Shown: one piece after another, positions 1 to 64,000 of the stretch | How the letters are laid out: the number at the start of each line of letters is the position of its first letter | Numbering within the stretch: the first letter of the stretch is position 1 | IMG/VR virus record: IMGVR_UViG_3300035698_012408 | Length of the DNA stretch: 64,000 nt | Source: a virus | Reading direction: 5' to 3' (one strand) | Notes under the pieces: generated by a model | Database searches by the model: none | What the model was told of the DNA's origin: nothing | Seen by the model: only the letters and a program-made list of their open reading frames with translations | Made by a program: the position numbers and the translations under genes

Positions 1-275
1 CGCCTGGGATGCCTTGGTCGCCGTCTGCACCTGCTGGACCTGTGTACCCAGTAGGTCCGGTCGGCCCAGGAGGGCCGCCACCAGATGGACCTGCGGGACC
101 TGTAACGCCAGTGGGTCCGGTAGCACCCGTGTGCCCTGTGCAGCACGGACCTGTCGGGCCGGTACCGCCAGTGGGGCCAGTGCCGCCCGCACCTGCGGGG
201 CCAGTCCAACCTGTCCAACCTGTTGGACCTCGTGGACCTGTGGGGCCCGTCCAACCTGTCGGTGATGGCACAAAT
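1..275 (-). repeat. Collagen-like Gly-X-Y triplet repeat (coding), interrupted once by a Cys-Cys pair
   Basis: Hand translation of the minus strand gives uninterrupted G-X-Y runs on both sides of GPCCTG. The plus-strand ORFs 9..689 and 14..265 are the antisense image of this repeat. Confidence 0.8.
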
Positions 276-1864
276 GGCGGGAATTGGAAATCAAAGTCAA
301 AGAAATACTCACAATCGGAATCCGCCCCGACTCGCGTGACAGTCACCTCAACCGCAGCTGCTTCCCCTTCCACAACAGTGAGTGCTGCACTGCCGCCAAT
401 GGACGGACAGCCAGAATCAGGAAGTGTGAAGTCGAAGTCAAAGAAATATTCACATTCAGACTCAGTGCCGCCTCGCGTAATGACCAACTCCGCGAGTGGC
501 GTAGCACCAGGAGCTACCTCAACACGCGCACTTCCGTCAATGGACGGACACGGCGGGATAACGACGGGGATCGTGAAATCAAAACCGAAATCAAACTGGT
601 ATTCGCAGCTCGGATTACACGAGTCACCGCCGGTGACTGGTGTGATCGTCAAGTCCACATCAACCGCGGCCGATGGTGTCCCGCCGTAGCCATAGGCTTC
701 GCGGAACTGTGTCGAGACCGTGGCGATCGCAGAACCACCAATGCTTGGACACGGCACGATCGGCTTGGGGATCGTGAAATCGAAGTCGAAGTCGAACTGG
801 TAGTCGCAACTCGGGTTGCAGGAGTCGCCGCCGGTGGTTGGCGTGATTGTCAGGTTTACATCAACAGCTGGGTCGCCGCCGCACGGCACAGTAGAAGACC
901 CGTCAAAGCCGGTATTCACAGTGGCCGAGGCTTGCCCGCTGATTGCCGGACACGGAACGAGCGGTGGTGGAATCGTGAAATCAAAGGTGAAGTCGAACTG
1001 GTATTCACAGCTGGGATTGCACGAGTCTTCTCCGATAACCGGGGTGATCGACAGATCTACGGTGACGGCTGCGGAGTCTTCGCACGTCGGCGCCCCGCCC
1101 TCGTCTTCGTTGACATTGATCGTGGCGGTCGCTGAACCGTCAAGTGTGGGGCATGGGACGACCGGCGGCGGAATCGTAAAATCAAAATTGAAGTCGAACT
1201 GGTATTCACAGCTAGGATTACACGAGTCCTCGCCAAAGACCGGCGTGATCGACAGATCCACGGTGACAGCCGCAGAGTCTTCGCACGTTGGCTCCCCACC
1301 TTCATTGATATTGATCGTGGCGGTGGCCGAACCTTCGAGCGTCGGACACGGTGGTGCGGGGATCGGGATGTAGAAGTCGAAGTCGAAATCAAACTGACAT
1401 GAGTTGTCCGAGTTGCAGCTATCCGTGCCGGGTGTGGACGTGACTGTGATCGCAACCCGCGGCTCATCATTGCAGCCGGCGATCCCAGTGGCCACGGAAA
1501 TGGTACCATCGGCCGAGATCTCGGGACACGGGATGATCGGTGGCGGGATCATCAGATTGAAGTCGAAATCAAGCAGGAAATCGCACGATCCGCATGATTC
1601 CATCTTCGTAACGGTAGCGTCAACCTCGAAACGTGGCTCTTCGCATGGGTTGGTTCCCATAGCAATAGACGCATCAATACTGATGGCTATTTCAGGGCAG
1701 GGAATGGGCGGAGGCGGTACGTCGAACGGGATGTCGATGTCCGGGCAATCGAATATAGGCGGTGGCGCAGGCAGAATGGTGCAATCGCTGATGAAGCGAA
1801 AGTCCAGCTTATCCACATGCGGTACATCGCATTTTTCTTGATCAAATAGTGGTGGCCACGCCAT
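1..1864 (-). CDS. Tail-fibre-like protein, partial (C-terminus beyond the left edge): about eight Cys-rich ~67-aa modules followed by collagen-like Gly-X-Y repeats
   Basis: Absent from the ORF track because it has no stop inside the window. I translated the minus strand by hand from ATG 1864-1862; the in-frame TAG upstream is at 1891-1889. It reads [22 protein letters not shown]... and stays open to base 1. Repeated units end in C(E/D)YQFDFxFDFTIPxPxxPCP. From ~275 to 1 it reads [80 protein letters not shown]. Confidence 0.75.
250..1700 (-). repeat. Tandem ~201-bp (67-aa) coding modules; adjacent central copies are very similar at DNA level
   Basis: The landmark string gg(g)atcgtgaaatc recurs at ~568, 768, 969 and 1170, a period of about 201 bp. 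The units at 969-1169 and 1170-1370 are near-identical by eye. Outer units are more diverged. Confidence 0.75.
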
Positions 1865-1912
1865 CCTGGTATTCCCTGGCCTAAGCGACTAATCATGAGC
1901 CGCGTGTTACAA

Positions 1913-2941
1913 TTATTCTGAATCCAACGACAATGAGCTGCTTACTGCTTCCTCGTCTCCGAGGCACAACGCGAAGTCATCCAATGCTTTGTCAATGACC
2001 AATGTTCCGTCGGTGTCCGAGTAGACCCGGAAACCTGACCCCGCTGTGAGCTGGACGTTCCTGCCGCCGATGCCGTTGATCGTCTTGACGATCTGGCTGC
2101 ATCCGGGTCCGCCAGAGAGATGCGGGCTCCCGGCGGGCGGCGCTTCGCCTTCGTACACTGGCACTTCTTCACAGGGCTCTCCGTCTCCAGAACCGATGCC
2201 GGCTCCAATAATGATCGCATTCTCGCGAGTGTCCTGGCGAATCGTGCAATTGTACCCTTCTTTCCACTCTATATCGCCGTCGATACACAGTGCGGTGATA
2301 TATGGACCGTCTCTAGCGCCTTCGCTCGACGAGAAAGAGCACTCCGGTGGCGGCGTGGCCAGCGTTCGCTGGAAGTTGCCGAGGTTGCATGCTCGCAAGT
2401 AGGAGTCTTTTAGGCTCCGAATCCGACTCGGTTCGATCTGCCAGTAGCCTGCGGGGTACGTGAAGCTGTCACCGCTCGGTAGCAGGTCCGATAATGTCTC
2501 AAAATGCCCCGAAATCATGAAAGCTGACCATCTGGCAGCCTCTTCACAGCTTAACGGGTCCACCGGCTCTCCGACAATAGCAGACGCGTCGGCGTACTCC
2601 ACGAGGAATTCGGATGCGGTGGCGGAGTCGCGGGTGAAAACCACCTCGTGATTGGCCCCGTAGGGTGCAGTTGTCCGAAAACGGAACGTAAAAACGGTCC
2701 CAACACGTGAAATCTCGTATAAATAGACCGAATGGCCGTCGAATTCCGAATAATCCGAGTCAATTTCCATAATTGCACCGAAATCGACGATCGCGGCGTG
2801 CGGAACGTGATAATCTGCCGACAAACTGAGCGACATGGACTCGCTACTGACCTCCACGACGGCGGGTTCCAGTGGAAGCACCTTCGTCGTGAACGGGTAG
2901 TCACGAAATTCGTTGTCGTTGTAAAATCCAGGGTTAGCCAT
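1913..2941 (-). CDS. Tail-fibre / receptor-binding paralogue (342 aa)
   Basis: ORF track, ATG at 2941. N-terminal FRDYPF motif shared with the neighbouring fibre genes. TINGIGGRNVQL fibre-type motif. Ser-rich acidic patches (SSESMSLSLS, SSSLSLDSE). Confidence 0.55.
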   Translation of the reverse strand: MANPGFYNDNEFRDYPFTTKVLPLEPAVVEVSSESMSLSLSADYHVPHAAIVDFGAIMEIDSDYSEFDGHSVYLYEISRVGTVFTFRFRTTAPYGANHEVVFTRDSATASEFLVEYADASAIVGEPVDPLSCEEAARWSAFMISGHFETLSDLLPSGDSFTYPAGYWQIEPSRIRSLKDSYLRACNLGNFQRTLATPPPECSFSSSEGARDGPYITALCIDGDIEWKEGYNCTIRQDTRENAIIIGAGIGSGDGEPCEEVPVYEGEAPPAGSPHLSGGPGCSQIVKTINGIGGRNVQLTAGSGFRVYSDTDGTLVIDKALDDFALCLGDEEAVSSSLSLDSE

Positions 2942-2954
2942 TGCTCATTCTCAG

Positions 2955-3713
2955 TTAAACGGTTTTTCCGATAGCGTCAAACACGAGATTTCCGCCTTCG
3001 GCGAAGACTCGCACGATCGTTTCTTCGTTATGCTGGTCTCCGACTGTGATATTGAAGTTGCCATGCTCGTCCGGCGGACAATTATTGATGCTTTTGATGA
3101 AATTTGGAGTGGTAAACAGGTCAACGACCTCACAATTCTCTCGCAAGAACAGCACATCGCCAACAATATCCACTCGGATGATGGAATCTCCGGCTTGGGA
3201 CACTACCACGCCGTTATCGCCGACAATTAGTGCGTCTTTTGTCAAAACTTCGCCATTTTCTGTCACCAATCCGCGAACTCCGACTTCTGGCGTCGGAATC
3301 ACGCAGGTAGCAGTAAAAGTCGTGGCTACCGGCTCGAACGGGTAGGTCCCAGCGTTCCACGAGCTGAGCCGCGATAGTCGGACGCTCTCGGAGACCAGCA
3401 CACCGGCCGGCCGATCCCAGGTGTCGACGAGGTACAAAACGTCTGGGGCGAACAACGGATCGAAGCGAACGGTGGCCTGGGCCCGTCGTGTTCGATCCGA
3501 CACGGTAATTGTAACATCGCGTGGCGAGATCACGTAGATCTCAGAAATGTAGAGATACCCGAGAGCCCCAATAGGGTAAAGGGACGCGTCGAGGAACAGG
3601 TCAAAATCAATAAGCTGCGTGCCACCGCTCGACAACGTCGCAGTGTCCTTGAATGGATACCGCGTCGGGGCGTACTGATCTCGAAATTCAGGAAATAAAC
3701 GACGCTCAGGCAT
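2955..3713 (-). CDS. Tail-fibre paralogue (252 aa)
   Basis: ATG at 3713 overlaps the upstream stop (ATGCCTGA, 8 nt). PTRYPFKDTAT N-terminal motif. SINNCPPDEHGNFNI fibre motif. Confidence 0.55.
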   Translation of the reverse strand: MPERRLFPEFRDQYAPTRYPFKDTATLSSGGTQLIDFDLFLDASLYPIGALGYLYISEIYVISPRDVTITVSDRTRRAQATVRFDPLFAPDVLYLVDTWDRPAGVLVSESVRLSRLSSWNAGTYPFEPVATTFTATCVIPTPEVGVRGLVTENGEVLTKDALIVGDNGVVVSQAGDSIIRVDIVGDVLFLRENCEVVDLFTTPNFIKSINNCPPDEHGNFNITVGDQHNEETIVRVFAEGGNLVFDAIGKTV

Positions 3714-5367
3714 CTTCTAAGCTCCAAAATCCAAAAGTGGTAATGGCACGGTCTACTACGACTCCGTGCTTGCCGGATGGCGTACCATACCGGCTTGTCT
3801 GCAACGCCGTGGTCACAGCGGGCCAGCCAGGATTATCCAAGTTTCGCACGCTCACGGATATGACAACATCGCCGACAACCGTCGGGTGCTCAACCGCTGT
3901 CACGTCCAGCTCGTACCATGTGCCAAGGCTAAACGGCAAGCCGGGACTGACGGTGAACTCCAGGATCGTCATATTCCCATTATACCGTTTGATCTCGATT
4001 TTATTCGTAACGCGATTCAAAAATACCATGAAGTATTGCAACAGCGGGTTTGTCATCGGATCTTCAACATGGTAATTCAGCACGATGCCGCCATTGATGC
4101 GGCTCCGGCTATCGTTGGTCAATTGCAGATGCGTCCGCACGCGGTGATTGATTGCAGGGTCGCACCCGCAGTCGTCGAAGATCGCGAGATTTCGTTGCCA
4201 ACCTTCAGTGGACTGCCATGCGCTACCGGCATGCAAGGATGATGACGACGGCGGCTGCGCGAAAGAGGGAAGCGAGTCGGATGACGGCTCGTACGGGTCG
4301 AAACTATCGACCAACACGAAGCCACCGGCCCGCACGTCCCAACTCAGGTGTTGATACGGCTCGAAGAACTCCAAGAACGGCAGATCCACGCACACTTCCG
4401 CCTCTGAGGATTCAGAAGGGGTAGGTTGTGGTGGTTCTTCGCTCTCGGAACTCAATGACTCGCTGTCAACACTTGCCGCCGACGACGCACTCATGCTGCT
4501 GCTCTCTATGCAGTAATCTTCACCCGGGAAGCGGTTTACCGTGCCGTCGCCACAAACATCATCGATCCCGAGGGATTGGTTGATTATCACGCCCGCGTCG
4601 TCTGCTCCGCATGACTCGTACGGCGTGGCCTCAAGTTTGTTGAATATGATATTCAAATTGCCGTTGCAGTCAGGCCGCACCCCGTTGACAGTCTCCACAC
4701 CCTCCTTGAGGCAATTTCGGCTCTCCGGTCGCACGCCACACGGCCCGATGTAATCTTTCAGCACGCTGCGGCCGTCCAGAGCATTGATCAGACGAATGAC
4801 GAGGGCTTCTCGCTCCTCGTCGTTCACGTTGACGAACTCTCGGACTATCTCGATGTCTGGGCCTGCTAGGATGCGTACGAGGCCCGTTAGGCCGTCGATC
4901 CGTCCCATCTTCCGCATAGTCGGAATCGGCAACGCATCGTAAGGACGGGCTACGTGGGGAGCGATGAGCCCTTGCTGTGGCGTCGCCAGCCGGATGCTGA
5001 AGTCCTCGGCCACGTCACCGAACACGATGAACCCGCCGACACCTGGGTAAAGAGGCTCCACATTGTAGTAAACGTGGCGAGCTACCGGCTTTTGCAGCGT
5101 CACAGCAGCCAACGGGGTGAACGCACTCGCTGCCGTGGGCGAGTCGGCACCCAGGATCACAGCGGTGACAAGGTTCTCCGTAACCGTCAGGCCGCCAAGA
5201 AACGCATACTGCCCAGCCGTGCTGGGGAATCGCAAGGAGAGGTCGACGACTATGTCATCACGCAGCCGTTTGATCGTATCGTCATCCGTACCGGTAGCCG
5301 TGTCGTCCAGCGGATACCGTCGCGACATCTGTGCGTTGAACCAGTTTTGATTACGAAGGGTACTCAT
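3706..5367 (-). CDS. Tail-fibre paralogue (553 aa)
   Basis: ATG at 5367 directly abuts the stop of the giant gene (TAAATG). SRRYPLDDTATG N-terminal motif. TVNGVRPDCNGNLNI motif. Ser/Glu linker SSSMSASSAASVDSESLSSESEEPPQPTPSESSEAE. Confidence 0.55.
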   Translation of the reverse strand: MSTLRNQNWFNAQMSRRYPLDDTATGTDDDTIKRLRDDIVVDLSLRFPSTAGQYAFLGGLTVTENLVTAVILGADSPTAASAFTPLAAVTLQKPVARHVYYNVEPLYPGVGGFIVFGDVAEDFSIRLATPQQGLIAPHVARPYDALPIPTMRKMGRIDGLTGLVRILAGPDIEIVREFVNVNDEEREALVIRLINALDGRSVLKDYIGPCGVRPESRNCLKEGVETVNGVRPDCNGNLNIIFNKLEATPYESCGADDAGVIINQSLGIDDVCGDGTVNRFPGEDYCIESSSMSASSAASVDSESLSSESEEPPQPTPSESSEAEVCVDLPFLEFFEPYQHLSWDVRAGGFVLVDSFDPYEPSSDSLPSFAQPPSSSSLHAGSAWQSTEGWQRNLAIFDDCGCDPAINHRVRTHLQLTNDSRSRINGGIVLNYHVEDPMTNPLLQYFMVFLNRVTNKIEIKRYNGNMTILEFTVSPGLPFSLGTWYELDVTAVEHPTVVGDVVISVSVRNLDNPGWPAVTTALQTSRYGTPSGKHGVVVDRAITTFGFWSLEDA

Positions 5368-11157
<5,790 letters not shown>

Positions 11158-11176
11158 TTGATATTCCCGATACCGC

Positions 11177-12127
11177 TTAACACTCGATACAACCCTGGTC
11201 GGACAGCCTGCTACCGAGCACGACGTTACTCATCTGTGTCACCTCGGAACCGAGGGTGCTTGCAAAGTTCTGAAGTGTCAGCACGCCGTCAGCAAATCGT
11301 TCGATCTGCCGTGTCAATGCTTCCAGCTCTTCACAACCGCAGCACGGCTCTGAACACTTATCCTCAAACATTAGCCCGTTATCAATCGGGCTGAGCTCCA
11401 TGCACTTGTTCCCGACCATGCGGAAATTACCGTTGGGTAGCGGCGGAATACCGTTGATGAAGCGGATGCAGTCGCCTTCACCTTCCTCTTCACATACGCA
11501 GTCTTCGTTAAGCCCTTCACCGTCGATAGCGGAGAACACAATGACGGGAGCCTCCGTGCCGACCTGACTTGCGGTGATCCGCATGTTGTCGCCGGCTATG
11601 AGTTCCACGTCACCGTAGATCGGTTCGCTTCGGTCAGCACCATTGACTACCGTGAGCCCGGCGATCCCTCGCACCATCGGGTTGATAGCGTCAGACTCCA
11701 GCGTGGTGGCGGCCGGATCAAATATGTACTCACCGGGGGGCAGCATGTCCACAGTATCGAGCACGGCGATCGTGACATACCCGAACGTGTCGTAGAAGTC
11801 ACCAGCACCGGGCAGCGCGTAGGTCATGCCTTCAACGTGGCCGAGACGTGTCACGCTCGTGCTGGCGACGATCGGCGGACTGGTTGTGCCGTCATCGTAG
11901 CCAAATACAAGCGTGTAACCCGTGGGATAGATCCCGAGCCGCTGAAGATAGAATTTCGTCGGTTCCACCGCCAATCCGGCATGGACTGGTAGATCTAAAC
12001 CGATAATGAAGTCGTCTGGCAACTCAATCGTTTCAGTCTGGTCTTTGCCGCTCCCCTCGTCGAGGAACGGATAAGACCGTTGACTGTTATGATTGGGCCA
12101 TTGTAAATTCCAGTGTGTCATACCCAT
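11177..12127 (-). CDS. Tail-fibre paralogue (~316 aa)
   Basis: The track start is 12145. I prefer ATG 12127: AAGGAG lies 8 nt upstream and there is a TAATG overlap with the endonuclease stop. SQRSYPFLDEGSG N-terminal motif. FINGIPPLPNGNFRM fibre motif. Confidence 0.55.
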   Translation of the reverse strand: MGMTHWNLQWPNHNSQRSYPFLDEGSGKDQTETIELPDDFIIGLDLPVHAGLAVEPTKFYLQRLGIYPTGYTLVFGYDDGTTSPPIVASTSVTRLGHVEGMTYALPGAGDFYDTFGYVTIAVLDTVDMLPPGEYIFDPAATTLESDAINPMVRGIAGLTVVNGADRSEPIYGDVELIAGDNMRITASQVGTEAPVIVFSAIDGEGLNEDCVCEEEGEGDCIRFINGIPPLPNGNFRMVGNKCMELSPIDNGLMFEDKCSEPCCGCEELEALTRQIERFADGVLTLQNFASTLGSEVTQMSNVVLGSRLSDQGCIEC

Positions 12128-12858
12128 TATGCCGACTCCTTGCATTTACTGTATTGTGCCTTTTTCCTATCGCAATTACAGCGACGACAATATGCAGCAA
12201 ATCCTGCCGGTTGTTGTTTGTCTTTGTTAAAGTGCTGTCTATCTTTGTATTTACGACATTTTGAGCACCATATTTTATTATTTAAGACTTTTATCGGACG
12301 ACTCGCCGGGGCGATGATTGTAGCCTCCCACTCGGTACTGGTCTGACTGGCATACCGGCATAACCACCGTTTATGGTGTCGTGCTTTGCCACCCGCTACG
12401 CGGGACATCGCATTATGCGTTAATTCATTGTCCCGACAAAAAGCGTACAAATTCGTAATGACTTGCGAGAAACCGTCTGGATTCGTAACGATATATGTTT
12501 TACTCTTTGCCGCTAATATCGCTGCTTTACACTTCGGAGACTGCGGCACACCCCGCGTGTTACCAGCAGTAGCGCAAATGTTGAAACCTGTGGCTGCGCA
12601 GTTCAAAGTGTCAATCCAGTATTGTTCTTTTTCAAGCAACTGCTGCTGGTCACACAACTCAATCACCTCACACGTGAACGTGGACTCTCCGTATTTTACC
12701 CACGCAGCCTGTAAATGCGGATTAACATGGGAACCGCTACGTAACTGCGACAAATGCCGCGAGTACCAACGACGGTATATATTTGCACTGCTGCCAACGT
12801 AAATCTTCTCGTTTGCAGCACAACAAATTTTATAAATTCCAGCAAGTTTAGGTAACAT
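12127..12858 (-). CDS. GIY-YIG homing endonuclease (free-standing, I-TevI/Seg-like)
   Basis: N-terminal GIYKI...IYVGSSANIYRRW...H...L..GSHVNPHLQAAWVKYG...F.......E.YWI matches the GIY-YIG catalytic core. It is followed by a NUMOD3-like GVPQSPKCKAAILAAKSK and the nuclease-associated FCRDNELTHNAMSRVAGGKARHHKRW module. The C-terminus has a CxxC...CxxC cluster. The segment is visibly AT-richer than its flanks. Confidence 0.85.
   Translation of the reverse strand: MLPKLAGIYKICCAANEKIYVGSSANIYRRWYSRHLSQLRSGSHVNPHLQAAWVKYGESTFTCEVIELCDQQQLLEKEQYWIDTLNCAATGFNICATAGNTRGVPQSPKCKAAILAAKSKTYIVTNPDGFSQVITNLYAFCRDNELTHNAMSRVAGGKARHHKRWLCRYASQTSTEWEATIIAPASRPIKVLNNKIWCSKCRKYKDRQHFNKDKQQPAGFAAYCRRCNCDRKKAQYSKCKESA
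12127..12858 (-). mobile_element. Homing-endonuclease gene insertion between two fibre-module genes
   Basis: There is a compositional dip (long A/T runs such as tttattatttaagactttt) within an otherwise GC-rich block. The gene fills the gap between CDS 12862..14796 and 11177..12127 exactly. Confidence 0.7.
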
Positions 12859-12861
12859 AGC

Positions 12862-14796
12862 TTACGTCCCTGGTACTATGATTCCACCGATACGAATGAC
12901 ACCAATGTCTGCCGCGAACAGCGGAACGGCGCCCGAAGCTCGACTAAGTGTAACGTAGATCGTGTCGCCAGCCGCGACACTGAATTCTTCACTCTCTACC
13001 TCAATCACGTTGTCCAGCGGCAGATTCGTGCCGAGTCCGTCGTAATCGTCCGACGGCGTCACCACATCGAACGTGATTGCCGTATCGCCTTCAACGACCG
13101 GCGTTGGTACACCGTCCGTAGGTCGGGCAATTCGATAATAGCTCATGGTCATCGCGGAGAACGGGCCTTCAGCACGCCCCCAGACCAACGCACGGATCTT
13201 GATGTTCGGAGTTGTCGGGAGACCGCTCGGCGGTACGTTATACCGCATGCGGATAGCACTGTCTCGACCATCCGGGAAGCCGATGTATTCGACCTCCTTG
13301 TGCTCTCGCTCCAACGCGTCACCGAGGCGTGTGATCTGCGGGTTCATTTCCCGCTCCGTCGGATCGAGCTGCAACGTGGCAGTGACAATCCCTTGATGCA
13401 CTGCCGGGTTCGTCGCACTGATAGCCAGCGCGGGGTCCAGCCCACGCTGCCGTGTGCTGCTCAGGATCAACTCCTCTGAGCCAGCGATGATACCCTCGGT
13501 CATCCAGCCGACGCCGAACTTGAGCGTGCTGTCGACGATCTCCTTGAGGCACTGACCCCCGTAGTATTCGTTCGGGGCGATCATGGCCAGGATATTCAGT
13601 CGCGCGAACAGGTCGCCGGTTCGTGACACCTCACCGTCGCAATTCACGAACTCCAATGGTTCGTCGGTATCCGGCTGGAGGCTCGTCACCACCGTCTTAT
13701 GCGTGGCGAACGTCATCTTGATGAAGGACAGCACGAGCCGCATGGTGCTCGCTGCCGGGCACTCCGACCCTAGCGACTCGGATGAGGCACTGACGGAGGA
13801 GGCACTGCTGCTGCTCAGCGACTCAGAGAGCGGTGTGGTATTGAGCTCAGTCGGCCACGGCACTTGGTCGTAGCAATCGCTCATCCACCAGATGCCGTCC
13901 TTGGTGAACTGCACATAGGCATCATCCACCCGTACGGCGCCGTCTTCCCAGACGTTGGCAGTAGCGTAGCTCTTCTGCTTGAACATCTCCAGCAGCACTG
14001 CCGCGAGCGGGATCGGCGGCCACGAACGACTCAGCGGACTGTCGGCCGCCAAGTTGTAGCCGAACTTCGCCCCAGTTGGGGCTGTCCCGTCGAAGCTCAC
14101 GTCGTCGGCTGGTAGCCAACCCAGGGCTGTGACGTCCGCATCCGTGATCTCATGCACGCCGCCAACCTCCGGCGGCACGTGGACACCGGCGGGTGCCGGG
14201 GTCAGGTCGAACTGGAAATGGATATGATCTTCCAGGAAGTCCTGGAGCGACGGCATGATGAACATCCACGAGTCCGTCTCGCAGTCGTCCCGTGGGCCCA
14301 ACAGATAGGCCACCGGCACCGTGGCGGGCGGTCGCTGTCTCTTGAGCTTCCCAGCCGTCGTAGCGGACAGGTAGTACCGTCCGGGCGTCTGTTCGCCTTC
14401 GATAAGGTTGGTCAGCTGCTCCGGGGAGAGCTTCACCATGCCGGCCGTACCGATCGTACCACCGGTGGCTGAGTCCTTGTGGATGCACAACCCGATGGCA
14501 TTCGAGGCCAGCGTCAATGCGAACGTACCGGTCTCCGGGTCGAGTGCAGCACCGGCAAGCGCCTTCTCGTACTGTTTCGTGGTATCGTTCCAGAACACGG
14601 CATTTGCCACCAAGACGTCCGATTTCAACGTCCGCTCCGTGTGAACTAACAGCCGGCCAGCCTCGACCGCCTCCACCACCTCTTTGAGATAATTGGTGCG
14701 GCTTTCGAGCTCACGTGTAGCCGTACTGGTATTTCCGGCACTCACCGGAGACCGTGGCTGCACGTGTTGAACTCTGCTATTGAAATTTGTGGACAT
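12862..14796 (-). CDS. Baseplate-distal / fibre-associated structural protein (644 aa), function unknown
   Basis: ATG at 14796 with AAGGAG 7 nt upstream. Mid-protein Ser-rich linker SESLSSSSASSVSASSESLGSE. Lies between the baseplate and fibre genes. Confidence 0.45.
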   Translation of the reverse strand: MSTNFNSRVQHVQPRSPVSAGNTSTATRELESRTNYLKEVVEAVEAGRLLVHTERTLKSDVLVANAVFWNDTTKQYEKALAGAALDPETGTFALTLASNAIGLCIHKDSATGGTIGTAGMVKLSPEQLTNLIEGEQTPGRYYLSATTAGKLKRQRPPATVPVAYLLGPRDDCETDSWMFIMPSLQDFLEDHIHFQFDLTPAPAGVHVPPEVGGVHEITDADVTALGWLPADDVSFDGTAPTGAKFGYNLAADSPLSRSWPPIPLAAVLLEMFKQKSYATANVWEDGAVRVDDAYVQFTKDGIWWMSDCYDQVPWPTELNTTPLSESLSSSSASSVSASSESLGSECPAASTMRLVLSFIKMTFATHKTVVTSLQPDTDEPLEFVNCDGEVSRTGDLFARLNILAMIAPNEYYGGQCLKEIVDSTLKFGVGWMTEGIIAGSEELILSSTRQRGLDPALAISATNPAVHQGIVTATLQLDPTEREMNPQITRLGDALEREHKEVEYIGFPDGRDSAIRMRYNVPPSGLPTTPNIKIRALVWGRAEGPFSAMTMSYYRIARPTDGVPTPVVEGDTAITFDVVTPSDDYDGLGTNLPLDNVIEVESEEFSVAAGDTIYVTLSRASGAVPLFAADIGVIRIGGIIVPGT

Positions 14797-14808
14797 GGCC
14801 CAGCTCCT

Positions 14809-15453
14809 TTACTCGAATGCGACGTCCCAAGTTACGCCAAACTGCTTGGACGCCGACTTGACCTCTTGGTCTGCCGTCTCGAAATACGTCCTTGCGAAGA
14901 CGACATCCTGAGTCTGATCTTCAAATACGGGTGTCGCCACCAACGCGGCTCCGAACACCGTGGAATTTGCGGCACTCGTAAACGGCTTCCCGTTGACGCC
15001 CGCTACTCCCTGCGTCTGCGCATAGAACGTCAGACGGTTACCCGTCACGCCGCTCGTGAACCAATCCTCGAAGCCTTGTTCGATACTGATCCCCGGCTCC
15101 ACCAACAGTGGGACTCGCAGGAAGTCCCGCGTGCCGCTGTAGGCTAAGTCCGTGTAATATTCCGCACCTTCATCTCGGCCGAACGTCGGAGCAGACACGA
15201 TGTCGCCTGGGGAGGCTACGTTCTCATACTCGATATACAGCGAAGCGATACGAAAATCCCGGTCACCGAGTCCGATGGTCTTGGCAGCCACAAAGCCCCA
15301 AGAGTATTGAATCTGATTCGGTTTGATCGAAATCAGCTCCACACGGTTCGGCAGTTGCAACCCACGGCCTTCCGGCCCGGGTTCCGTGATACGCCATAAG
15401 CCAATTCGACCTTGGACGAGCGGATTGGCGATTCTGTCTTTTAGCTGATTCAT
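14809..15453 (-). CDS. Hypothetical structural protein (214 aa)
   Basis: ATG at 15453 with GGGAGG 5 nt upstream. Sits within the baseplate/fibre block. Confidence 0.65.
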   Translation of the reverse strand: MNQLKDRIANPLVQGRIGLWRITEPGPEGRGLQLPNRVELISIKPNQIQYSWGFVAAKTIGLGDRDFRIASLYIEYENVASPGDIVSAPTFGRDEGAEYYTDLAYSGTRDFLRVPLLVEPGISIEQGFEDWFTSGVTGNRLTFYAQTQGVAGVNGKPFTSAANSTVFGAALVATPVFEDQTQDVVFARTYFETADQEVKSASKQFGVTWDVAFE

Positions 15454-15468
15454 GGCAACCTCCCTGCG

Positions 15469-17076
15469 TTAATAGCAAGTGCCGCTGATTACTCGGAGCG
15501 TTACGCGGCTATCATTTACCATGCTGTCCGGCACGGTATCCGCTAGAGGCTCCAAACCATCAAAAAACGAAACTTCCTCGGTTAATTTATCCACATCCAC
15601 TACGTCGGCCTGCGCTGAGATCTCCACCAGCAGAATCATAGCCGTGTTCGGCGGCACGATCTTTGTCAGCAGCCGGGCGTTGTGCAACCCGATCTGATCT
15701 GTTCCGGTCGTAGCTACCTTCACTTTGACCAAATACGCATTGTTTCGTAAGACGTTTTCAATCAAAAACTGGAGTGGGTTTATGGTCGTCGGTAATTGTG
15801 CCGCTGTTGGTTCCCCAATTTTCTCGTCTCGGGTATCTAGCAAGTGTGCCAGCGTCCCGCGTCTGGCGGACTGCATGGTCTCATCGCAATCGCTCGGCGG
15901 ATACCAGACCTGTTCACACTCCTCACAATCATCGACAGGCCTCAAAGCCTCCTCCACGCCTCGGGCGTGCAGTAGATCGAAGAACGCATCTACGTCAAGC
16001 GGGAACCCTCCAAGCGGCCATGTCAGTTTGGTAAAGCCGCTCGGGTCATCAGTGATAACTGTGAGCGGTACGTCTTTGTTCTCAAACACCAGTTCCGAGT
16101 AAAAACAGCTCGCCAGCCAGCCGTCGCCCATAGCGAGAGCTGACAAATCGGACGGTGTCTCTCCACGATTGAATTCATAAAATGCCAACGTGTCCGTCAG
16201 CGTGTCGCCCCGCTGCACGACATCGCCGACCTCGACGATCGGTGTCGCGTTCAGGTGGAACGAGTACGAGTGCTGGTCAGTTATGATCAACCGGTGTCGC
16301 CGGTCGACCCTGATGTCCACAACAGTCTCCGCGGTCTCTCGCACGAGCGGTACCCCAGTCATCGCGGAGAACGCTGTCATGATCTGCCGTTTCGCCGTGC
16401 CGCCTACCATCGCGTCATACAAGGCGTTCATGATCTCTCGATAGCCAAGGCTGCTCTGCATCCTCGCACCGATCGCGTAACCGAACTGCTTATACACCGT
16501 GTCCCAGTCGAACTCTCCGCGGAATACCCACAGCAGTGCTTCTTCATCAACTGCGATACCGTCTTCGTAAACCGTGCGTTTCGCCACGCGGACGTCGTCG
16601 AACGGGTTTGTATTGAAAATTATGGCGTTGTCACGCAACACGTAATCGACGCCGGCCTGCCACGTCAGTGTCGGATCAGTGAAGCGATTCAGGATCAACG
16701 GCACGGTGACAAGGTCAGCCGGTCGCGGGAACGCATGATCTGGGCGGTCCTGCGGGACATCGTAAAGGTCACCGTCCCCGTAATCTGCATCGTCACCATA
16801 CCGCAGCAGCGACGTGTCGACATTGTTCCTCTCGCTCTGCCGCACATACATCGCATACCAGTTGTCGGTATGGTAAATCGGTACGGTGTAACGGCTGAGC
16901 GCGGCAATGAGCGACAGCACGTCCAACATTGTCTGTTGCTCTACCTGAGCCTTCCCCATCACCACTGCTTTGACTTGGTCATTGCCGTTATACGTGTCCG
17001 CCCACCAGCCGCCCAACAGGGCCAGCAGGTTATTTGGTTTATCATAAACATTTGCTGGGTATGTGTACTCTGCCAT
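15469..17076 (-). CDS. Baseplate wedge-type protein (535 aa), in the position of P2 gpI / T4 gp7-class proteins
   Basis: TAATG overlap with the J-like gene upstream. The call rests on gene order only. Confidence 0.35.
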   Translation of the reverse strand: MAEYTYPANVYDKPNNLLALLGGWWADTYNGNDQVKAVVMGKAQVEQQTMLDVLSLIAALSRYTVPIYHTDNWYAMYVRQSERNNVDTSLLRYGDDADYGDGDLYDVPQDRPDHAFPRPADLVTVPLILNRFTDPTLTWQAGVDYVLRDNAIIFNTNPFDDVRVAKRTVYEDGIAVDEEALLWVFRGEFDWDTVYKQFGYAIGARMQSSLGYREIMNALYDAMVGGTAKRQIMTAFSAMTGVPLVRETAETVVDIRVDRRHRLIITDQHSYSFHLNATPIVEVGDVVQRGDTLTDTLAFYEFNRGETPSDLSALAMGDGWLASCFYSELVFENKDVPLTVITDDPSGFTKLTWPLGGFPLDVDAFFDLLHARGVEEALRPVDDCEECEQVWYPPSDCDETMQSARRGTLAHLLDTRDEKIGEPTAAQLPTTINPLQFLIENVLRNNAYLVKVKVATTGTDQIGLHNARLLTKIVPPNTAMILLVEISAQADVVDVDKLTEEVSFFDGLEPLADTVPDSMVNDSRVTLRVISGTCY

Positions 17077-18716
17077 TATGAGCCTCGGTTTACGACGTTC
17101 AGTCCAATATCCTCAGCGTACAATATGAACGTGGCGGTGTTTCCCGTCACAAGTGTACTCGGAGAATCGGGCAACCATAACTCGTGCTTGTCACGGATGA
17201 CAGCGCGCGTCCCGTCCGGGCGGCGAATCATCCCGTGCATGTCGACCGCACTCACGGCCATCGACCCTTCCAGGTAGTCATGGATCAGGTCAGTGATCTG
17301 CGAGGCGTATAACACGCCTGGGAAATCCAGATTGTTTACCATCGACGCCAGGGCCTGCTTGATCGGATCGAGATCCGGTGCCGTCTCGCCAGTGTCTTTG
17401 ATGACATCGCAGTTGATCGACAAGAAGCACGGGACGCACGCCTTCACCAGCACGTCCGCCATGATATTGGCATGGTCGGCATCGACAGCGAACGCCTGGA
17501 GCTCGGTGATAAGCGGCATGGCCTGCACCGCCACGCTGTAGTCCGCGGTGTCGCCGATCGCAAGATCAACAACCGACGTAGCTGTGTCCTGGAATCGGAT
17601 TACCGCCGTCTGGTAGCGGGTGTAGGCAGCCTCCACGGCAGTCTTGATGTCTGGAATGAACGAGTCGCTGCCGAGATCGTAGCCACGGTCGTCGTAGACC
17701 ACCTCGAAACCGGCGATGTCCGTCGGGTCGTCCGGCCGGCGGATTTGCGAAACTTGGTAGAAGCCAGCGGCGTCATCACGATTTAACGCGAACTGCCAGA
17801 CCCCGCCACCACCGAGCTTCTGAACGAGCACGCACTCTTTTCGCAATGCCACGCTCTGTGGCGTCAGTGCTGGTCTCGCGTAGATGTCGACACGGCCGCC
17901 GCCGGATACCGGGAAGATCCAATGCTGGTCACGCTCCATCTCGGGATCACCATAACCGATGATCGAGTAGTGCAGCGTGTCCGCGAGTGCGGGCAGCGAC
18001 TTGAAGAGTGCGATAATGTTCTGTCGCCCTTGCATCACCTTGGCCGGGATGCCTTCGTCAAGGCGGTTGATCAGATTCTCATTGTCTTCCGTGGCCGTGC
18101 CGCCCTGGAAGTCATTGGACGCGTAAGCCGTGGCGAAGCGAGACGGTATCGTCTCTGGCGTGAATTTGGTGTTCTGCCGGACATTGCCGGCCTCGCCTAC
18201 GTCGTTGGCCGTGATAGGCACGGTGAACTCGTATGACCCGTCACCGCGAGGTTCCAGCGTCCGCTGGTCGAAGCTGGAGGCCGGGGAGCCGGGCGGGTTG
18301 GCTACGATCGGATAGTCCACCGTAAAGTTCTGCCCGTTCGCGGTATAGGTCGAGTTGGCAGAGATTACGACGCTCGTGCTGCCCTCGTATACCAGGGTCA
18401 TCTCACCCTTCGCGCGGGTGCCGATCTTTCGCTCGATCATGAAGTTCGACAGCACGTCGTCGACAAGATCGTCGTCGGCCAGCGTGGGATTCTCATTGAG
18501 CACGAGCAAGCTACGCGCATCCAGCACGTTGTTGACTTCCGTCTGATTGACGCCACCGGAGATGCCGCCAGCCATAAATGCGACAATATCGTGGATTACG
18601 CCACGAGACAGTTCGACTTCCGGGTAGCGCTCTTGAATGAGCTCAGAGAGCTCAGCTTGCGCCTGCGTAACAACGTCCGGGTCGAGTTGTGAAATGTCTG
18701 TTACTTTGAGACCCAT
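17076..18716 (-). CDS. Baseplate J-like protein (P2 gpJ / Mu gp47 / T4 gp6 class)
   Basis: The track start 18731 is a GTG. I prefer ATG 18716, with GGTGGAGGG 7 nt upstream. Segment FMIERKIGTRAKGEMTLVYEGSTSVVISANSTY resembles the Baseplate_J signature (R..A..A.G.v.f......i..gt). It follows a gp25-like gene. Confidence 0.55.
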   Translation of the reverse strand: MGLKVTDISQLDPDVVTQAQAELSELIQERYPEVELSRGVIHDIVAFMAGGISGGVNQTEVNNVLDARSLLVLNENPTLADDDLVDDVLSNFMIERKIGTRAKGEMTLVYEGSTSVVISANSTYTANGQNFTVDYPIVANPPGSPASSFDQRTLEPRGDGSYEFTVPITANDVGEAGNVRQNTKFTPETIPSRFATAYASNDFQGGTATEDNENLINRLDEGIPAKVMQGRQNIIALFKSLPALADTLHYSIIGYGDPEMERDQHWIFPVSGGGRVDIYARPALTPQSVALRKECVLVQKLGGGGVWQFALNRDDAAGFYQVSQIRRPDDPTDIAGFEVVYDDRGYDLGSDSFIPDIKTAVEAAYTRYQTAVIRFQDTATSVVDLAIGDTADYSVAVQAMPLITELQAFAVDADHANIMADVLVKACVPCFLSINCDVIKDTGETAPDLDPIKQALASMVNNLDFPGVLYASQITDLIHDYLEGSMAVSAVDMHGMIRRPDGTRAVIRDKHELWLPDSPSTLVTGNTATFILYAEDIGLNVVNRGS

Positions 18717-18731
18717 CCCTGGTCCCTCCAC

Positions 18732-19214
18732 CTAGTTAAGCTCCACGGGTGTGATAGCAATTGGTAAGATCACCTCTCGCTGATCACCCGCCTGTGACGT
18801 AATGACAACATACAACTGCAAAAACCCGTCCAGCAGTGCAATCTGGTCGAGCACGGCACTGGTAAACCGATCTTCGGGATTCCATGTGTCGTCCTCTTCG
18901 TTAATCAAATTCTGCCGCACTCGGACGGCGGCGAAGTTGAACTGCGCCCGCACGTCTGCTTCATGCCGCAGTCCACCGCGTTTCGCGACTGTCAGAAAAT
19001 TACTGCCTCGCGTGGCCAGATGGTAACCCATCGAGCCGAGCGGGGTCATAAATTCCAGGAGCCAGCGTTGTGCCAGCTTCTGCACGCCCGTGCAAACCGC
19101 CCCGGCAATATCGGGGCCGAATAACGTCTGATCGAGTAACACCTCTCCGCTGCTGGTAGCGCCGCGGATGGCGATAACATCGAATTTTCGTCCAACATAT
19201 TGACTTGCAGACAT
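18732..19214 (-). CDS. gp25/gpW-like baseplate wedge protein (160 aa), tentative
   Basis: Size and position immediately upstream of the J-like gene. Loose motif LLEFMTPLGSMGY...RVRQNL....EDRF.....DQI....GFLQLYVVI. TAAATG junction with the upstream gene. Confidence 0.4.
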   Translation of the reverse strand: MSASQYVGRKFDVIAIRGATSSGEVLLDQTLFGPDIAGAVCTGVQKLAQRWLLEFMTPLGSMGYHLATRGSNFLTVAKRGGLRHEADVRAQFNFAAVRVRQNLINEEDDTWNPEDRFTSAVLDQIALLDGFLQLYVVITSQAGDQREVILPIAITPVELN

Positions 19215-19688
19215 TTATTGCTCCCCGCCAACAGCTCCTGTGGCGATGATGTCTCCGGCTTCTTTTCGAGTCGCCTCTAACGCCATGCCGTGGTGCTGCC
19301 CGTAACGCCTACCGTGTGCGTGACAAATACATCTGCAAATCGTAGCGTGCCGGTGTCGGAACGCTCGCTCCTCACCTGCATTGTAGTCCAACTGCATCTT
19401 AACACTGACCACGTCGCCTGTCGTCCCCGGCTCCGTGGCGGACTTCATGATTTCCTCATAAGCCGTATTGAGCTCTTCTCGCTCAAAACTCGGCTTGTGC
19501 AGCGATTCGATCTTGTGCAGATCCCCCGCGAAGTCTGACGGGATCTGCCACTGCCGCTGCTCCTCTGCCAACAATGCCTTGTAAAGGATGCCAGCCTGCG
19601 CCATGAGATCGTCGATCCGCTGATTGAACACGGGGGCAACGATGCCCTTTTTCTGACCCTTTCGGCCTCCAGCTGGTCTATTTGGCAT
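19215..19688 (-). CDS. Cys/His-cluster protein (157 aa) directly downstream of the sigma factor; possible sigma partner / anti-sigma
   Basis: ATG at 19688, 2 nt after the sigma stop. C-terminal FRHRHATICRCICHAHGRRYGQHHG metal-ligand cluster. Confidence 0.3.
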   Translation of the reverse strand: MPNRPAGGRKGQKKGIVAPVFNQRIDDLMAQAGILYKALLAEEQRQWQIPSDFAGDLHKIESLHKPSFEREELNTAYEEIMKSATEPGTTGDVVSVKMQLDYNAGEERAFRHRHATICRCICHAHGRRYGQHHGMALEATRKEAGDIIATGAVGGEQ

Positions 19689-19690
19689 GA

Positions 19691-20482
19691 TTACACCCCG
19701 TGCCGTTCATCGAGTTGCTCCTGAATCCGTGCTTTCCGCTGACTCACGGCTCCAGGTGAGATTCCGAGCCGCTCTGCGATTTCTCTGTTCTCCAGCACAG
19801 GGGAATTATGCTTACCCAGTGTGAAATCCAAAACCGCTTGATCAACAGGTCCAAGGTCCTGGTATACCATTTCTTCCCACATAACTCCAGCCACATCTGT
19901 GCCAGGAACCGTAGAAGCCGGTGAGTAAGGGGCTCCGGTCTCGTCTGTCAGCGAGCCAGTATTGACCCCGGGCTGCGCCTGCCGAACGTAGCCGATACGC
20001 TTCAATGATAGCCCCGTACTGGCGGCAATCTCCGCGTCACTCGGGTCACGCCCCAGATCCTCGCGTAGTCGCTCCTCGTCATCGACCAAATGCTGCCGAT
20101 CGAGTATGACACCCTCCGGGATGCCGATAATCTGCCTGGATTTCCCCTGAACTCGTTGCAATCCGCGGAGTTGCGACAGCAGATGCGTCTTCATCGTGCC
20201 CTGCTGTGGGTCATACGAATCGAAGGCCCGCAATGCCATGAGTCTTGCTTGACTCTTCGCATGTGGGCCGCCGGTTGGGGCGTACGAGTGGACTGCGGTG
20301 CTCAGGATCGGATCAACCGCTCGCAGCAACGCACCCCGCGTGGTGGCGTCTGGTTTCTTCTGCCACGCCGTAAATGCTTCCGTGTAGGGTTGTTCCATCC
20401 GCTGGTTCGCCGAAGCACCGCCACCGAACGGCATAGTGTCATCCAGCACGGATTTCGGCCTGTTTTTATATTCAGTCGGCAT
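19691..20482 (-). CDS. Sigma-70 family RNA polymerase sigma factor (regions 2, 3 and 4 recognisable)
   Basis: Start re-set to ATG 20482, with GGAGGAG 7 nt upstream and 1 nt after the upstream TAA. Region 2-like ARLMALRAFDSYDPQQGTMKTHLLSQLRG. Region 3-like LGRDPSDAEIAASTGLSLKRIGYV. Region 4 HTH NREIAERLGISPGAVSQRKARIQEQL. Confidence 0.75.
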   Translation of the reverse strand: MPTEYKNRPKSVLDDTMPFGGGASANQRMEQPYTEAFTAWQKKPDATTRGALLRAVDPILSTAVHSYAPTGGPHAKSQARLMALRAFDSYDPQQGTMKTHLLSQLRGLQRVQGKSRQIIGIPEGVILDRQHLVDDEERLREDLGRDPSDAEIAASTGLSLKRIGYVRQAQPGVNTGSLTDETGAPYSPASTVPGTDVAGVMWEEMVYQDLGPVDQAVLDFTLGKHNSPVLENREIAERLGISPGAVSQRKARIQEQLDERHGV

Positions 20483-20483
20483 A

Positions 20484-22109
20484 TTAAGTCTCCTCCGGTG
20501 CCACTTGCGGTACCATCGTACCACCTACCCACTTATTCACGTAAAGCGGCGGACCCGCCACGGACGTCTGCGGTTCTGTGTTTTCCTGCTCCGTTCGGAT
20601 ATGAGCAAGCGTGAAGGCCGTTCCAGCCTTCTGGCTCTCTGAGTTGATCAGATAGGATACTTGCATCACGGTGCCGTAGATGTCCTCTACGAGGTCGTCC
20701 TGCTGGATATTCCTGGCTCCCCCCGCTTTTACCAGCACATTGGAACCCGGGCAGATGTCGAATCGTAGTTTACCCGACAGCTCACCGATGCGTCCCTTCA
20801 ATGATTCTAACACAAACCACTGATGGGCGTAAGCGCTCATCACGCCCTTCTGCGCCACTTGATCGGCCAATATGTCATTGGCGGGGAATTGTGGCTTACC
20901 CGTGACCTCGTCAACGCTGGTGCCGATCGGATCACCCTCAACCCCCTGCGACGTTGCTGAAAAGACGTAAGGTATGACAGAGTCAGCCAGCCACTTCGGT
21001 GCAGATTTAAGCAGCACGACGCCCTTTTTTTGTCCGTCTGGCTGATACCACCCAGCGCAGCCGCCACGATCCAGCTTCATCGCACCACGATTCATGTCCC
21101 AGCCAGACATTGACATGACTGGATGCGTAATGCCAACCGCCCTGAGCACCTGATGCAGCTGGGCGTTCAAATCTGACTGCACGTAATCTTCAGTACCGAT
21201 TACCGCCCACGGCTCACCTTGCAGGCCGCCGGCGAATGGGACGATCAGACAGTCCTCGACACGTGGAATCACCGAGAAAAAATATGACGGGGCATATTCG
21301 CCTACCAGTTTTCCCCAAAGCGTAGTATTGGTAAAATTCTGGTTAGTCTCATTGAGCAACGCTTGCGCCAGTCCATGCTGAATCACTGCACCGTTGGACC
21401 CATTGAGGTCCACCGCCAGCGGGGCGTCGGGATCGACAATGATTCGTGTCAACGCATCTTTGCTATTATCGTCACCGCCGCCGGGCTGCCCGCCAAGCAG
21501 GCTCACCTCGAACGGATCATCATCCGTTATGGCCATCATCCACGGCTTCAGCGTGTTTGTCCACAGATCATCCTGGAATGTTGCCACCAACGAATCGTCA
21601 ACGATGGGAATCCAGGTTGGGTTACCGCCGGCGCCTTCGTCGTCGCCTCGCCCCAGTGCCCTATAGGCCGCGGGGTACGTGTAGTCAGATGGGTTACCAG
21701 GGTGTGACGATGCGGAGATCGCCGACGTGTAATTGAGGTCACCGAGCCAGTGAAGCATGTTGATCGTAAAGTGAGCACCTTCATAACCCCGCCGCCAGCC
21801 GGTTCCGACAATTTTACCTTCAAAGATCTTCATCCGCACCTGATCCGGTACCCCGGGCTCGGCACTCTCCACCTGCGTGACAGTTGCCGTCAGGAAAACC
21901 TCGATCTTCTGTTGTTGCTTCAGGCTACTGATAGCAGAATGAATCGTGGCTGGATTTCCCGTCGCCACGTTACGACCAACAGCAACCAGTAGCGACGCCG
22001 TCGGGATGCTGTTCATCGCCCACGAGGATGCGTACTGCACCACGTCGTCGAACAGAAAGCCCGCGACTTCGGCTTCAACCTTCAGTTTTATTACAGCAAA
22101 AGGTGGCAT
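20484..22109 (-). CDS. Baseplate hub candidate (gpD / Mu gp44 / gp27-VgrG class), 541 aa
   Basis: Start re-set to ATG 22109 (MPPFAVIKLKVEAEV...), with a TAATG overlap with the upstream stop. Lies after the tape measure and before the gp25/J-like genes. Confidence 0.4.
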   Translation of the reverse strand: MPPFAVIKLKVEAEVAGFLFDDVVQYASSWAMNSIPTASLLVAVGRNVATGNPATIHSAISSLKQQQKIEVFLTATVTQVESAEPGVPDQVRMKIFEGKIVGTGWRRGYEGAHFTINMLHWLGDLNYTSAISASSHPGNPSDYTYPAAYRALGRGDDEGAGGNPTWIPIVDDSLVATFQDDLWTNTLKPWMMAITDDDPFEVSLLGGQPGGGDDNSKDALTRIIVDPDAPLAVDLNGSNGAVIQHGLAQALLNETNQNFTNTTLWGKLVGEYAPSYFFSVIPRVEDCLIVPFAGGLQGEPWAVIGTEDYVQSDLNAQLHQVLRAVGITHPVMSMSGWDMNRGAMKLDRGGCAGWYQPDGQKKGVVLLKSAPKWLADSVIPYVFSATSQGVEGDPIGTSVDEVTGKPQFPANDILADQVAQKGVMSAYAHQWFVLESLKGRIGELSGKLRFDICPGSNVLVKAGGARNIQQDDLVEDIYGTVMQVSYLINSESQKAGTAFTLAHIRTEQENTEPQTSVAGPPLYVNKWVGGTMVPQVAPEET

Positions 22110-22903
22110 TACACGTCCTGTGGCATTGTGTTGACACGGTCTACCAGTGCGAGTAGCAACGCACCGTAACGATAAGCGGCAAGCGGGTTGGACACCCACG
22201 TACGCTTCCACGTAGCAACAGGCTCCACGGCGTTCATCGGGAACAAGGCCTGAAGGCCGTCATCGCCCAAAACTGTTTCCACGCGGCCTAGCATCTGTCC
22301 AATGTCGTCAATAGGTTGGCCGATCGATTCGATGGTCCAACGCGTGGATACTGGGGCCTCCTTGATGCGAACACTGAGATTCGAGCCCGGCAACGCGTAA
22401 CTCGGGGACATCCCGCCAGCATAAGTCAACGGATGCACCACGGAATCCGCGGCAGGCGTTCGCTTGTCTATCCGCAGCGTGTCGGCGGTCAGCACCGTGA
22501 CGTCCCACAGTTGCCGGAGAATGTAGTTACCGGATGACACGATATGATTGCCAGTCACATAGATGGTCTCGCCAGTGCCGTTGATTTGTGATACGTCAGT
22601 CTTGAAAATATCACTGAAGAACGTCTCGTCATCCACCAACGGTAAGTACGTCACACGAGGATCGTAATCCGTCACGAACTCTGCCATCTCGGTCGAATGG
22701 ATTATGGACAGCAGTTGCCGCACACGGTAATTCAAGAACACGCGATCTGGCTGCGTGCCAAACAAATGCGAGTACACCTTCGATAATGACGAGTTGAGTC
22801 TGCGCGGAACGAAATTCTCGGGTATGTACTCTTCACCGTAGTAATCAGGTGCATAACCGTCGCGTGTGCGATTCATCAAAAGTGTGCGAACATGATTGAT
22901 CAT
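22109..22903 (-). CDS. Hypothetical baseplate/tail protein (264 aa)
   Basis: ATG at 22903 with GGAG 7 nt upstream. Translationally coupled to the hub candidate. Confidence 0.65.
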   Translation of the reverse strand: MINHVRTLLMNRTRDGYAPDYYGEEYIPENFVPRRLNSSLSKVYSHLFGTQPDRVFLNYRVRQLLSIIHSTEMAEFVTDYDPRVTYLPLVDDETFFSDIFKTDVSQINGTGETIYVTGNHIVSSGNYILRQLWDVTVLTADTLRIDKRTPAADSVVHPLTYAGGMSPSYALPGSNLSVRIKEAPVSTRWTIESIGQPIDDIGQMLGRVETVLGDDGLQALFPMNAVEPVATWKRTWVSNPLAAYRYGALLLALVDRVNTMPQDV

Positions 22904-22923
22904 CTCAAATCTCCAAACGTATA

Positions 22924-23394
22924 TTAAGCCCCGGGGAACGAATTAAAGCGAAGCGCCCACTGTGCGAGCTGCCGCTCTGAATCGGCAACGTCGACATTCG
23001 TCCCAGTCAGGAAACCACGATACGGGTCGTCTCCGAAGCTCACAGTGACAGGGCCACCCTTCTCGGATAGCCGGTTAGCCATATACGATTTCAAAATTGT
23101 ATTGATTCCATTATCGCCCACGCACGCGGTACCGAAGGCCACGCCGCTTATCCGCAGCTCGCCTATGCGATCTCCGAAAACGTAGACGTAGATTGTTTCA
23201 TTCAGCGTGTGCAGGAACTGGAAGTTCCCTGACTCCACGATAGCGGCCTGCGTCACGATCAGGTTCGTTGATTCTCCGGGTTTAATACCCATGTCCTCAA
23301 CTTGAATCGTAAACGGCAGTGTGCCATCGACAGTATGCGACTGGCTCTGAATCCGCTTTACGCTGCCTCGTTTATGTGCAAAGAAAACAGCCAT
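22924..23394 (-). CDS. Tube-like paralogue (156 aa), candidate tube initiator
   Basis: Lies immediately after the tape-measure stop. ETIYVYVFGDRIGELRISGVAFG resembles SEYVYYVGGRTQGTATLSRVVGP of the tube candidate at 32347..32784. Confidence 0.4.
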   Translation of the reverse strand: MAVFFAHKRGSVKRIQSQSHTVDGTLPFTIQVEDMGIKPGESTNLIVTQAAIVESGNFQFLHTLNETIYVYVFGDRIGELRISGVAFGTACVGDNGINTILKSYMANRLSEKGGPVTVSFGDDPYRGFLTGTNVDVADSERQLAQWALRFNSFPGA

Positions 23395-23395
23395 G

Positions 23396-26300
23396 TTATC
23401 CGAGCCCTATTGCGTTATTTACCATGTTCATGACACCTTCGCCTACCGCTGTGAGCGACATCGTGTCGTCATCATGCACGGTAAGGTGCCCACCCTTTAA
23501 CGTCACTGTCATCTTCTTCTCTTCTCCGCCTTCCGGCGTATCTACCATTCCCGGCATGTCTCGCAGTTGTCGAATAATGGTGTCGGTGATCGCATCAGCC
23601 CCGCGGCCTTGCAGCCCCACCCCGTCCAACACTGCGGCATCCCGTTGCATCCTCGCTAGGTCGCCTTGTTCATCTTCCGTGAGGTTCGCGTTACGTAACT
23701 TTTCCGCAGCTTGCTGCCGCTGGGCGTCGGTCAGTCTGCTGGCGTCCGTAACATCCTCACCGAAAAGACCCTTGGCAACAGCCAGCTCTTCAATACCTGC
23801 CCGTCCGCGGATGGCCCGATCTACGATCTCCATACGGGTGCGGCCACCGGCTGTCAACGCTTTGACAATCTCGGCACGGTTGCCTGCCCCACCCATACGG
23901 TCTTGCTGTGCGTCATCGCCGAGCCCGATCAATCGGTCGGCCACGTCGGCTGCTAACACGTCGGTGTCGCCAGAACGGCGTACAAATTTCTGACGATCCA
24001 CGAGTGCTTCTCGCTCAAGGTCTGTCATCTCTTCATCAGAACCTGCCTTATGCACCCGCCCCGTGCTAGTCTTCGTCTGTATTTCCTTCCAATTGGAATC
24101 AAGCTGCTGTTTAGCGTCGCGAGCCTGCTCCGTGACTTTTGCATCCACGCCCTTAGCACCCGCCAATATGTCAGCTACAGAGACGGGAGCACCTAATCGC
24201 TTGCTTTCAGCAGCAGCCAGTCCTTGCAGCTCACGCGCGTCATCCAAGGTCGTCTGCACCAGCTCCAAGCCACCACGTCCCAGTTGCTCCATGCGGACTG
24301 TGTCATCCAATAAGGCCATTGACTGCGCGGATGCTCCGCCGACATAACGATCTGTGGCTTTGTTAATGTCCGCGGCGTCACCGCCTTCGTCGACTAATTT
24401 CGTAAGATTGGTACCAGCATCCCCAATGGCCGCAATGTCATCATCACTGACCTTGGCTCCGACCATCACGCCGAGCTCATCACGTAAATAAGTACCGAAT
24501 GTCTCGCCGGCTTCTGCTTTCTTGAGTTTTTCCTTGTATTCTGGCGTGCCGTAGGCTGAATCACCAAGCATTAAACCTTGTTCTTCCGCCAGCTTGAGTG
24601 CCTCTGCCGGATCTAAATCCCCAGCGCCCTGCATGAATTCCGCACGTTGCTGGTCGTGATATTGTCGTAATGCCACGGCGGCTTCTCTTTGTACTGCTTC
24701 TGATTGCAACCCTTCGGAAGACGTTACGCGACCATCAGCATCCCGTGTCTGAATACCAGTCGCCGTCAAGAAGCGGCCACCGCCGAGATCGATTTCGCCA
24801 GTCCTGGCCAACACCGCACGCAACCGAGAACGCCCGGCCAGCTTTGCAGCATTGCGATCGACAGGATCGGCAGCAGTGGCTTGTGTTGTTACATTCCCTT
24901 CCAGTTCAGCAATCTGCGTGTCCAGATTAGTTAATCCAGCGTCTTGTATCCGTCGATCCCGTGTGCGTTGATCGTTTACTTTTTGCATCGCTTCTTGCTT
25001 CTGCACGTCAGTGGCCTCTGCGGCCGTAATCTCCTCACGTGACGCCTCCATCCTTGCAAGCTCTTGCGTCGCAAAGATACCACCTTCTGTTAATGCCTTC
25101 AGTCCACGTGACGCCTGCTGGAGCTGTTTGAATTGTTCAGGATCGTTAGGATCTAAATTTCTTGATTTCTCTATCAATCCTAGTACCTCGGCGGCGGCAC
25201 CTTGCGGATCAGCAGCAGCTATAGCGGCTAAATCCACACCACCTAAGGCTTTTTGCATTATTTCCGCCGCTGTGGTATCTGGCCCCGCTTGCTGAATGGC
25301 GTCTGAGATACGCTGGATAGGCCCAGCTGTTCCCAAGCTGGAAAACGCACTTTGCATCATAGTCGTGGCATCAGCTTGCCGATCCCGCCGACGCCGTTGT
25401 TCAAATGCCTCCGGCGAATGCGAATCCACATAACCGACAAACGACTTAGTTAGTGGATTCTCTCGCGCAATTGCATCCACGGTAGCGTAGATAGATTCAC
25501 CGACGGTGGAAAGCTGATCTTCTCCACCCATCTGATCAACCGTCTCGTCAGTCATCTTGTCAATTTCAGCGTCTGATGCACCGGGCATACGCTTCTTGAT
25601 TGATTCTCGTAATCTAGCACGGAACGAGGCACCTAACGCGTCGCGGCGGGTGCCAGCTTCTCGTGCCTCCTCTGGTGTGAGGTTACGAACATCGTCGGAC
25701 ACACCTTGCCCGACTTCAAGCATCATCTTACGGAAGCTCGCCGTGTCCGTGACTACGCCGCCCGCTTGCAGCATATCATCAACACCGCTCTCCATGAGGC
25801 GGCTACCAAACCGATTGCCCAAAGCCGGTGCAAACAGCTGTCGCCCCATCTCTGTACCTTGCAGTTCACGCATTATCTGCCCGGTACCATACTGATCTGA
25901 AAACTCTTGATTGCCATAGCGGTCCATGAGAATCGACATCGAATCTGTACGAGTGACACCAACATTTGCTAGCAGGCCTTGCAGTCGATTACGATTGATT
26001 GCGACGTTTCTGGTCTGCGTCTCCCCCTGGGCGTCCGTGAAAGTGTATGACGTGTCTTTCCGCTCCACCGCTTGCATTAACATATCGAGCTCGCTGTCCT
26101 TGCGAGCTGTAAACATGCCAGCATCCCGCATCCGCATCAACGCAGAGAGATTATTGGTAGCCGGAGACGCGTTGGCGTGCATGGTTAATTGCTGATCCGC
26201 CATTGTCAACTGCTCTTGAGTGAGTGCTCCCCATGCTGGAATGTCAAGCCCACGAGTATCTGCAACCGCAGCCCCGAAACCCACGGCGTGCTGCGTGGCC

Positions 26301-27604
26301 GTCACTGCAAACCGTCGATCAAGCCCAAGCTGGTCAGCCAACGGGGCAGCCTGCGACATCAAGGCCATCATGCCCTGCATGCCGACACCGGTTTGCTTCG
26401 CCAGGACGTGCGTCTTCCGTACCATGTCTTCCATCGCTGCCGGACTCATCGTAGCGAGCCCACCCTGCGTCAGCATGTCCAGGCCGTTAATGATTTCCCG
26501 CATCGGGGCGTTAGGGTTACCCATGTCCCCGAAAATATCCCGCATCGCCTTGACTGCCCCTGACAGGTTCTTCAGCTTATCACCAATACGTTGTGCATCA
26601 GCTGCCCGAATGATCTCGCTACCGCCGGGCATGCCTTCCAGATCCTCCGTGGAGGTTATAGCTTCATCGGCGCCGTTGACGCCTCGCTTCAGTTGCGAGA
26701 ACGTGGTACGCACATCATTCCTCGCTGCCTCCATCTCTGATTCAGATGGCCGTTTACCGTCACCAGCAAGCGCTCGGATACCCGGGCGTTGTCTCGCCAG
26801 TCGGTTGATCATCCGCTCCGACATCTGATCCGGTAATTCTTGCAGGCGCTCCTGTATGGACAGCATCCCGGCGGGTCGTCCAAGCAACCCACGAGATTGC
26901 ATCTCGTTCGCGAAAATACCGGCTTGGCCAGCTGTCATCCCACGCATCTTCTGCACGTCCGCATCCTCGCCGTAGAGCTCGTCAAACAGCTCTGTAGTCA
27001 CGCGGCCGGCTGATGCCCCGGAATACCCGACGCGTCCGGTGATCGGGTCGATTCTCGTGCGTAATGCTTGATGCAGTTGTTGTGCCATGACCGTGGCAGA
27101 GCCGCGAGAGCCGTGCATGCGGTCAATCAGGTCGGGTCCCGCTATCTGTGCAATCAACGGAGTGTATTGATTGATACCCTCCGCGATTCTAAAATTGCGT
27201 GCTCTCGATCGATCAGACAATGGTTTCCCTGTCATCATCTGCTGCATGCCGCCCAGCATGTTCTCAATAGACTCGATGTCTTGATTACCACCTATTGCCA
27301 TAGCCTGCTGGCTATCCATGTAGTATTTATTGGCCTCCATTTGATCATAGAAATTTTGTTCCGGGAAGAACTGCGCAGGCATTTTTCCCGGACCCATGAG
27401 TTGCTGTGCAATCATTGGCATCGCCATCTGCATCATGGCACCGGTACCGCCAGACATGCCAGCATTAAAGTTGAACGGCCCAGTGTATCGTGGCCCCAGC
27501 CATCCGCCGTGCATCGGGTTACGCCCAGCTGTCATCTGCGCAACTTGGTATTGCTGCGGGGCAGCGTATCCGCCTTGCATTCCGGGCCAACTCGTAATAA
27601 CCAT
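23396..27604 (-). CDS. Tape measure protein candidate (1402 aa)
   Basis: Very long, with helix-prone Ala/Gln/Arg/Asp-rich composition. Lies between the tube module and the baseplate hub. The N-terminus is Met/Gly/Pro/Gln-rich (GMQGGYAAPQQYQ...GAMMQMAMPMIAQQLMGPGKMP). Confidence 0.6.
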   Translation of the reverse strand: MVITSWPGMQGGYAAPQQYQVAQMTAGRNPMHGGWLGPRYTGPFNFNAGMSGGTGAMMQMAMPMIAQQLMGPGKMPAQFFPEQNFYDQMEANKYYMDSQQAMAIGGNQDIESIENMLGGMQQMMTGKPLSDRSRARNFRIAEGINQYTPLIAQIAGPDLIDRMHGSRGSATVMAQQLHQALRTRIDPITGRVGYSGASAGRVTTELFDELYGEDADVQKMRGMTAGQAGIFANEMQSRGLLGRPAGMLSIQERLQELPDQMSERMINRLARQRPGIRALAGDGKRPSESEMEAARNDVRTTFSQLKRGVNGADEAITSTEDLEGMPGGSEIIRAADAQRIGDKLKNLSGAVKAMRDIFGDMGNPNAPMREIINGLDMLTQGGLATMSPAAMEDMVRKTHVLAKQTGVGMQGMMALMSQAAPLADQLGLDRRFAVTATQHAVGFGAAVADTRGLDIPAWGALTQEQLTMADQQLTMHANASPATNNLSALMRMRDAGMFTARKDSELDMLMQAVERKDTSYTFTDAQGETQTRNVAINRNRLQGLLANVGVTRTDSMSILMDRYGNQEFSDQYGTGQIMRELQGTEMGRQLFAPALGNRFGSRLMESGVDDMLQAGGVVTDTASFRKMMLEVGQGVSDDVRNLTPEEAREAGTRRDALGASFRARLRESIKKRMPGASDAEIDKMTDETVDQMGGEDQLSTVGESIYATVDAIARENPLTKSFVGYVDSHSPEAFEQRRRRDRQADATTMMQSAFSSLGTAGPIQRISDAIQQAGPDTTAAEIMQKALGGVDLAAIAAADPQGAAAEVLGLIEKSRNLDPNDPEQFKQLQQASRGLKALTEGGIFATQELARMEASREEITAAEATDVQKQEAMQKVNDQRTRDRRIQDAGLTNLDTQIAELEGNVTTQATAADPVDRNAAKLAGRSRLRAVLARTGEIDLGGGRFLTATGIQTRDADGRVTSSEGLQSEAVQREAAVALRQYHDQQRAEFMQGAGDLDPAEALKLAEEQGLMLGDSAYGTPEYKEKLKKAEAGETFGTYLRDELGVMVGAKVSDDDIAAIGDAGTNLTKLVDEGGDAADINKATDRYVGGASAQSMALLDDTVRMEQLGRGGLELVQTTLDDARELQGLAAAESKRLGAPVSVADILAGAKGVDAKVTEQARDAKQQLDSNWKEIQTKTSTGRVHKAGSDEEMTDLEREALVDRQKFVRRSGDTDVLAADVADRLIGLGDDAQQDRMGGAGNRAEIVKALTAGGRTRMEIVDRAIRGRAGIEELAVAKGLFGEDVTDASRLTDAQRQQAAEKLRNANLTEDEQGDLARMQRDAAVLDGVGLQGRGADAITDTIIRQLRDMPGMVDTPEGGEEKKMTVTLKGGHLTVHDDDTMSLTAVGEGVMNMVNNAIGLG

Positions 27605-27605
27605 A

Positions 27606-28121
27606 CTAAACTCCTTGCGCTTTCGCGGCTTCTTCTTCGCGTAATTCTTTCAGCCTCGCGTCCCTCGCCTCTTGGTGCCGGAGTCGCATCATCTTTCGAT
27701 CGATCTGCTTCTGTCGCTGTGATCGTTTTGGTCCGGTCATTACCTTGTACATCCGATCGATCATCTCTTCGTATCGTGCTTCTCCAGGTTTACCGAAGAC
27801 TTCGTGATGCTGTTCGACCATACGATCAAGGTTTGTCTGACTGCTGCTTTCAGTCATCTTATCCGCTAGCCACGGGTAGGAGAGCTTCAAAAATCGCTGA
27901 AGTGCCTCGTTCGCATTTATCTTTATCTGCTCAAACGACTCCTCTGTCAATCGACTGTGTGATGCCAACGTAATCCAGTGGTTGTGTTGCGTGCGTGTCA
28001 CCTCCCGATTTTGTTCTGCTTCTACTTCGTCCAACACCCATCGCAACTTCTTCCACCACCAAGCATCCCAGGGATCGAATTGTGAGAAATCTATGACTCC
28101 TCGGGTGGCCGCTCTCGTCAT
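27606..28121 (-). CDS. Hypothetical protein (~171 aa), possible tail assembly chaperone by position
   Basis: The track start 28148 is a TTG. ATG 28121 forms an ATGA overlap with the upstream stop. Charged helical composition. Confidence 0.5.
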   Translation of the reverse strand: MTRAATRGVIDFSQFDPWDAWWWKKLRWVLDEVEAEQNREVTRTQHNHWITLASHSRLTEESFEQIKINANEALQRFLKLSYPWLADKMTESSSQTNLDRMVEQHHEVFGKPGEARYEEMIDRMYKVMTGPKRSQRQKQIDRKMMRLRHQEARDARLKELREEEAAKAQGV

Positions 28122-29482
28122 GAGGCGGGCATTTCGATCCCTTTCCAAAAAGACGAATCACTGGTCATGGCCTCCAAGGCCTCAGTGAGTCGCTGGAATT
28201 CCCGATGGTGGTCTCCCACGATACGCCGCATTGGCTCCTGCGGTACCACTTCTTTGTAGAACCATTCACGCATACGCGGTAGCGGTGTGGCGGCGAATTG
28301 CACCCCCGCCGCGAAAGCCGTGTAGGCTTCCGCGTTCTCTTCTGCGTCAGTATCCGCTACAGGTTGCGGAGATGTTGGCGGGTGCTCTTCCGCCCACTTT
28401 TCCAGTGGGGGGATTAACATAAACGTGTTACCGCCTACGTCGATCTGACTCAAGCTAATTACCAGTCGATACTCCAGCAACCAGCCAATGTACTCTCCGT
28501 CGCCGTGGATGCTGCCGTTGCGGACGTCCTGACCGATCTGGAACTGAATAGCCGCTGTCTCTGCGGTGGTCAGGCTCCGAAAATACACCGCGATGTTACC
28601 GCCAAGGAGTTCCACCTTCTTCTGGAACCGCGACACACCCAAGATGCTCGCGATGAACGCTTGCTTATCTGTGTTGGTCGGTTTAAGCGTAAACGGTTGG
28701 TCGAGGGGCCACGCACATCGCGGGCAGGAGTCCAGGTGCGACACCGCGCCGGTCTCCGCCGGAGCTTCAGGCGATGCTGGGGCTTCAGGTGCCGCAGCGG
28801 CCGCTTGCTCCGTTTGAATCTTAGCTTTTTCCATCTTCTCGGCAAGCGAGTTCGCCCTTCCAATATTCCCGCCGAACTCCTTCCCTTCTGGGACCACCGC
28901 ACCCGCTGGCGGTGCCGCGGCTGCCACTGCTGCCCGATCGTCAATGACTTCGGACTGTGGGCCTGCCCCAGCTCGGCGAGCCATCGCAGCTTCACTCTCA
29001 AGCAGCTGCTTTCGCGTTTCATCCCGCACCGGGCCTTGCACGCTGGCGGGTATCCGTGATTCAACCTCCGCCTCCTGCTGCGTCCGCTGGGCAGCTGCCG
29101 CTACTTCTTGCTTGTGCTCCGCCAAGTAGGCCCTGAGTTCGTCCTGCTTCTCCTGCGGCAGCTCACCAATGTTTGCAAATTGAGCTTTCGGCGGTTTCCA
29201 GTCGGCTGCCAGTTCGCTATCTTCGAGCTTGGCGTCGCTACGCTCCGTGGTTATCTCGCGTTGAAGCTCTTGAATACGCAGACCGAGATCTCCAGGGATT
29301 GGGTCGCCGGGTTGCCACCCGACTTTTCCCAATTGCTCCCGCGTGTAAGCACTCACGACCACTACGCCAGTACGCATCGGCAGCCGGCCCTCTCCGGGAA
29401 GTTGGTCCTGTGGCAGTTGTCCAAGCCCGGGTGGGGGTGTCGGAACTGATTGTGGCTTCAAACTTCCGTCGTCACTGCTCAT
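28118..29482 (-). CDS. Hypothetical protein (454 aa)
   Basis: ATG at 29482 with AAGGAG 6 nt upstream. Ala/Glu/Gln-rich central region and a CPRC motif. Confidence 0.65.
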   Translation of the reverse strand: MSSDDGSLKPQSVPTPPPGLGQLPQDQLPGEGRLPMRTGVVVVSAYTREQLGKVGWQPGDPIPGDLGLRIQELQREITTERSDAKLEDSELAADWKPPKAQFANIGELPQEKQDELRAYLAEHKQEVAAAAQRTQQEAEVESRIPASVQGPVRDETRKQLLESEAAMARRAGAGPQSEVIDDRAAVAAAAPPAGAVVPEGKEFGGNIGRANSLAEKMEKAKIQTEQAAAAAPEAPASPEAPAETGAVSHLDSCPRCAWPLDQPFTLKPTNTDKQAFIASILGVSRFQKKVELLGGNIAVYFRSLTTAETAAIQFQIGQDVRNGSIHGDGEYIGWLLEYRLVISLSQIDVGGNTFMLIPPLEKWAEEHPPTSPQPVADTDAEENAEAYTAFAAGVQFAATPLPRMREWFYKEVVPQEPMRRIVGDHHREFQRLTEALEAMTSDSSFWKGIEMPAS

Positions 29483-29492
29483 CTCTGTCTCC

Positions 29493-32222
29493 TTACCTGA
29501 TTACGAGATACTTGTTAAGTGGCACAGCTGTCTGCGCGCCGAACTTCGGATCGGCATATCGATCAGCCAACTCTGGCTGGTTGCCTCTGGACTTCGCACG
29601 CCCCTGTTGTACGTCGAACATCGTCAAAGGCTGCTGGTGCAACCGGTCACCCGTGAAGTTCTCCTTGCCTGGATACGGGTACGTGTCGTCGCCCTGGCAT
29701 TTGACAGGCCGCTCTCGCCACGTCTGCGTTGCTGTCTTCGCGATACGCCCCATCTGCTGCCACCGGTCTTCGTAAATCTTGAAGTCCTCGGTGCGGTAGT
29801 CTACGAGCGTCCGCAAACTGAATTCTGCTTTCTCTATTGTATCATCATTGCCGGGCCGCTGCTCCGCGTAGAAGAGCGGATCGAGCACGTCGGTCCAATA
29901 CTCCGTACCGGCCTCTGGCAATGTTTGTTCTGCAACTTCTTGGCACTGGGCCACTGCCTCGTAAACATCGGACAGTCCCGGATCGGTCAGCGGCAACACG
30001 AACATCGTCGTCTTCGCCCGCTCTGTGAAAATGTGACCCTTAGCCACGAGAATATTGCCCTTCATGATCACGTCCTTCGCCAAGATCATGTGGCCGTCGA
30101 TGCAGGCGTTCGAGCATAGCACCGTGTTGCTTTTGCTCAGCATCGACGTCTTCTCCACTTCGCCCTCTTCCCCAGACATGAAGTGGAAGAACGCTGAACT
30201 CTTGATAAAGTTCATCTGATTACGCTGTTGTGTGATAATATCACGTTCTCCCTTCGCGGAGTCGAGCATTATCACACCACGCTTCACATTACCACCGCCG
30301 GTACGCATGTAGATATTCATGCCCCAGTTGACGATCTCGGAGTCAGGTGCTCGTAGCATAACGCCAGAGCTCACCACAAGCTGACCGCACTCATCGAACT
30401 CGTAAACCGCCCCCTTGGCCCGCGACTCGATCAAGACACCGCCGACCCCACCGTTGCCGGCCAGCACTTGCAGGTTACCCTCGGCCTTCAGTCGGCCGTC
30501 ATGCTGGGTGGCTGTGATGTCCCAAGAGTTCTTCGCGCGGGCACAGAAGTCGTAACCGGCCCACACGTTCACGTTGCGACCACTCTTCAGCCATGTGTCG
30601 CCAGGGCTACTCAGGATAGCGTGGCCACCGGCCAACCGTAGCTCTTCACCCAGGCCGCCATAAAGCAGTACGCCGCCGTCATCTAGCAGTTCGAGGCCGC
30701 AGGACACGGTGTAGAAGTCTTGATCGCCGTAGCGGTGGTCGATATTGATCGTCTTCTTGAATTGATCCGGTGTGATATACATGGACCCAGCCAGCTCGGA
30801 GAACGACGGCGACTCCTCACTCTTGCCGTCCGCCCAGTCTGCCTCAGCCTCCTGCCATACCTTATAATCCTTGTCATGGTAGAAAAACGGGTGCAAACCG
30901 GCATAGTTGAAGAAATACGCGTGCATATCAAGAATTCCCATTGCACGATTGAACTGGGAATTACCGTTCGTTTCGATGTCGCCGGTGATTTTATGCTCCG
31001 GCCCAGCACCCTGCTTGGAGCTGGCCATGTAGTTCGTCTCGGTATCGCCCGTTTTTGGCTGCTCAGGCCGTCGTAGCCGCGTCGGGGCGATGATTACGCA
31101 TCTTTTGACGATGGAGATGCCCTTGGCCGAGGCGATGCACCTACGGCCGTCCTGCGTGGTGAAGTCGTCCGACAATCCTGGATGCTTTGCCCCAGCGATG
31201 CCATCACCGCCCTTGTAGCAGACATGGTCGCCCGAGTCTGTCGGCGGAGCCTGAGTGAGTCGCTTGCCGCCCTGGCCGAAATACCCGTGGAACTCCCGTT
31301 CCCGGTGCCAAGGCATGGTCCAGTCATCTTCCGGCTCGATCTTCCCGTACCACGGCTCCTGCACCTGCCACTCTTCCGGTGTCTTGATAACCGCCGGGTT
31401 GGTTCGATCCAGGCGGCCCATCTGCTCCCACGGGTATCCCGCGTAGCCGGTCCAGTCCTGGCACTCGTCTTGATCGTTGTAGGACTCGCACTCGCGAACG
31501 GCCGTCCACATTTGCATGTTGTAGGCAGCGATCCTCGCCAGCGAATCGTGGTAGAAGAATGAGATCCCGCACGACTCATCTACGCCCAGCAGTGTCATCC
31601 ACTGGTCCTGGAAGAACTTCATACCGAGTTCGGAGATCCACCCCACCTCGCCACCGCACAACGCGTCGTACGGCCGTCCTGACAACAGGTCAGGAATACC
31701 GCCATTGACGTTGTTCGTGGTGGGCATCGAGAACGGTCGCTTGTGTGCGTCGTCCACGCGTGCCCGGGTAGATCCGGCAATGATACCCTGGACAGACTTC
31801 CGGGCGTCCGTGCCGGGCAGCGGGAGAGCGTTGAGAATAGCGGCCCACGGAAGCTGGTCATGCACCACGCAGACAACCGGCGTACCGACTTGCAACGTGG
31901 TCAACTCTTTGGGGCCCGTGCTGGCACAGCAAGATCGAGGAAGGAACGTGGCAACCATCGGCTGCACAGTCTTCTCGAACTGTACCCTGTAGACATGCGC
32001 CAGCGACGTGCAATCGGTGATTTGTCCGATGAGCACGCGGGCGGTTGAATTGAAACTAAGCAGCGACGCGGCAGTCTGGTTTTGCGGGTCCTGATTCGGT
32101 CGCGATTGGTTGATAGGACCTGGAGCCCCGTACTGGGCCTCCATCATCTTATTACCTTGCCGCCTGCCGACAGCACCCATATCCTGCTGAGCTACCGTGC
32201 GCTTGCCTGTGAGATTAGGCAT
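29493..32222 (-). CDS. Spike-like protein (909 aa): OB-fold-like N-terminal region plus a C-terminal region of beta-helix character
   Basis: ATG at 32222 with AGGTGGAG upstream. N-terminal VYRVQFEKTVQPMVATFLP...LQVGTPVVCVVHDQLPWAAILNALP resembles gp5/gpV OB domains. The C-terminal half has short Gly/Asn-rich strand repeats (LLYGGLGEELRLAGGHAIL..., LQVLAGNGGVGGVLIES...). Confidence 0.4.
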   Translation of the reverse strand: MPNLTGKRTVAQQDMGAVGRRQGNKMMEAQYGAPGPINQSRPNQDPQNQTAASLLSFNSTARVLIGQITDCTSLAHVYRVQFEKTVQPMVATFLPRSCCASTGPKELTTLQVGTPVVCVVHDQLPWAAILNALPLPGTDARKSVQGIIAGSTRARVDDAHKRPFSMPTTNNVNGGIPDLLSGRPYDALCGGEVGWISELGMKFFQDQWMTLLGVDESCGISFFYHDSLARIAAYNMQMWTAVRECESYNDQDECQDWTGYAGYPWEQMGRLDRTNPAVIKTPEEWQVQEPWYGKIEPEDDWTMPWHREREFHGYFGQGGKRLTQAPPTDSGDHVCYKGGDGIAGAKHPGLSDDFTTQDGRRCIASAKGISIVKRCVIIAPTRLRRPEQPKTGDTETNYMASSKQGAGPEHKITGDIETNGNSQFNRAMGILDMHAYFFNYAGLHPFFYHDKDYKVWQEAEADWADGKSEESPSFSELAGSMYITPDQFKKTINIDHRYGDQDFYTVSCGLELLDDGGVLLYGGLGEELRLAGGHAILSSPGDTWLKSGRNVNVWAGYDFCARAKNSWDITATQHDGRLKAEGNLQVLAGNGGVGGVLIESRAKGAVYEFDECGQLVVSSGVMLRAPDSEIVNWGMNIYMRTGGGNVKRGVIMLDSAKGERDIITQQRNQMNFIKSSAFFHFMSGEEGEVEKTSMLSKSNTVLCSNACIDGHMILAKDVIMKGNILVAKGHIFTERAKTTMFVLPLTDPGLSDVYEAVAQCQEVAEQTLPEAGTEYWTDVLDPLFYAEQRPGNDDTIEKAEFSLRTLVDYRTEDFKIYEDRWQQMGRIAKTATQTWRERPVKCQGDDTYPYPGKENFTGDRLHQQPLTMFDVQQGRAKSRGNQPELADRYADPKFGAQTAVPLNKYLVIR

Positions 32223-32265
32223 CGCTCCACCTTTCTAAGGTGCAAATGGGTCGCATAACGGCCCC

Positions 32266-32293
32266 GGGCGGCCCAGATTGCTCCGAGCCGCCC
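32266..32293 (-). terminator. Weak GC hairpin downstream of the tube gene
   Basis: gggcggc (32266-32272) pairs with gccgccc (32287-32293), with a 14-nt loop. There is no U-tract. Confidence 0.2.
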
Positions 32294-32346
32294 CATACCG
32301 ACTCCGCCAAACGGAATCTCAAATAAACCGTATCACCGAACTGGAG

Positions 32347-32784
32347 TTAATTGGTTTCCAGATCGATGAAGATGAACTGCATTTGCTCGTTGATGACCAC
32401 CTCCTGGGCGGTCACAGACACGGAGATGGTAGTCAGCACCGCATCTTCGAGCAAGTAGAACATCGTTGTCGCCGCGCACCCGGTGGTGGCGTTGAACTTG
32501 ATGTCTTGCGGGGAGCAGATGTCATTAAACGTCTTGAGAAATGCTCCGGCAAGTGGGGAGGGTCCGACGACGCGAGACAGCGTAGCCGTACCTTGGGTAC
32601 GTCCGCCTACATAGTAGACGTATTCAGAACCAATTTCATAGAGCAGCGTAACTTGCTGCGTGTACGAGAACTGAATATTTTGTACCAGGAATCCTGAGAT
32701 GTCCTGGTCGGCGATCGAGATCGTCAACTGATCAGCGCGGAACCCGCCGTTGAGGGTTTGCCCGCCGGCAAATACAGATGCCAT
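32347..32784 (-). CDS. Tail tube protein candidate (145 aa)
   Basis: Its size and its position directly downstream of the sheath candidate support the call. ATG at 32784 with GAGGTGA upstream. Confidence 0.55.
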   Translation of the reverse strand: MASVFAGGQTLNGGFRADQLTISIADQDISGFLVQNIQFSYTQQVTLLYEIGSEYVYYVGGRTQGTATLSRVVGPSPLAGAFLKTFNDICSPQDIKFNATTGCAATTMFYLLEDAVLTTISVSVTAQEVVINEQMQFIFIDLETN

Positions 32785-32866
32785 AATTTCACCTCTTGTG
32801 ATTATACGGGGCCAAGGTCATTTGACCCCGTTGTGCTAATGACTAAACGCTACAAACCGAGCCGTC
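32785..32866 (-). promoter_or_regulatory. Sheath-tube spacer with a perfect TATAAT (plus-strand attata, 32801-32806) and an adjacent hairpin (32806-32831)
   Basis: Read directly. The minus-strand sense is ACGGGGTCAAATGACCTTGGCCCCG-TATAAT-cacaagaggtgaaattATG. I found no convincing -35. Confidence 0.25.
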
Positions 32867-35812
32867 CTATACGACCAAGTGCAGCTCGATGTTGTTCAAC
32901 GGGTACGGGACAACGAGATCCACGATGATCACAACGCGATCCGCAGCAAGCGGATGGATGTAGATCATCGGTGCTTCCGTCTCCGGGTCCAAACGAATCG
33001 ACCCGCTGACCAGCTGCGCACCAAGTTCGGTCGTCACACCGTTGCTCTTGAGGAACTTGATCGTCTGGTTGACATGATACTCCAACGCGCGGAGCATCGT
33101 CGGCGTTGCATTGCTGCGACCGATGTACGGGCGGAGACGTCGCAGGAACAGGTAGGACATCGAGTCCACGTTCCGGCGAACCATCTCTTCCTTTCGATTC
33201 AGGTCGAGCATGTTGGTGGTCAACGCGTGTCGCGTATGCGGCGTGCCGTCACGGTCTTCCGTGCCGATCCACACACCACCCGCAGCGAGTTCGTCCAGCT
33301 GGCTGTCGCTGAAGTAATCACGGGTGCGAGACGACAGATCATCGAAACCAGCGATTTCGACGTTCGTCAGGCCCTGCTGCGGTACGACACCGGACGCGAG
33401 TCCAGCGAGAGCACAGCACAGGAAATAGCCATCTTGCGCGTTACCACCGGTACCGACAATGTCCGGCCACACCACACAGACGCGGCGATCCGCGAAGCTC
33501 TGGGCGATGTCGACGATCGCTTCGACGAGTTCTCCCTTTTCCTGGGTATGCCAGATTTCGATCTTCTGGGCAACCGAGATCGGGCTGCTGTGGCCGCTGA
33601 GCAGCAACAGCGAACTCTGGGAAAGCACGGTGTCCACGATAAACTCGCTGTACGACTGATTGCCGAACGCGTCAATCGTGTAGAGGAATCGCACAACATC
33701 ACCAGCTTCCACACCGTAGGTGATGAAACCAGCGTTGCTGTCCGGGACACTCAGCAGCGTGTACTGAATGGCCGTGGCATCCGGGTTGTCTTCCAACGTA
33801 GCCAGCACGACTTCGCCGTCGATGGACGTCGGAGTGAGAGCTTGCGTATCCGCATCGCTCTTTCCAACAACCATCTTCGTAGCAGGCGTCTTGGCGTTGA
33901 CGAACATCGCCTTCCAGTTGCCCGACTCCGCCGAGCTCTCGCTCGTGACGTGGGCCTGGAAGAGATTGTGAACCTCACGGGTATACGTGAGAGGCACGAA
34001 GTTGTAAAGGTCATCACGACCATCAACCCGTTCGAGCACGTCTTGCCAGCTGTCCAGATCGTCCGGGTCGGCGACGGCCGTGTAGGCCACCTTCGTACCG
34101 TTCGAGTTCTGGAGAGCACGGTAGACGCCCCACTTGAGCAGATTGAGCTCATCGAGCTGTCCGGGTATCTCGTCGATGTCGGCCACGTCGTCAATGAAAT
34201 TGACTTCGTCAGCCAGATCCGACAGCCATTCCCGATACTCGATGTACTGGATGCCCCACGAGTTCGGATCGGTGGTGCTGGCCAGTCGGCCATCCCACAC
34301 GGTCATCGGCTGTTCCACGCCGCTGTCCGTCCAATCGGCGTCGTAAGCCGTGATACCGGCCTTGACCGCCAACTGCGTCGATTCGATTTCGTAGTTGACC
34401 AGCGGGGGACTGCTGAGACGTGCTTCCGTGACTTCGATGGTCTTCGGAATGAAGAGTCGAAGATCCAGATCAGTTGCGCTCTGGATGGCGATCGGAAGAT
34501 CGTCTTGCAGGGTCAGCGTGCGGATCGGCCCGTTGGCTCCGCTAACGACCGAGACATAGAACTTATCGCCGGTCCGTAGACCTGCGAGGGAGCCGTCGCC
34601 GAGCGACACGCTGCTGGCACTGTCGATCGATTGCACACTGGAACCCTGGCAATCAACGAACTGAGCCGTGAGACCCCACGCACCGACGGGGAAGGCCACA
34701 CTGTCACTGGTGACCGTCGTCGGACCAGAGCTGTCCAATCCCTTGACCGTCGTGACGGTAACTTCGGGAAGGTCAGCCCACAAGCCACCCTTGGTGACTT
34801 CGACGACGTAAGTGTCAATGTCGGGACCTGCATAGCTGTCGTCGACAACTTCGAGACAGCCACGCTCGAACGCCTGGGTGGCGTCGATTTCCCACTTTTG
34901 ACCGACCACGAATTGGTCGCTCTCAACCGACTCCGAAGAAGCCGATAGCGAACAATCACCAGTCGTGGTGTTGAACTGCACTTCCAGCCCGCGGGTACCG
35001 ATCTCAACCCAGTCACCGAAGTCACCAGGATCAACCTCATCCACGTTGTCCGTGCCCGAGTCACTGACGATTCGCAGTCGCGCGGCTTGACAACCCGCGA
35101 TGGACGAACGAATGACTTCGACCTCGTACCGTTCGTTGACGTACCCGTCTTCCAGGCCGTCATAGTCGGCATTCGAGTTGGTGAGACCAACGCAGTTGAC
35201 GACACCATCGATTTGATCCGACGTAACAACCGCGGCGGTAGAGAGTTGGTTGTTGTCATCAACCGTGGCCGGGAACACGGTGGCAGCAACGGTATCGGCG
35301 GCAAAGCCGGTAACGGTGGTCCACAGGTCGTGCTCGTCACAGGCGCTGCCGACACCGGTCACGCCACGCACGTAGGCGACATCACCCACTTGCACGTCGC
35401 GGTCGAGGAACAGCCCGGAACGGGGCCATTGCGTGCCGTTAGCTTTGTAGCTGAGGGCCGAGGATCGAATCCAATTCTTCCGAGTGGAGACAGGCTGCAC
35501 AAGCCCGCGACCTTCAGAAGCATCGCCGATCAGGTCCTCATGGTACAGGAGCAGGGCGTCCTCGATCATGAGACGCACACTGGCCTCATCAACGAGTGAG
35601 CCAGCTTGACGTTCGGGCCACGGATAGACCGCGTCGTCATCTTTATCATACGGTCCGACGTTGATCAGGATCTTCTCGTCGTCCTCGTCGTAACGATGGA
35701 GCAACGCGTTCGGTCCCGAGATATGTGCTCGGAGCGGATCGGTCACCTCGTTGGGGACGATGCTAAATTCCTGAAAAACGAGAACCTGCGGTTTCACATA
35801 AGTGACAGACAT
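32867..35812 (-). CDS. Contractile tail sheath protein candidate (981 aa)
   Basis: Lies immediately upstream of the tube-sized gene. The C-terminal region LDLNRKEEMVRRNVDSMSYLFLRRLRPYIGRSNATPTMLRALEYHVNQTIKFL resembles the conserved sheath C-terminal domain. Confidence 0.55.
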   Translation of the reverse strand: MSVTYVKPQVLVFQEFSIVPNEVTDPLRAHISGPNALLHRYDEDDEKILINVGPYDKDDDAVYPWPERQAGSLVDEASVRLMIEDALLLYHEDLIGDASEGRGLVQPVSTRKNWIRSSALSYKANGTQWPRSGLFLDRDVQVGDVAYVRGVTGVGSACDEHDLWTTVTGFAADTVAATVFPATVDDNNQLSTAAVVTSDQIDGVVNCVGLTNSNADYDGLEDGYVNERYEVEVIRSSIAGCQAARLRIVSDSGTDNVDEVDPGDFGDWVEIGTRGLEVQFNTTTGDCSLSASSESVESDQFVVGQKWEIDATQAFERGCLEVVDDSYAGPDIDTYVVEVTKGGLWADLPEVTVTTVKGLDSSGPTTVTSDSVAFPVGAWGLTAQFVDCQGSSVQSIDSASSVSLGDGSLAGLRTGDKFYVSVVSGANGPIRTLTLQDDLPIAIQSATDLDLRLFIPKTIEVTEARLSSPPLVNYEIESTQLAVKAGITAYDADWTDSGVEQPMTVWDGRLASTTDPNSWGIQYIEYREWLSDLADEVNFIDDVADIDEIPGQLDELNLLKWGVYRALQNSNGTKVAYTAVADPDDLDSWQDVLERVDGRDDLYNFVPLTYTREVHNLFQAHVTSESSAESGNWKAMFVNAKTPATKMVVGKSDADTQALTPTSIDGEVVLATLEDNPDATAIQYTLLSVPDSNAGFITYGVEAGDVVRFLYTIDAFGNQSYSEFIVDTVLSQSSLLLLSGHSSPISVAQKIEIWHTQEKGELVEAIVDIAQSFADRRVCVVWPDIVGTGGNAQDGYFLCCALAGLASGVVPQQGLTNVEIAGFDDLSSRTRDYFSDSQLDELAAGGVWIGTEDRDGTPHTRHALTTNMLDLNRKEEMVRRNVDSMSYLFLRRLRPYIGRSNATPTMLRALEYHVNQTIKFLKSNGVTTELGAQLVSGSIRLDPETEAPMIYIHPLAADRVVIIVDLVVPYPLNNIELHLVV

Positions 35813-35870
35813 TGGTTATTCCCTCCTGGAAATGTACTGGTATAGGCGTTTAGTTTAACCTCTGCGCGTG

Positions 35871-36641
35871 TCAGTAATCTTCAAAAATCTCTGACGCCCT
35901 AAATACTATTCGCTTCAACCGCGGTGCCTCTACCTGGAGTGACCAAGTTTCAGCCGCGACATAAGCTACGCTAACCGGAACGACGTAATTCTCGGTAGCC
36001 TCCTTGAGTGCTGACACTTTTCCAACGGCCACCGGTACAAACCGGTGCAGCTCCAATTTGTCCATAATTTCAGGACCAAACCAAAGCATAATCTTGGCGA
36101 CCTCCCATGCTAGGAGTTGCGCCTCAGCGCCGCTATTCGCAACGGCAAAAAAAGTATGGGTGCCTTGCCAGAAGCCTCCGAAGAACCGCTTGCCTGAGCG
36201 GACCTCGTAACCTGTCTGATCTCCAATACCCATCCGCTGCCATTTCCAATCGCCCTCGGCGAGGATGATTGCTGGCCGCGATTCAGTGAGTTCGGGACGC
36301 CACTTGTGCAGGGATTCAATGTAAATCCCAGTATTGGCCTCCTTACTCCAAACACCATCACGTTCAATTGACTTTCTCAATGTCCCGTTCAGGATGTTCC
36401 GTGCGTCTGCAAAATGCTGTAGCAACACCTGACGTAACGCTCCTTGCATGACCAAAGGTGATGGCCCATAGGAACATAGCGCACTAAGTGTTGGTACCCG
36501 GACCTCCGGGGAACTGCCCTCCGGGAAACGGGCTTCCGTTTCCGGGGGGTTGGAAGGGTCCGGGTTGCATTGTGGCATTTCCGACATTTCCAGCTCCATA
36601 AGCTGCGTCTTGCGTGTTACCAAGCGCCGTGTCAACGACAT
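35871..36641 (-). CDS. Hypothetical neck/tail-terminator-region protein; start uncertain (36641, 36587 or 36449)
   Basis: Long ORF. GGAG lies 6 nt before ATG 36587. It overlaps the 36484..36735 ORF in another frame. Confidence 0.55.
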   Translation of the reverse strand: MSLTRRLVTRKTQLMELEMSEMPQCNPDPSNPPETEARFPEGSSPEVRVPTLSALCSYGPSPLVMQGALRQVLLQHFADARNILNGTLRKSIERDGVWSKEANTGIYIESLHKWRPELTESRPAIILAEGDWKWQRMGIGDQTGYEVRSGKRFFGGFWQGTHTFFAVANSGAEAQLLAWEVAKIMLWFGPEIMDKLELHRFVPVAVGKVSALKEATENYVVPVSVAYVAAETWSLQVEAPRLKRIVFRASEIFEDY

Positions 36642-36735
36642 CCTGGTCTAGCTCGAAGGCGTACATGCTCAGAGTGTCAACCATCCCGGCCGCCGCTAAG
36701 TCGTGCGGTTTAGGGGTTTTGTCGTCTTCTGGCAT
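36484..36735 (-). CDS. Possible small ORF (83 aa) with a Gly/Pro-rich tail
   Basis: ATG at 36735 with GGAG 6 nt upstream. Without it there would be a ~150-nt gap in a very compact genome. However, third-position GC in the overlap favours the other frame. Confidence 0.35.
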   Translation of the reverse strand: MPEDDKTPKPHDLAAAGMVDTLSMYAFELDQDVVDTALGNTQDAAYGAGNVGNATMQPGPFQPPGNGSPFPGGQFPGGPGTNT

Positions 36736-36762
36736 GTGTAACTCCGATACCTACAGGATACG

Positions 36763-36772
36763 TTAGTCTGCG
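36763..36772 (-). promoter_or_regulatory. Copy of the intergenic 10-mer CGCAGACTAA (minus-strand sense)
   Basis: Plus strand ttagtctgcg at 36763-36772, identical to 40260-40269. Confidence 0.35.
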
Positions 36773-36789
36773 GTACAATTCAATAGCGC

Positions 36790-38034
36790 TTAGAACGCTC
36801 CGAACGATTCGGAGGTTTCGCTGCTCTCACTGACCGAGCTGCTCACCGAGGGTGGAGCACCGGGGTCTGGCGGCTGCACGGTTAAAGCTACGGCGTCAGG
36901 GCCGTACTCACCGGCTTTCTCGAATACGACAACGTATTCGCCTGGATCTAGCATTACTGCGTAAGCCCAGTGGCCGTTGGTCGTTGTGATCGACTCAGCG
37001 ACCGCGTTGGCAGGAAGCCGGGCACCCGCATCCCAATCTTCTTTCGTGAAGACTCGAATGGTGGCCCCAGGAACCCCACAACAATCTATCTGATATGTCA
37101 AATTCTCGTCTATCGGGTAGTCATGGTCAACCGGAACACAGCCATTTCCGACAGTTGGCTCGTAATTTGGATCGTCGTCTGCCGGGTCGTAGGCGTCCGG
37201 GCTCACGGGTATTCGGTAGATTATATCGTTGAACGGCGCCAAGGCTAGCTCCAGCTCGTTGACCAGCGGGACACCTCGCCAGCTTGCCAGCGGCTTGATC
37301 GAATGGATCACATACCGCTGGTCGGTGTCGCCGTCCACCCAGAAGTCCTCCTTGGCATGATCCGGGGACGCAATGACCCGCGCGATGAATCGATCGAGTC
37401 GCGAGCTGTGCTTGGTCGGATCGGCCCCACCACGCAGCTCAGTGCATTTCTCGCCGTCGATGTCCATCGCGAACGGGACAGGCGGGTGGTATCCGACCTT
37501 GAAGGCCGTCCCCCAGGAGGAGCGATTGCGGGAATCCACAACCTCGTCCGTGAGCGGGTCGGTGGCATTCGTGTCCTTCACGCCATAACGCATGCGGCGG
37601 ACAAGGTAGCCATCCATGCTCACGAGACCATGCCGTAATGTCTCTTTCCGCACGATCTCTCGGGCGATGACCCAGTCTCGTTGATTCAAGATGCCCCATA
37701 TTGGAGCCCCGGCAGACACGTAGACGCCCAGCGACGTCGTGAGCTTCAGCCGATAATGCGACAAAAGACGCTTACCAGCGGGTTCTCGCGTGGTATCGTC
37801 TTCCAGATAGGATGGATTGATGGCCGAATCGCCAATATCAACCCAGTCCAGGGCGGTATTGGTGCCTACGTAACTAGCTTGCAGCTGGAAAACATAGGGC
37901 GACGGATCAGTGAAACGACTATCCATCTCCCACCAAACACGGGAGATGCCGTAGAATAGGTGATTCACGTAGACACGCTGAAACGGATAGCTCTCAGTCG
38001 ACGGCATCGTCATCGTCTCCGTGGGTCGCGTCAT
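36790..38034 (-). CDS. Hypothetical head-tail/neck region protein (414 aa; start may be 38007)
   Basis: Long ORF. GGAG lies 9 nt before ATG 38007. C-terminal Ser-rich tail SVSSSVSESSETSESFGAF. Confidence 0.65.
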   Translation of the reverse strand: MTRPTETMTMPSTESYPFQRVYVNHLFYGISRVWWEMDSRFTDPSPYVFQLQASYVGTNTALDWVDIGDSAINPSYLEDDTTREPAGKRLLSHYRLKLTTSLGVYVSAGAPIWGILNQRDWVIAREIVRKETLRHGLVSMDGYLVRRMRYGVKDTNATDPLTDEVVDSRNRSSWGTAFKVGYHPPVPFAMDIDGEKCTELRGGADPTKHSSRLDRFIARVIASPDHAKEDFWVDGDTDQRYVIHSIKPLASWRGVPLVNELELALAPFNDIIYRIPVSPDAYDPADDDPNYEPTVGNGCVPVDHDYPIDENLTYQIDCCGVPGATIRVFTKEDWDAGARLPANAVAESITTTNGHWAYAVMLDPGEYVVVFEKAGEYGPDAVALTVQPPDPGAPPSVSSSVSESSETSESFGAF

Positions 38035-38170
38035 CTTCTGCTATGACCCGTTCCGCTTCCGGGCCAAAAAGTAACTTGCTGTCCTGCATCATCTTACTGA
38101 TTTCGGCCTGCACTGGCTTGATGGCTGGCCGCCGAGGCGTCGTGAAGTAAAGATCAACGATTTGAGTCAT
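37994..38170 (-). CDS. Small hypothetical protein (~58 aa)
   Basis: The track start 38203 is a TTG. ATG 38170 has AGGAG upstream. Acidic C-terminus. Confidence 0.45.
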   Translation of the reverse strand: MTQIVDLYFTTPRRPAIKPVQAEISKMMQDSKLLFGPEAERVIAEDDATHGDDDDAVD

Positions 38171-39200
38171 CCGATTGCTGCTCCTGCGGGTCCCATGATT
38201 CAAGACAACAGTGTAGCTGCCACCTAGTTATCATTCTACCCCAATTGAATTGCTCTAGCAAGCGTCTAACCGTCGCTCTAACCTTCCGACCCATCTGCAC
38301 TTCAGGTGAGTACCGCTCTCGAAGGCCCCGCAGCATCTCGCACGTCTCCACGTGTATTCGTGGGTCATCGCCGGCGATACCCATCGGCACCGAACCGATG
38401 TTGTTCGATGCTTCTATGTCTGCCCGTGGGAGGTTAGCGAGAGCTTGAGTGAGCTCACGGCTACGCTCCTCGGCGTCGATCTCCCGGACTGGTCGGTTGG
38501 TCTCAGTCGCTCGGTCACGATCCGGGTCGGCGACCAGCTCGCGATCGAGCTGTCCACTGTTCATCACGCGGTCCAGCTCGTCGTTCGAGATCTGCATCGG
38601 GGGCATGATGCGACGGTAAAATCCCTCTTCCCGCATCCGTGAGTAAGTAAATTCGTTTACCGCGTCGATCGCTGCCCGGTTGTCGCTGGGAGTGTTCAGT
38701 TGGTCGAACAGATGCTCATTGAGCGTCCGAGTGGTCAACCGCTCCTGTTCCTGCCTGCACGTGTGTGGAGCGGTGATGAACCGCATCCAATCTCGAACTG
38801 ACAGTCGCATCCGCTGACGCTGCGTCGGGCCGGTCCATCCGTTTCTAAGTACCGCGCGTTGCTCTTCCTCCGGCGGGTCTTCTGCGCCCCACGCCCGGAT
38901 CTCTTCTAGCAGTCTTTCCGGCAGCAGTATAGGCTCCGGCACCTGGAACGTCGGCAAGTCGTGGAGTGCTCGCTGCAAGGCCTCTCGGTTGATCCCGCCA
39001 GCGAACACGTCCCCATTGCGGTTCGGCACTTCGCCGTCCGCTGCAATCGCCAGGAGAAACCGTCGATCCTCTGCCAAGATTGTGTCGGTGATGAACTCAG
39101 GATGTCTGGCTGCCAGCGTGGCACGGTAGCTCACAAACGGGATACTAATATCCCGAGCGACTTGCTCCACGCTGCCCGTAATCACTACCGATGCCGCCAT
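38154..39200 (-). CDS. Protein (348 aa) carrying a copy of the capsid N-terminal segment and a protease-like NRNGD motif
   Basis: ATG at 39200 with GGAG 7 nt upstream. Residues 160-213 match 36 of 54 positions of the capsid candidate (LNE.LF.QL.TP.....AIDAVN.FT...MRE.GF.RRI.PP.QISNDELDR). The N-terminal LLAIAADGEVPNRNGDVFAGG resembles YGANRNGDGF of CDS 45699..47219. Confidence 0.6.
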   Translation of the reverse strand: MAASVVITGSVEQVARDISIPFVSYRATLAARHPEFITDTILAEDRRFLLAIAADGEVPNRNGDVFAGGINREALQRALHDLPTFQVPEPILLPERLLEEIRAWGAEDPPEEEQRAVLRNGWTGPTQRQRMRLSVRDWMRFITAPHTCRQEQERLTTRTLNEHLFDQLNTPSDNRAAIDAVNEFTYSRMREEGFYRRIMPPMQISNDELDRVMNSGQLDRELVADPDRDRATETNRPVREIDAEERSRELTQALANLPRADIEASNNIGSVPMGIAGDDPRIHVETCEMLRGLRERYSPEVQMGRKVRATVRRLLEQFNWGRMITRWQLHCCLESWDPQEQQSDDSNR

Positions 39201-40209
39201 AACCCTGCTCCAGATTCATGCTGCTTTTCTTCACGCGAATGAACTGCCGCCACTCTTGTAGCCGAATGGCCGCTGCTCTTTCGTAATTGTCTTCCTTCCC
39301 CTGGTCGTCGACCTGCACCCCGCCGGCAGACACCGGAAGGCGGTTCGATCGATACTGCTCTGCGGCCATGCGGAATAGGTACCCGCAGATGGCGTTGAGC
39401 CAGTTCATTCGGAAAGGGAAATTGATCGTGTTGTAAGTTTGGATCGGCGGCGGCGTCTCGTTCCACTCTTGGACAGGTAGTCGAATCGCCAGCACGATCT
39501 CGGAATCCGAGAACTTCAGTGCGTCAAGCAACAAGTTCTCCACCGGAGCACTGTCTCGCAGGAACAGTCGCACTTCCGCAAATGACGGCGTGCCATTGAG
39601 CTGGTCCAGGGAGATCTGCGGCTCCACGTAAATGTAAAATAGGTTCGAGTAATGTCGAACCGGGTTCAGTGCATCCGTTCGATCATAAATGCCGAACTCC
39701 CCAAAGTAAACCCCGGCCCGCTGTAAACAGGTCGCCGGCAGCTCCACTCGCACAATGCCATCAGTCACGCTCTCGACAGTCACCTCGGTGTCTAGCGTCG
39801 TCTTGGTGACCGATAGTTGCTCCCGCATGGAGAACAGCACGTCAAAGTTGTCATTGCAGGTCCCTGGCATCGTGCCTTCCACCCAGGCCGCCGATTCCGA
39901 CGACGCTGAGACCGACTCCGAGGATGACTCGCTGTCAACCGGCGGTTCCGTAAAGCACCCTGCCAACGATAGCGGATTGCCGGACTGATCCAACATCTGC
40001 CATCGAATCACAGCACTTTGGTTGGCCTGCACCGTGACGCTGGCTATCCGGCCACGAATATCCTGGCCCTGGAATGTCGGCATCGTCGGGAAGACTTCAT
40101 TCTGCGTGCAGCACGTCGTAACCGGGTTGGGTGCAACCGGATGCGTCGGATTGGCGGGCGGCGGACAGCTAACTGGGTCGCCGGCCACAGGAGTCGCTTG
40201 AACAGGCAT
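39145..40209 (-). CDS. Hypothetical virion protein (354 aa)
   Basis: ATG at 40209 with GGGAGGG 4 nt upstream. Pro-rich N-terminus. Ser/Glu patch VDSESSSESVSASSESAAW. Confidence 0.65.
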   Translation of the reverse strand: MPVQATPVAGDPVSCPPPANPTHPVAPNPVTTCCTQNEVFPTMPTFQGQDIRGRIASVTVQANQSAVIRWQMLDQSGNPLSLAGCFTEPPVDSESSSESVSASSESAAWVEGTMPGTCNDNFDVLFSMREQLSVTKTTLDTEVTVESVTDGIVRVELPATCLQRAGVYFGEFGIYDRTDALNPVRHYSNLFYIYVEPQISLDQLNGTPSFAEVRLFLRDSAPVENLLLDALKFSDSEIVLAIRLPVQEWNETPPPIQTYNTINFPFRMNWLNAICGYLFRMAAEQYRSNRLPVSAGGVQVDDQGKEDNYERAAAIRLQEWRQFIRVKKSSMNLEQGYGGIGSDYGQRGASRSGY

Positions 40210-40248
40210 TTTACCCTCCCTGGTGGAAAAAGTGACTGCGTTTCACGC

Positions 40249-40269
40249 ATTGTAGCATATTAGTCTGCG
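40249..40269 (-). promoter_or_regulatory. CGCAGACTAA 10-mer followed by an extended -10-like TGCTACAAT
   Basis: The minus-strand sense is CGCAGACTAAtaTGCTACAATg. On the plus strand, attgtagca is at 40249-40257 and ttagtctgcg at 40260-40269. It lies between a terminator hairpin and the start at 40209. Confidence 0.35.
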
Positions 40270-40276
40270 CATAGAA

Positions 40277-40315
40277 ACGTGCCCTGCGGCCGATTTTAAC
40301 CGACCGTGGGCACGT
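40277..40315 (-). terminator. Intrinsic-terminator-like hairpin after CDS 40361..40858
   Basis: acgtgccc (40277-40284) pairs with gggcacgt (40308-40315), with further imperfect pairing inside. On the transcript it is followed by UUCUAU. Confidence 0.55.
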
Positions 40316-40360
40316 TGTATAGTCACACAGCGATTTGCATCGGCGTGGTACAATTTTTGA

Positions 40361-40858
40361 CTACGCAGACGACGATGACAAGCTCGCGCTTTCGCTTACG
40401 CTCGCGCTTTCGCTTACGCTCGCACTATCGCTTACGCTCGCACTGTCGCTTACGCTCGCACTGTCGCTTACGCTCGCACTGTCGCTTACGCTCGCACTGT
40501 CGCTTACGCTCGCACTTTCGGACACAGGCACGTACGTCGGATCAACGACACCGAGAACACCCCCGACGATCTCAATCGACTTGGGTAGCTCATCGACCGT
40601 ATCCCAAAGAATGGGGGCCGGTCGGCTGTTGATACGAAGACTGCCCGTTTTCAAGGCCCGCTCCAAAGCGTCGAACTTTCGGCGTCGCCCACCTTGCTGG
40701 TGTAGGATACCGAGCGAAGCAAGCAAGTCACCGGGAACTGCGGCAACCTCGCCAGCGTCCAGTCGCATACCGCGTGGGCCAAGAAAGCCGAAAACGCGGG
40801 CACCGCCAGAAAGATTTTCGACGACGGTGTACAGCTCGTCTTGTGCTGGATTTGCCAT
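40361..40858 (-). CDS. Capsid-proximal small protein, paralogue B (165 aa) with a C-terminal SASVSD tandem repeat
   Basis: ATG at 40858 with GAGGGAG upstream. The first ~115 aa are near-identical to CDS 40912..41301 (MANP.QDELYTVV.NLSGG.RVFGFLGPRGMRL...). Confidence 0.7.
   Translation of the reverse strand: MANPAQDELYTVVENLSGGARVFGFLGPRGMRLDAGEVAAVPGDLLASLGILHQQGGRRRKFDALERALKTGSLRINSRPAPILWDTVDELPKSIEIVGGVLGVVDPTYVPVSESASVSDSASVSDSASVSDSASVSDSASVSDSASVSESASVSESASLSSSSA
40383..40526 (-). repeat. 18-bp tandem repeat, 8 copies (4 identical), coding for (S-A-S-V-S-D/E)n
   Basis: The unit gctcgcactgtcgcttac, counted from 40383. Copies at 40437-40508 are identical. Confidence 0.9.
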
Positions 40859-40911
40859 CAGATTATTTCTCCCTCATTATGACATTGCAAACAGGAGCCG
40901 CAGTCTCAGTA

Positions 40912-41301
40912 TTAAATTTCCGCACCCTGTACAAGGGAGCTGCTACTGAGACTGAAGCTATAACTCTTCGGCACGTACGTTGGATCAACAACGCCGAGAG
41001 TACCGCCGACGATCGCAATCGACTTCGGAACCTCGTCAACCGCGTCCCAGAGAACTGGGGCGGGGCGGCTATTGATTTGCAACGAGCCGGCCTTCAGGGA
41101 CCGCTCCAGGGCGTCGAACTTCCGACGGCGCCCACCTTGCTGGCTTTGAGAGCCAAGCGAGGCGAGCAAATCACCGGGGATCGTAACGACCTCGGAGGCA
41201 GCCAAACGCATCCCTCGGGGACCGAGGAAACCGAACACTCGCTCGCCACCAGAGAGATTCTGGACGACTGTGTAGAGTTCGTCTTGGGATGGATTTGCCA
41301 T
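40912..41301 (-). CDS. Capsid-proximal small protein, paralogue A (129 aa)
   Basis: ATG at 41301 with GGGAGAAATAA upstream. The same leader string precedes paralogue B. Confidence 0.7.
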   Translation of the reverse strand: MANPSQDELYTVVQNLSGGERVFGFLGPRGMRLAASEVVTIPGDLLASLGSQSQQGGRRRKFDALERSLKAGSLQINSRPAPVLWDAVDEVPKSIAIVGGTLGVVDPTYVPKSYSFSLSSSSLVQGAEI

Positions 41302-41364
41302 TGTTTATTTCTCCCACATTGGGGTTACGTGAACAGAGTGAACACAGCTCGGCGAGTCACGAGA

Positions 41365-41796
41365 CTACGCCGCGGGCTGTTGCTGCTGTTGTGCCGCGTG
41401 GGCATTGACAGCTTGCAGACTCAACACCGCGTGAGCGATAGTCGGGTCGAACGATGCTTGAGCGGCGGCCTGTTTGACCATTTGCGCGCTGGCGTCGAAC
41501 TTGGGCGTATCATAACCACGTGCTTGCAACTGCTGCTGGAGGTGGGCACTTGCACCAGCGAGCAACGGATTGCCGGCGGACGCTGTCTTTTCCACTTCCG
41601 TGTCGTGGGCCGACCGCAACTGGGCCGCCATCGACATCATTTCCATCGCCTCAGTTTCGTTTTGAGGACGAATTCCGTAGTCTTGAGCGAGCTTCTCAAA
41701 GAACACCGGAGCGTAAACCCGCTGATGCACGACGGCATACGCGGTTTCCGGGTCCATAACTTGAGGAGCACCCGCGTTTGGATTGTCTTGCGACAT
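41365..41796 (-). CDS. Hypothetical helical protein (143 aa)
   Basis: ATG at 41796. Ala/Gln-rich, ending in QQQQQPAA. Confidence 0.6.
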   Translation of the reverse strand: MSQDNPNAGAPQVMDPETAYAVVHQRVYAPVFFEKLAQDYGIRPQNETEAMEMMSMAAQLRSAHDTEVEKTASAGNPLLAGASAHLQQQLQARGYDTPKFDASAQMVKQAAAQASFDPTIAHAVLSLQAVNAHAAQQQQQPAA

Positions 41797-41820
41797 TGGG
41801 GAAATCTCCGTTACTTACGG

Positions 41821-41830
41821 GTAGTATGCG
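41821..41830 (-). promoter_or_regulatory. Variant of the intergenic 10-mer (CGCATACTAC)
   Basis: Plus strand gtagtatgcg. Matches CGCAGACTAA at 8 of 10 positions. Lies just downstream of the capsid terminator. Confidence 0.25.
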
Positions 41831-41837
41831 AATGAAA

Positions 41838-41866
41838 CCGGCCCGGCCCCGAAGGGCCGTAGCCGG
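41838..41866 (-). terminator. Strong intrinsic terminator after the major capsid candidate
   Basis: The transcript reads UUUUUGU-CCGGCUACGGCCC-UUCG-GGGCCGGGCCGG-UUUCAUU. This is a GC stem with a UUCG tetraloop and a U-rich tail, ~27 nt after the TAA at 41893. Confidence 0.75.
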
Positions 41867-41892
41867 ACAAAAATCTTCACTACCAACAACGC

Positions 41893-42822
41893 TTACGCGA
41901 AGTCGGCTCGGGCGATGCCACCGGCGTGTCCGATACTTCCACCCATCGTCTGATAGGCGAAGAATTCGAGCATGTACGCTTCACGACGAATGTACATGGT
42001 CGTATCTTCTAGCAGATACGACTTACCGATGAACTTGGGATCGGCGAACATGAACATCGAGTCGTCGGGGACCAGATCGCGCTTGATCGTGATGATCCAA
42101 CGCATGTTCATGAAGTTGGCTTCAGCCCAACCGTTCTTGATGACGTCCTGGGAGAAATCTCCGCCCATTTCGTCACGTCCAAACTTCTCGATCTCCTTGA
42201 TCGTCACGTTGTTGATCAGGCACGTATGCGATTCGAGATGACTCGGACCGCGCGGCATGATCTTACGGGCGTCTTGGAGGGTCTCACGGGTGATGCCACC
42301 TTCAATGGTTTCCCACTGAACGACATTGCCGTTGTACGGCACCGGGACGTCCGGGCCGATCATCAAAGCGTTGCACGCAGAGATGAATTTCGAGTCTTCT
42401 TCGGCTAGCATATCTTTGATGCTATTATCCGAAAGGACCTGTCGAATGTCCATGACCCATGTGCGAAGCTCGTCCACGTCCTTGACGAATCGAGGCGTGA
42501 CAATGCGGTCGAACATTACGCGGTAACGAGGACCACGAATGTAGACATTGACAGGCAACGTCGCGAACGGAATCGAGATCGCAGCCGGGGAATCCGGCTC
42601 TTTGTCGACGACTTTGACAGGCTTGTCGGTGTCGACTTGCCGGTCCAACTCGTCGTTGGAAATCTGGAGGGGTGGAAGAATTCGGCGGAAGAAGCCGTCC
42701 TCACGCATCTTGGTTCGCGTGAAGTCGTTGACGGCGTCAATCGCTTGCTTCTCCATCCCGGGAGTTTGCAGTTGCTCAAACAGTGTCTCGTTGAGCAGCT
42801 GGGTATCAGTTTGGGTTGCCAT
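41893..42822 (-). CDS. Major capsid protein candidate (HK97-fold class), ~309 aa
   Basis: The track start 42858 is a TTG. I prefer ATG 42822, with GGAGG 9 nt upstream. Supporting points are its size, its position after the protease/scaffold-like genes, and the strong terminator directly downstream. The fold was not verified. Confidence 0.5.
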   Translation of the reverse strand: MATQTDTQLLNETLFEQLQTPGMEKQAIDAVNDFTRTKMREDGFFRRILPPLQISNDELDRQVDTDKPVKVVDKEPDSPAAISIPFATLPVNVYIRGPRYRVMFDRIVTPRFVKDVDELRTWVMDIRQVLSDNSIKDMLAEEDSKFISACNALMIGPDVPVPYNGNVVQWETIEGGITRETLQDARKIMPRGPSHLESHTCLINNVTIKEIEKFGRDEMGGDFSQDVIKNGWAEANFMNMRWIITIKRDLVPDDSMFMFADPKFIGKSYLLEDTTMYIRREAYMLEFFAYQTMGGSIGHAGGIARADFA

Positions 42823-42907
42823 CGTAGCAAACCTCCGTGTTTTCGGGATGTCAGCCAATCATGGCCGATTGATTACAATGTACGCTCTGCTTTCGGAAGA
42901 CCACCTG

Positions 42908-43492
42908 CTACTGCGCAGCAGCAGGAAGGTAAACCGGCCAGAACGCCAGCACGCTTACGCTATGCTCGTTCTGGAATTGACCACGGCTGACACAGCCACA
43001 CGCGGGATCGGTGTACTGTCGTACGACACCAGTCGAACCACCAGCACCATCACGGTCGTTGCAAAGCACGCCGCCGGTAGCCTGGACAGTGTTGCTGGCG
43101 AGAGCCGTCAGCAACTGGTTCGGAGCGTACGCCAAATTCGGCGCAGAATCGAACTCAGTCGATTCCAGCTCGTAGCCGCCAGTGGCGACTAGACCGGACA
43201 TGTTACCCGCCGGCGAGATCGGTTGCTGCATGAAAGCACCAGCAGCGGTCGTCGAGGGGTTACTGACATCGAAGTCAGTGTCGGCCTGAAGAAGGAAGAT
43301 CGGCATCTGAGCACCGGCGATACCCATCTCAAACTCACCGCTGGCATTCACGTGAACCACGCGACCACCGAAGGCTTGAAGGGTAACGGCTGCGGCCAGT
43401 TTTGCCGAGAAATCGAGAGCGCTCGGCTCGAACCATCCCTTGGGATGGCTGAGACAATGCTCGAACTGTAGGGAAGGGGATGCGCCTGGCAT
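42908..43492 (-). CDS. Hypothetical head protein (194 aa)
   Basis: ATG at 43492 with GGAGGTG 5 nt upstream. Lies directly upstream of the capsid candidate. Confidence 0.65.
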   Translation of the reverse strand: MPGASPSLQFEHCLSHPKGWFEPSALDFSAKLAAAVTLQAFGGRVVHVNASGEFEMGIAGAQMPIFLLQADTDFDVSNPSTTAAGAFMQQPISPAGNMSGLVATGGYELESTEFDSAPNLAYAPNQLLTALASNTVQATGGVLCNDRDGAGGSTGVVRQYTDPACGCVSRGQFQNEHSVSVLAFWPVYLPAAAQ

Positions 43493-43512
43493 CTTAGCAC
43501 CTCCGTATGCTT

Positions 43513-43534
43513 GAAAAATGACCTATCGTAGGTC
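43513..43534 (-). terminator. Short hairpin plus U-run
   Basis: gaccta-tcg-taggtc (43520-43534). On the transcript it is followed by AUUUUUC (plus-strand a-run at 43514-43518). Confidence 0.4.
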
Positions 43535-43575
43535 GTGATGTTACAAAAAACGCTGCGTCTCCTGCTTGTTGTCGC

Positions 43576-44031
43576 CTATTCCGCCGGTTGAGCCAAGCCC
43601 AATCCACTAAATAGTTTTGACGACGACTGCTTCACACGTGTCGTCCGAGCCCCAACATTGGGATCGGTCAACGAGTTGTACTGCGGCTGATTTGCACCAG
43701 CCGTTTTCGTCTGGGCATTCGGATCAACGCCGGAACCCAGTCGCGACAGCTCTTCAGGATTGCGGTGGCCGGCGACCTTCATCAACAGTTCAAGAACTTT
43801 GACGGGGTCTTGGCACATGGCCGCGAGCTTCTCGCGTTGAGTCGGCATGATTCGTTCATGCTCGACCATGACTTTGCAAACTTCGGGAATCATTTGATCC
43901 ACCTGAGCTTGCTTCTCACTTCGAGCTACCTCAGCTGCCGCTGCCTTTTCCAGTGCCGCAGACGTCACTGTGACGTGCTGAATCACCTTCTCCGGGAGCG
44001 TCAGTTCGGGAGCTTGGTTAGTATCGCTCAT
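43576..44031 (-). CDS. Hypothetical helical protein (~151 aa)
   Basis: The track start 44046 is a GTG. ATG 44031 has GGAGGG 7 nt upstream. Confidence 0.6.
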   Translation of the reverse strand: MSDTNQAPELTLPEKVIQHVTVTSAALEKAAAAEVARSEKQAQVDQMIPEVCKVMVEHERIMPTQREKLAAMCQDPVKVLELLMKVAGHRNPEELSRLGSGVDPNAQTKTAGANQPQYNSLTDPNVGARTTRVKQSSSKLFSGLGLAQPAE

Positions 44032-44103
44032 TCTATAGCCCTCCACGACTATGGTTGCAGCTCCGAGCTGCTGGTTGGTGGTGAATAGAACGCACCTCGC
44101 TGC

Positions 44104-45657
44104 TTAGCCCTGATAATTCATCAGTTCAAGCAAGTGTGCCTTCATTTTTTCGCGAAGTAGCCGCTCAGGCGAACCATCCGCGGCTTCCTTCTGACGATAA
44201 CGACCGGACATCTGGAATGCCTTAGCCGCACTTGCGAGCTTCATACCTTCGCTCATGGGAGGCATGGCACCTTCGGGAGGCATTCCGCCGCCGGGAGGCA
44301 TTCCGCCACCTTCGGGGGGCATTCCACCTTCGGGAGGCATGGCACCTTCGGGAGGCATTCCGCCACCGGGAGGCATTCCGCCACCTTCGGGAGGCAGCCC
44401 CATGCCCTCTTCGGGCGGAGGGCCAGCTTGCGCGAGGGCTTCGATCGGAATACCAAGCTCTTCAAGAGCTGCAATCAGCTCCATGATAGCTTCTTCTTCG
44501 GACGGACCACCGAGGCCTCCGCCACCCATCTCGCCGCCACCCATCTCGCCGCCGCCACCCATCATCGGGTCGCCGCCGCCACCTCCCATGATACCGCCGG
44601 GATCGCCGCCGCCACCAAGGAGTTCGCCGAGACTTCCGCCACCTTCACCGCCACCCTCAGCGGGCATTGGTCCACCACCGCCATCGGCGCCTTCGGCATC
44701 CGACGCACCCGAACCGCTGTCGCCAGGATTGTTATTATCCTCGGCGTCAGCCATATCGGCCGCTTGCTTCTGGTGGAAGGCAGTGAGATAGCTGCCGAAC
44801 AGATCGGCATCGACGTTGGCGTCAGCGATAGTGTCATTGAGACACTCAGCAACACTGGATTGTGCCGCCGTCTTTTCGACGCCTAGATGCGTGGCCAGCT
44901 CGTAGCCAGCCTGAAGATCGGGATTGCCAGCGGCCATCCCAGCAGTGTTACCGGCCTTCACGGCGTCGGCAGCTTGCTTGATCATGATGTCGAGCTCACT
45001 CGCTTGCTTCTCCCCAGCCGGGGCTTGGCCCGACATCTGGGTCGAAGGCGCTGCGGGTGTATTCTCGCCAGCGGCCGACGGATTCAGGTTAGCGCTGGTG
45101 GCCTGAGCCTCGGCCAGTGCTTCCTTCGTCAGTTGACCACCGAGACCGTTGGTGAGGTCAGCAAGAATGCCGTTGGCCAGACCGTCACTGAGCGTTTTCA
45201 GCTCACTGACACTGGCGTTGGCATATTTGTGACCATCGAGAGAACTGTTGTCGGTGGCCGCGGGATGTGAAGTCCCGGGGTCATCCTTACCGGCTTTGTA
45301 GTCGTTCTCCACCGAAGGGTCTTCCCCGGTAGCAGACTGGGACGTGCCGATATTCAATTGAGCGTCATCCTGACGACCGTCCGTGTTATCGGGGGTCTGG
45401 TCGACGCCGGGTGTACCTTGATCGGCTTTCACGTCAGAAGCATTTTCGCCGGAGCGAGCCCCTTCAGTGGCCGATTGGCCCCGGTTATCGACACTCGTGG
45501 TCGGATGCGTGGACGAACCTTGGTAACCTCCCGGATCAGCAGGAGTAGGAGACTCGCCCTGCTTGACGCGGGCGGCCGCCTGCTTCTCCGTTTGGATTTC
45601 GTCCGCAAGCGAATGGAGAGCCGAAAATAAACGGCCCTGCTGAGCGTTAGCGGTCAT
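44104..45657 (-). CDS. Acidic, low-complexity scaffold-like / internal head protein (517 aa) with Gly-Met-Pro repeats
   Basis: ATG at 45657 with AAGGAG 8 nt upstream. Long disordered-looking Asp/Gly/Ser/Thr-rich sequence. The C-terminal part reads GGGDPMMGGGGEMGGGEMGGGG...GGGMPPGGGMPPEGAMPPEGGMPPE, the last unit twice. Lies between the protease and the capsid. Confidence 0.35.
   Translation of the reverse strand: MTANAQQGRLFSALHSLADEIQTEKQAAARVKQGESPTPADPGGYQGSSTHPTTSVDNRGQSATEGARSGENASDVKADQGTPGVDQTPDNTDGRQDDAQLNIGTSQSATGEDPSVENDYKAGKDDPGTSHPAATDNSSLDGHKYANASVSELKTLSDGLANGILADLTNGLGGQLTKEALAEAQATSANLNPSAAGENTPAAPSTQMSGQAPAGEKQASELDIMIKQAADAVKAGNTAGMAAGNPDLQAGYELATHLGVEKTAAQSSVAECLNDTIADANVDADLFGSYLTAFHQKQAADMADAEDNNNPGDSGSGASDAEGADGGGGPMPAEGGGEGGGSLGELLGGGGDPGGIMGGGGGDPMMGGGGEMGGGEMGGGGLGGPSEEEAIMELIAALEELGIPIEALAQAGPPPEEGMGLPPEGGGMPPGGGMPPEGAMPPEGGMPPEGGGMPPGGGMPPEGAMPPMSEGMKLASAAKAFQMSGRYRQKEAADGSPERLLREKMKAHLLELMNYQG
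44257..44406 (-). repeat. 75-bp direct repeat, 2 copies (25-aa GGGMPPGGGMPPEGAMPPEGGMPPE unit)
   Basis: gggaggcatggcaccttcgggagg starts at 44257 and again at 44332. Confidence 0.8.
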
Positions 45658-45698
45658 AGTGTCAACTCCTTTGACGGTGAGGCGATCCCGTGTGTGAC

Positions 45699-47219
45699 CT
45701 AAACTGCATAATTTTGCAGGACGGCCAGGGACGCTGTCAACTCATAATTGGGATCTGCGTCTTGTACCGATCCGAGGAAGGCTAGCTTGTAGAGGCAATA
45801 CTCTTGGGCTAACTTTTCCGCTGGATCACAACGTGCTGAGGCAACCTTTTCACGTTCTACTGGGCTTCGTAAACTCGGTTGCTCCTGCGTCAACGCCGCC
45901 CGTGTAACTCTGTTATACACAGAATCGACACGTAACGACAAGTCCATTGCATGCTTCGCAGCCCAATTTGCGAAGATTGGCGGGGCAGCGGCCTCTGCTG
46001 GGACATACCCGCTGGACTGGATACGGTCTGGTAAATCACCGTTCTCCAGTAATCGAGTATACGCTCCTGGGAGCTCCCTGACTACCACCCCTGCTAATTC
46101 TGCTGCTTTTTCATGCCCGTGATCCGTAGCCACTTCAATGAAGCGATGCAGCGGAAGGCAGATTCTCTGGTCAGCCAGCGCTCGAAGCGCCAATGCAAAT
46201 TTCTCCCGGAACAGCGGGGGAAGCTCCAAAGCAGTGTCACCACCTTGGACGCTGGGCTCGAACGCTAAAACATTCGCAGTTTGACAACTGCAACGTCCAT
46301 TTGCAATGTCAGACTCAATGTCTGATAGCTCGTAGGCCAGCTTAATCATCTGCTGGACATTTGCCGGCTGACCGGCGTCCACCATCAACTCGTAGGGCAC
46401 TGTAATGCCCATTTGCTTCGCCAATTCAGCACTCTTGATGACCCCACAACCACGGGCTGCGGCAGCCTTCTCCAGTACCCCTGTGACGTACGCGATTCGA
46501 TCGGCCGGGCGAAAAACATGGCTAATATCAAAAAATACCGGACGCGGGTTATCCGCGTGCAGCTGATGGATACCGCCGCCGATTTCAACCAAAGCACCGA
46601 TATTACTCTTCAGGCCACCGGCTTTGCACATGCCACCTTCTTGTGGGCTGGCACAGTAATCCTCGACCCTGGGAGCCTTATTGCCGCAGTACGAACAGAC
46701 GTCGTGTGCGACCTTACAAGCCATCGAGACAGGAATTTCCCGTCCTGAGGCCAGTTTCTCCATCTCGCGATCGGCGATAAGTCCGCCGTTTCGCTTCGCA
46801 GCCGCATCGGTACTATACAACGCTGCCACAAGTTCAATACGCTTCATGGGCTCATGAAACGCTGACTTGACCAGCCGACCGTACGACTTCTTCTTGTCTT
46901 TGTTTTTGTGGTTTCGGAAGAAACAAGCGTGCTTCACGAACGACGGATGATGATTTCGACACGTTTCGCGCCTGAAGCCGTCTCCGTTGCGGTTCGCCCC
47001 GTAGTCTTCCGTGGCCCCAACTGCTAGGAGATGCACCAGAACCTCGTCCTGAGCCGCCTTCTCCAGCAATTGATCTATTTCCTGCAACACCACAGACGAC
47101 GCCCGCTTTACGAGATCCGCCCTGTCCGCCCCGATGAGGCCGCGACTGGATCGCTTGATCATCGTGACGATTGGCTCATCAAACGTGAGTGAGTCTGGTG
47201 TTATTACTTTTACGTGCAT
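45699..47219 (-). CDS. Prohead maturation protease candidate (S78/HK97-like) with an inserted Cys4 element, 506 aa
   Basis: YGANRNGDGF, FFRNHKN (candidate His), PVSMACKV (candidate Ser) and FFDISHVFRPADRIAYV resemble the D..GD..(GAF), H, S and E.S.V..PA blocks of HK97-type proteases as I remember them. There is also a CSYC...C...C cluster. Lies upstream of the scaffold-like and capsid genes. Confidence 0.45.
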   Translation of the reverse strand: MHVKVITPDSLTFDEPIVTMIKRSSRGLIGADRADLVKRASSVVLQEIDQLLEKAAQDEVLVHLLAVGATEDYGANRNGDGFRRETCRNHHPSFVKHACFFRNHKNKDKKKSYGRLVKSAFHEPMKRIELVAALYSTDAAAKRNGGLIADREMEKLASGREIPVSMACKVAHDVCSYCGNKAPRVEDYCASPQEGGMCKAGGLKSNIGALVEIGGGIHQLHADNPRPVFFDISHVFRPADRIAYVTGVLEKAAAARGCGVIKSAELAKQMGITVPYELMVDAGQPANVQQMIKLAYELSDIESDIANGRCSCQTANVLAFEPSVQGGDTALELPPLFREKFALALRALADQRICLPLHRFIEVATDHGHEKAAELAGVVVRELPGAYTRLLENGDLPDRIQSSGYVPAEAAAPPIFANWAAKHAMDLSLRVDSVYNRVTRAALTQEQPSLRSPVEREKVASARCDPAEKLAQEYCLYKLAFLGSVQDADPNYELTASLAVLQNYAV

Positions 47220-47220
47220 A

Positions 47221-48498
47221 TTACGGGCCTCCGCCAGGGGGTGTGCCGTTGAGCGATTGAATACCTTGAGCTGGGCTTGGATTTGGCCGCCCCCACTGTG
47301 TCAGTGTCGAGCCAATAAGTCCAAGAACGCTACCGGTCCGTTTACCGGCTTTCCCCGGCGTATGCGGCACTGGTGCAGGCGTATTTCGCTTACGTGACTG
47401 CGTTACCTGCTCCTGCAACAGTTTCATCTGTGGCTCAGTGAGTTTCTCTCCTTTGAACATATCATGCTTACCGGTGCGCGGATGCGTAATTGTCTTCGTA
47501 CCACCAAACTCTTTGCCGCCCACCCACGGAATATTCTGCGGTACCGTGACCGTTTTGCCACCCACCTTGGGAACCCACTGAGGTACTGTAAACGATTTTC
47601 CGCCCAACGGCATCTTATTCGGCATCGTGAATCGCGGACCTGTGGTGGTTTTAGCGGGTAAAGGTGCCTTCTTTACCCATTGCTCTCTGAGTTTTTTGTC
47701 GATGACACTTTGAGAGCCTTCCTCCAACAACACGTCACGAGCCTCGGCTGGCCCCATCGGTGCATCCATACGCGCATTGTGGGCTTTTGCCGCACGCCAA
47801 TTCCTGATCTTGGCGATTGGCTTGTCTATGCCAAAATGCCCGGCAGCTCCGCCAGCCCCCGTCATGCCGGCACCTCGCACAAGCGTGTTCAGGTTCGTGG
47901 CATCCTGAAAAGTGTAGGTACCAAACTGTTTACCCATGTCAATCACATCACCACGCTCAAACGCATCATTGAACAAAGCCTGCCGGGCCCCGGCGTTATG
48001 ATGCTTCTGCGTAGCTTGACCCGAACCCTGTAGGCCAAGTACCTGCGATAAACGCCCAGTCTCCGCAATGTCCTTCTGCGTTGTAGCATCCGTGAATGGT
48101 AGGCCGGTAAGGGGATCTGGTTGCCCATCAGCCGATAGCTGAACCCTACCCAGCCTATAATGGTAATCCGCCACGTTTTTATTAAGCGGAGTGTCCGTCG
48201 GTGCTTTCATATTAGCGATCGCACCACCCGCGGCGCCGAGACCGCCACCAAGCGTCGCACCCATCAGTGCATTACGCAACCATCGCTTCTTCTTCCGCTT
48301 GCTCATGATGGTGGCCAGCAGCCCGCCGCCAAGGCCTACACCTGCACCCATCATTGCCATATTTGGCGTGCTGGTCCAGTCGATCGCTGCTTTGGTCATG
48401 TCCGCCGCAGGCTTACACGCGCCAAGCTGCGCACGGACAGCTACCAATTCGGCAGCTTTCTCCAGCGTCAGCTCCGCAGGATTAAATGACTGATCCAT
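47221..48498 (-). CDS. Membrane-helix / Lys-rich protein (425 aa), possible internal or ejection protein
   Basis: Gly-zipper helices (MMGAGVGLGGGLLATIM, LMGATLGGGLGAAGGAIA). C-terminal short repeats GGKSFTVPQWVPKVGGKTVTVPQNIPWVGGKEFGG. Confidence 0.5.
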   Translation of the reverse strand: MDQSFNPAELTLEKAAELVAVRAQLGACKPAADMTKAAIDWTSTPNMAMMGAGVGLGGGLLATIMSKRKKKRWLRNALMGATLGGGLGAAGGAIANMKAPTDTPLNKNVADYHYRLGRVQLSADGQPDPLTGLPFTDATTQKDIAETGRLSQVLGLQGSGQATQKHHNAGARQALFNDAFERGDVIDMGKQFGTYTFQDATNLNTLVRGAGMTGAGGAAGHFGIDKPIAKIRNWRAAKAHNARMDAPMGPAEARDVLLEEGSQSVIDKKLREQWVKKAPLPAKTTTGPRFTMPNKMPLGGKSFTVPQWVPKVGGKTVTVPQNIPWVGGKEFGGTKTITHPRTGKHDMFKGEKLTEPQMKLLQEQVTQSRKRNTPAPVPHTPGKAGKRTGSVLGLIGSTLTQWGRPNPSPAQGIQSLNGTPPGGGP

Positions 48499-49885
48499 CT
48501 GGCGACACTCCGTTTATTTGCGGTTGTGGGCGAGCCTGTTGTCGCATCTTGCCTTCCATGTCGACAAGCTGATCGACCTCGAACTGATCGAACTGTCCTT
48601 GTTGCAACTGCTTTCGCAGCAACGCCTGAATGGTCAGCCGCTTATCCGCGGCCGACGGCGTCAACTGCACGATGTTGTTGTAAGCCGTTGATACTTCCTC
48701 GGGTTCATACCCGCTGATCACCGGATCATTCAAGATCATGTCTTGCAACATGGCCTGACTGTTGATACGACGAAGCTGGTCCTCATGGCCTGGATCAGAT
48801 AACTGATCCAGCGTCCGCTGCACCATTTTATCTTCTTCCGGGCCTTTCAACCCTTTCACCGTATCACCTGCCAACCCTTTTATCAAGGCCATTGACCCCA
48901 TGAGTCCTAACGGTCCCGCCGAAACCTTGTCCATCATGTCAGTCGAGGATAGTTCCAAGACTGAAGGACTTACGGCGGTACGTACGAAAGGGCGGAGCAG
49001 GACCCCGGCCTGTTTCTCTGCATCTGCATGCTTCTCTTGCCACTGATGCTTGAGCTCGTTGTACGTTGCTGCTTGTGACAGCAGCAGAGCGATCTGCGGG
49101 AACGGCTCTTCCGTGGCATCCAGCTCGGTCACCGCCGCGAACTTCGCACGTCCAGTGGTGCCGAGAAGTGACTTGCCAATTCGGTGATTGGCCAGCTTCG
49201 ACAACGAAGGTGTGACCTTCACGATCTCGTCCATAATGTGCTCACCATAATCGCCGTGAAGCAGCATAACCGCTTCCTTCACTACCGGGATCGGCTTGGC
49301 ATCCGGTCGACGGAAATAATCGGTCAACCCGACGAACGTCCCGGACATATCGTCGAAAGCACTGGCCTGCTTCCGGCGGGCTTCGGCAACATCGCGATTC
49401 AGCCGATCCACGTCGGATGCAGCCTTGCGTATCGCAGTCGCGGGGTCTTGTGGGTAGGCGTCCGGCTTCGTGATTGGCTGGCCGGCAAGCGTGCCCCAGT
49501 CCTCCACACCGCTACGCTTCTCTCGCGAACCCAGCCTATCGAGCATGGGCCGTGGCGAGAAACTGTACTCCGGCGAGACTTCCGTGCTGATGGCCGCAGC
49601 CGTCTTCACGTTGTCCGGGTACATCAGATCGAGCACGGCAGCCAGATCCGCCAACTCAAACTCCGCCGATTTCTCGAACGCGCCTTCGCCTTCGGTACGC
49701 TGTCGCGACGTTTGGCCGGTATTGTACGCGTGGACGACGAGCTTGACCTCGCCAGGGGCCACACCAGTCGCCTGGGCTGCTTTCACGATAGCGTCGTTGG
49801 GGCACAAACCATTATTGACATTGTCACTTGTCTGGTTGATGCAATCCATCAGCTTTCGCTCAGTTTTTGGAGTTAGCTTTTTCAT
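48482..49885 (-). CDS. Hypothetical protein (467 aa)
   Basis: ATG at 49885 in an ATGA overlap with the upstream stop. Confidence 0.65.
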   Translation of the reverse strand: MKKLTPKTERKLMDCINQTSDNVNNGLCPNDAIVKAAQATGVAPGEVKLVVHAYNTGQTSRQRTEGEGAFEKSAEFELADLAAVLDLMYPDNVKTAAAISTEVSPEYSFSPRPMLDRLGSREKRSGVEDWGTLAGQPITKPDAYPQDPATAIRKAASDVDRLNRDVAEARRKQASAFDDMSGTFVGLTDYFRRPDAKPIPVVKEAVMLLHGDYGEHIMDEIVKVTPSLSKLANHRIGKSLLGTTGRAKFAAVTELDATEEPFPQIALLLSQAATYNELKHQWQEKHADAEKQAGVLLRPFVRTAVSPSVLELSSTDMMDKVSAGPLGLMGSMALIKGLAGDTVKGLKGPEEDKMVQRTLDQLSDPGHEDQLRRINSQAMLQDMILNDPVISGYEPEEVSTAYNNIVQLTPSAADKRLTIQALLRKQLQQGQFDQFEVDQLVDMEGKMRQQARPQPQINGVSPDGSVI

Positions 49886-50865
49886 TTATCCGCCTCGATC
49901 AGTTGAGTTGCCTCGGTGACTGGGAACGACAGAGCAACAAGCGTTGCCGCGTTTGCGATAGGCTGCCGCACGGAGACTCGCATTGTCTCCTCATACGTCA
50001 GCTCGATCGCGCTCTGTTCGTAAGCTGCCAACGGTCCACGGTCGAGTGCCACTTGATCGTTACGTGGATCGCGACCGCCGATGTTAAACGGCAGGCATGT
50101 CATCATCGCTTGAATATGGTCCAGGACAGCAGCTTGCGCCTTTCCGGCGGTATCCGTGTTCCGTTCCACCTCTACGAATTTCGTAAACTGTTCCATGATA
50201 GCCAGTTGCGTGTGCTGGTTCACTGGAACAGTCTTGGCTGCTATGGACGCTTTCAACTTCAACGTCCCTACGGCGTCATCGAGCACGGTGGACCCAACAG
50301 CGTCTGGCGTGTTGCACCATGTCGGAGACGAGAACTTGCTTTCCATCGCGTCAAGCATGCACGGGCCCAGGAAGTATCCATAGAGTTTCCAAAGCAGGTC
50401 GAACTCCCGCTCTGATAATCCCCGATGAATGGCTGGGCCCATGATGCAGTTCAACACGTATTTCGGATGCACGAGCTTCTCCCGTGCATTGAAGAACACT
50501 GATTCGTATGCCTCAACAACCGTCGGCGGCAACCCGCAACGATAACCAATTTCAAAATCAGTTTCGCGAGCCAGGATATGTGCCTCGATCGAGAACTTCT
50601 GCGGGTTGACAGCACTGTCGTAAGCCCAGTGGGCCCAGAAGATGTCTGGTGTCGACTCCGCCAGCAGCATCTTCTGCCGATCGTTGCGGCACGCGTCGAA
50701 CTGCTCCAGGTACCGCACTGCCCGACTGATCCATTTGTACCCCATGATGCCATCACGTCGCCGCGTGGCATTCAGTCCCATCCCATCCACGATCTCGCGA
50801 GCGCGTTGCCACCGCCAGTCAGCAGGGCGGAATGGGTTGTCAGCACAAATATGAATCGACGACAT
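49882..50865 (-). CDS. Hypothetical protein (327 aa)
   Basis: ATG at 50865 abuts the upstream TAG. GGAG lies 6 nt upstream. Confidence 0.65.
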   Translation of the reverse strand: MSSIHICADNPFRPADWRWQRAREIVDGMGLNATRRRDGIMGYKWISRAVRYLEQFDACRNDRQKMLLAESTPDIFWAHWAYDSAVNPQKFSIEAHILARETDFEIGYRCGLPPTVVEAYESVFFNAREKLVHPKYVLNCIMGPAIHRGLSEREFDLLWKLYGYFLGPCMLDAMESKFSSPTWCNTPDAVGSTVLDDAVGTLKLKASIAAKTVPVNQHTQLAIMEQFTKFVEVERNTDTAGKAQAAVLDHIQAMMTCLPFNIGGRDPRNDQVALDRGPLAAYEQSAIELTYEETMRVSVRQPIANAATLVALSFPVTEATQLIEADK

Positions 50866-51123
50866 CTATTGCTCCGGTCCATCTATATCAATTGATCGCT
50901 GCCGTGACGGGAACACCGGATAGTCACCCTCGGGGACACCCGCACCGTCAACATCCACCTGTGACGCAAAACACGTAAGCGTCATTTTCGGTGACATGTC
51001 TCCTGCGTTCATAGTGATCTGGACTGCCGTAACCATCTCGACGACTTGTCCAGTCTCTATGTCGAAGACAGCAACATCTACGTCGCCATCCTTCAGCTGC
51101 TTAAAGCGAAAACCCAACTTCAT
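50866..51123 (-). CDS. Hypothetical small protein (85 aa)
   Basis: TAATG overlap with the upstream gene. Confidence 0.6.
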   Translation of the reverse strand: MKLGFRFKQLKDGDVDVAVFDIETGQVVEMVTAVQITMNAGDMSPKMTLTCFASQVDVDGAGVPEGDYPVFPSRQRSIDIDGPEQ

Positions 51124-51557
51124 TACGAGTTCAATTCTGCCATTTCGATGGTCATGCCGATCGAATAGGCTTTATCCCCCGACCCTGCTGGCGTAATGGC
51201 TAACCACAGACGACGCACCGGGTTAGTGCTCGTGCCATCGCCGTTGCGGAATATGGTGTCCATTTCATAGTCGGCGAACTTGCCGGCGACTACGCTCTTG
51301 ACACCGAAGAGCGAATGGAGCCCGGGCTCTTGGCCCGCCACTGCGCTCGACTCACTGGAAATGCTGTCATCATCGGCCATAGCATAGGCCGCTTTTCGTG
51401 CCGAAAACAGTTGGAACGTGGCATCAACGACCCCGCCCACCTGCTCCAGCACAAGACGTCGAATGGTGCCGCGGTGCGGCACCTTCAATTCGACAACAGA
51501 CGTTTTACCGGCCTCGACGTCAAACTCCAACGGGCCGTAGTTCCAAGGAACTCCCAT
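51123..51557 (-). CDS. Hypothetical protein (144 aa)
   Basis: ATG at 51557 with AAGGAG 9 nt upstream. Confidence 0.65.
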   Translation of the reverse strand: MGVPWNYGPLEFDVEAGKTSVVELKVPHRGTIRRLVLEQVGGVVDATFQLFSARKAAYAMADDDSISSESSAVAGQEPGLHSLFGVKSVVAGKFADYEMDTIFRNGDGTSTNPVRRLWLAITPAGSGDKAYSIGMTIEMAELNS

Positions 51558-51570
51558 AATTCATATCTCC

Positions 51571-54120
51571 TTAGATGTCCGCGGAGTCACCGAGATCAAT
51601 GTCTCTGGCGGACTCTTCGGGGTACGGTTCAATTGTCTTCTGCTTCAGGAAGAGCACGACGTCACCGACCATCTCGAACGCGTTGCGTAACGAGTCTTCG
51701 AGTTCGGGGAGGTCCTGCTTGCCGAAGCGGTCAGCGAACTGGTCGCTGTGCCAATAGAACATGAACAGGATACGGCCGAGTCGATCCATCCCCTTCACGA
51801 GGTCGGGAATATACCGATCGATCATTGTGTCGTCACGAACCGCTCTCAGCATGCTGCTGATCATGGCCGTGTCGAAGATCTCCTTCTGGCCGGTATCTGC
51901 CGCCTGCTGGACAGCATTGATGTCCATCGGGTCGGGCATGTTGTTCGGGTTCACGTTGTAGATGTTCGGGTCGGTCGCAGCCCCTTCCAATCCGGGCACC
52001 CCGACTTCTTCTTGATACGACGGCATCGTCGGGCCATCAAAGCCCATCGGATTGTAACCACCGCGATCCGGTTCTTGCATCGGCGGAGCGGTCGGGCCAC
52101 CACTGTCAGTCAGGTACGGATCAGCATACTTGATCCGGCAACGGAACGGTCCCGGTCGCAAGCTGCGGCACTCAACCTCCGCCTGCTTGAGCAGATGGCG
52201 GCTAATGTCTTCGCGGAGTCCGTGATCCCGCACCAGCTGAACCAACGCACCGACTTCGTTCTGGCCGGCACTCTTGTTGATATGAAACTGAGTTCCGTCG
52301 TGCCGAATCTCCAGAGCCGCTGTCTTGCGCATGATCAGGTTCTGGGCGTCCAGCAGGCTGCCCGGCTGGATCGGTTCGTTGTCGCTGTGGTCGTCGCTGC
52401 CGCCCACGGCGCAAGGCTGGGCACAGCAATCGTCATTGTCATCACGATGCTTTCGCTCCCAGCGATCCGAGGACGTCTCTTTGATCTTGAGGATCTTGTA
52501 GCCATCAGGGATGTAGAGATCGCCCATATTCGAGCGGAGCTGCGTACCCTTCTTCGCGTCGAAGTGGATACGGGCTCCATGATCCCAGCTGCAATACTTA
52601 TCGTAGCTGATGCCAATCTCGTGAGACTGCGAGTGATACTTGTCCAAACCCGTGGACAAGTAACCATGCTTATCCGCGTTCTCGGAGAAGGCCACATCGT
52701 ACGAGTCGTCCCCGATCTCCTTGTGGAGTGCGAACGTCGTCGTCGCGTTGCGCCGCGGCCCGACAGCGATATAGCGGTGCTTGTCGCTCATGGAGACGGA
52801 GCCCTCGGGAATGCCGTCAAACCATTCCATCCAGCTCTCTTCGCCGCCCAGGAGCCCTTCGTCGAGCTGGCCAGCGACCCAGACCGCGTCACGATCGGCG
52901 CTGGTCCAGTCCTTGGTGTCGAGATCGACAATCACGCAATGTGGTAGCCGCCCATCCGGGCCGTGCGGCTTCATCACGATCAGGCACTTCTTGAAGTCGT
53001 TCGGCTTCGCTAGGACCATGTAGATCCCGGTCTCGCTCGGATTGCTCAGCTTTTGTTCGACCTGGACGTTGTACGGTACCGATACTTCGTCGCCCGTCCG
53101 CTTGTCTTCGATCAGCACGTGTTCCTTGAGCAGCTTCTCGGCATCCTCTTCGTCCAGTCCTTCGGGAACGCCCTCTACCCAGGACGCGTCCATCGTGATG
53201 ATCACGACTTTGCCCTTAGCATCAGGCCCCTTGTCCCCGTCCGCCGCCTCTTTCTCCAACAGATCCATGACGGACCCGTTGCACGGCTGCGTTCGCGGTT
53301 CGGGCTGACGGTACGGGTCATCCAGGATCGAGCTGCGTCGCATTCGCACGCCCGCTTCCTTGACGGCTGCCTGGAGTTCGCCGACCCCGTGCCAGCGATC
53401 GAAAGCGGCCGCCAGGACGGGTTTACGTTGCAGCGTGTCCGCAAGGACCTGCAACATGGGCAGTCCGGCCTGCTTGATGAAATGCCCGAGATCGAGCCGC
53501 TCATGGCAGTGAGCCTCGAAATCTTCGATCGCCGAACCGAAGTCACTTACGCACATGTGGGCATACTTCGGCAAGAACGGCTGGACAGACGACGCGTACT
53601 TGTAGGGTGATTGGCTGAGCCGCGTCAGATCCGGCTGCATCACACCCAGTTCGGACGTGTTCTTGTCGACGCCGGAGCCGAGAATGTTTGGCCGCCGGTT
53701 GAGAATGTAGTTGAGCCAGTTTTCCTTCATGGGCACGAACATGTCTTGATTGCTGATATACAGCAATTCGTGGCCCTTGAGATCGCCCGATAGGAAGAAC
53801 ACCGGCGCGAACAGCTGGTGGGAACCGACCTTGAAGGCCATGACACCCACTGCTTTGGTGTTCTCCTCATTCCGGTCGAGCAGCTGGAACCCAAGCTCGT
53901 GATCGAGCAACGTGGGAGCCTTGTCACGCAAAAACGCATGCGCGAGATTGCTAAATGCTTGCTCGAATGGAACATCTTGACCATCACCACCAAGCTCCGC
54001 GACTTTGATCATGACACCTTGGTCGATCATAGCCTGTTGGCATTGACCGAGCCAATGTGCCGCTTCCGCGGGCATGGGTGTAGATTGATTAAGATTAACA
54101 GCAGGTTGTGCAGTCGTCAT
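51571..54120 (-). CDS. Large head-module protein (849 aa); portal candidate by size and position only
   Basis: First gene after the largest spacer, upstream of the protease/scaffold/capsid genes. Acidic C-terminus. I recognised no diagnostic motif. Confidence 0.3.
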   Translation of the reverse strand: MTTAQPAVNLNQSTPMPAEAAHWLGQCQQAMIDQGVMIKVAELGGDGQDVPFEQAFSNLAHAFLRDKAPTLLDHELGFQLLDRNEENTKAVGVMAFKVGSHQLFAPVFFLSGDLKGHELLYISNQDMFVPMKENWLNYILNRRPNILGSGVDKNTSELGVMQPDLTRLSQSPYKYASSVQPFLPKYAHMCVSDFGSAIEDFEAHCHERLDLGHFIKQAGLPMLQVLADTLQRKPVLAAAFDRWHGVGELQAAVKEAGVRMRRSSILDDPYRQPEPRTQPCNGSVMDLLEKEAADGDKGPDAKGKVVIITMDASWVEGVPEGLDEEDAEKLLKEHVLIEDKRTGDEVSVPYNVQVEQKLSNPSETGIYMVLAKPNDFKKCLIVMKPHGPDGRLPHCVIVDLDTKDWTSADRDAVWVAGQLDEGLLGGEESWMEWFDGIPEGSVSMSDKHRYIAVGPRRNATTTFALHKEIGDDSYDVAFSENADKHGYLSTGLDKYHSQSHEIGISYDKYCSWDHGARIHFDAKKGTQLRSNMGDLYIPDGYKILKIKETSSDRWERKHRDDNDDCCAQPCAVGGSDDHSDNEPIQPGSLLDAQNLIMRKTAALEIRHDGTQFHINKSAGQNEVGALVQLVRDHGLREDISRHLLKQAEVECRSLRPGPFRCRIKYADPYLTDSGGPTAPPMQEPDRGGYNPMGFDGPTMPSYQEEVGVPGLEGAATDPNIYNVNPNNMPDPMDINAVQQAADTGQKEIFDTAMISSMLRAVRDDTMIDRYIPDLVKGMDRLGRILFMFYWHSDQFADRFGKQDLPELEDSLRNAFEMVGDVVLFLKQKTIEPYPEESARDIDLGDSADI

Positions 54121-54240
54121 GACAGCGCTCCGTCCCTGGTACGCGGGGTGATCGTTTCACTACATTCTATCCTATCAGGAAGCGTAGCGGAATACGATAT
54201 AGCCCTACCCTGTTATTTTAGCTTCTTCCGGTTATATCTG
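54121..54240 (-). promoter_or_regulatory. 120-nt relatively AT-rich spacer between the RNAP genes and the head module; candidate promoter region
   Basis: One of the few non-coding gaps. Contains TAGAAT and TATATC -10-like hexamers in the minus-strand sense. No clear hairpin. Confidence 0.25.
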
Positions 54241-56142
54241 CTACTGCGTTGATTTACTGGTTGAATTATCTTGCCAACCCTGTGTCAAACCTTCTCGTCC
54301 GAAGCTCTCCCCACGTGCCAACGCTGGCACGTAACTACTGCCCGCTTCGTCTGAAACTGCCCCTCGTCGAGCACCTTCAAGCAGGCTATTCTTCTGGTAG
54401 CTTCCGAGCATCCGTGTCATCCAGTCCGGGTCGTGGGCGGCGTTGGCCATGCCCCTGATCATCTCTGGCTGGAATGGCGGCTGCTCATTATGCACCGTAA
54501 CACTCTTGACCCCGTAATTGGTCAAATCTGCTAGCATTGAAGGGCGAATCTGTGTACCGATGGAGTGATGCAGGATCGGCTGCTCCAGGTATTTACCCAC
54601 TGCCTGACCCGGCGGCAGCACCTGAAAACCATTCCGTGACTTCCAGTTGGATTCGACCAGCTGGTACGGCACCACATCATCCTGCACCCAGTCTCCCACC
54701 TCCTCGGTCAGCCGCACATGGTTGATTAACCCACGGGCCAACAGCTCAATGTTTCGTCGATCTCCGCTTGTCCCTGAGTCCTGCAAAACTTGTCGAAACG
54801 CGGACATGAGGTATCGACGACCCTCGCCAATCCCCTTGTGCTTCACGATTTCGCTCGGATTTGGTGTACCCTCGGAGAGCACGTCGCCGGCCTCCACGGT
54901 ATCACCGCGTTTCACCTTCAGCGGGAAACCACGAGCCACATAATGCTGCTCACTGCCGACATCTACGTAAGATCCACCCTGTGGGGCTTCGCGAATATCC
55001 GTGACTTTGCCATCATGTTGCGAGTGGGCTGCCCCACCTTGGAACGTCTTCGGGACCTGCACGAGCTGATTGATGTACTTGAACCCGGAAATTGCCCCGG
55101 CGCCAGCGGCTCCAGCGATCCCGCCGGTGTGCTTTGAGCTGATTTGGGCCTGCGTGATCGGTTCGGCAAGTGCCTGGGCGGCTGCGATACCCACATAGTC
55201 GCCGATCGGGGACAAACCGCCTCGTTCCCGGTGCCCGACGTCTCTTGCGTAGACACCGCCGTCTTTCGGGCCACCCACGATCGGGCTGCGTACCAGGATA
55301 TTCTCAACCCCTTCATCCTTCAACTCCCGCAGGATTTTCGGACTCAGTACGGTATTTCTGGCATACGGGCCGACAGGATGAGCCAATAAGGCCCCTTCAT
55401 TATCCATGTCGTCGGTGGATACTGCCAGCCCCCGTGGCTGCTCAATGTCATATTCGTCGTCGCTGTCGACACGAGACACGAGCAATCGATGGGCTGCCTG
55501 CACAAGCTGCTTTGCGAAGAAACCTGCGTCCTGCGTGGCCGATTTGACGTCAATTACGCCTTTTCTGGCCCCAAACGCTCCCGCGAAGTATTCGTGGGGT
55601 TTCAGCCCCATCGAATAGCTGCGGGTCACAGGGATCGGCAACACCCGCCCTCTGTGATCCGTGTATAACAAATCGGCTCCACGAAGGCTATTAAGATTAA
55701 ATTTGTTCCCTCGGGAGCCTGATATGGCTTGCTGGGCAAGCGGGTTTTGTTCTGCTTGGCTCTCTTCAAACACGTCATCTACGAGTCGCGTCTGATGTTC
55801 GCCAGTCACTTCTATGATTCGTTGCTCTTTTTGTTCCGTCGACAGCTTAGGGTCTGCATAAATAGTACGCAATTCCTTCCCAAGTTGCAACCGCATCTTA
55901 CGAGCTGCAAGACTTTGCCGCAAGGCCGATAGCCCAAATGAGTAGCCGCCTGTGGTAAAAGCAGCGTCTCGGCCGACGTCGGAAAGCTGCTTAGCGATGA
56001 CCCGATATTTGTCAGGATGATTCTTTGCGACCTCGGTCAGCAGGGCCTTTATACCCTTCTTATCAAGCACACGCTCATCATCCCGCAGTTCTGCGGGAAG
56101 CGAGCGATTGATCATGATTTGGCCGACAGTGGTCTTACGCAT
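54241..56142 (-). CDS. RNA polymerase beta' subunit, C-terminal half (633 aa)
   Basis: Begins MRKTTVGQIMINRSLP (beta' TT.GR.i.N..LP block). Also carries ISGSRGNKFNLNSLRG, a bridge-helix-like GAFGARKGVIDVKSATQDAGFFAKQLVQAAH, and a trigger-loop-like AQALAEPITQAQISSKHTGG. Confidence 0.8.
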   Translation of the reverse strand: MRKTTVGQIMINRSLPAELRDDERVLDKKGIKALLTEVAKNHPDKYRVIAKQLSDVGRDAAFTTGGYSFGLSALRQSLAARKMRLQLGKELRTIYADPKLSTEQKEQRIIEVTGEHQTRLVDDVFEESQAEQNPLAQQAISGSRGNKFNLNSLRGADLLYTDHRGRVLPIPVTRSYSMGLKPHEYFAGAFGARKGVIDVKSATQDAGFFAKQLVQAAHRLLVSRVDSDDEYDIEQPRGLAVSTDDMDNEGALLAHPVGPYARNTVLSPKILRELKDEGVENILVRSPIVGGPKDGGVYARDVGHRERGGLSPIGDYVGIAAAQALAEPITQAQISSKHTGGIAGAAGAGAISGFKYINQLVQVPKTFQGGAAHSQHDGKVTDIREAPQGGSYVDVGSEQHYVARGFPLKVKRGDTVEAGDVLSEGTPNPSEIVKHKGIGEGRRYLMSAFRQVLQDSGTSGDRRNIELLARGLINHVRLTEEVGDWVQDDVVPYQLVESNWKSRNGFQVLPPGQAVGKYLEQPILHHSIGTQIRPSMLADLTNYGVKSVTVHNEQPPFQPEMIRGMANAAHDPDWMTRMLGSYQKNSLLEGARRGAVSDEAGSSYVPALARGESFGREGLTQGWQDNSTSKSTQ

Positions 56143-56389
56143 TAAATCTTACATCCGGTAACGGTACTTGCCCGATCGATTGCACCATAACAGTCTTGTG
56201 CAGTCCCAGGCCATGCAAAAGCGACTGAAACTCCTGTTCCCGCCCCTCTTCCAAAGCTGAGGCTACTATCGTCCCTGGTTCCACCTCCACAGCAGCAACG
56301 ATCGGGTTGTCGTATCGATCATACACGACAACCCGCGTTACCTCAATACGCTGGGGATTACCCAGCTTGGTGTGAAACTCAACTATCAT
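56135..56389 (-). CDS. Hypothetical small protein (84 aa) inside the RNAP gene cluster
   Basis: ATGA overlap upstream and an 8-nt overlap (ATGCGTAA) with the beta' C-half start. Confidence 0.6.
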   Translation of the reverse strand: MIVEFHTKLGNPQRIEVTRVVVYDRYDNPIVAAVEVEPGTIVASALEEGREQEFQSLLHGLGLHKTVMVQSIGQVPLPDVRFNA

Positions 56390-57354
56390 TGTCGTCCTGC
56401 TGCTGTGCGACTGCGAAGCAAGGCGGCCACGGCGGTTGCACCTTGCATCGTCGTATGTCCTCGCATACCTTCCTCGAACGGCGTGCCGAGGGCCTGGGCG
56501 GTCTTGTTGACTGCACCCAGATCATCACCCGCCTCGGTTCGAGACAGCGGATCTTTTGAGCCGCCGGCCGAGATTGACTGCGTGGCAGGTCGACGTCCGG
56601 GATGCCCGCCAGGAAGCGGAGCCGGCGTCGAGCTCTCAGGTGGCACGCTGGCCATCTTGTCAATGAACTCGGAGAAAGAGTCTACTGCGGCACCCATCTT
56701 CTCGACAGGTGCTCCACCACCCCCGCCGCCAGCCGCCAATTCAGGCGACGCAGCTTGCATCGGATCAATGGCACCGATCGCACTACCGCCACCGCCGCCA
56801 CCGGCTGGGGCAGCGCCGCCAGCTTGTGATGGATCTTGTGGGCCGCCTTGCATCGCCGCTTCCGGCGCTGGTGTTGGCTGCCCTGGAGGCATGACGAGCA
56901 CGCCCGGGTCCAGCTTGATGTCCATCGCGTTCATCAGCGTGGTCATCTGTTGCTGCATGTTGTACATGCGGGTGTCGAGCATCTGCATGTACTGCTCTGG
57001 CTTCATCTTAGGAGGAACGCCACCGGCAGCCGCAGCAGGGTCAGTCGGGGGCATCCCGGGCGCCGGAGGCATGCCCGGAGGCATCCCACCCATCATCGCC
57101 GGGTCCATCCCAGGTGGCGGCATTCCGCCCATCATTGCCGGGTCCATCGGAGGAGCACCACCAGGAGGCATGCCGCCCATCATCGCCGGGTCCATCGGAG
57201 GAGCACCACCAGGAGGCATACCACCCATCATAGGATCGCCACCCGGCGGCATCGCGCCTTCAGGTGGAACCACGGCGGCCTTTTCCATCGGCGGCCCGCC
57301 AGCCTGCTCCCAGACCTTCTGCTGAGCCATTTTTAGTAGTACAGGATTCAACAT
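56386..57354 (-). CDS. Met/Pro/Gly-repeat protein (~322 aa) inside the RNAP gene cluster
   Basis: Start re-set to ATG 57354 (AAGGAGG 6 nt upstream); the track start 57684 overlaps the RNAP gene. Repeats GGMPPGGAPPMDPAMM. Confidence 0.65.
   Translation of the reverse strand: MLNPVLLKMAQQKVWEQAGGPPMEKAAVVPPEGAMPPGGDPMMGGMPPGGAPPMDPAMMGGMPPGGAPPMDPAMMGGMPPPGMDPAMMGGMPPGMPPAPGMPPTDPAAAAGGVPPKMKPEQYMQMLDTRMYNMQQQMTTLMNAMDIKLDPGVLVMPPGQPTPAPEAAMQGGPQDPSQAGGAAPAGGGGGGSAIGAIDPMQAASPELAAGGGGGGAPVEKMGAAVDSFSEFIDKMASVPPESSTPAPLPGGHPGRRPATQSISAGGSKDPLSRTEAGDDLGAVNKTAQALGTPFEEGMRGHTTMQGATAVAALLRSRTAAGRQ
57080..57240 (-). repeat. 48-bp coding tandem repeat (GGMPPGGAPPMDPAMM), two near-perfect plus degenerate copies
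   Basis: gcccatcat(t/c)gccgggtccatcggaggagcaccaccaggaggcat recurs with a 48-bp period. Confidence 0.75.
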
Positions 57355-57382
57355 CTTGTCCTCCTTAACGGTGTCTTGGCCG

Positions 57383-60300
57383 TTATTTGTCATCTTCGAC
57401 GATTTCGACCCTGCGGCCGACACCGATCTTACCTTGTTTATACGCTCTGATTGCGTCAGCCGTCGTGGCAAACACCGCAGCCGGCTTGTCTTCATCCACC
57501 CGTGCCGACGCTTCGTAGAGCCCGCCGACGTATTCCTGAGATGGCATATAGTGTACCCCGAAGTCCGCGGCAGACAATAGGTTTCTGGACGGGAGCATCT
57601 TTTCGAGGGCTTCATGTGCCTCTGCTTCCGTGGCCGGCACGTGATATTGCATCGCATCACCGTCAAAGTCAGCGTTGAAACCACTGACCACCAACGGACT
57701 TACCTTCAGCACGTCACCTTTCACCAGCTTCGGCCTAGCTGCCATCATACCATATCTGTGCAGCGTTGGCGCCCGATTGATTACGACGACGCCGTCTTGC
57801 ATCTCTTTGAGGAGCGCTTCCCGAGCGACCGGCGATCTCTCTTCAGCGGCACGGATGGCCTCACGACGGGACCATCCTTTGCGAACGAGCCGTCTGGTGA
57901 CGATGGGTTTGTAGATGCTCCAGGCTTGCTCTTCAGGAAGCCCAACTTGATCCATATCGAGGTCAGGGTCCGGCGCAATAACCGACCGCCCGACCATGTC
58001 GACGGCGCTGCCGAGCAATCGTCGCTGCACCATTCCGAGTTTTGGGGAAGTACCAAAGACATGTCGAAGAATTCCCTTAACCTTGCGTTCTTGGTTCTTC
58101 GGATGCGTCGGGTCGCCAAGGCCAGTCACCGCTCGAAACGCTTGATACAGCGCCAGCCGTTCATCGCCTATGTCCTCGTCATTGAGTAGCCCAGCCGCTT
58201 CCTTTAGGTTTTTGTTTGCATCCCATACTTCCTTGTATAGATAATTTGGATCAGCCACCAACGGCAGCTTTCTCTTACCCATCGTCGACACCGGGCGGAA
58301 GGCCGGCGGCAGCACGGGCACCTTCGACAGCAGCCAATCACGTGGGTGCATGCCAAGACGTTTCGCATCTTTCAGGTAGCCAAGCCGGCGAACCGCAGCA
58401 TCACGGGATGTGCGTTTGCCACTCTTGATCTCTTCTCGGGCTCTGGCCAGCTCGCCGTCGAGGTTCATGTTATCCAGGGCGGAGCCGACAGCCTTCGGAC
58501 CCGTGGCCCCGTTCAGCCGCTCTTTCCCGCTGAGCACGTCCTCAAACTTCTGTTTCGTTAGCCCCAACACTCGTCGAATCGGCTCTTCCATTACCGGGTT
58601 GGGTAACGGCTCATGCAGCCGAATGAAGCTCCACCGATTACCACCGCCTTCCGGCGTCATGTGGCCACCGGTGAGTGCTTGATCAAACAACCCGCCGCGA
58701 ACCGGCTCCATCGTCTTCCAGTCAACGGTTCCCACGTTCTGGAGCTCCCGGTTACCCGCGAGCTTGTCAATGTCGTCGTTGCGAAGTGCCATTATATGCG
58801 TCTGCGACCCATCGCGCACGACGTTGATACCGGCTGCCTTCAAATGCGACACATACTTCTGATACATGTGTGGCACCTTCGGCGTCGGCGGATTGTAGCC
58901 CGACATGTACTGAGCCCAATATTCAGGGCTGGCCTGTCCACGAATCATGTTACCGCTGCGTAGGAACTCTGTCGCTCCGTGGGACAGCAACGCTCCGACT
59001 TCCAGCATGCCGATTCGCTTGGCCCCTTCCGGGCCACCCTTGGCTGGTGTCTGATCCGCCGTGTAAGCTCCGAGTCCGCGACCCTGTCCTTTGGATTCGG
59101 CGGTATGGTGCAGCTTCATGAACCAGCGATTGCCGGTAAACACATCAGGTATCTTGCGACCAGTCTCCGAGTCCATGATCGTCTCGGTGTCCGCTATGCC
59201 GGCCTTCTTCAGCTCGGCCAACGCGTACTCCACGAGATCGTCTTCATCCTGGAAGTCAGGAACCTTGAACGCTTCGCCGCGGGCTGCCGCGATCTTCCCG
59301 AGAGCTGCCTCCACGATCTGGGCGGGATTGGTTCGACTGATCACACCGAGTGGGTTGAGCAGCACCTCGTACGGTTGCCCATCCTGATCCGACGGCATGT
59401 CGGCATCCGGGACGATGCGAGAGATGATACCCTTGTCGCCATACCGCCCGGACAGCTTGTCGCCGACCTCCATCGGGGCAATGGACTTCACCACCACAGC
59501 TGATCCGCCATCGTCATCCACGACGTCCGTAACCATGCCTGGAGTGTGATGATCCCACGTGACAGTCTGATTAAGGTAACCGGGTGAACGGCCACGCAGC
59601 ATTGATTTACGATTTCGTTCTCGTTCCCTCGCCACGAGGATCAGCGGATCACCGCTCTTTACCTCTGTGCCGGGGCGAATGAATCCGTTATCGTCGAAGT
59701 TCTCCAGCATGGCTTTGTCATAGGCGGCGGGGAATACCGAAATGAATGCGTTCTTTCCGCGTTGATCCTTGCCGTCCCACTCGTACCCATGCTGGTACAT
59801 GTGCTCCGAGCTCATCTTTTTGGCGAATGACTCTGAGATGACGTTGGCGTCCTCGAAGTTGAGCCCTCCGAAGGGGACGTACGCGACGCGGGCGTTCCGG
59901 CCGAGCGCTGACACGCCTTGCATGTCCGTGAAGTTCGACCGAGCGAGCAACTGCCCTTCTTCGACAGTTTCACCAACCTGGACCGTTGGCGTGTTGTGGA
60001 TGAAGGTTTTTCGATTGTAGGGGAAGTTGTCGTAGAGAGGGATTTCTTCCGTGCCGCCGCCCTCTTTCGTAACCGTGATACTATCTCGATCGACAGCGGC
60101 AACACGACCACGACCAGGACTGTCCCACCTAACAGCACCCATGTGCTTAGAGTATTCATCTTCAAAACTCCGACCGGGTTGTCCGGGGACGCCACTCTGC
60201 ACCAGCGGGGCTTCTGCACCTACGACGGGCAATGCCTGCGTCAACATGCGAGCGGCCATCACCGCGCGTTGTCCCTTGACCATTGATTTCAACGGGATCA

Positions 60301-61828
60301 TATTACCGAGCGGGGAGAACGTGCTCTCCATGTCGGGAATCTCATAATCCACCGTGTTGCGTGGCACCATGCGGACCTTGCCACTCTTCAACACCGGCAC
60401 CAACGCCTTGGGGTCGCGTTTCCCGCCACCTGGAAATGCTATCACGGCATCTGCCAAGTCCTGAGGACTTCGATATACGGTCTCACCAGTCTTAGTATCC
60501 ACCACTGGGGTGTAGACACGTCCGTCGTCACCCTTTCGCGCGGCACTTGCCATCCTCGCATCGACGCCTACCTTCCCGCTCTCTGGCGTGCGTAGAAAAT
60601 CCACAAAGCCAAACTGCGTTGGCTGCACTGCCCGAGCTTCGTCTGGTACTGCGTCCAAACTTGGGATACCACCTTCACCCATCCGCGTTACGCGGGAGTG
60701 CTGGTCGAAAATGTCTGCCGGATTGATCTCTTCCAGGGGGATACCCAGGCCGCTGCTCATGAGTGCGGCTTGAATCACGTCGTTGTAGGCTCCAGTCGGC
60801 ATCCGCTCAAGATCACCACGCCCCGAGGCCTTCCACAACAGCCTCTGCGTGACGCTACGCGCCTTGCCGAGCCGTTCCGCGAACAAGTCCTCCGGTCCCA
60901 TCATGGACTGGTAGGCCATCGAATCACGATCGTCAGGCTCTGCTTCGCCGCGAGACACGGCCAACAGCTTGCGAGTGACCGCCAGCAGCGTATCCGGCCC
61001 GACGTTCTCGAACGGTTCGCCGAGTGTCCGCTTCGTCACCTCGGGGTCCAGCGACATGGCCATGAAGGCCTCGGCAACGCGAGCCTTCTGCTCTATGGAG
61101 CTGCCTTCGCCGTCCTTGAACAGCTTGGAGTGTAGCTTGCGGATGACGGCGGGGTCATCCTTCTGGGCGTTCGTGTAAGTGAGATCATTGCCCCAGGCTT
61201 CCCGCAGCTGCGTGTCCGTCACCCCTTGGGCCCGCAAGAGCGGGAGGAGCGGCATCCTTGCCTGCCCCATTTGAATGCGGAATATCCCGCTCTGTGGGTC
61301 AAGGAATATTCGGTGACTGAAGCCCTTCTTCACGTTGACGTGGCTTTCCAGTTCACCATTGTCTTTCATGCGAGTGAACACACCCGGACGCAGTCGCATC
61401 TGGTGTGCCATCGTGTATTCGTTCCCGTTGACAACAAAAGTCCCGCGATCAGTCATCCACGGGATCTTGGCAACCGTGGCCTTCTTCCGCCCCAGTTCTG
61501 CTCCTTCCGCATCAGACAGCACCCACGTGCCACGCAGCGGCCGCGATAGACTTTTTCGCGATAGAATAGCCTTCTTTTGTTCGGCGATGGAGAAGCTCTC
61601 GGGGCCGTGGTACGCCACGTCCGTCAACGCGAGAGTATGCCGGGGGTTGGACACGGGTTCGATAGCTTGGGCGGCCGCCAACGCGTTGGCAAACAGACGT
61701 TTGCGAGTACCCGGTGTGTCACCGAACTTGCGATACGCGGGCGTAGCTTCCTCTTTGTCAGCCACGGGAGGAGCGAGGCTGGCATCAGGACCAAGTACCG
61801 ACTGAGAAATTAAACTGTCGTTAGCCAT
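57383..61828 (-). CDS. RNA polymerase beta subunit fused in frame to the N-terminal half of beta'
   Basis: Beta blocks: IPWMTDRGTFVVNGNEY, MGEGGIPSLD, SGRYGDKGIISRIVPDADMP...DGQPYEVLLNPLGVISRTNPAQ, FMKLHHTAESKGQGRG, KRIGMLEVGAL. Beta' blocks follow in the same frame: VPVLPPAFRP, INRAPTLHRYGMMAARP, and NADFDGDAMQYHVP (NADFDGD at 57656-57676). I chose ATG 61828, which makes an 8-nt overlap (ATGGCTAA) with the upstream stop. 61849 and 61870 are alternative starts. Confidence 0.85.
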   Translation of the reverse strand: MANDSLISQSVLGPDASLAPPVADKEEATPAYRKFGDTPGTRKRLFANALAAAQAIEPVSNPRHTLALTDVAYHGPESFSIAEQKKAILSRKSLSRPLRGTWVLSDAEGAELGRKKATVAKIPWMTDRGTFVVNGNEYTMAHQMRLRPGVFTRMKDNGELESHVNVKKGFSHRIFLDPQSGIFRIQMGQARMPLLPLLRAQGVTDTQLREAWGNDLTYTNAQKDDPAVIRKLHSKLFKDGEGSSIEQKARVAEAFMAMSLDPEVTKRTLGEPFENVGPDTLLAVTRKLLAVSRGEAEPDDRDSMAYQSMMGPEDLFAERLGKARSVTQRLLWKASGRGDLERMPTGAYNDVIQAALMSSGLGIPLEEINPADIFDQHSRVTRMGEGGIPSLDAVPDEARAVQPTQFGFVDFLRTPESGKVGVDARMASAARKGDDGRVYTPVVDTKTGETVYRSPQDLADAVIAFPGGGKRDPKALVPVLKSGKVRMVPRNTVDYEIPDMESTFSPLGNMIPLKSMVKGQRAVMAARMLTQALPVVGAEAPLVQSGVPGQPGRSFEDEYSKHMGAVRWDSPGRGRVAAVDRDSITVTKEGGGTEEIPLYDNFPYNRKTFIHNTPTVQVGETVEEGQLLARSNFTDMQGVSALGRNARVAYVPFGGLNFEDANVISESFAKKMSSEHMYQHGYEWDGKDQRGKNAFISVFPAAYDKAMLENFDDNGFIRPGTEVKSGDPLILVARERERNRKSMLRGRSPGYLNQTVTWDHHTPGMVTDVVDDDGGSAVVVKSIAPMEVGDKLSGRYGDKGIISRIVPDADMPSDQDGQPYEVLLNPLGVISRTNPAQIVEAALGKIAAARGEAFKVPDFQDEDDLVEYALAELKKAGIADTETIMDSETGRKIPDVFTGNRWFMKLHHTAESKGQGRGLGAYTADQTPAKGGPEGAKRIGMLEVGALLSHGATEFLRSGNMIRGQASPEYWAQYMSGYNPPTPKVPHMYQKYVSHLKAAGINVVRDGSQTHIMALRNDDIDKLAGNRELQNVGTVDWKTMEPVRGGLFDQALTGGHMTPEGGGNRWSFIRLHEPLPNPVMEEPIRRVLGLTKQKFEDVLSGKERLNGATGPKAVGSALDNMNLDGELARAREEIKSGKRTSRDAAVRRLGYLKDAKRLGMHPRDWLLSKVPVLPPAFRPVSTMGKRKLPLVADPNYLYKEVWDANKNLKEAAGLLNDEDIGDERLALYQAFRAVTGLGDPTHPKNQERKVKGILRHVFGTSPKLGMVQRRLLGSAVDMVGRSVIAPDPDLDMDQVGLPEEQAWSIYKPIVTRRLVRKGWSRREAIRAAEERSPVAREALLKEMQDGVVVINRAPTLHRYGMMAARPKLVKGDVLKVSPLVVSGFNADFDGDAMQYHVPATEAEAHEALEKMLPSRNLLSAADFGVHYMPSQEYVGGLYEASARVDEDKPAAVFATTADAIRAYKQGKIGVGRRVEIVEDDK

Positions 61829-62810
61829 ATTGCAGTTCGTCCGCCTCATCGTCTTTGCTGGTCGGGGCATGCGTCACGGTTGTGTAGATCGGTGCTGGAG
61901 CCTTAGCAGCCCGCTGCCGTTCGCGTAACCGCATCGCCCGGTTCATTATCTCCTGCTTACTCCGGCCTGTCGTGTAGTTGTACGTGGCCAGTCCTGTGCC
62001 GCCGGCAAGTAATGCCATCGCAGCCACTAACGCACCCTTACTGCCTTGCACGTTGTCATGCCCAAACGGCGAATACATCGTGTTGAAAATATCATTAAGA
62101 CCATAAGCGAGCTTTTCACGCATGTCGCCGCCTTCCATAGCGGCAACCCGGTCATAGAGGTCATCGATACCTAATGCGTCTCCCGCGTGCTTCGCCTGCA
62201 TGGCCTGTCGATACTGCGACGCCAACGCCTTCTGGTAGTCGGCTTTCGCGTCTGTTACCTCACCTTCCTCAGTGGACTCTCGCTCGCGATCGAGCAGCCA
62301 GTCAGTGAGCTTCCAGCCGCCGTACAGACCGCCACCAGCCATGCCGATACCTGCCGTAGTTCCCCACCAATCACCCAACGGTGATGCCGTCGAGATGTTG
62401 GGCAGCATTTGCGCGAGAGAGTTCCACCACGGGGGTTTCGCGGCAGGTCCGGCGGAGCGTTTCTCACGCTCTTCATCCCTTCCGTGGATCGTGACGGGCG
62501 GCGGGGCAACATGATGAGATACCGGCGACTGGGTGTCATGTACTAGATCATTAACGCCCACCAACGCACGAGCGCCGCCGCCGAATGCTGCACCTAGACC
62601 AGCCAACCGCATGAGCTGCTTGAAGGCTTCACGTTTTGCATTTTGCTGTGCCACATGCGACGTATAAGACGGCCCAGTCAGATCAACGAAAGCCGTTTTC
62701 TCCTGCAAAGCCGCGGGCTCTTGCGAAGCCGTCTTCGCCTTCGTAGCTTGGGCGTACAGCCCCGAAAGTCCCTTCGGTGACCGCTGCTGTTGCTGTCGTT
62801 GCTTGACCAT
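61821..62810 (-). CDS. Gly-zipper membrane-helix protein (~329 aa)
   Basis: Start re-set to ATG 62810, with GGAGG 5 nt upstream. Segments AGLGAAFGGGARALVGV, TTAGIGMAGGGLYGGW and ALVAAMALLAGGTGLA. Confidence 0.6.
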   Translation of the reverse strand: MVKQRQQQQRSPKGLSGLYAQATKAKTASQEPAALQEKTAFVDLTGPSYTSHVAQQNAKREAFKQLMRLAGLGAAFGGGARALVGVNDLVHDTQSPVSHHVAPPPVTIHGRDEEREKRSAGPAAKPPWWNSLAQMLPNISTASPLGDWWGTTAGIGMAGGGLYGGWKLTDWLLDRERESTEEGEVTDAKADYQKALASQYRQAMQAKHAGDALGIDDLYDRVAAMEGGDMREKLAYGLNDIFNTMYSPFGHDNVQGSKGALVAAMALLAGGTGLATYNYTTGRSKQEIMNRAMRLRERQRAAKAPAPIYTTVTHAPTSKDDEADELQYG

Positions 62811-63183
62811 AACCCCCTCCTGGGTGTTTACCGCTAGGCGTCTCTCCGTAGATCTGGACCCATTCCAGCCATACGAGCAGCCCGCACTGTGCATCTGCCC
62901 AACGATCGATACGCTTATGCAGCATGTACCAACCGTTTACAATACGATCCATGATCTCTTCAAATTCGGTCTTCTCGTCGGGAACCCACAACTTGAATTG
63001 CTTGGAATGGTAATCGAGAGCAAGTTTCACCTGCTCTTCGTATTCATCCTGTCGCAAATCAGGAACGACGGGGCCCCGGTGTGGGAACCCCTCTGCTGTT
63101 CCTGGCCAATGCAAGGAGCCGCCGTGGCCTGTAGACTCGCCACCGCGCTCCTCAAAAAACTTCGCCATGCTGCCGTTGGGCAT
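62683..63183 (-). CDS. Hypothetical protein (166 aa)
   Basis: ATG at 63183 with GAGG 7 nt upstream. Its last ~42 codons overlap the next gene out of frame. Confidence 0.6.
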   Translation of the reverse strand: MPNGSMAKFFEERGGESTGHGGSLHWPGTAEGFPHRGPVVPDLRQDEYEEQVKLALDYHSKQFKLWVPDEKTEFEEIMDRIVNGWYMLHKRIDRWADAQCGLLVWLEWVQIYGETPSGKHPGGGYGQATTATAAVTEGTFGAVRPSYEGEDGFARARGFAGENGFR

Positions 63184-63209
63184 ATCTCAACCTCTGCTTT
63201 GGTGCGTTA

Positions 63210-63413
63210 TCAACAACGCGAGTAATCAATCGGCGCCGTTCGGGCATCCGCTTTGAGTTGTCCGACATCAAACAACTGTGTCGAACCACACGCGTGGCCG
63301 TCAAGACGGACGCTATTGTCGTCGCCGTCTACCGCCATCACTGTACCGCTCAAGCCTCGCCATTGCGAGCCTTCGTCGGCAACTGCTACTCGATCTGTCA
63401 CGATGAAAGCCAT
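63210..63413 (-). CDS. Small SH3/KOW-like protein, paralogue 2 (67 aa)
   Basis: Start re-set to ATG 63413, with GGGAGGG 8 nt upstream. MAFIVTDRVAVADEGSQWRGLSGTVMAVDGDDNSVRLDG. Confidence 0.6.
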   Translation of the reverse strand: MAFIVTDRVAVADEGSQWRGLSGTVMAVDGDDNSVRLDGHACGSTQLFDVGQLKADARTAPIDYSRC

Positions 63414-63465
63414 CTGAATTACCCTCCCTGGGTTAGTTGGCTGCGAGAAAACCACACGCCACTGA

Positions 63466-63663
63466 TTACGGATACGTAATCGGCGGCGCGATCGTGGTCG
63501 TGGTGAGTTCAGCGTCCAGCAACAGCACGGACTGGGTCGGCTGCTGGCCGTCCAATCGTACATGGTTGCCGTCGCTATCGACGGAGAGAACGGTACCGCT
63601 CTTGCCTCGCCATTGCGAGCTCTGGTCGGTAACGATAACGCGATCATCAGCAGTAAAGGCCAT
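63466..63663 (-). CDS. Small SH3/KOW-like protein, paralogue 1 (65 aa)
   Basis: The track start is a GTG. ATG 63663 has GAGGTGA 5 nt upstream. MAFTADDRVIVTDQSSQWRGKSGTVLSVDSDGNHVRLDG. Confidence 0.6.
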   Translation of the reverse strand: MAFTADDRVIVTDQSSQWRGKSGTVLSVDSDGNHVRLDGQQPTQSVLLLDAELTTTTIAPPITYP

Positions 63664-63681
63664 TTGGGTCACCTCATGTGT

Positions 63682-63984
63682 TTAGCCGTTAAAGAGTTTT
63701 GGTGCGGCAGGGGCCTGTCCCCGGTACCGCCGCTGCTTCATAGACCGACGGATCTTGTCAGCCTGTTGTGAATATGTGGCGATCAGCTCTTGACGCTTCG
63801 CCTCGTCTGGGTCCGCGTCGTCTTGTTGCATCTTTGCCATCGAGTAACCGACAGCGGGACCAGCGATTGCTGCGGCACCTAAACCGACAGCCCCTAGCTG
63901 GAATGGGAGCGTCAGGTAAGCCCGCGCGGCGTTCGCCAACGCAGGCAATCCAAAAGCTGCTCCCGTGACGCCGACGAGGGCCAT
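63682..63984 (-). CDS. Small membrane protein (100 aa), two Gly/Ala-rich helices
   Basis: ATG at 63984 with GAGGGA upstream. LVGVTGAAFGLPALANAA and LGAVGLGAAAIAGPAVGY. Confidence 0.6.
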   Translation of the reverse strand: MALVGVTGAAFGLPALANAARAYLTLPFQLGAVGLGAAAIAGPAVGYSMAKMQQDDADPDEAKRQELIATYSQQADKIRRSMKQRRYRGQAPAAPKLFNG

Positions 63985-64000
63985 CTTTACGCGTCCCTCT

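Follow-up and report, generated by a model that had tools for sequence, protein, structure and literature searches.

Does the left end of the window (the whole 64,000-nt stretch of viral DNA analyzed here) carry an unlisted gene on its minus strand, as a sequence-only reading had proposed, and if so, what is its product likely to do? The minus strand reads without a stop from an ATG at positions 1864 to 1862 down to position 2, giving 621 codons, and the remaining five reading frames of the same region contain 5 to 43 stops each; given the base composition of the window, a run of 621 codons would stay open by chance with a probability of ~3e-10. An in-frame TAG lies at positions 1889 to 1891, and no ATG, GTG, or TTG occurs between it and the ATG, so 1864 is the earliest possible start. 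With this open frame, homologues of the product at E values as low as 8e-162, and a gene order that is kept in relatives, the minus-strand gene is real, and it is absent from the ORF list because its frame runs past the end of the window.

The opposite view holds that chance or the composition of the repeats keeps the minus frame open and that the plus-strand ORFs at positions 9 to 689, 284 to 1135, 816 to 1373, and 1404 to 1841 are the real genes. Those ORFs are long (145 to 283 aa), and one assembly, L005, lacks 1 nt at window position 381, a deletion that would break the minus frame. However, their length is explained by codon usage: TTA, CTA, and TCA, which become stops when read on the opposite strand, make up 5 of the 621 sense codons, and because these codons are nearly absent from the minus-strand gene, long plus-strand ORFs arise as its shadows. 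Relatives carry antisense ORFs of equal length. Moreover, 177 family representatives and a kept gene order speak for the minus-strand product, and the other large genes of the window are, like the target, all on the minus strand. The frame is intact in four of the five assemblies. No RNA-seq run contained the region. We consider the plus-strand explanation effectively refuted. The features of the gene are as follows, with M1 to M8 denoting modules and aa denoting residues of the product.

1..1864, minus strand: 5' 63% of the probable fiber gene (621 of ~986 codons), from the open frame, homologues P0001 to P0010, and the overlap with contig L013
1862..1864, minus strand: ATG start codon; the N terminus matches homologues from residue 1
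1873..1877, minus strand: putative SD-like AGGGA, from a reading of the sequence only
1694..1864, minus strand: conserved N-terminal segment, aa 1 to 57, ending ...PCP, from the homologue alignment and the N-terminal HMM
1523..1693, minus strand: M1, aa 58 to 114, from the module HMM; AF2 strands at 59 to 69, 78 to 90, and 93 to 105
1343..1522, minus strand: M2, aa 115 to 174, from the module HMM; AF2 strands at 116 to 126, 136 to 145, and 156 to 165
1148..1342, minus strand: M3, aa 175 to 239, from the module HMM; 81% DNA identity with M4
947..1147, minus strand: M4, aa 240 to 306, 201 bp, from the module HMM
746..946, minus strand: M5, aa 307 to 373, 201 bp, from the module HMM; AF2 hairpin
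545..745, minus strand: M6, aa 374 to 440, 201 bp, from the module HMM; AF2 hairpin
404..544, minus strand: M7, aa 441 to 487, short form with two Cys, from the module HMM
260..403, minus strand: M8, aa 488 to 535, short form without the closing Cys-Pro, from the module HMM
1..256, minus strand: start of the collagen-like region (aa 537 to 621 of 537 to 847), G-P-T rich with short interruptions
140..145, minus strand: Cys574-Cys575 of the first GPCCTG (aa 572 to 577), read from the sequence
1..131, no strand: assembly-graph node with ~2.2-fold depth, from the assembly graph

The gene runs on past window position 1.

The product begins with a segment that matches the N-terminal HMM at 1.4e-28 and in which F7, C12, C28, C56, and P57 are invariant among 34 family members. 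The segment sits at the N terminus in 92 of 144 representatives and is modeled by AF2 without regular secondary structure; we infer that it is the virion-attachment part. About eight tandem modules had been proposed to follow, and all eight match the module HMM (5e-10 to 1e-29). The closing motif first described for them, C(E/D)YQFDFxFDFTIPxPxxPCP, is exact in M3 to M6 and looser in M1, M2, M7, and M8; the pattern that applies array-wide is C-x-Y-x-FDFxFDF-x-IPxPxxPCP. Similarly, the 201-bp period is true as a spacing for four copies, and the modules outside them differ in length. The central copies had also been called nearly identical in DNA and the array, consequently, recombinationally unstable. 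Module pairs are in fact 45 to 81% identical: the closest, M3 and M4, share 81% of DNA and 88% of protein positions with exact matches of up to 25 nt, the other pairs range from 45 to 65% in DNA, and Tandem Repeats Finder did not report the array. As the genome holds no near-identical copies, the inference of instability fails. No change in copy number was found across five assemblies; the region is 100% identical in four independent assemblies and differs in the fifth by the 1-nt deletion. Contigs of four runs held no copy-number joints, a contig-level comparison that rare variants could escape. Within the 64-kb window, modules, Gly-X-Y runs, and the N-terminal segment are confined to this one ORF.

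The sequence-only reading did not recognize the FDFDF module, and neither did any sequence search (Pfam, PHROGs, NCBIfam, and PDB) or fold search (PDB and BFVD) that we made. AlphaFold predicted a three-stranded beta-meander for each module, with three strands at pLDDT 77.8 and hairpins at pLDDT 77.3; the chain was modeled as a monomer, and confidence was moderate (pTM 0.50 to 0.53). The module profile gave 0 matches to PDB sequences, and Foldseek searches with both AF2 models returned best E values of 2.1 and 0.3 against the PDB and 0.39 against BFVD, all with TM < 0.25. At that level the top-ranked structures, which were pore toxins and flagellar rings matched through their long beta-hairpins, were dismissed as noise. 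Neither Ig-like nor known phage shaft repeats (Pfam Big_1/2 and the Phage_fiber families) matched the module in sequence or fold, and the nonrepeat part matched no characterized tail fiber domain in Pfam, NCBIfam, the PDB, or a tblastn search of GenBank phages. Matches to PHROG tail fibers cover only aa 527 to 621, that is, the collagen part, and are compositional; relatives match these families strongly.

An exhaustive profile search of 1.84 billion proteins, a step that the sequence-only reading had suggested, returned 177 representatives, all of them unnamed. Outside the collagen part, the family has no match in Pfam, PHROG, or PDB. We define it here as the FD-module family, a rare family that, to judge from sequence, occurs only at this gene slot in related giant phages. 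Its members carry the N-terminal signature PPLFD..C..DF.F..DC...P.PPPI(F/Y)DC followed by at least one module ending in C-x-(F/Y)-x-[FLI]-D-[FLIV]-D-[LF]-(D/E)-[IL]-x-[IV]-P-x-P-x-x-P-C-P, a consensus drawn from 794 unique modules; the window protein belongs to it by its match to the N-terminal HMM and its eight modules. Members have 1 to 22 modules, and in relative P0001 three units of 192 bp share 96 to 100% identity, so module expansion does occur in the lineage. In the window genome, such expansion is not visible. An odd number of Cys residues is found in 40% of modules. Gly-X-Y runs of 8 or more triplets are present in 31 representatives (after the last module in 26 of the 31), collagen length across the lineage varies from 0 to ~170 triplets, and the C-terminal regions fall into >30 unrelated types. 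Relatives therefore combine a conserved proximal end with a variable distal one. Two candidate domains were set aside. Bc2l-C_N in P0011 (summed 68 bits) came from weak repeat matches added up, with no single stretch passing, and Polyketide_cyc (E = 0.0094) was below threshold. The window protein has no Bc2l-C_N match.

The switch to Gly-X-Y repeats, placed near position 275 by the sequence-only reading, begins at aa 537 (nt 256), and the repeats are interrupted. Leftward extension recovered the 3' end of the gene from contig L013, assembled from the same samples, which joins the window gene through an exact 138-nt overlap. The resulting composite protein of 986 aa has a 311-aa collagen-like region and a 139-aa noncollagen C-terminal domain. 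The former comprises 96 triplets in 12 runs (the longest of 29) with 11 short interruptions and three GPCCTG motifs, the second and third at aa 718 and 735, past the window. Against Pfam Collagen (PF01391), the window part scores 20.9 bits, under the gathering threshold of 27.2, and the L013 continuation scores 81.4 bits (E = 3.9e-23), above it. The 11 interruptions may introduce kinks into the putative triple helix. Cys residues within the collagen are a recurring feature of the family, and a recurring Cys-Cys interruption would fit a cross-linking role. The C-terminal domain aligns with positions 30 to 127 of the 128 in the BclA_C profile (PF18573), at 14.2 bits (E = 0.04) against a threshold of 38. 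A PDB sequence search with the C-terminal piece gave no match to BclA, and jackhmmer against 153 family sequences found no relatives of the head domain.

The composite is uncertain because the join of its 5' and 3' parts passes through the double-depth node. An alternative upstream path (...GITGPTGPC) enters at position 131, and every assembly breaks there. Such a second path would be expected of mosaic fiber genes or of an internal repeat; a paralogue in the window does not explain it, because the 64 kb contains no such ORF. The composite may therefore lack an internal collagen stretch or mix two co-occurring variants. A metagenome scan yielded only a 2.5-kb contig that likewise stops within the collagen part, IMG/VR contained no match to an exact pattern, and a protein search with the collagen C terminus returned nothing at E <= 1e-10, a threshold too strict for a low-complexity query.

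The source is an uncultured, contractile-tailed jumbo phage of ~215 kb from salt lakes. The genes that place the target within it are the following.

1913..5367, minus strand: three upstream genes (342, 252, and 553 aa), kept in size and order beside every family member examined
17076..18731, minus strand: baseplate wedge gene (Baseplate_J/gp6-like), PF04865 at 4.9e-10 and phrog_6 at 1.4e-16
32867..35812, minus strand: tail sheath gene (contractile tail), phrog_279 at 2.3e-07

The order along the one strand is sheath, baseplate wedge, ~7 to 9 genes, and then the target, an arrangement in keeping with a tail module. The wedge gene anchors the structural context. A conserved block ends with the target, which occupies the same slot in six relatives from different samples. 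A large neighbor at 5368 to 11157 encodes 1,929 aa and ranges from 538 to 1,929 aa in relatives. The three upstream genes matched no families, PDB entries, or phage records, and a PDB phmmer search with five neighboring proteins gave nothing meaningful. None of the genes between wedge and target could be assigned by Pfam, PHROG, PDB, or phage records, so the placement of the target depends on gene order. Directly downstream lie TPR, TPR, and GT9 genes that are not obviously structural, with a GT9-domain gene following the target in five of seven contexts. The GT9 neighbor scores 16 bits against the TibC/Aah model (cutoff, 200), and domain searches assigned it to neither protein nor LPS glycosylation. 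Among 50,697 GenBank phage records, there was no match to window positions 1 to 6000 by megablast or to the protein and its three neighbors by tblastn.

These data lead us to favor, with some confidence, the view that the product is a homotrimeric virion fiber, probably a distal tail fiber or receptor-binding protein, with a new shaft module. The sheath, baseplate wedge, and distal genes agree with the phage fiber reading made earlier from the sequence; from the evidence as a whole, we infer where in the virion the protein sits, that it is a trimer, that it forms disulfides, and that it binds a receptor. The PHROG tail fiber matches of the collagen part also count for this reading. Weighing against it are the failure of every part beyond the Gly-X-Y repeats to match a characterized tail fiber domain, family, or fold, the unassigned genes between wedge and target, the downstream genes with no obvious structural role, and the odd Cys counts of 40% of modules. 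In such a fiber, the Pro/Cys-rich 57-aa N terminus would dock to a conserved virion partner, for which the products of the invariant 342-, 252-, and 553-aa upstream genes are candidates. Eight modules of 47 to 67 aa would build a stiff shaft, each as a three-stranded beta-meander whose predicted last strand alternates Phe/Leu/Ile with Asp/Glu; given this alternation, one face would be hydrophobic (facing the core or another chain) and the other acidic. The Cys residues, typically four per module, together with a P-x-P-x-x-P-C-P hinge, could cross-link the shaft after the particle enters an oxidizing medium. The 311-aa G-P-T-rich collagen-like triple helix would lengthen the shaft and set the register of the trimer, the three GPCCTG motifs may serve as knots, and the 139-aa C-terminal head would contact the host. 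Module number, collagen length, and head type would be swapped behind a constant N terminus, as for a host range determinant.

The same sequence evidence for a fiber would also suit a capsid, neck, or collar fiber (a decoration, head fiber, or whisker, comparable to T4 fibritin) that acts in reversible adhesion or particle stability rather than in primary receptor binding. A collagen-like trimeric capsid binder is known (SPP1 gp12; PMC7602432), the target is last in the structural block at ~7 to 9 genes from the wedge, and the 1,929-aa neighbor could be the true long tail fiber. However, the target's place in the window is the tail and baseplate region, with no recognized head gene adjoining, no capsid-binding domain is recognizable, and such extreme diversity of C-terminal heads is seen more typically in receptor-binding proteins than in capsid decorations. 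We regard this location as possible but rather unlikely.

A more elaborate version of the tail fiber reading makes the FD array a new trimeric beta shaft that is rigidified by disulfides and perhaps cations after release and the whole a BclA-like collagen fiber glycosylated through GT9 and TPR proteins. The disulfides, from the four Cys of each module and the Cys-Cys knots of the collagen rod, might be inter- or intrachain, cations could sit on Asp ladders, and the products of the clade-conserved TPR-TPR-GT9 genes might chaperone the Thr-rich G-P-T rod and glycosylate it. If this were true, a BclA-like collagen fiber would be the phage's host recognition organ, but we consider the combination doubtful.

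The neighboring GT9 and TPR genes could also be pictured as modifiers in the manner of a BclA-type surface glycoprotein. The protein might be no virion component but an extracellular or matrix glycoprotein, set free when the cell lyses or exposed on the infected cell's surface, that functions in adhesion, aggregation, or shielding. The G-P-T collagen with its small C-terminal domain, the weak but near-full-length BclA_C match (E = 0.04), the GT9 gene next to it in five of seven contexts, and the precedent of BclA as a glycosylated collagen-like trimer with a short N-terminal anchor (PMC10470788, PMC8968730) all speak for it. However, no signal peptide or hydrophobic segment was found (maximum Kyte-Doolittle value, 1.1), nor any membrane segment, so the protein is not one that the cell exports, and the gene lies tightly spaced on the same strand within the late structural block. 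In addition, the BclA_C score of 14.2 bits is far under 38, and the GT9 domain is generic, at 16 of the 200 bits needed for TibC/Aah. We therefore think a nonvirion role improbable and retain the tail fiber as the preferred reading.

Host choice by phages is decided by tail fibers, and to our knowledge, hardly any fibers have been annotated in uncultured jumbo phages. The N-terminal segment and FD modules together give a searchable family that marks the probable host recognition gene of a whole clade of 200-kb-class phages in salt lakes and other environmental metagenomes, in which the gene evolves through changes in module number, collagen length, and head type. Because the collagen-like repeat breaks every short-read assembly in the same place, ORF callers miss the gene, which is truncated systematically. 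The module, with its aromatic/acidic strand, four Cys residues, and proline hinge, is without structural precedent, which makes it attractive both for solving its structure and as a scaffold in protein engineering.

Among known collagen-like proteins, BclA has a G-P-T-rich collagen region. This exosporium protein of Bacillus anthracis and Bacillus cereus resembles the window protein in having a short N-terminal anchor, a collagen-like part, and a small C-terminal domain, which in BclA is a beta domain of ~130 to 140 aa (PMC10470788, PMC8968730), and glycosyltransferase genes lie nearby in both. However, BclA is a Firmicutes spore protein without a module array, and the BclA_C match reaches only E = 0.04. 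EPclA and EPclB are collagen-like side tail fiber proteins of Escherichia coli O157:H7 prophages, which are trimeric, thermally stable, and dumbbell shaped and have been proposed as host attachment fibers (PMC3368898). They too are phage encoded and place a collagen rod between an N-terminal phage fiber part and a C-terminal domain. An alpha-helical coiled coil and recognized phage fiber N- and C-terminal domains set the E. coli proteins apart, whereas the window protein has eight unmatched Cys-rich modules, Cys-Cys interruptions in its collagen, and an unrelated head. SPP1 gp12 is likewise a phage collagen-like trimer that projects from the particle and is thought to aid adhesion (PMC7602432). 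In contrast with the window protein, gp12 is small, binds the capsid, lacks a module array, and has another gene context.

For the module array itself, the comparison is with repetitive beta shafts, of which the adenovirus triple beta-spiral is one. Trimeric fiber shafts of beta structure are also found in T4 gp34 and gp37 (PMC5537660), and T4 gp5 has a triple-stranded beta-helix (PMC4576200). Tandem repeats of short beta-strands, a thin rod in a trimer that is putative for the window protein, and a repeat number that varies between relatives are the points of likeness. The FD modules differ in being longer (47 to 78 aa), with 2 to 5 Cys residues, a Pro-rich hinge, and an aromatic/acidic strand, and they have no sequence or fold match to shafts of the T4 or adenovirus type. 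Although synthetic, and a physical analogy for the FDFDF strand only, (Phe-Asp)n peptides such as Pro-(Asp-Phe)5-Asp-Pro form beta-sheets in which Phe faces pack together and Asp points to solvent or cations (PMC6473879), and they share with the modules a Pro-bracketed strand of alternating Phe and Asp.

Reverse-complement translation of window positions 1-1864 gave 621 codons without a stop on the minus strand, and the other five frames over the same interval contained 5 to 43 stops. Given the base composition of the window, the chance that a random frame stays open over 621 codons is about 3e-10. An in-frame TAG at 1889-1891 closes the frame upstream, no ATG, GTG, or TTG lies in this frame between that stop and the ATG at 1864-1862, and the deduced N terminus (MAWPPLFD…) matches up with homologues from residue 1. 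These results bear out the proposal of a sequence-only reading that an unlisted minus-strand gene is open from ATG 1864 to the window edge. The ORF lister omits it because it runs past the window end, and shows plus-strand and out-of-frame ORFs in this region instead. The idea that the plus-strand ORFs are the real genes is effectively refuted. They are shadows: TTA, CTA, and TCA, which are stops when read on the opposite strand, make up only 5 of the 621 sense codons, and antisense ORFs that are just as long, up to 453 aa, occur in relatives.

The part of the product encoded in the window is built as follows:

Residues 1-57, minus strand: N-terminal segment, rich in Pro and Cys
Residues 58-535, minus strand: array of eight modules (M1 to M8) of 47 to 67 aa
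From residue 537 (nt 256), minus strand: collagen-like Gly-X-Y part with short interruptions
Cys codons at nt 140-145, minus strand: first GPCCTG interruption, within the Gly-X-Y part

The motif C(E/D)YQFDFxFDFTIPxPxxPCP closes M3 to M6, with looser versions in M1, M2, M7, and M8. M7 and M8 represent a minimal form with three predicted strands and with two Cys in M7 and one in M8, the closing Cys being absent from M8. The 201-bp spacing of M3 to M6 is real, but the sequence-only reading's claim of near identity between the copies fails: the best pair, M3 and M4, shows 81% DNA identity and 88% residue identity, its longest exact match spans 25 nt, and all other module pairs show 45 to 65% DNA identity. 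Tandem Repeats Finder did not report the array. Recombinational instability, also expected from the sequence-only reading, was not borne out for this genome. Four independent assemblies were 100% identical to the window across the gene, and the contigs of four sequencing runs, which rare variants could escape, contained no joint that changes module copy number. The fifth assembly, L005 (JGI Ga0207997_1023388), differs by a 1-nt deletion at window position 381 that would frameshift M8; the change reflects either a broken allele carried by a minority or a mistake in sequencing or assembly. Tandem expansion does occur in the lineage, since the homologue P0001 (L001 10724-11299) holds three consecutive 192-bp module units of 96 to 100% DNA identity, which indicates recent expansion in that related phage. 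With a pI of about 4, the window's protein is strongly acidic; the part encoded here has 86 Asp plus Glu versus 12 Lys plus Arg. The source samples are salt-lake metagenomes; conservation of the acidic positions throughout the family makes a structural role likely, beyond any adaptation to salt.

All assemblies with the gene break off inside the collagen-like part. In Logan graphs, window positions 1-127 form a node of ~2.2-fold depth, which an alternative upstream path (…GITGPTGPC) joins at 131; the ratio of alternative to main depth varies by run (0.64 in X1, 1.36 in X2). This points to a co-occurring variant whose distal gene portion is shared, or else to an internal duplication left unresolved in the assembly. 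The break was passed via gene order, as a GT9-domain gene lies 2 to 4 kb downstream of the orthologue in relatives. A homologue search with the relatives' GT9 protein led to P0178, whose longest contig is 215,361 bp, exactly as long as the window's own contig. P0178 is encoded on contigs L013 (same sample as assembly L008) and L014. Both open with the 3' part of a gene, after which come TPR, TPR, and GT9 genes, as they do after the orthologue P0009 in L010. L013 begins with 138 nt that exactly match the final 138 nt of the window's gene fragment in L006. Joining the fragment to L013 gave a composite gene of 2,961 nt (986 aa), which adds the following:

Composite residues 537-847, minus strand: collagen-like region, 96 triplets in 12 runs (longest 29) with 11 interruptions
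Cys-Cys at composite residues 574, 718, and 735, minus strand: three GPCCTG motifs in the collagen-like region
Final 139 residues, minus strand: C-terminal domain (head), the non-collagen end

Pro occupies 45% of X positions and Thr 44% of Y positions in the composite collagen region, and the Pfam Collagen score was 81.4 bits on the L013 continuation versus 20.9 bits (subthreshold) on the window part alone. Because the join crosses the double-depth node, the composite may be short of an extra collagen stretch or may mix two co-occurring variants; the architecture is unaffected in either case. Downstream of the gene and outside the window, L013 1246-5571 encodes two TPR-repeat proteins (354 and 360 aa) and then a 726-aa protein with a generic, heptosyltransferase-type GT9 domain. 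At E ≤ 1e-30, this GT9 protein has 598 homologues; many lie on contigs of >200 kb. It follows a member of the module family in five of seven contexts examined.

A word-indexed search of 5.8 billion clusters returned only 10 relatives of the protein, all unnamed. An exhaustive two-module HMM search of 1.84 billion representatives returned 177 proteins at E ≤ 1e-3 (131 at ≤1e-10 and 75 at ≤1e-30), with lengths up to 3,346 aa. Family anatomy was counted on 153 of these: 144 had at least one module (1 to 22 per protein; median, 5), and 92 had the N-terminal segment at the protein start. Runs of at least 8 consecutive Gly-X-Y triplets occurred in 31 sequences; in 26 of these the runs follow the last module, and totals reach ~170 triplets. 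The regions after the modules fall into >30 unrelated types, the largest having 43, 19, and 6 members and the rest being mostly singletons; no relative of the target's own head was found among the analyzed sequences. Pfam and PHROG matches in family representatives were to collagen segments only. The consensus of 794 unique modules was …T.T.T(P/K/R)…C(N/D).P(C).C(E/D)-F-D-(F/I/V)-D-(L/F)-(D/E)-(I/L)-x-(I/V)-P-I-P-x-P-P-C-P, and the window's all-Phe strand is one flavor of a more general pattern in which hydrophobic and acidic residues alternate. Modules most often contain four Cys: the first loop holds one, two precede the last strand, and the closing P-C-P supplies the fourth. The loop Cys tends to occur together with the second prestrand Cys (odds ratio, 2.9; p = 4e-7), which would be compatible with two disulfides per module; 40% of modules have an odd number of Cys.

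AlphaFold2 predicted one long hairpin per module for a module pair (44 aligned pairs; pLDDT 77.3, pTM 0.50). For residues 1-174 (34 aligned N termini; pLDDT 77.8, pTM 0.53), it predicted three strands per module (59-69, 78-90, and 93-105, and then 116-126, 136-145, and 156-165), with residues 1-58 lacking regular secondary structure. Neither model had a significant fold match in PDB or BFVD (best E values, 2.1, 0.3, and 0.39; TM <0.25), and the module profile had no match among PDB sequences. When Phe and Asp alternate along a beta-strand, all Phe side chains lie on the same side. In assemblies of designed (Phe-Asp)n peptides, the Phe faces pack against one another and Asp is turned toward the solvent (PMC6473879). 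The Phe/Asp strands could likewise form the core of a shaft in which Cys and the P-x-P-x-x-P-C-P hinges would fix successive modules.

The large ORFs of the window are all on the minus strand, and the recognizable genes include the following:

54241-56142 plus 57383-61870, minus strand: multisubunit RNA polymerase, split and fused
32867-35812, minus strand: tail sheath
19691-20524, minus strand: sigma-70-like factor (regions 3 and 4)
17076-18731, minus strand: baseplate wedge, gp6/J type
12127-12858, minus strand: GIY-YIG homing endonuclease with HNH-like and Lar-like parts (phrog_314, 1.9e-19)

The 57383-61870 ORF (1495 aa) joins Rpb2 domain 6 to Rpb1 domains 1 and 2, a beta/beta' fusion, and the 54241-56142 ORF carries Rpb1 domain 5; the best cultured relatives of the polymerase, Salmonella phage Arash and Vibrio phages D181, D148, and D69, are ~31% identical. 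From the sigma factor and the heptosyltransferase-type gene, we infer that the host is a bacterium, probably Gram negative. The sigma-70-like gene sits inside the tail/baseplate block, just upstream of the wedge gene. After the wedge come genes of 535, 214, and 644 aa, the endonuclease, and genes of 322, 1929, 553, 252, and 342 aa, with the target last. Six other contigs, from different samples, show a matching series of gene sizes ahead of their family member (L001, L002-4, L010, L011/12, L017, and the contig of homologue P0007). The endonuclease gene sits between the 644-aa and 322-aa genes, which adjoin without an insert in L001, L002, L010, L011, and L017. The 1929-aa ORF (5368-11157, minus strand) has no family, PDB, or phage match; its slot holds 538 to 992 aa in relatives and 1876 aa in the gene call of L006, and it is a second length-variable, possibly fibre-like gene of the block. 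Elsewhere, minus-strand ORFs 20484-22211 and 22109-22903, and likewise 38154-39200 and 39145-40209, overlap by ~50 to 100 nt when each is taken from its earliest possible start; their true starts are probably further downstream.

A block of contractile-tail genes ends distally with this gene. This position, together with the constant N terminus, the variable-repeat shaft, the collagen-like rod, the interchangeable heads, and the lack of an export signal, leads us to expect a trimeric host-recognition fibre. To our knowledge, a collagen-like rod is an obligate trimer in all characterized cases. Phage side-tail proteins of the collagen-like type were demonstrated to form stable, dumbbell-shaped trimers (PMC3368898). 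The product is probably a trimeric virion fibre, and most likely one of the tail. A fibre on the capsid or neck, in the manner of SPP1 gp12 (PMC7602432), is possible at considerably lower probability. The head aligns with BclA_C over nearly its full length at a subthreshold E of 0.04, and it is unlikely that the product is a BclA-like glycoprotein outside the virion.

Among GenBank phage records, none resembles the region or its proteins. As the sequence-only reading had said of the FDFDF module, the shaft module is unrecognized: it and the N-terminal segment have no entry in Pfam, PHROGs, NCBIfam, PDB, or BFVD and are unnamed in all sources. We found no paper describing either, and full-text matches to "FDFDF," among those listed, were unrelated or synthetic peptides. 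The family can serve as a family-level marker for the gene that probably sets host range in a clade of uncultured jumbo phages, and its module, a repeat without precedent, merits structure determination. Phage fibres with collagen-like segments are a known kind of protein; the shaft module and N-terminal segment that this one carries were not previously known.

Follow-up and report, generated by a model that had tools for sequence, protein, structure and literature searches.

The window analysed here is a stretch of 64,000 nucleotides of viral DNA (IMG/VR virus record IMGVR_UViG_3300035698_012408; one strand, 5' to 3') in which major-head, sheath and baseplate genes occur together with the genes for a beta-beta'N fusion and a beta'C subunit of a phage RNA polymerase (RNAP). 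The genes around the sigma gene all lie on the minus strand, and intergenic gaps do not exceed 19 nt throughout positions 1913 to 32222. Within this compact block, a gene for a sigma-70-family factor is placed between the gene for a 541-aa protein on its upstream side and that for a 157-aa protein on its downstream side (Table 1). The baseplate context given to this gene in the initial annotation is supported by the wedge protein, which has Pfam and PHROG family matches, whereas the labels "hub" (541-aa protein) and "gp25-like" (160-aa protein) have no family behind them, as searches of Pfam, PHROGs, NCBIfam and the PDB with both proteins gave no match. The 541-aa reading frame itself is called with the same length by JGI, and all related loci have it in the same position, behind two small genes and the tape-measure (TMP) candidate. 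Family searches with the 1402-aa TMP candidate gave no match. No DNA-level similarity to sequenced phages was found, and a search of genome collections for a host assignment returned no matches.

Table 1. Features of the sigma locus and of the phage RNAP genes in the 64,000-nt window
Feature	Position	Strand	Basis
Tape-measure (TMP) candidate, 1402 aa	23396..27604	-	Size and position; heads the conserved block; orthologues in related loci
541-aa protein, "hub/spike" by position only	20484..22109	-	Upstream of sigma
GGAGGAG Shine-Dalgarno site for sigma	20490..20496	-	Inside the upstream 541-aa CDS; read from sequence
Sigma-70-family factor, 263 aa, ATG start	19691..20482	-	Pfam, profile, Foldseek, orthologues
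Region 3.0/3.1 of sigma, residues 137-170	19973..20074	-	Pfam Sigma70_r3 match segment
Region 4.2 helix-turn-helix of sigma, NREIAERLGISPGAVSQRKARIQEQL, residues 232-257	19712..19789	-	
157-aa all-helical orphan-family protein	19215..19688	-	Adjoins sigma in all loci of the clade
Arg/His/Cys-rich segment FRHRHATICRCICHAHGRRYGQHHG, residues 110-134 of the 157-aa protein	19287..19361	-	
160-aa protein, "gp25-like" by position only	18732..19214	-	Synteny conserved
Baseplate J-like wedge protein	17076..18731	-	Pfam Baseplate_J E 4.9e-10; phrog_6 E 1.4e-16
Phage RNAP beta'C, 633 aa	54241..56142	-	Pfam Rpb1_5 E 3.6e-23
Phage RNAP beta-beta'N fusion, 1495 aa	57383..61870	-	Pfam Rpb2_6 E 1.7e-52; Rpb1_2 E 1.8e-26

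The mRNA across the junction of the 541-aa gene and the sigma gene reads ...CACCGGAGGAGACTTAATATG. The upstream stop codon TAA (20484-20486) and the ATG of sigma (20480-20482) are separated by the single nucleotide 20483, and the coordinates agree with the earlier description of a start 1 nt past the upstream stop with its Shine-Dalgarno site inside the upstream coding sequence. Two further distances were also given correctly: the 157-aa gene starts 2 nt past the sigma stop, and the phage RNAP genes, placed at ~35 kb from sigma, lie at about 34 to 37 kb. The stop of the 157-aa gene in turn lies immediately before the ATG of the gene that follows. The sigma gene is translationally coupled to its upstream neighbor and embedded in the baseplate gene block.

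The protein encoded by this gene is a genuine, though divergent, member of the sigma-70 family. It has a sigma2-sigma3-sigma4 architecture, and the three conserved regions differ in how readily they are detected. Region 3 is recognized by Pfam (Sigma70_r3, 32.4 bits, E 1e-7, above the gathering cutoff of 25.3), which provides the significant sigma-domain match that the initial annotation had asked for. Region 4 scores just under the respective cutoffs (22.0 bits for Sigma70_r4 and 22.3 bits for Sigma70_r4_2) and is established by profile comparison, while region 2, which had likewise been called recognizable, gives no match to Pfam Sigma70_r2 and is revealed by profile and structure comparison. 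Positions 17 to 250 of the sigma family profile align to solved sigma factors in the PDB from region 2.1 to region 4.2 (best E 1.8e-15), with matches to SigA, SigB, RpoS, FliA, and WhiG; positions 17 to 110 cover region 2 of SigA, SigB, and RpoS, and the alignment continues through region 4.2. The AlphaFold model of sigma (pLDDT 83) retrieved sigma-70-family chains as all of its best 50 Foldseek matches, in full-length alignments with a probability of 1.0 and 228 to 278 aligned columns. The helix-turn-helix string noted previously was located in region 4.2 (Table 1), and helices 212-222, 232-239, and 243-261 of the model have pLDDT values above 90.

The presence of Sigma70_r3 together with the absence of region 1.1 shows that this sigma factor is group-3-like and not ECF, which settles the classification that the initial annotation had left to be made. 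In the model, the first helix comes after only ~30 residues, which are poorly ordered, and the ECF superfamily model covers just the C-terminal 30 residues of the protein. The best NCBIfam subfamilies are FliA_WhiG (24.1 bits, cutoff 189.6) and SigBFG (20.3 bits, cutoff 234.35), indicating that sigma resembles the FliA/WhiG and SigB/F/G subfamilies without belonging to either.

At least 100 orthologues of sigma were found, and JGI calls the identical 263-aa gene in the window. Within the module, sigma is conserved more strongly than any other protein, its mean pairwise distance being 0.43 compared with 0.46 to 0.61 for its neighbors. In sigma itself, conservation is highest in region 2.2, which binds the core, and in the helix of region 4.2 that recognizes DNA; among 37 orthologues that share 31 to 70% overall identity, this helix, SPGAVSQRKAKIQ, hardly varies, and the IPE motif at the boundary of regions 2.4 and 3.0 is nearly invariant across the family. 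The Trp dyad of region 2.3 is missing from the family, which has THLLSQL where other sigma factors have TYATWWI, and the N terminus carries the lineage-specific peptide D-x-T-[LM]-P-F.

The placement of sigma was compared in loci L001 to L004 and about 65 IMG/VR loci. The order TMP-156-264-"hub"-sigma-157-160-J-like recurs in about 70 related contigs, in which the identity of sigma is 31 to 55%, and all of the ~70 loci examined have sigma inside the virion-gene block. Vibrio phages D69, D148, and D181 carry the same sigma gene as Salmonella phage Arash (gp10, see below), likewise in the tail module and upstream of the J-like gene. The placement described as odd in the initial annotation is real. 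It recurs in the related contigs, in the Vibrio phages, and in Arash, and represents an ancestral trait that is fixed in the lineage rather than an accident.

The gene downstream of sigma belongs to a large family (694 representative clusters), and in every locus of the clade the two genes are adjacent, co-transcribed, and 2 nt apart. The initial annotation proposed that its 157-aa product is a zinc-binding anti-sigma factor of the ZAS type, which would keep sigma inactive. ZAS anti-sigmas (RsrA, ChrR, RslA; Pfam zf-HC2) are indeed encoded by small genes directly downstream of sigma and co-transcribed with it, and the 157-aa protein has His and Cys residues close together in the Arg/His/Cys-rich segment, where the reported H-x3-C-x-C is present as H114-x3-C118-x-C120. 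The protein was also said to end with this segment, which is in fact followed by 23 more residues. Among 165 relatives, H114, H123, and H131 are present in 67 to 78%. Moreover, a mirror-tree comparison that carries no P value gives a weak hint of co-evolution: sigma and the 157-aa protein have a residual distance correlation of 0.50, joint-highest in the module, compared with ≤0.25 for sigma and other tail proteins; in the same comparison, however, the 157-aa protein is also correlated with the "hub" (0.40).

The detailed features of the 157-aa protein run against a ZAS identity. The HxxxCxxC motif is absent, as the protein has HxxxCxC, and the canonical spacing is not a conserved feature among the relatives. 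The His/Cys cluster lies in the C-terminal third and not in an N-terminal anti-sigma domain, and the putative metal ligands are unconserved (C118 in 18%, C120 in 35%, and C122 in 10% of the 165 relatives, 29 of which have no Cys at all). Pfam searches, including zf-HC2 and RskA, gave no match for the 157-aa protein and 131 relatives, and PHROG, PDB, NCBIfam, and BFVD searches with the 157-aa protein gave none either. Its AlphaFold model, which is all-alpha and of moderate confidence (pLDDT 69), has a best Foldseek E value of 1.8 against the PDB, and the 50 matches listed include no anti-sigma chain. In the Arash clade, the position of the 157-aa gene is occupied by an unrelated gene, gp11, whose product has no homology to the 157-aa protein (hhalign E 0.15). 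The 157-aa protein thus differs from ZAS anti-sigmas in motif, ligand conservation, cluster position, and family and fold matches, and is not one of them; the proposal that it silences sigma by way of a zinc site is very improbable.

A sigma partner of another kind, for example a chaperone, an adaptor for packaging, or an anti-sigma of a new type, could make contact with sigma or nucleic acid through Arg-rich helices. This would fit the invariant adjacency within the clade, the size of the family, the co-variation with sigma, and the five nearly invariant arginines R70, R108, R113, R119, and R127. Nevertheless, adjacency to the baseplate genes is equally invariant, so that this is perhaps simply a small protein of the baseplate or of assembly. 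In addition, the 150 matches listed include no sigma-157 fusion, and the Arash clade retains sigma without the 157-aa protein. We consider a dedicated sigma partner unlikely on this balance; in broader terms, the 157-aa protein may be either an accessory sigma partner or a small protein of the virion or of assembly.

The RNAP genes of the window share the single-strand virion block with sigma. The beta-beta'N fusion aligns to bacterial beta (E 1e-70) and contiguously to residues 164 to 540 of bacterial beta', a segment that takes in the clamp-helix region, where sigma2 docks; the beta flap region is aligned as well. The beta-beta'N gene was also recovered in 33 of the 69 sigma-bearing contigs; 29 of these contigs have a length of at least 150 kb, and 18 of the 29 yielded the gene. 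It lies about 34 to 41 kb from sigma in three contigs checked, as in the window. By gene content, with homologues of beta and beta' on a tailed-phage contig, this virus falls among the multisubunit-RNAP-encoding Caudovirales (mReC), a category introduced in a lineage-defining paper that makes no mention of sigma (Weinheimer & Aylward 2020).

A distant, cultured relative is Salmonella phage Arash, whose gp10 (annotated "RNA polymerase sigma factor," OQ632216.1) is an orthologue of the window sigma by profile alignment (hhalign probability 99%, E 7e-18, 201 columns), at about 22 to 26% identity. Like the window sigma, gp10 is encoded in the tail/baseplate module upstream of a J-like gene, and Arash likewise has genes for a beta'C and for a fused beta-beta'N (31% identity over 95%). 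The upstream neighbors differ (gp8, a hydrolase, and gp9), and Arash has a second, canonical sigma, gp196. In the window, which covers 64 kb of a 215-kb contig, no second sigma was found with the family HMM and with Arash gp196 as queries, and the relatives of gp196 in IMG/VR all belong to the Arash clade.

LC-MS of Arash virions detected the RNAP as the most-detected protein of the particle, with 3516 spectra for Gp206 (beta) and 1210 for Gp216 (beta'), and detected the sigma Gp10 with 467 spectra and 24 peptides at 100% coverage (PMC10585845). Normalized by length in our own calculation, this corresponds to 2.0 spectra per residue for sigma, 2.3 for beta-beta'N, and 2.0 for beta'C, compared with 0.7 to 1.0 for the flanking baseplate proteins. 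The second sigma, gp196, is absent from the published virion table (PMC10585845). The preparation lists 116 proteins, among which are a primase, a kinase, and ribonucleotide reductases, and the authors allow for carry-over of abundant infected-cell proteins (PMC10585845). By analogy with its Arash orthologue, the sigma of the window phage is presumably a virion component.

These data also bear on whether the sigma-like protein could be a structural recruit of the tail or baseplate that has lost its role in transcription. The sole observation in favor of such a recruit is the position of the gene between the "hub" and the wedge genes. Conservation is instead highest in the parts that recognize DNA and bind the core, and the normalized abundance of Arash gp10 follows that of the RNAP and not that of the adjoining baseplate proteins, making a purely structural role extremely improbable.

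Taken with the observed identity and architecture of sigma, its coupling to the upstream gene, its conserved placement, and its co-occurrence with the phage RNAP, the Arash virion data favor, at somewhat better than even chances, a functional divergent sigma that is made late, packaged with the phage RNAP, and delivered for early transcription in the next host. The lineage is one of ~200-kb phages with their own bacterial-type RNAP (beta-beta'N fusion and beta'C), in which sigma is fixed in the virion-gene block. The sigma gene would have no promoter of its own and would be transcribed along with the tail and baseplate genes; co-transcription and translational coupling with the upstream gene imply that sigma is made late. 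It would then enter the particle along with the phage polymerase and be carried into the next host, in which the holoenzyme would fire early phage promoters with no need for the host polymerase. Packaging with the phage polymerase is the most likely reason for the wiring of sigma into the baseplate block, as the detection of the Arash orthologue in virions together with the phage RNAP would explain the placement. On this reading, sigma would pair with the core enzyme of the phage and not with that of the host, and it would act early.

Late co-expression with the structural genes fits equally a late-gene sigma that is never packaged. Such a factor would direct the phage or host core to late promoters within the same cell, in a self-reinforcing loop whose logic is comparable to that of T4 gp55 and SPO1 gp34. 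The location of the gene in an apparently late structural operon agrees with this, and the Arash detection could be the carry-over that its authors allow for (PMC10585845). Furthermore, the spacers ahead of structural genes are enriched in a motif on the sense strand, ATTGTA(A/C)C, which could be the promoter that the sigma factor recognizes. The search of the window spacers for a shared bipartite motif, as envisaged at the outset, yielded this one enriched element, but no convincing second element and no link to sigma. Several points speak against an unpackaged late factor: a starter of late transcription must be expressed before its own operon, the normalized spectra of the Arash sigma match those of the RNAP subunits, RNAP is detected more than any other protein of the particle, and the single-strand virion block that holds sigma contains the RNAP genes as well. 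An exclusively late role is thus conceivable but rather unlikely, and we retain packaging with the phage RNAP as the preferred reading.

A more elaborate version of the packaging reading, which we regard as doubtful, is that one core served first by a packaged sigma from the baseplate block and then by a canonical non-virion sigma, with the 157-aa protein as partner, replaces the two-polymerase strategy of phiKZ-like phages. In this scheme, the sigma devoid of the Trp dyad would be packaged stoichiometrically with the core, injected, and used to fire early promoters, after which a canonical non-virion sigma, such as Arash gp196, would take over. The Arg/His-rich 157-aa protein would represent a new kind of sigma-specific partner, acting either as an anti-sigma that silences the early promoters late in infection or as an adaptor through which the holoenzyme is brought into the particle.

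If sigma is delivered with the polymerase, these phages would carry a complete sigma-dependent holoenzyme in the virus particle. Such a holoenzyme would offer a tractable system for learning how a viral sigma without the usual melting residues opens promoters, and a concrete handle on the start of infection in widespread uncultured phages. The reading is testable, as Arash and the Vibrio phages are cultured.

Bacterial group 3 sigmas (FliA/WhiG, SigB/SigF/SigG) share with the window sigma the sigma2-sigma3-sigma4 architecture and the absence of region 1.1, and FliA also lacks the Trp dyad of region 2.3. In contrast to these proteins, it scores far under the subfamily cutoffs (24 versus 190 to 234 bits), is encoded by a phage beside baseplate genes, and has the N-terminal D-x-T-[LM]-P-F peptide as a feature of its lineage. 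T4 gp55, SPO1 gp28 and gp34, and the sigmas of RNAP-less jumbo phages are similar in that a phage sigma sets the temporal class of transcription, but in those phages sigma redirects the host core and there is no polymerase of their own. To our knowledge, none of these sigma genes lies within a baseplate block or is reported to encode a virion protein.

Like the window phage, the jumbo phages of the phiKZ/AR9 type encode a multisubunit RNAP that is related to bacterial beta/beta'. They would also share with it the packaging of a polymerase for early transcription and the use of a dedicated promoter-recognition subunit, which in their non-virion RNAPs is the sigma-like fifth subunit (phiKZ gp68, AR9 gp226). 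These phages have two separate polymerases and no sigma recognizable by sequence (PMC13282480, PMC7824862), whereas the window phage has one bacterial-like core and a sequence-recognizable sigma-70 homologue. Overviews of the field accordingly divide phages into those with their own multisubunit RNAP and no sigma homologue and those with a sigma and no RNAP, which hijack the host enzyme (PMC13282480, PMC7824862). The lineage described here breaks this dichotomy, as a bacterial-type polymerase and a recognizable sigma factor are both present.

The 263-aa protein encoded within the baseplate block, hereafter sigma, is almost certainly a genuine sigma-70-family factor held at a fixed position there. 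The initial annotation recognized regions 2, 3, and 4; in Pfam searches Sigma70_r3 scored 32.4 bits (curated cut-off, 25.3), r4 and r4_2 fell just under their cut-offs, and Sigma70_r2 gave no match. Besides Sigma70_r3, the family assignment was borne out by a profile and a structural model. The profile (A1), built from 37 sigma sequences, matches the solved SigA, SigB, RpoS, FliA, and WhiG chains with E values down to 1.8e-15, across profile positions 17 to 250, which correspond to region 2.1 through region 4.2. The AlphaFold model (mean pLDDT of 83, helical domains mostly >90) has only sigma-70-family chains among its best 50 PDB matches (probability 1.0, 228 to 278 columns aligned), with low TM-scores because free and holoenzyme-bound sigma factors differ in domain arrangement. 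The presence of a sigma3 domain and of only ~30 disordered residues before the first helix makes the protein group-3-like and not ECF, and since it scores far under the curated FliA/WhiG and SigB/F/G subfamily cut-offs, it represents a separate lineage.

Sigma shows the highest conservation in the module. Among orthologues of 31 to 70% identity, almost no variation is seen in its region 4.2 recognition helix, SPGAVSQRKAKIQ, or in the IPE motif where regions 2.4 and 3.0 meet. This conservation argues that sigma works as a DNA-binding initiation factor and that its promoter element would be conserved lineage-wide. The helix-turn-helix string first quoted for the protein spans residues 232 to 257. 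The region 2.3 tryptophan dyad is replaced (THLLSQL versus TYATWWI of primary sigmas), and FliA likewise lacks it. The disordered residues 1 to 24 carry the motif D-x-[TS]-[LM]-P-F-[AG], which is kept in most orthologues, is missing in a subclade with shorter N termini (P0069, P0070, P0072, P0084, P0088, and P0098), and could serve in docking or packaging.

The window (64 kb) has all its substantial ORFs on the minus strand. The block running from 32222 to 1913 is tightly packed, with intergenic gaps all ≤19 nt, and encodes in order a 1402-aa tape-measure candidate and proteins of 156, 264, 541, 263 (sigma), 157, and 160 aa, Baseplate_J, and proteins of 535, 214, and 644 aa. JGI gene calls on other contigs with an identical protein are concordant (541, 263, 157, and 160 aa), and the sigma and 157-aa genes have the same G+C content as the whole window, 0.57. 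The 541-aa CDS, a "hub" by position only, shares 1 nt at its start with the stop codon of the 264-aa gene; a 575-aa version with a GTG start (20484-22211, minus strand) was discarded as a mechanical overextension, JGI agreeing with the shorter form. The junctions originally described around sigma held up: its ATG lies 1 nt past the upstream TAA (mRNA CACCGGAGGAGACTTAATATG), its Shine-Dalgarno sequence GGAGGAG, as read from the sequence, lies within the upstream CDS, and the 157-aa gene starts 2 nt past the sigma stop. The stop of the 157-aa gene in turn abuts the ATG of the next gene.

Features of the window and their coordinates
Feature	Coordinates	Strand	Remarks
RNA polymerase beta-beta'N fusion	57383..61870	-	Rpb2_6 E 1.7e-52, Rpb1_2 E 1.8e-26
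Pro/Gly/Met-rich low-complexity protein, 322 aa	56386-57354	-	between both RNA polymerase genes
RNA polymerase beta'C	54241..56142	-	Rpb1_5 E 3.6e-23
Major head, weak match	41893..42858	-	
Tail sheath match	32867..35812	-	
541-aa "hub" CDS	start ATG at 22109	-	matches JGI gene call
Sigma, 263 aa	19691..20482	-	
Sigma residues 1-24	20413-20482	-	disordered
157-aa gene	19215..19688	-	
Baseplate_J protein		-	downstream of 160-aa gene; Pfam E 5e-10, phrog_6 E 1e-16
ATTGTA / TTGTAA sites, first T	1912, 36778, 40353, 42878, 43546 (and 62942)	-	
G+C-rich hairpins	32223-32346, 32785-32866, 40210-40360, 41797-41892		larger spacers

The larger spacers hold G+C-rich hairpins (e.g., GGGGCGGCTCGGAGCAATCTGGGCCGCCC) that look like intrinsic terminators separating structural-gene units. 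On the sense strand of the window's intergenic spacers the most enriched 6-mer is ATTGTA/TTGTAA, with five of the seven sense-strand ATTGTA copies falling in ~1.8 kb of spacers (binomial P of 4e-7 before correction). Each site is preceded by an A/T run that comes directly behind the upstream stop codon, the next start lies 40 to 140 nt further on, and CATGATT or CTACGAT follows three TTGTAA sites after nine nt. This element, which has no site within the tail/baseplate block, is a candidate phage promoter element.

The placement of sigma in the tail/baseplate module is not accidental. Its relatives number at least 100 at cluster level, on contigs of up to ~230 kb, and a BLAST synteny survey of four loci fetched by identity and 69 IMG/VR loci found the order from the tape-measure candidate to the 644-aa gene in essentially every locus. 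Among the loci that diverge most (sigma ~31 to 37% identical), several neighbors go undetected, and the sigma-to-J-like order and spacing are unchanged. An exact-seed scan recovered the beta-beta'N gene in 33 of the 69 sigma-bearing contigs (18 of the 29 that are ≥150 kb), the others being either fragments or probable misses of the seed; in three contigs checked it lies ~34 to 41 kb from sigma, matching the window. No DNA similarity to the region was found among sequenced phages.

The phage RNA polymerase consists of the beta-beta'N fusion and a separate beta'C, with the beta' break near bacterial residue 540 to 550. Cyanobacterial gamma/beta' is split at about the same point, and the match to 8syi_D ("subunit gamma") stops at residue 551 of 624. 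The phage polymerase matches its bacterial counterpart with an E value of 1e-70, whereas phiKZ-type enzymes are reported to be far less bacterial-like. The phage core can be aligned without a break to residues 164 to 540 of bacterial beta', and also across the region of the beta flap, so the surfaces on which sigma usually docks are plausibly retained. The 322-aa protein between the polymerase genes contains near-identical repeats, MPPGGAPPMDPAMMGG. In some IMG/VR relatives (L116-L119, L125, L135-L138, L140, L147, L152, and L154) the beta-beta'N match spans 5.2 to 6.7 kb versus ~4.3 kb, indicating insertions in the polymerase gene, which may be of intein or intron type, given that the match in Vibrio phage D181 covers an annotated homing endonuclease.

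Cultured relatives are limited to Salmonella phage Arash (OQ632216.1) and three Vibrio phages (D69, D148, and D181), whose beta-beta'N is 31% identical over 95% of its length. The sigma orthologue is Arash gp10 (hhalign probability of 99%, E value of 7e-18), with gp8/gp9 on one side of it in the tail module and several structural proteins, among them the J-like gp13, on the other; the Vibrio phages have a counterpart at the same coordinate. In LC-MS of purified Arash particles, beta Gp206 was the most-detected protein (3516 spectra), with beta' Gp216 at 1210 and sigma Gp10 at 467 (24 unique peptides, 100% coverage) (PMC10585845). Divided by protein length, as taken from gene lengths, these counts give 2.0 spectra per residue for sigma, 2.3 for Gp206, 2.0 for Gp216, 2.4 for the adjacent helicase Gp217, 1.5 for the portal, and 0.7 to 1.0 for the baseplate proteins flanking sigma, so that the sigma value goes with those of the polymerase rather than with those of its genomic neighbors. 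In total 116 proteins were listed for the preparation, metabolic enzymes among them, and the authors themselves consider carry-over possible (PMC10585845). A serious rival to packaging is a late sigma that does not enter the particle. The polymerase genes of both the window phage and Arash lie within the same-strand virion block, and we infer that virion cargo would be the simplest account of where sigma is encoded. Under virion delivery, polymerase and sigma would be made late alongside structural proteins, travel in the particle, and start early transcription once delivered, a full model toward which we lean slightly.

Arash has a second sigma, gp196 (L075:657-1694), with a canonical Trp dyad (YAGWWV) in region 2.3. 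Its gene lies among replication genes and not in the virion block, and the Arash virion table does not list it, which suggests a division of labor between a virion and a non-virion sigma.

The 157-aa protein had been proposed as a zinc anti-sigma (ZAS). The ZAS signature is HxxxCxxC and lies in the N-terminal domain, whereas this protein has HxxxCxC in its C-terminal third; the Cys/His string containing it is present but occupies residues 110 to 134 and not the terminus. Among 165 aligned members, C118, C120, and C122 occur in 18%, 35%, and 10%, H114, H123, and H131 in 78%, 67%, and 68% (the window protein has Q at 131), and 29 members have no cysteine; R70, G88, Q99, E107, R108, R113, R119, and R127 are nearly invariant. 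A full-database HMM search gathered 694 representative clusters, all of ~140 to 165 aa. No Pfam match beyond noise was found in a 131-sequence set of the family, and the all-helical model (pLDDT of 69) matched nothing in PDB or BFVD. On spacing, location, ligand conservation, and family and fold searches, the ZAS identity was rejected and is highly improbable. The adjacency of the two genes is invariant within the clade; the corresponding position in Arash holds an unrelated protein. In a mirror-tree analysis that used the J-like, 535-aa, and 214-aa proteins to regress out common phylogenetic signal, the residual distance correlation, given without P values, was 0.50 for sigma and the 157-aa protein, 0.25, 0.09, −0.13, and 0.03 for sigma and other tail proteins, and 0.40 for the 541-aa and 157-aa proteins. 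Adjacency and this correlation hint weakly at some link of the 157-aa protein to sigma.

According to reviews, jumbo phages with their own RNA polymerase have no sigma homologues, and those with sigma factors have no polymerase and rely on the host enzyme (PMC13282480, PMC7824862). The defining paper on RNA polymerase-encoding Caudovirales never mentions sigma, and the Arash genome paper annotates it and lists it in the virion table, leaving its genomic position and conservation undiscussed (PMC10585845). Phage sigma factors and virion-packaged polymerases are both known; here a bacterial-type phage core is found together with a sequence-recognizable sigma, encoded at a fixed place within the baseplate genes.

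Follow-up and report, generated by a model that had tools for sequence, protein, structure and literature searches.

Does a tailed phage encode a bacterial-type RNA polymerase (RNAP) in which β is fused to the first part of β′ while the remainder of β′ is made from a separate gene, and what kind of enzyme would result? This question is raised by a 64,000-nucleotide stretch of viral DNA (hereafter the window), in which a first-pass annotation had read conserved β blocks continuing in one frame into β′ through the DxDGD motif, with the rest of β′ on a second gene further on (Table 1). Domain searches bear out this reading. In the fusion open reading frame (1495-aa numbering), Pfam places RNA_pol_Rpb2_6 at 618-938 (E 1.7e-52) and Rpb2_3 at 379-444, followed by Rpb1_1 at 1173-1243 and Rpb1_2 at 1287-1423 (E 1.8e-26), and phmmer searches of the PDB match residues ~110-1045 to bacterial β chains and residues ~1097-1491 to β′ chains, the latter corresponding to B. 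subtilis β′ 164-540. This numbering starts at an alternative ATG (61870, 1495 aa); the ATG at 61828 (1481 aa) is the more likely start, as its codon overlaps the stop of the upstream gene (ATGGCTAA) and all four independent assemblies that hold the whole gene call it.

The β portion retains the double-psi barrel region, both of whose active-site lysines are in place (GDK..GR.GNKG), as well as the Rpb2_6 domain. Close to where it had first been placed, the β/β′ junction maps to about nt 58754-58837 by a weak N-terminal β′ match (ELQNVGTVDWKTMEPVRGGLFDQALTG), with ~13 residues between the last conserved β block and the equivalent of E. coli β′ residue ~29. In an AlphaFold model of fusion residues 880-1481, the junction blocks form a hairpin and a helix (pLDDT 67-96). 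The fusion holds the N-terminal 40% of β′ and reaches ~90 residues beyond the DxDGD motif, which was found at the coordinates originally given and is present as D-[FY]-DGD in 51 of 51 family members. The separate gene, β′C, matches Rpb1_5 and aligns with M. tuberculosis β′ from residue 663 on, including the TTVGQ block, the bridge helix and the trigger loop; the clamp region at the β′ C-terminus is also in this protein. That both parts are shorter than bacterial subunits was also confirmed, since the β portion is without E. coli SI1 and SI2 in the RpoB alignment and β′C is without SI3.

Table 1. Coordinates of the RNAP genes, their parts and associated genes in the window.
Feature	Position	Strand	Description	Basis
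β-β′N fusion gene	57383..61828	-	1481 aa, 0 Cys, one ORF	Pfam Rpb2_6/Rpb2_3/Rpb1_1/Rpb1_2 in one frame
β portion	58814..61828	-	residues 1 to ~1005	alignment with Salmonella, Acinetobacter, Staphylococcus and Enterococcus RpoB
Rif-pocket region in β	60668-60766	-	residues non-canonical	RpoB alignment
β flap tip	59576-59626	-	shortened	RpoB alignment
β active-site motif	59429-59464	-	GDKLSGRYGDKG	aligns with E. coli 1060-1075
β/β′ junction	58754..58837	-	...AAGINVVRDGSQTHIMALRNDDIDKLAG...	alignment
β′ N-terminal portion	57386..58774	-	residues 1019-1481, ends ...RVEIVEDDK	alignment, Foldseek
Loop in place of β′ zinc ribbon	58631-58672	-	TGGHMTPEGGGNRW	alignment
β′ clamp helices	58121-58249	-		alignment
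NADFDGD	57656-57676	-	DxDGD Mg-binding motif	in β′N portion of fusion
Intervening gene 1	56386..57354	-	Pro/Gly/Met-rich low-complexity protein, 322 aa, 0 Cys	sequence; homologues
Intervening gene 2	56135..56389	-	84-aa protein, 0 Cys	homologues in 31 loci
β′C gene	54241..56142	-	633 aa, 0 Cys, starts MRKTTVGQ	Pfam Rpb1_5, PDB β′ matches, alignment
Bridge helix in β′C	55489-55599	-		alignment
Trigger loop in β′C	55057-55200	-	without SI3	alignment
Second-zinc-site positions in β′C	55447-55476 and 55228-55293	-	no Cys	alignment
σ70-family factor	19691..20524	-	277 aa, 0 Cys	Pfam, PDB, synteny with Arash gp10
Upstream gene	61821..62894	-	295 aa in other assemblies; context only	
Conserved protein directly downstream of β′C	51571..54120	-	849 aa; context only	

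Both RNAP genes belong to one tightly packed, translationally coupled operon, with two small conserved genes between them. The gene upstream of the fusion, Gly-rich with hydrophobic segments, is translationally coupled to it. The Pro/Gly/Met-rich gene has a strong ribosome-binding site (AAGGAGG), and homologues occupy the equivalent position in 57 loci. Residues ~111-171 of its product form a conserved core, and the product has no match in Pfam or PHROG. The 84-aa gene overlaps the stop of this gene with its start, and the β′C start with its own stop (ATGCGTAA); a Pfam search gave no family match for its product, a word-index homologue search returned only the protein itself, and a single-sequence AlphaFold model, mostly β-strands, is too poor to use (pLDDT 49.5). 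With no Rpb6 match, an ω analogue is unlikely here. The 849-aa protein downstream of β′C recurs there in 66 loci (34-54% identity), and its C-terminus resembles a structural protein, gp218, of Salmonella phage Arash; the neighbouring genes, including those for 357-aa and 849-aa proteins, gave no PHROG or Pfam matches. With this gp218-like protein directly downstream and homologues of the major capsid protein (41893..42858) and tail sheath (32867..35812) nearby, the proximity to head genes initially noted stands, and the operon is located inside the virion-structural module of a ~215 kb myovirus. In a scan of 54-64 kb for σ70-type promoters and terminators, sites were no commoner than in shuffled sequence.

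The first-pass annotation had called for a check against frameshift artefacts. The 7630 nt of the RNAP region are 100% identical to four other assemblies, with 0 mismatches and 0 gaps, and an uninterrupted fusion frame is also found in more than 55 IMG/VR contigs, in Arash and in Vibrio phage D69. The single frame is kept across 31-79% identity in very many contigs. A total of 1116 database proteins match the fusion at E<=1e-20, of which the best 120 all carry both PF00562 and PF00623. When proteins are clustered at 50% identity, each of the 150 top-scoring representatives matches at E<1e-205. A frameshift or assembly error is thus excluded as far as possible without reads. No evidence was found for an artefact or for a bacterial rpoBC locus, apart from some relatives deposited within bacterial MAGs; the genes are syntenic with the capsid, sheath and other structural genes of Arash and are without the ribosomal-protein or nusG context seen at true bacterial rpoBC loci. 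A search of bacterial genomes yielded mis-binned MAG contigs only and gave no indication that isolates carry it as a prophage, and near-identical DNA was not found among GenBank phages. In the Arash particle data, peptides cover 100% of the fusion protein, which also speaks against an artefact. The chance that the fusion is artefactual, or the locus bacterial, is therefore negligible: the fused-and-split layout is real and common to hundreds of related phages.

In the window's clade and in Arash and D69, β′ is broken at one and the same alignment column, at a hairpin (E. coli ~548-573) deleted in the phage lineage, and three distant relatives (L063, L069 and L075) encode a complete single β-β′ protein of 2012-2078 aa whose sequence is continuous at the break. 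These complete chains, together with the frequency of inteins in relatives, some of which carry an apparent split intein at query residue 950 (1495-aa numbering), could suggest that a split intein joins β′N and β′C after translation into one β-β′ chain. However, the ...RVEIVEDDK end and the MRKTTVGQ start abut the complete-fusion sequence column for column, which leaves no room for N-intein or C-intein residues, and a catalytic Cys/Ser/Thr context is lacking. In the Arash data, moreover, each of the two products was detected, with its own spectral count and peptide coverage. Trans-splicing is hence extremely improbable, and a split intein as the cause of the break was rejected on the column-for-column abutment. 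A neighbour-joining tree that included four bacterial outgroups did not settle how the four phage lineages branch at depth (24-45% bootstrap), and the complete fusion is therefore not claimed as ancestral.

A fusion and a split in one enzyme had initially been thought to be without precedent. This did not hold: both occur in Arash, in Vibrio phages D69, D148 and D181 and in hundreds of metagenomic contigs. In Arash (OQ632216), Gp206 is a β-β′N protein of 1525 aa in one ORF and Gp216 a separate β′C of 606 aa, 31% and 25% identical to their window counterparts, respectively. The two phages share the break column, the zinc ribbon deletion, the lack of α and ω, the location in the structural module and a syntenic σ gene (Gp10). 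They differ in that Arash keeps the second zinc site (4 Cys), has the motif AADYDGD instead of NADFDGD, and encodes β′C 4.8 kb downstream behind opposite-strand genes rather than in the same operon. Within 22-kb stretches that surround the RNAP genes of Arash and of D69, no homologues of the Pro/Gly/Met-rich and 84-aa proteins were found. The published Arash annotation speaks only of "subunit beta" and "beta′", with no fusion mentioned (PMC10585845), and a full-text literature search, with subscription journals outside its scope, found no paper describing this fusion or split. The architecture is thus already in public records, labelled only "β subunit".

Metagenomic Caudovirales contigs of the mReC group likewise carry bacterial-like β and β′ genes beside structural genes (PMC7481178). 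In the contigs covered, these are separate unsplit genes (β 1000-1487 aa, β′ 887-1391 aa) with a GC content of ~30-42% (PMC7481178), and no fusion or split is mentioned for these enzymes (Weinheimer and Aylward, 2020, PMC7481178). None of the sample identifiers of 12 window-family loci looked up in the mReC data points to a fused gene. On the contigs covered, membership in this clade was rejected, as separate full-length subunits contrast with the fused and split ones. A paper on "Moraphage" (PMC12619734) was set aside since those phages have no RNAP.

The phiKZ/AR9 enzymes resemble that of the window in being phage β/β′ homologues without α or ω, in having β′ split after the catalytic double-psi β-barrel and, for one form, in being packaged in virions. 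Unlike it, they have β split too (2-3 pieces, 4-5 polypeptides in total), no β-β′ fusion, gp68/gp226 instead of a σ70-family factor and two paralogous gene sets, and they have diverged much further from bacterial sequences. PHROG scores of the window's RNAP are 1e-30 to 1e-5 for phiKZ-like families versus 1e-69 and 1e-57 for unsplit β/β′ families, and the best Foldseek matches of the β′N model are cyanobacterial and plastid γ (RpoC1) and bacterial β′. As judged from these comparisons, the enzyme is bacterial-type, not phiKZ-type, because subunits from bacteria, cyanobacteria and plastids match it best in both sequence and fold, and phiKZ-like PHROGs score far lower.

Among cellular enzymes, the rpoB-rpoC fusions of Helicobacter and Wolbachia covalently join the β C-terminus to the β′ N-terminus, with β′ unsplit and with α2 and ω. 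Their closer phage analogues are the three complete fusions described above, and the phage junction of the window differs from theirs by the deletion of ~28 N-terminal β′ residues. The cyanobacterial and plastid rpoC1-rpoC2 split is located in the same part of the surface, following the β′ barrel; the phage break is, however, ~20-25 residues more N-terminal (β′C residue 24 corresponds to RpoC2 residue 6), and the two splits are probably of independent origin.

The zinc-ribbon cysteines, already reported missing, proved to be part of a wider loss. In 51 of 51 unique family members, a Gly-rich loop of 5-11 residues that contains no Cys takes the place of the N-terminal β′ zinc ribbon (E. coli C70/C72/C85/C88). 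The second β′ zinc site (E. coli C814/C888/C895/C898) has no Cys in the window or its clade and is kept in Arash, D69, L063, L069 and L075. From these alignments, the zinc ribbon is deleted family-wide, and the window's clade has also lost the second site and has an essentially cysteine-free enzyme; all three findings are new. A naive window-wide expectation would be 27 Cys versus 0 observed in the enzyme; the depletion is less extreme than this number because bacterial β (3-7 Cys) and β′ (10-15 Cys, most of them presumably zinc ligands) are already Cys-poor outside the zinc sites.

The absence of α and ω genes from the window, likewise proposed at the outset, was supported by a Pfam scan of its 48 ORFs (no RNA_pol_A_bac, RNA_pol_L or Rpb6 match) and by phmmer searches with E. 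coli RpoA and RpoZ, which returned nothing at E<=10 in the window and the whole Arash genome, with β′ scoring 1e-47 as positive control. The Arash annotation lists neither α nor ω. The absence of α thus refers to sequence searches of the 64-kb window and one complete relative. Bacterial RNAP assembles in the order α2, α2β, α2ββ′, and natural and engineered β-β′ fusions are functional. The phage polypeptides could recruit host α2, along with ω and possibly host σ, into a hybrid enzyme, and they are indeed far closer to bacterial β/β′ than phiKZ-type subunits are. Yet a β-β′ tether does away with the chief reason for an α platform, the α-less phiKZ/AR9 enzymes provide a precedent, and host α could be part of a packaged enzyme only if it were packaged too. 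We consider such a hybrid improbable; α-independence is the most likely reading, in which the covalent link would replace the α dimer as the platform for assembly.

A candidate specificity subunit is encoded elsewhere in the window. Its product matches Sigma70_r3 (E 1.2e-7, above the gathering score) and, at ~1e-4, r4 and r4_2; σ factors are its sole, weak matches in the PDB, and tblastn links it to Arash gp10 (E 7e-10) with collinear neighbours. This σ is likely the specificity subunit of the phage RNAP and would recognize promoters while bound to the retained clamp helices, which remain alignable. The flap tip, the other docking site aligned, is shortened and diverged; its helix is the docking site of σ region 4, and this shortening counts against use of the phage σ.

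Is the enzyme carried in the virion, as had been suggested? Evidence is indirect and comes from Arash homologues, the fusion being 31% identical to that of the window; for the window's own enzyme, packaging is proposed by analogy with this relative. In mass spectrometry of Arash particle preparations, Gp206 has the most spectra of any protein (3516), ahead of the major capsid protein (1333), and Gp216 (1210) and σ Gp10 (467) are also among the most abundant (PMC10585845). The same preparations contained ribonucleotide reductase, RNA ligases, dNMP kinase and pyrophosphatase, and the authors themselves allow carry-over of abundant proteins (PMC10585845). A purely intracellular RNAP for middle or late genes, present in particles as a very abundant contaminant, would fit these metabolic enzymes; Arash, moreover, has only one RNAP gene set, and the same enzyme must therefore serve late transcription too. 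Against this, Gp206 outnumbers the capsid protein in spectra and the RNAP genes lie within the structural module in both phages. Two σ70-family genes are annotated in Arash: Gp10, found in particles, has 0 Cys, like the window σ, versus 3 Cys in gp196, which is absent from the particle-list parts consulted (PMC10585845). Contamination by an intracellular enzyme is thus unlikely, though it retains appreciable weight.

Collectively, these data make it quite probable that the two genes specify, as two polypeptides, the catalytic core of a phage bacterial-type RNAP, which would assemble from them, be α-independent, use the phage σ and be packaged. Such an enzyme would be σ-dependent, most likely α-independent and probably packaged in virions. 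The holoenzyme would be delivered with the DNA, allowing early genes to be transcribed independently of the host enzyme, and the Cys-free and zinc-free state could be an adaptation to the extracellular particle and to refolding after ejection. Taken as a whole, a minimal σ-dependent two-polypeptide RNAP without α, ω, zinc or Cys, with the tether as α platform and the holoenzyme carried in the capsid and injected at the start of infection, is a more tentative proposal, to which we give somewhat less than even weight. If true, this would be the third independently evolved virion multisubunit RNAP, beside the phiKZ and crAss types, and the first with a σ70-family factor.

Phage multisubunit RNAPs have been used to learn how little of the cellular enzyme is needed, and those well studied so far belong to the crAss type and to the multiply split, σ-less phiKZ/AR9 type. 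The present clade offers a much more bacteria-like enzyme, still without α, ω and the N-terminal zinc ribbon and, in the window's branch, also without the second zinc site and every cysteine, which appears paired with a recognizable σ. It could serve to test whether a β-β′ link substitutes for the α platform, whether zinc sites are needed for function and how a σ-holoenzyme survives being packaged and ejected. Clustering at 50% identity gives at least 150 clusters, so that the clade is a large one, and its cultured members make experiments feasible. Inteins are rampant in the RNAP genes of the relatives, which constitute a natural collection of insertion-tolerant sites in RNAP.

The two RNA polymerase (RNAP) ORFs described in the first-pass annotation are present in the window at 57383..61828(-) and 54241..56142(-). 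The longer was described as β fused in one frame to the N-terminal part of β′ (β-β′N), and Pfam indeed places both Rpb2- and Rpb1-type domains in it: Rpb2_3 (residues 379-444, in the 1495-aa numbering from ATG 61870), Rpb2_6 (618-938, E 1.7e-52), Rpb1_1 (1173-1243) and Rpb1_2 (1287-1423, E 1.8e-26) lie in the same frame. In a search against solved structures, residues ~110-1045 were matched by bacterial β chains and residues ~1097-1491 by β′ chains (B. subtilis β′ 164-540), while a weak further match of 'ELQNVGTVDWKTMEPVRGGLFDQALTG' to the β′ N-terminus places the start of β′ ~13 residues past the last β block (nt ~58754-58837). An AlphaFold model of fusion residues 880-1481 (mean pLDDT 77.5), whose top structural matches were the cyanobacterial/plastid γ subunit (RpoC1) and bacterial β′, predicts a confident hairpin and helix at the β/β′ junction. 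The protein likely starts at ATG 61828 (1481 aa), as this ATG and the stop codon of the preceding gene overlap (ATGGCTAA), and the same start is called in the four other assemblies holding the whole gene.

The remainder of β′ (β′C) was confirmed to have its own gene, a 633-aa ORF which matches Rpb1_5 in Pfam and can be aligned to M. tuberculosis β′ from residue 663 on. Alignment with enterobacterial and Firmicute subunits showed that the β part lacks SI1 and SI2 and has a shortened flap tip, keeps the active-site GDK..GR.GDKG motif and has a non-canonical rifampicin pocket (E. coli Q513→I, D516→E, H526→Q, S531→T). In the β′ part, clamp helices, DxDGD, bridge helix and the C-terminal conserved region are retained, as is a trigger loop devoid of SI3. 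A β-β′ fusion like that of Helicobacter/Wolbachia and a β′ split like that of cyanobacteria are combined in one enzyme, as the first-pass annotation stated. The initial observation is confirmed and its interpretation supported.

An artefactual origin of the fusion was rejected on the basis of identical assemblies and of the same gene in relatives and cultured phages. Two JGI and two ENA assemblies, one of them with a 215,361-bp contig, contain the 7630-nt stretch at 100% identity and without a gap, and a Logan assembly covers part of it. One scan of IMG/VR yielded at least 80 loci, at least 55 of the 80 having β→β′N as one unbroken ORF (1444-1546 codons, 31-73% identity). A large protein collection contained 1116 proteins at E<=1e-20, and each of the best 120 has both PF00562 and PF00623; among 50%-identity representatives, the best 150 matches to a junction-spanning fragment all had E<1e-205. 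The cultured Salmonella phage Arash (OQ632216) encodes the fusion (gp206, 1525 aa) and β′C (gp216, 606 aa), and Vibrio phages D69, D148 and D181 have the same fusion gene. GenBank and IMG already list the combination under the label 'β subunit'; in openly accessible full-text literature, no paper describing it was found.

Four contigs of the phage clade (L091-L093, L098) were deposited within bacterial MAGs (Aquaspirillum sp.; a Thermoguttaceae bacterium from goat duodenum, 183-kb contig; 'uncultured bacterium'), and one NCBI protein of the clade is labelled Betaproteobacteria; these MAG placements are binning artefacts, not host assignments. Several "phage" records among phage-collection matches H5-H17 are bacterial chromosome fragments (e.g., OR844998.1, OR846602.1, AGRM01000005.1, CAKLQF020000005.1), in which ordinary rpoB-rpoC is accompanied by nusG and genes for ribosomal proteins.

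The window clade and Arash/D69 share the alignment column of the β′ break, which is the position of a bacterial hairpin (E. coli ~548-573). The cyanobacterial rpoC1/rpoC2 boundary lies ~20-25 residues further towards the C-terminus, and phiKZ-type enzymes split β′ at the same general site. Three distant relatives (L063, L069, L075; 31-33% identical) have one continuous β-β′ protein of 2012-2078 aa, uninterrupted across the break (...AVSIHGNRICAGQIIFNQAFP versus ...RVEIVEDDK-stop / MRKTTVGQIMINRSLP). Joining of the two parts by a split intein was ruled out, as there is no extra sequence for intein halves at the break. In a rough NJ tree of phage proteins and four bacteria, the phage proteins are monophyletic and the window clade groups with L044/L057 (100% bootstrap); the tree gives no supported order for Arash/D69, L063/L075 and L069, and so no polarity for the fission.

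An identity with phiKZ/AR9-type enzymes was ruled out, as the window enzyme, in contrast, has an unsplit β, a σ and a sequence much closer to bacteria. Its architecture also differs from that of the published metagenomic mReC phages, whose contigs examined here carry separate full-length β and β′ genes (Weinheimer and Aylward, 2020; PMC7481178). The enzyme belongs with the phage multisubunit RNAPs and has a cultured, partly characterised relative.

The RNAP genes form a packed operon, conserved across the clade (upstream gene, fusion, Pro/Gly/Met-rich protein, 84-aa protein, β′C, 849-aa protein), with β′C ~960-980 nt downstream of the fusion in most relatives. In 57 loci, the Pro/Gly/Met-rich protein is encoded between the fusion gene and β′C; it contains repeats of MMGGMPPGGAPPMDPA and has a core (residues ~111-171) 55-67% identical across loci.

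Coordinates of features in the window and in related metagenomic loci (L handles)
Feature	Position	Strand	Remark
Fusion gene	start ATG 61828		operon gene after upstream gene
Pro/Gly/Met-rich low-complexity protein	56386-57354, ATG 57354	(-)	RBS AAGGAGG
84-aa protein	start 56389		between Pro/Gly/Met-rich gene and β′C
β′C	start 56142		overlaps preceding gene, ATGCGTAA
849-aa protein			~120-nt gap after β′C
Cys-free window proteins	23396-27604, 27606-28148, 22109-22903, 14809-15453, 19691-20524	(-)	include a 1402-aa protein and the σ
Insert, L036	11180-12211
Inserts, L055	~11270-12349, ~13469-14539
Insert, L043	~11843-13030
Insert, L072	~14870-15961
Residue-950 insert, L053	12725-15057		GMLEVGALLSHGA motif, 1495-aa numbering
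Residue-950 insert, L054	12731-13550		same
Residue-950 insert, L056	12797-13555		same

The absence of α and ω from the window holds in Pfam, where the families among its 48 ORFs were GIY-YIG, Baseplate_J, Sigma70_r3, Sigma70_r4, Sigma70_r4_2 and three generic helix-turn-helix families. Neither the window nor the complete Arash genome gave a match to E. coli RpoA or RpoZ (β′ control, 1e-47). The 277-aa σ candidate at 19691..20524(-) scores above the Sigma70_r3 gathering score, has σ factors as its only, weak, PDB matches, and matches Arash gp10 with collinear neighbours.

The location among head genes was also upheld: the window shares synteny with the structural module of Arash, including matches to the capsid protein gp226 and to gp222, gp218, gp233, gp236 and gp14, and PHROGs gave weak major-head and tail-sheath matches. 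According to the Arash report (PMC10585845), Gp206 yielded the most spectra of any protein in particle preparations, in which Gp216 and σ Gp10 were also abundant; its authors suggested early transcription and also allowed for contamination. In the best-supported model of function, the enzyme would act as a packaged, α-independent σ-holoenzyme. Arash has one RNAP gene set and two σ genes, which may mean that timing is controlled by a change of σ and not by a second polymerase.

As initially noted, the β′ zinc-ribbon cysteines are missing, with a short Gly-rich loop instead in 51/51 unique family members. Arash, D69 and the complete fusions have an intact second zinc site (E. coli C814/C888/C895/C898), which the window's clade has lost throughout; the enzyme of this clade (~1470 + 626 aa) has no Cys in nearly every member and one in a few. 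The window enzyme has none, for a naive expectation of 27 from the mean of other window ORFs (1.29%), a contrast softened by bacterial β and β′ being likewise Cys-poor outside zinc sites. The family-wide zinc-ribbon loss and the clade's loss of the second site and of Cys are new here, and several features of this enzyme apparently went unnoticed before. Other window proteins free of Cys are the σ, the two proteins encoded between the RNAP genes and a 1402-aa protein that matches no family. The Cys-free proteins tabulated above, the σ and the 1402-aa protein among them, may be carried in the capsid or ejected. Of the two σ factors of Arash, the one detected in particles (Gp10) has no Cys and the other (gp196) three.

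At the otherwise invariant Asn of NADFDGD (window 57674-57676), the alignment column (L003-L082) has Gly in 35/51 family members and Ala in 3/51, the window keeping Asn. The E. coli residue is in contact with the ribose of the incoming NTP, so that much of the clade may differ in sugar selectivity.

Elsewhere in the window, neighbours of the Cys-free proteins contain 1-6% Cys. An unusually Cys-rich (15/243 residues) GIY-YIG domain protein in the tail/baseplate region (12127-12858(-), E 6e-13) is probably a homing endonuclease.

Many homologues are interrupted at conserved RNAP motifs by inserts of 340-400 aa that stay in frame and contain no stop, with boundaries (slashes) such as RTPE/C...GN/SGKVG, GDKL/C...SGN/CGRYGDKG and SPKFG/C...SGN/TVQRR, and LAGLIDADG and intein families of Pfam are matched by long database homologues (<=3350 aa, <=6 matched stretches). 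These inserts are inteins; the window genes contain none. The insert at query residue 950 starts like an intein N-half (G/CF.G.TE...), continues with stop codons and closes on a C-half end (...AAGIVVSN/S). This insert resembles an intein that is split or disrupted, and trans-splicing would be required to restore β-β′N.
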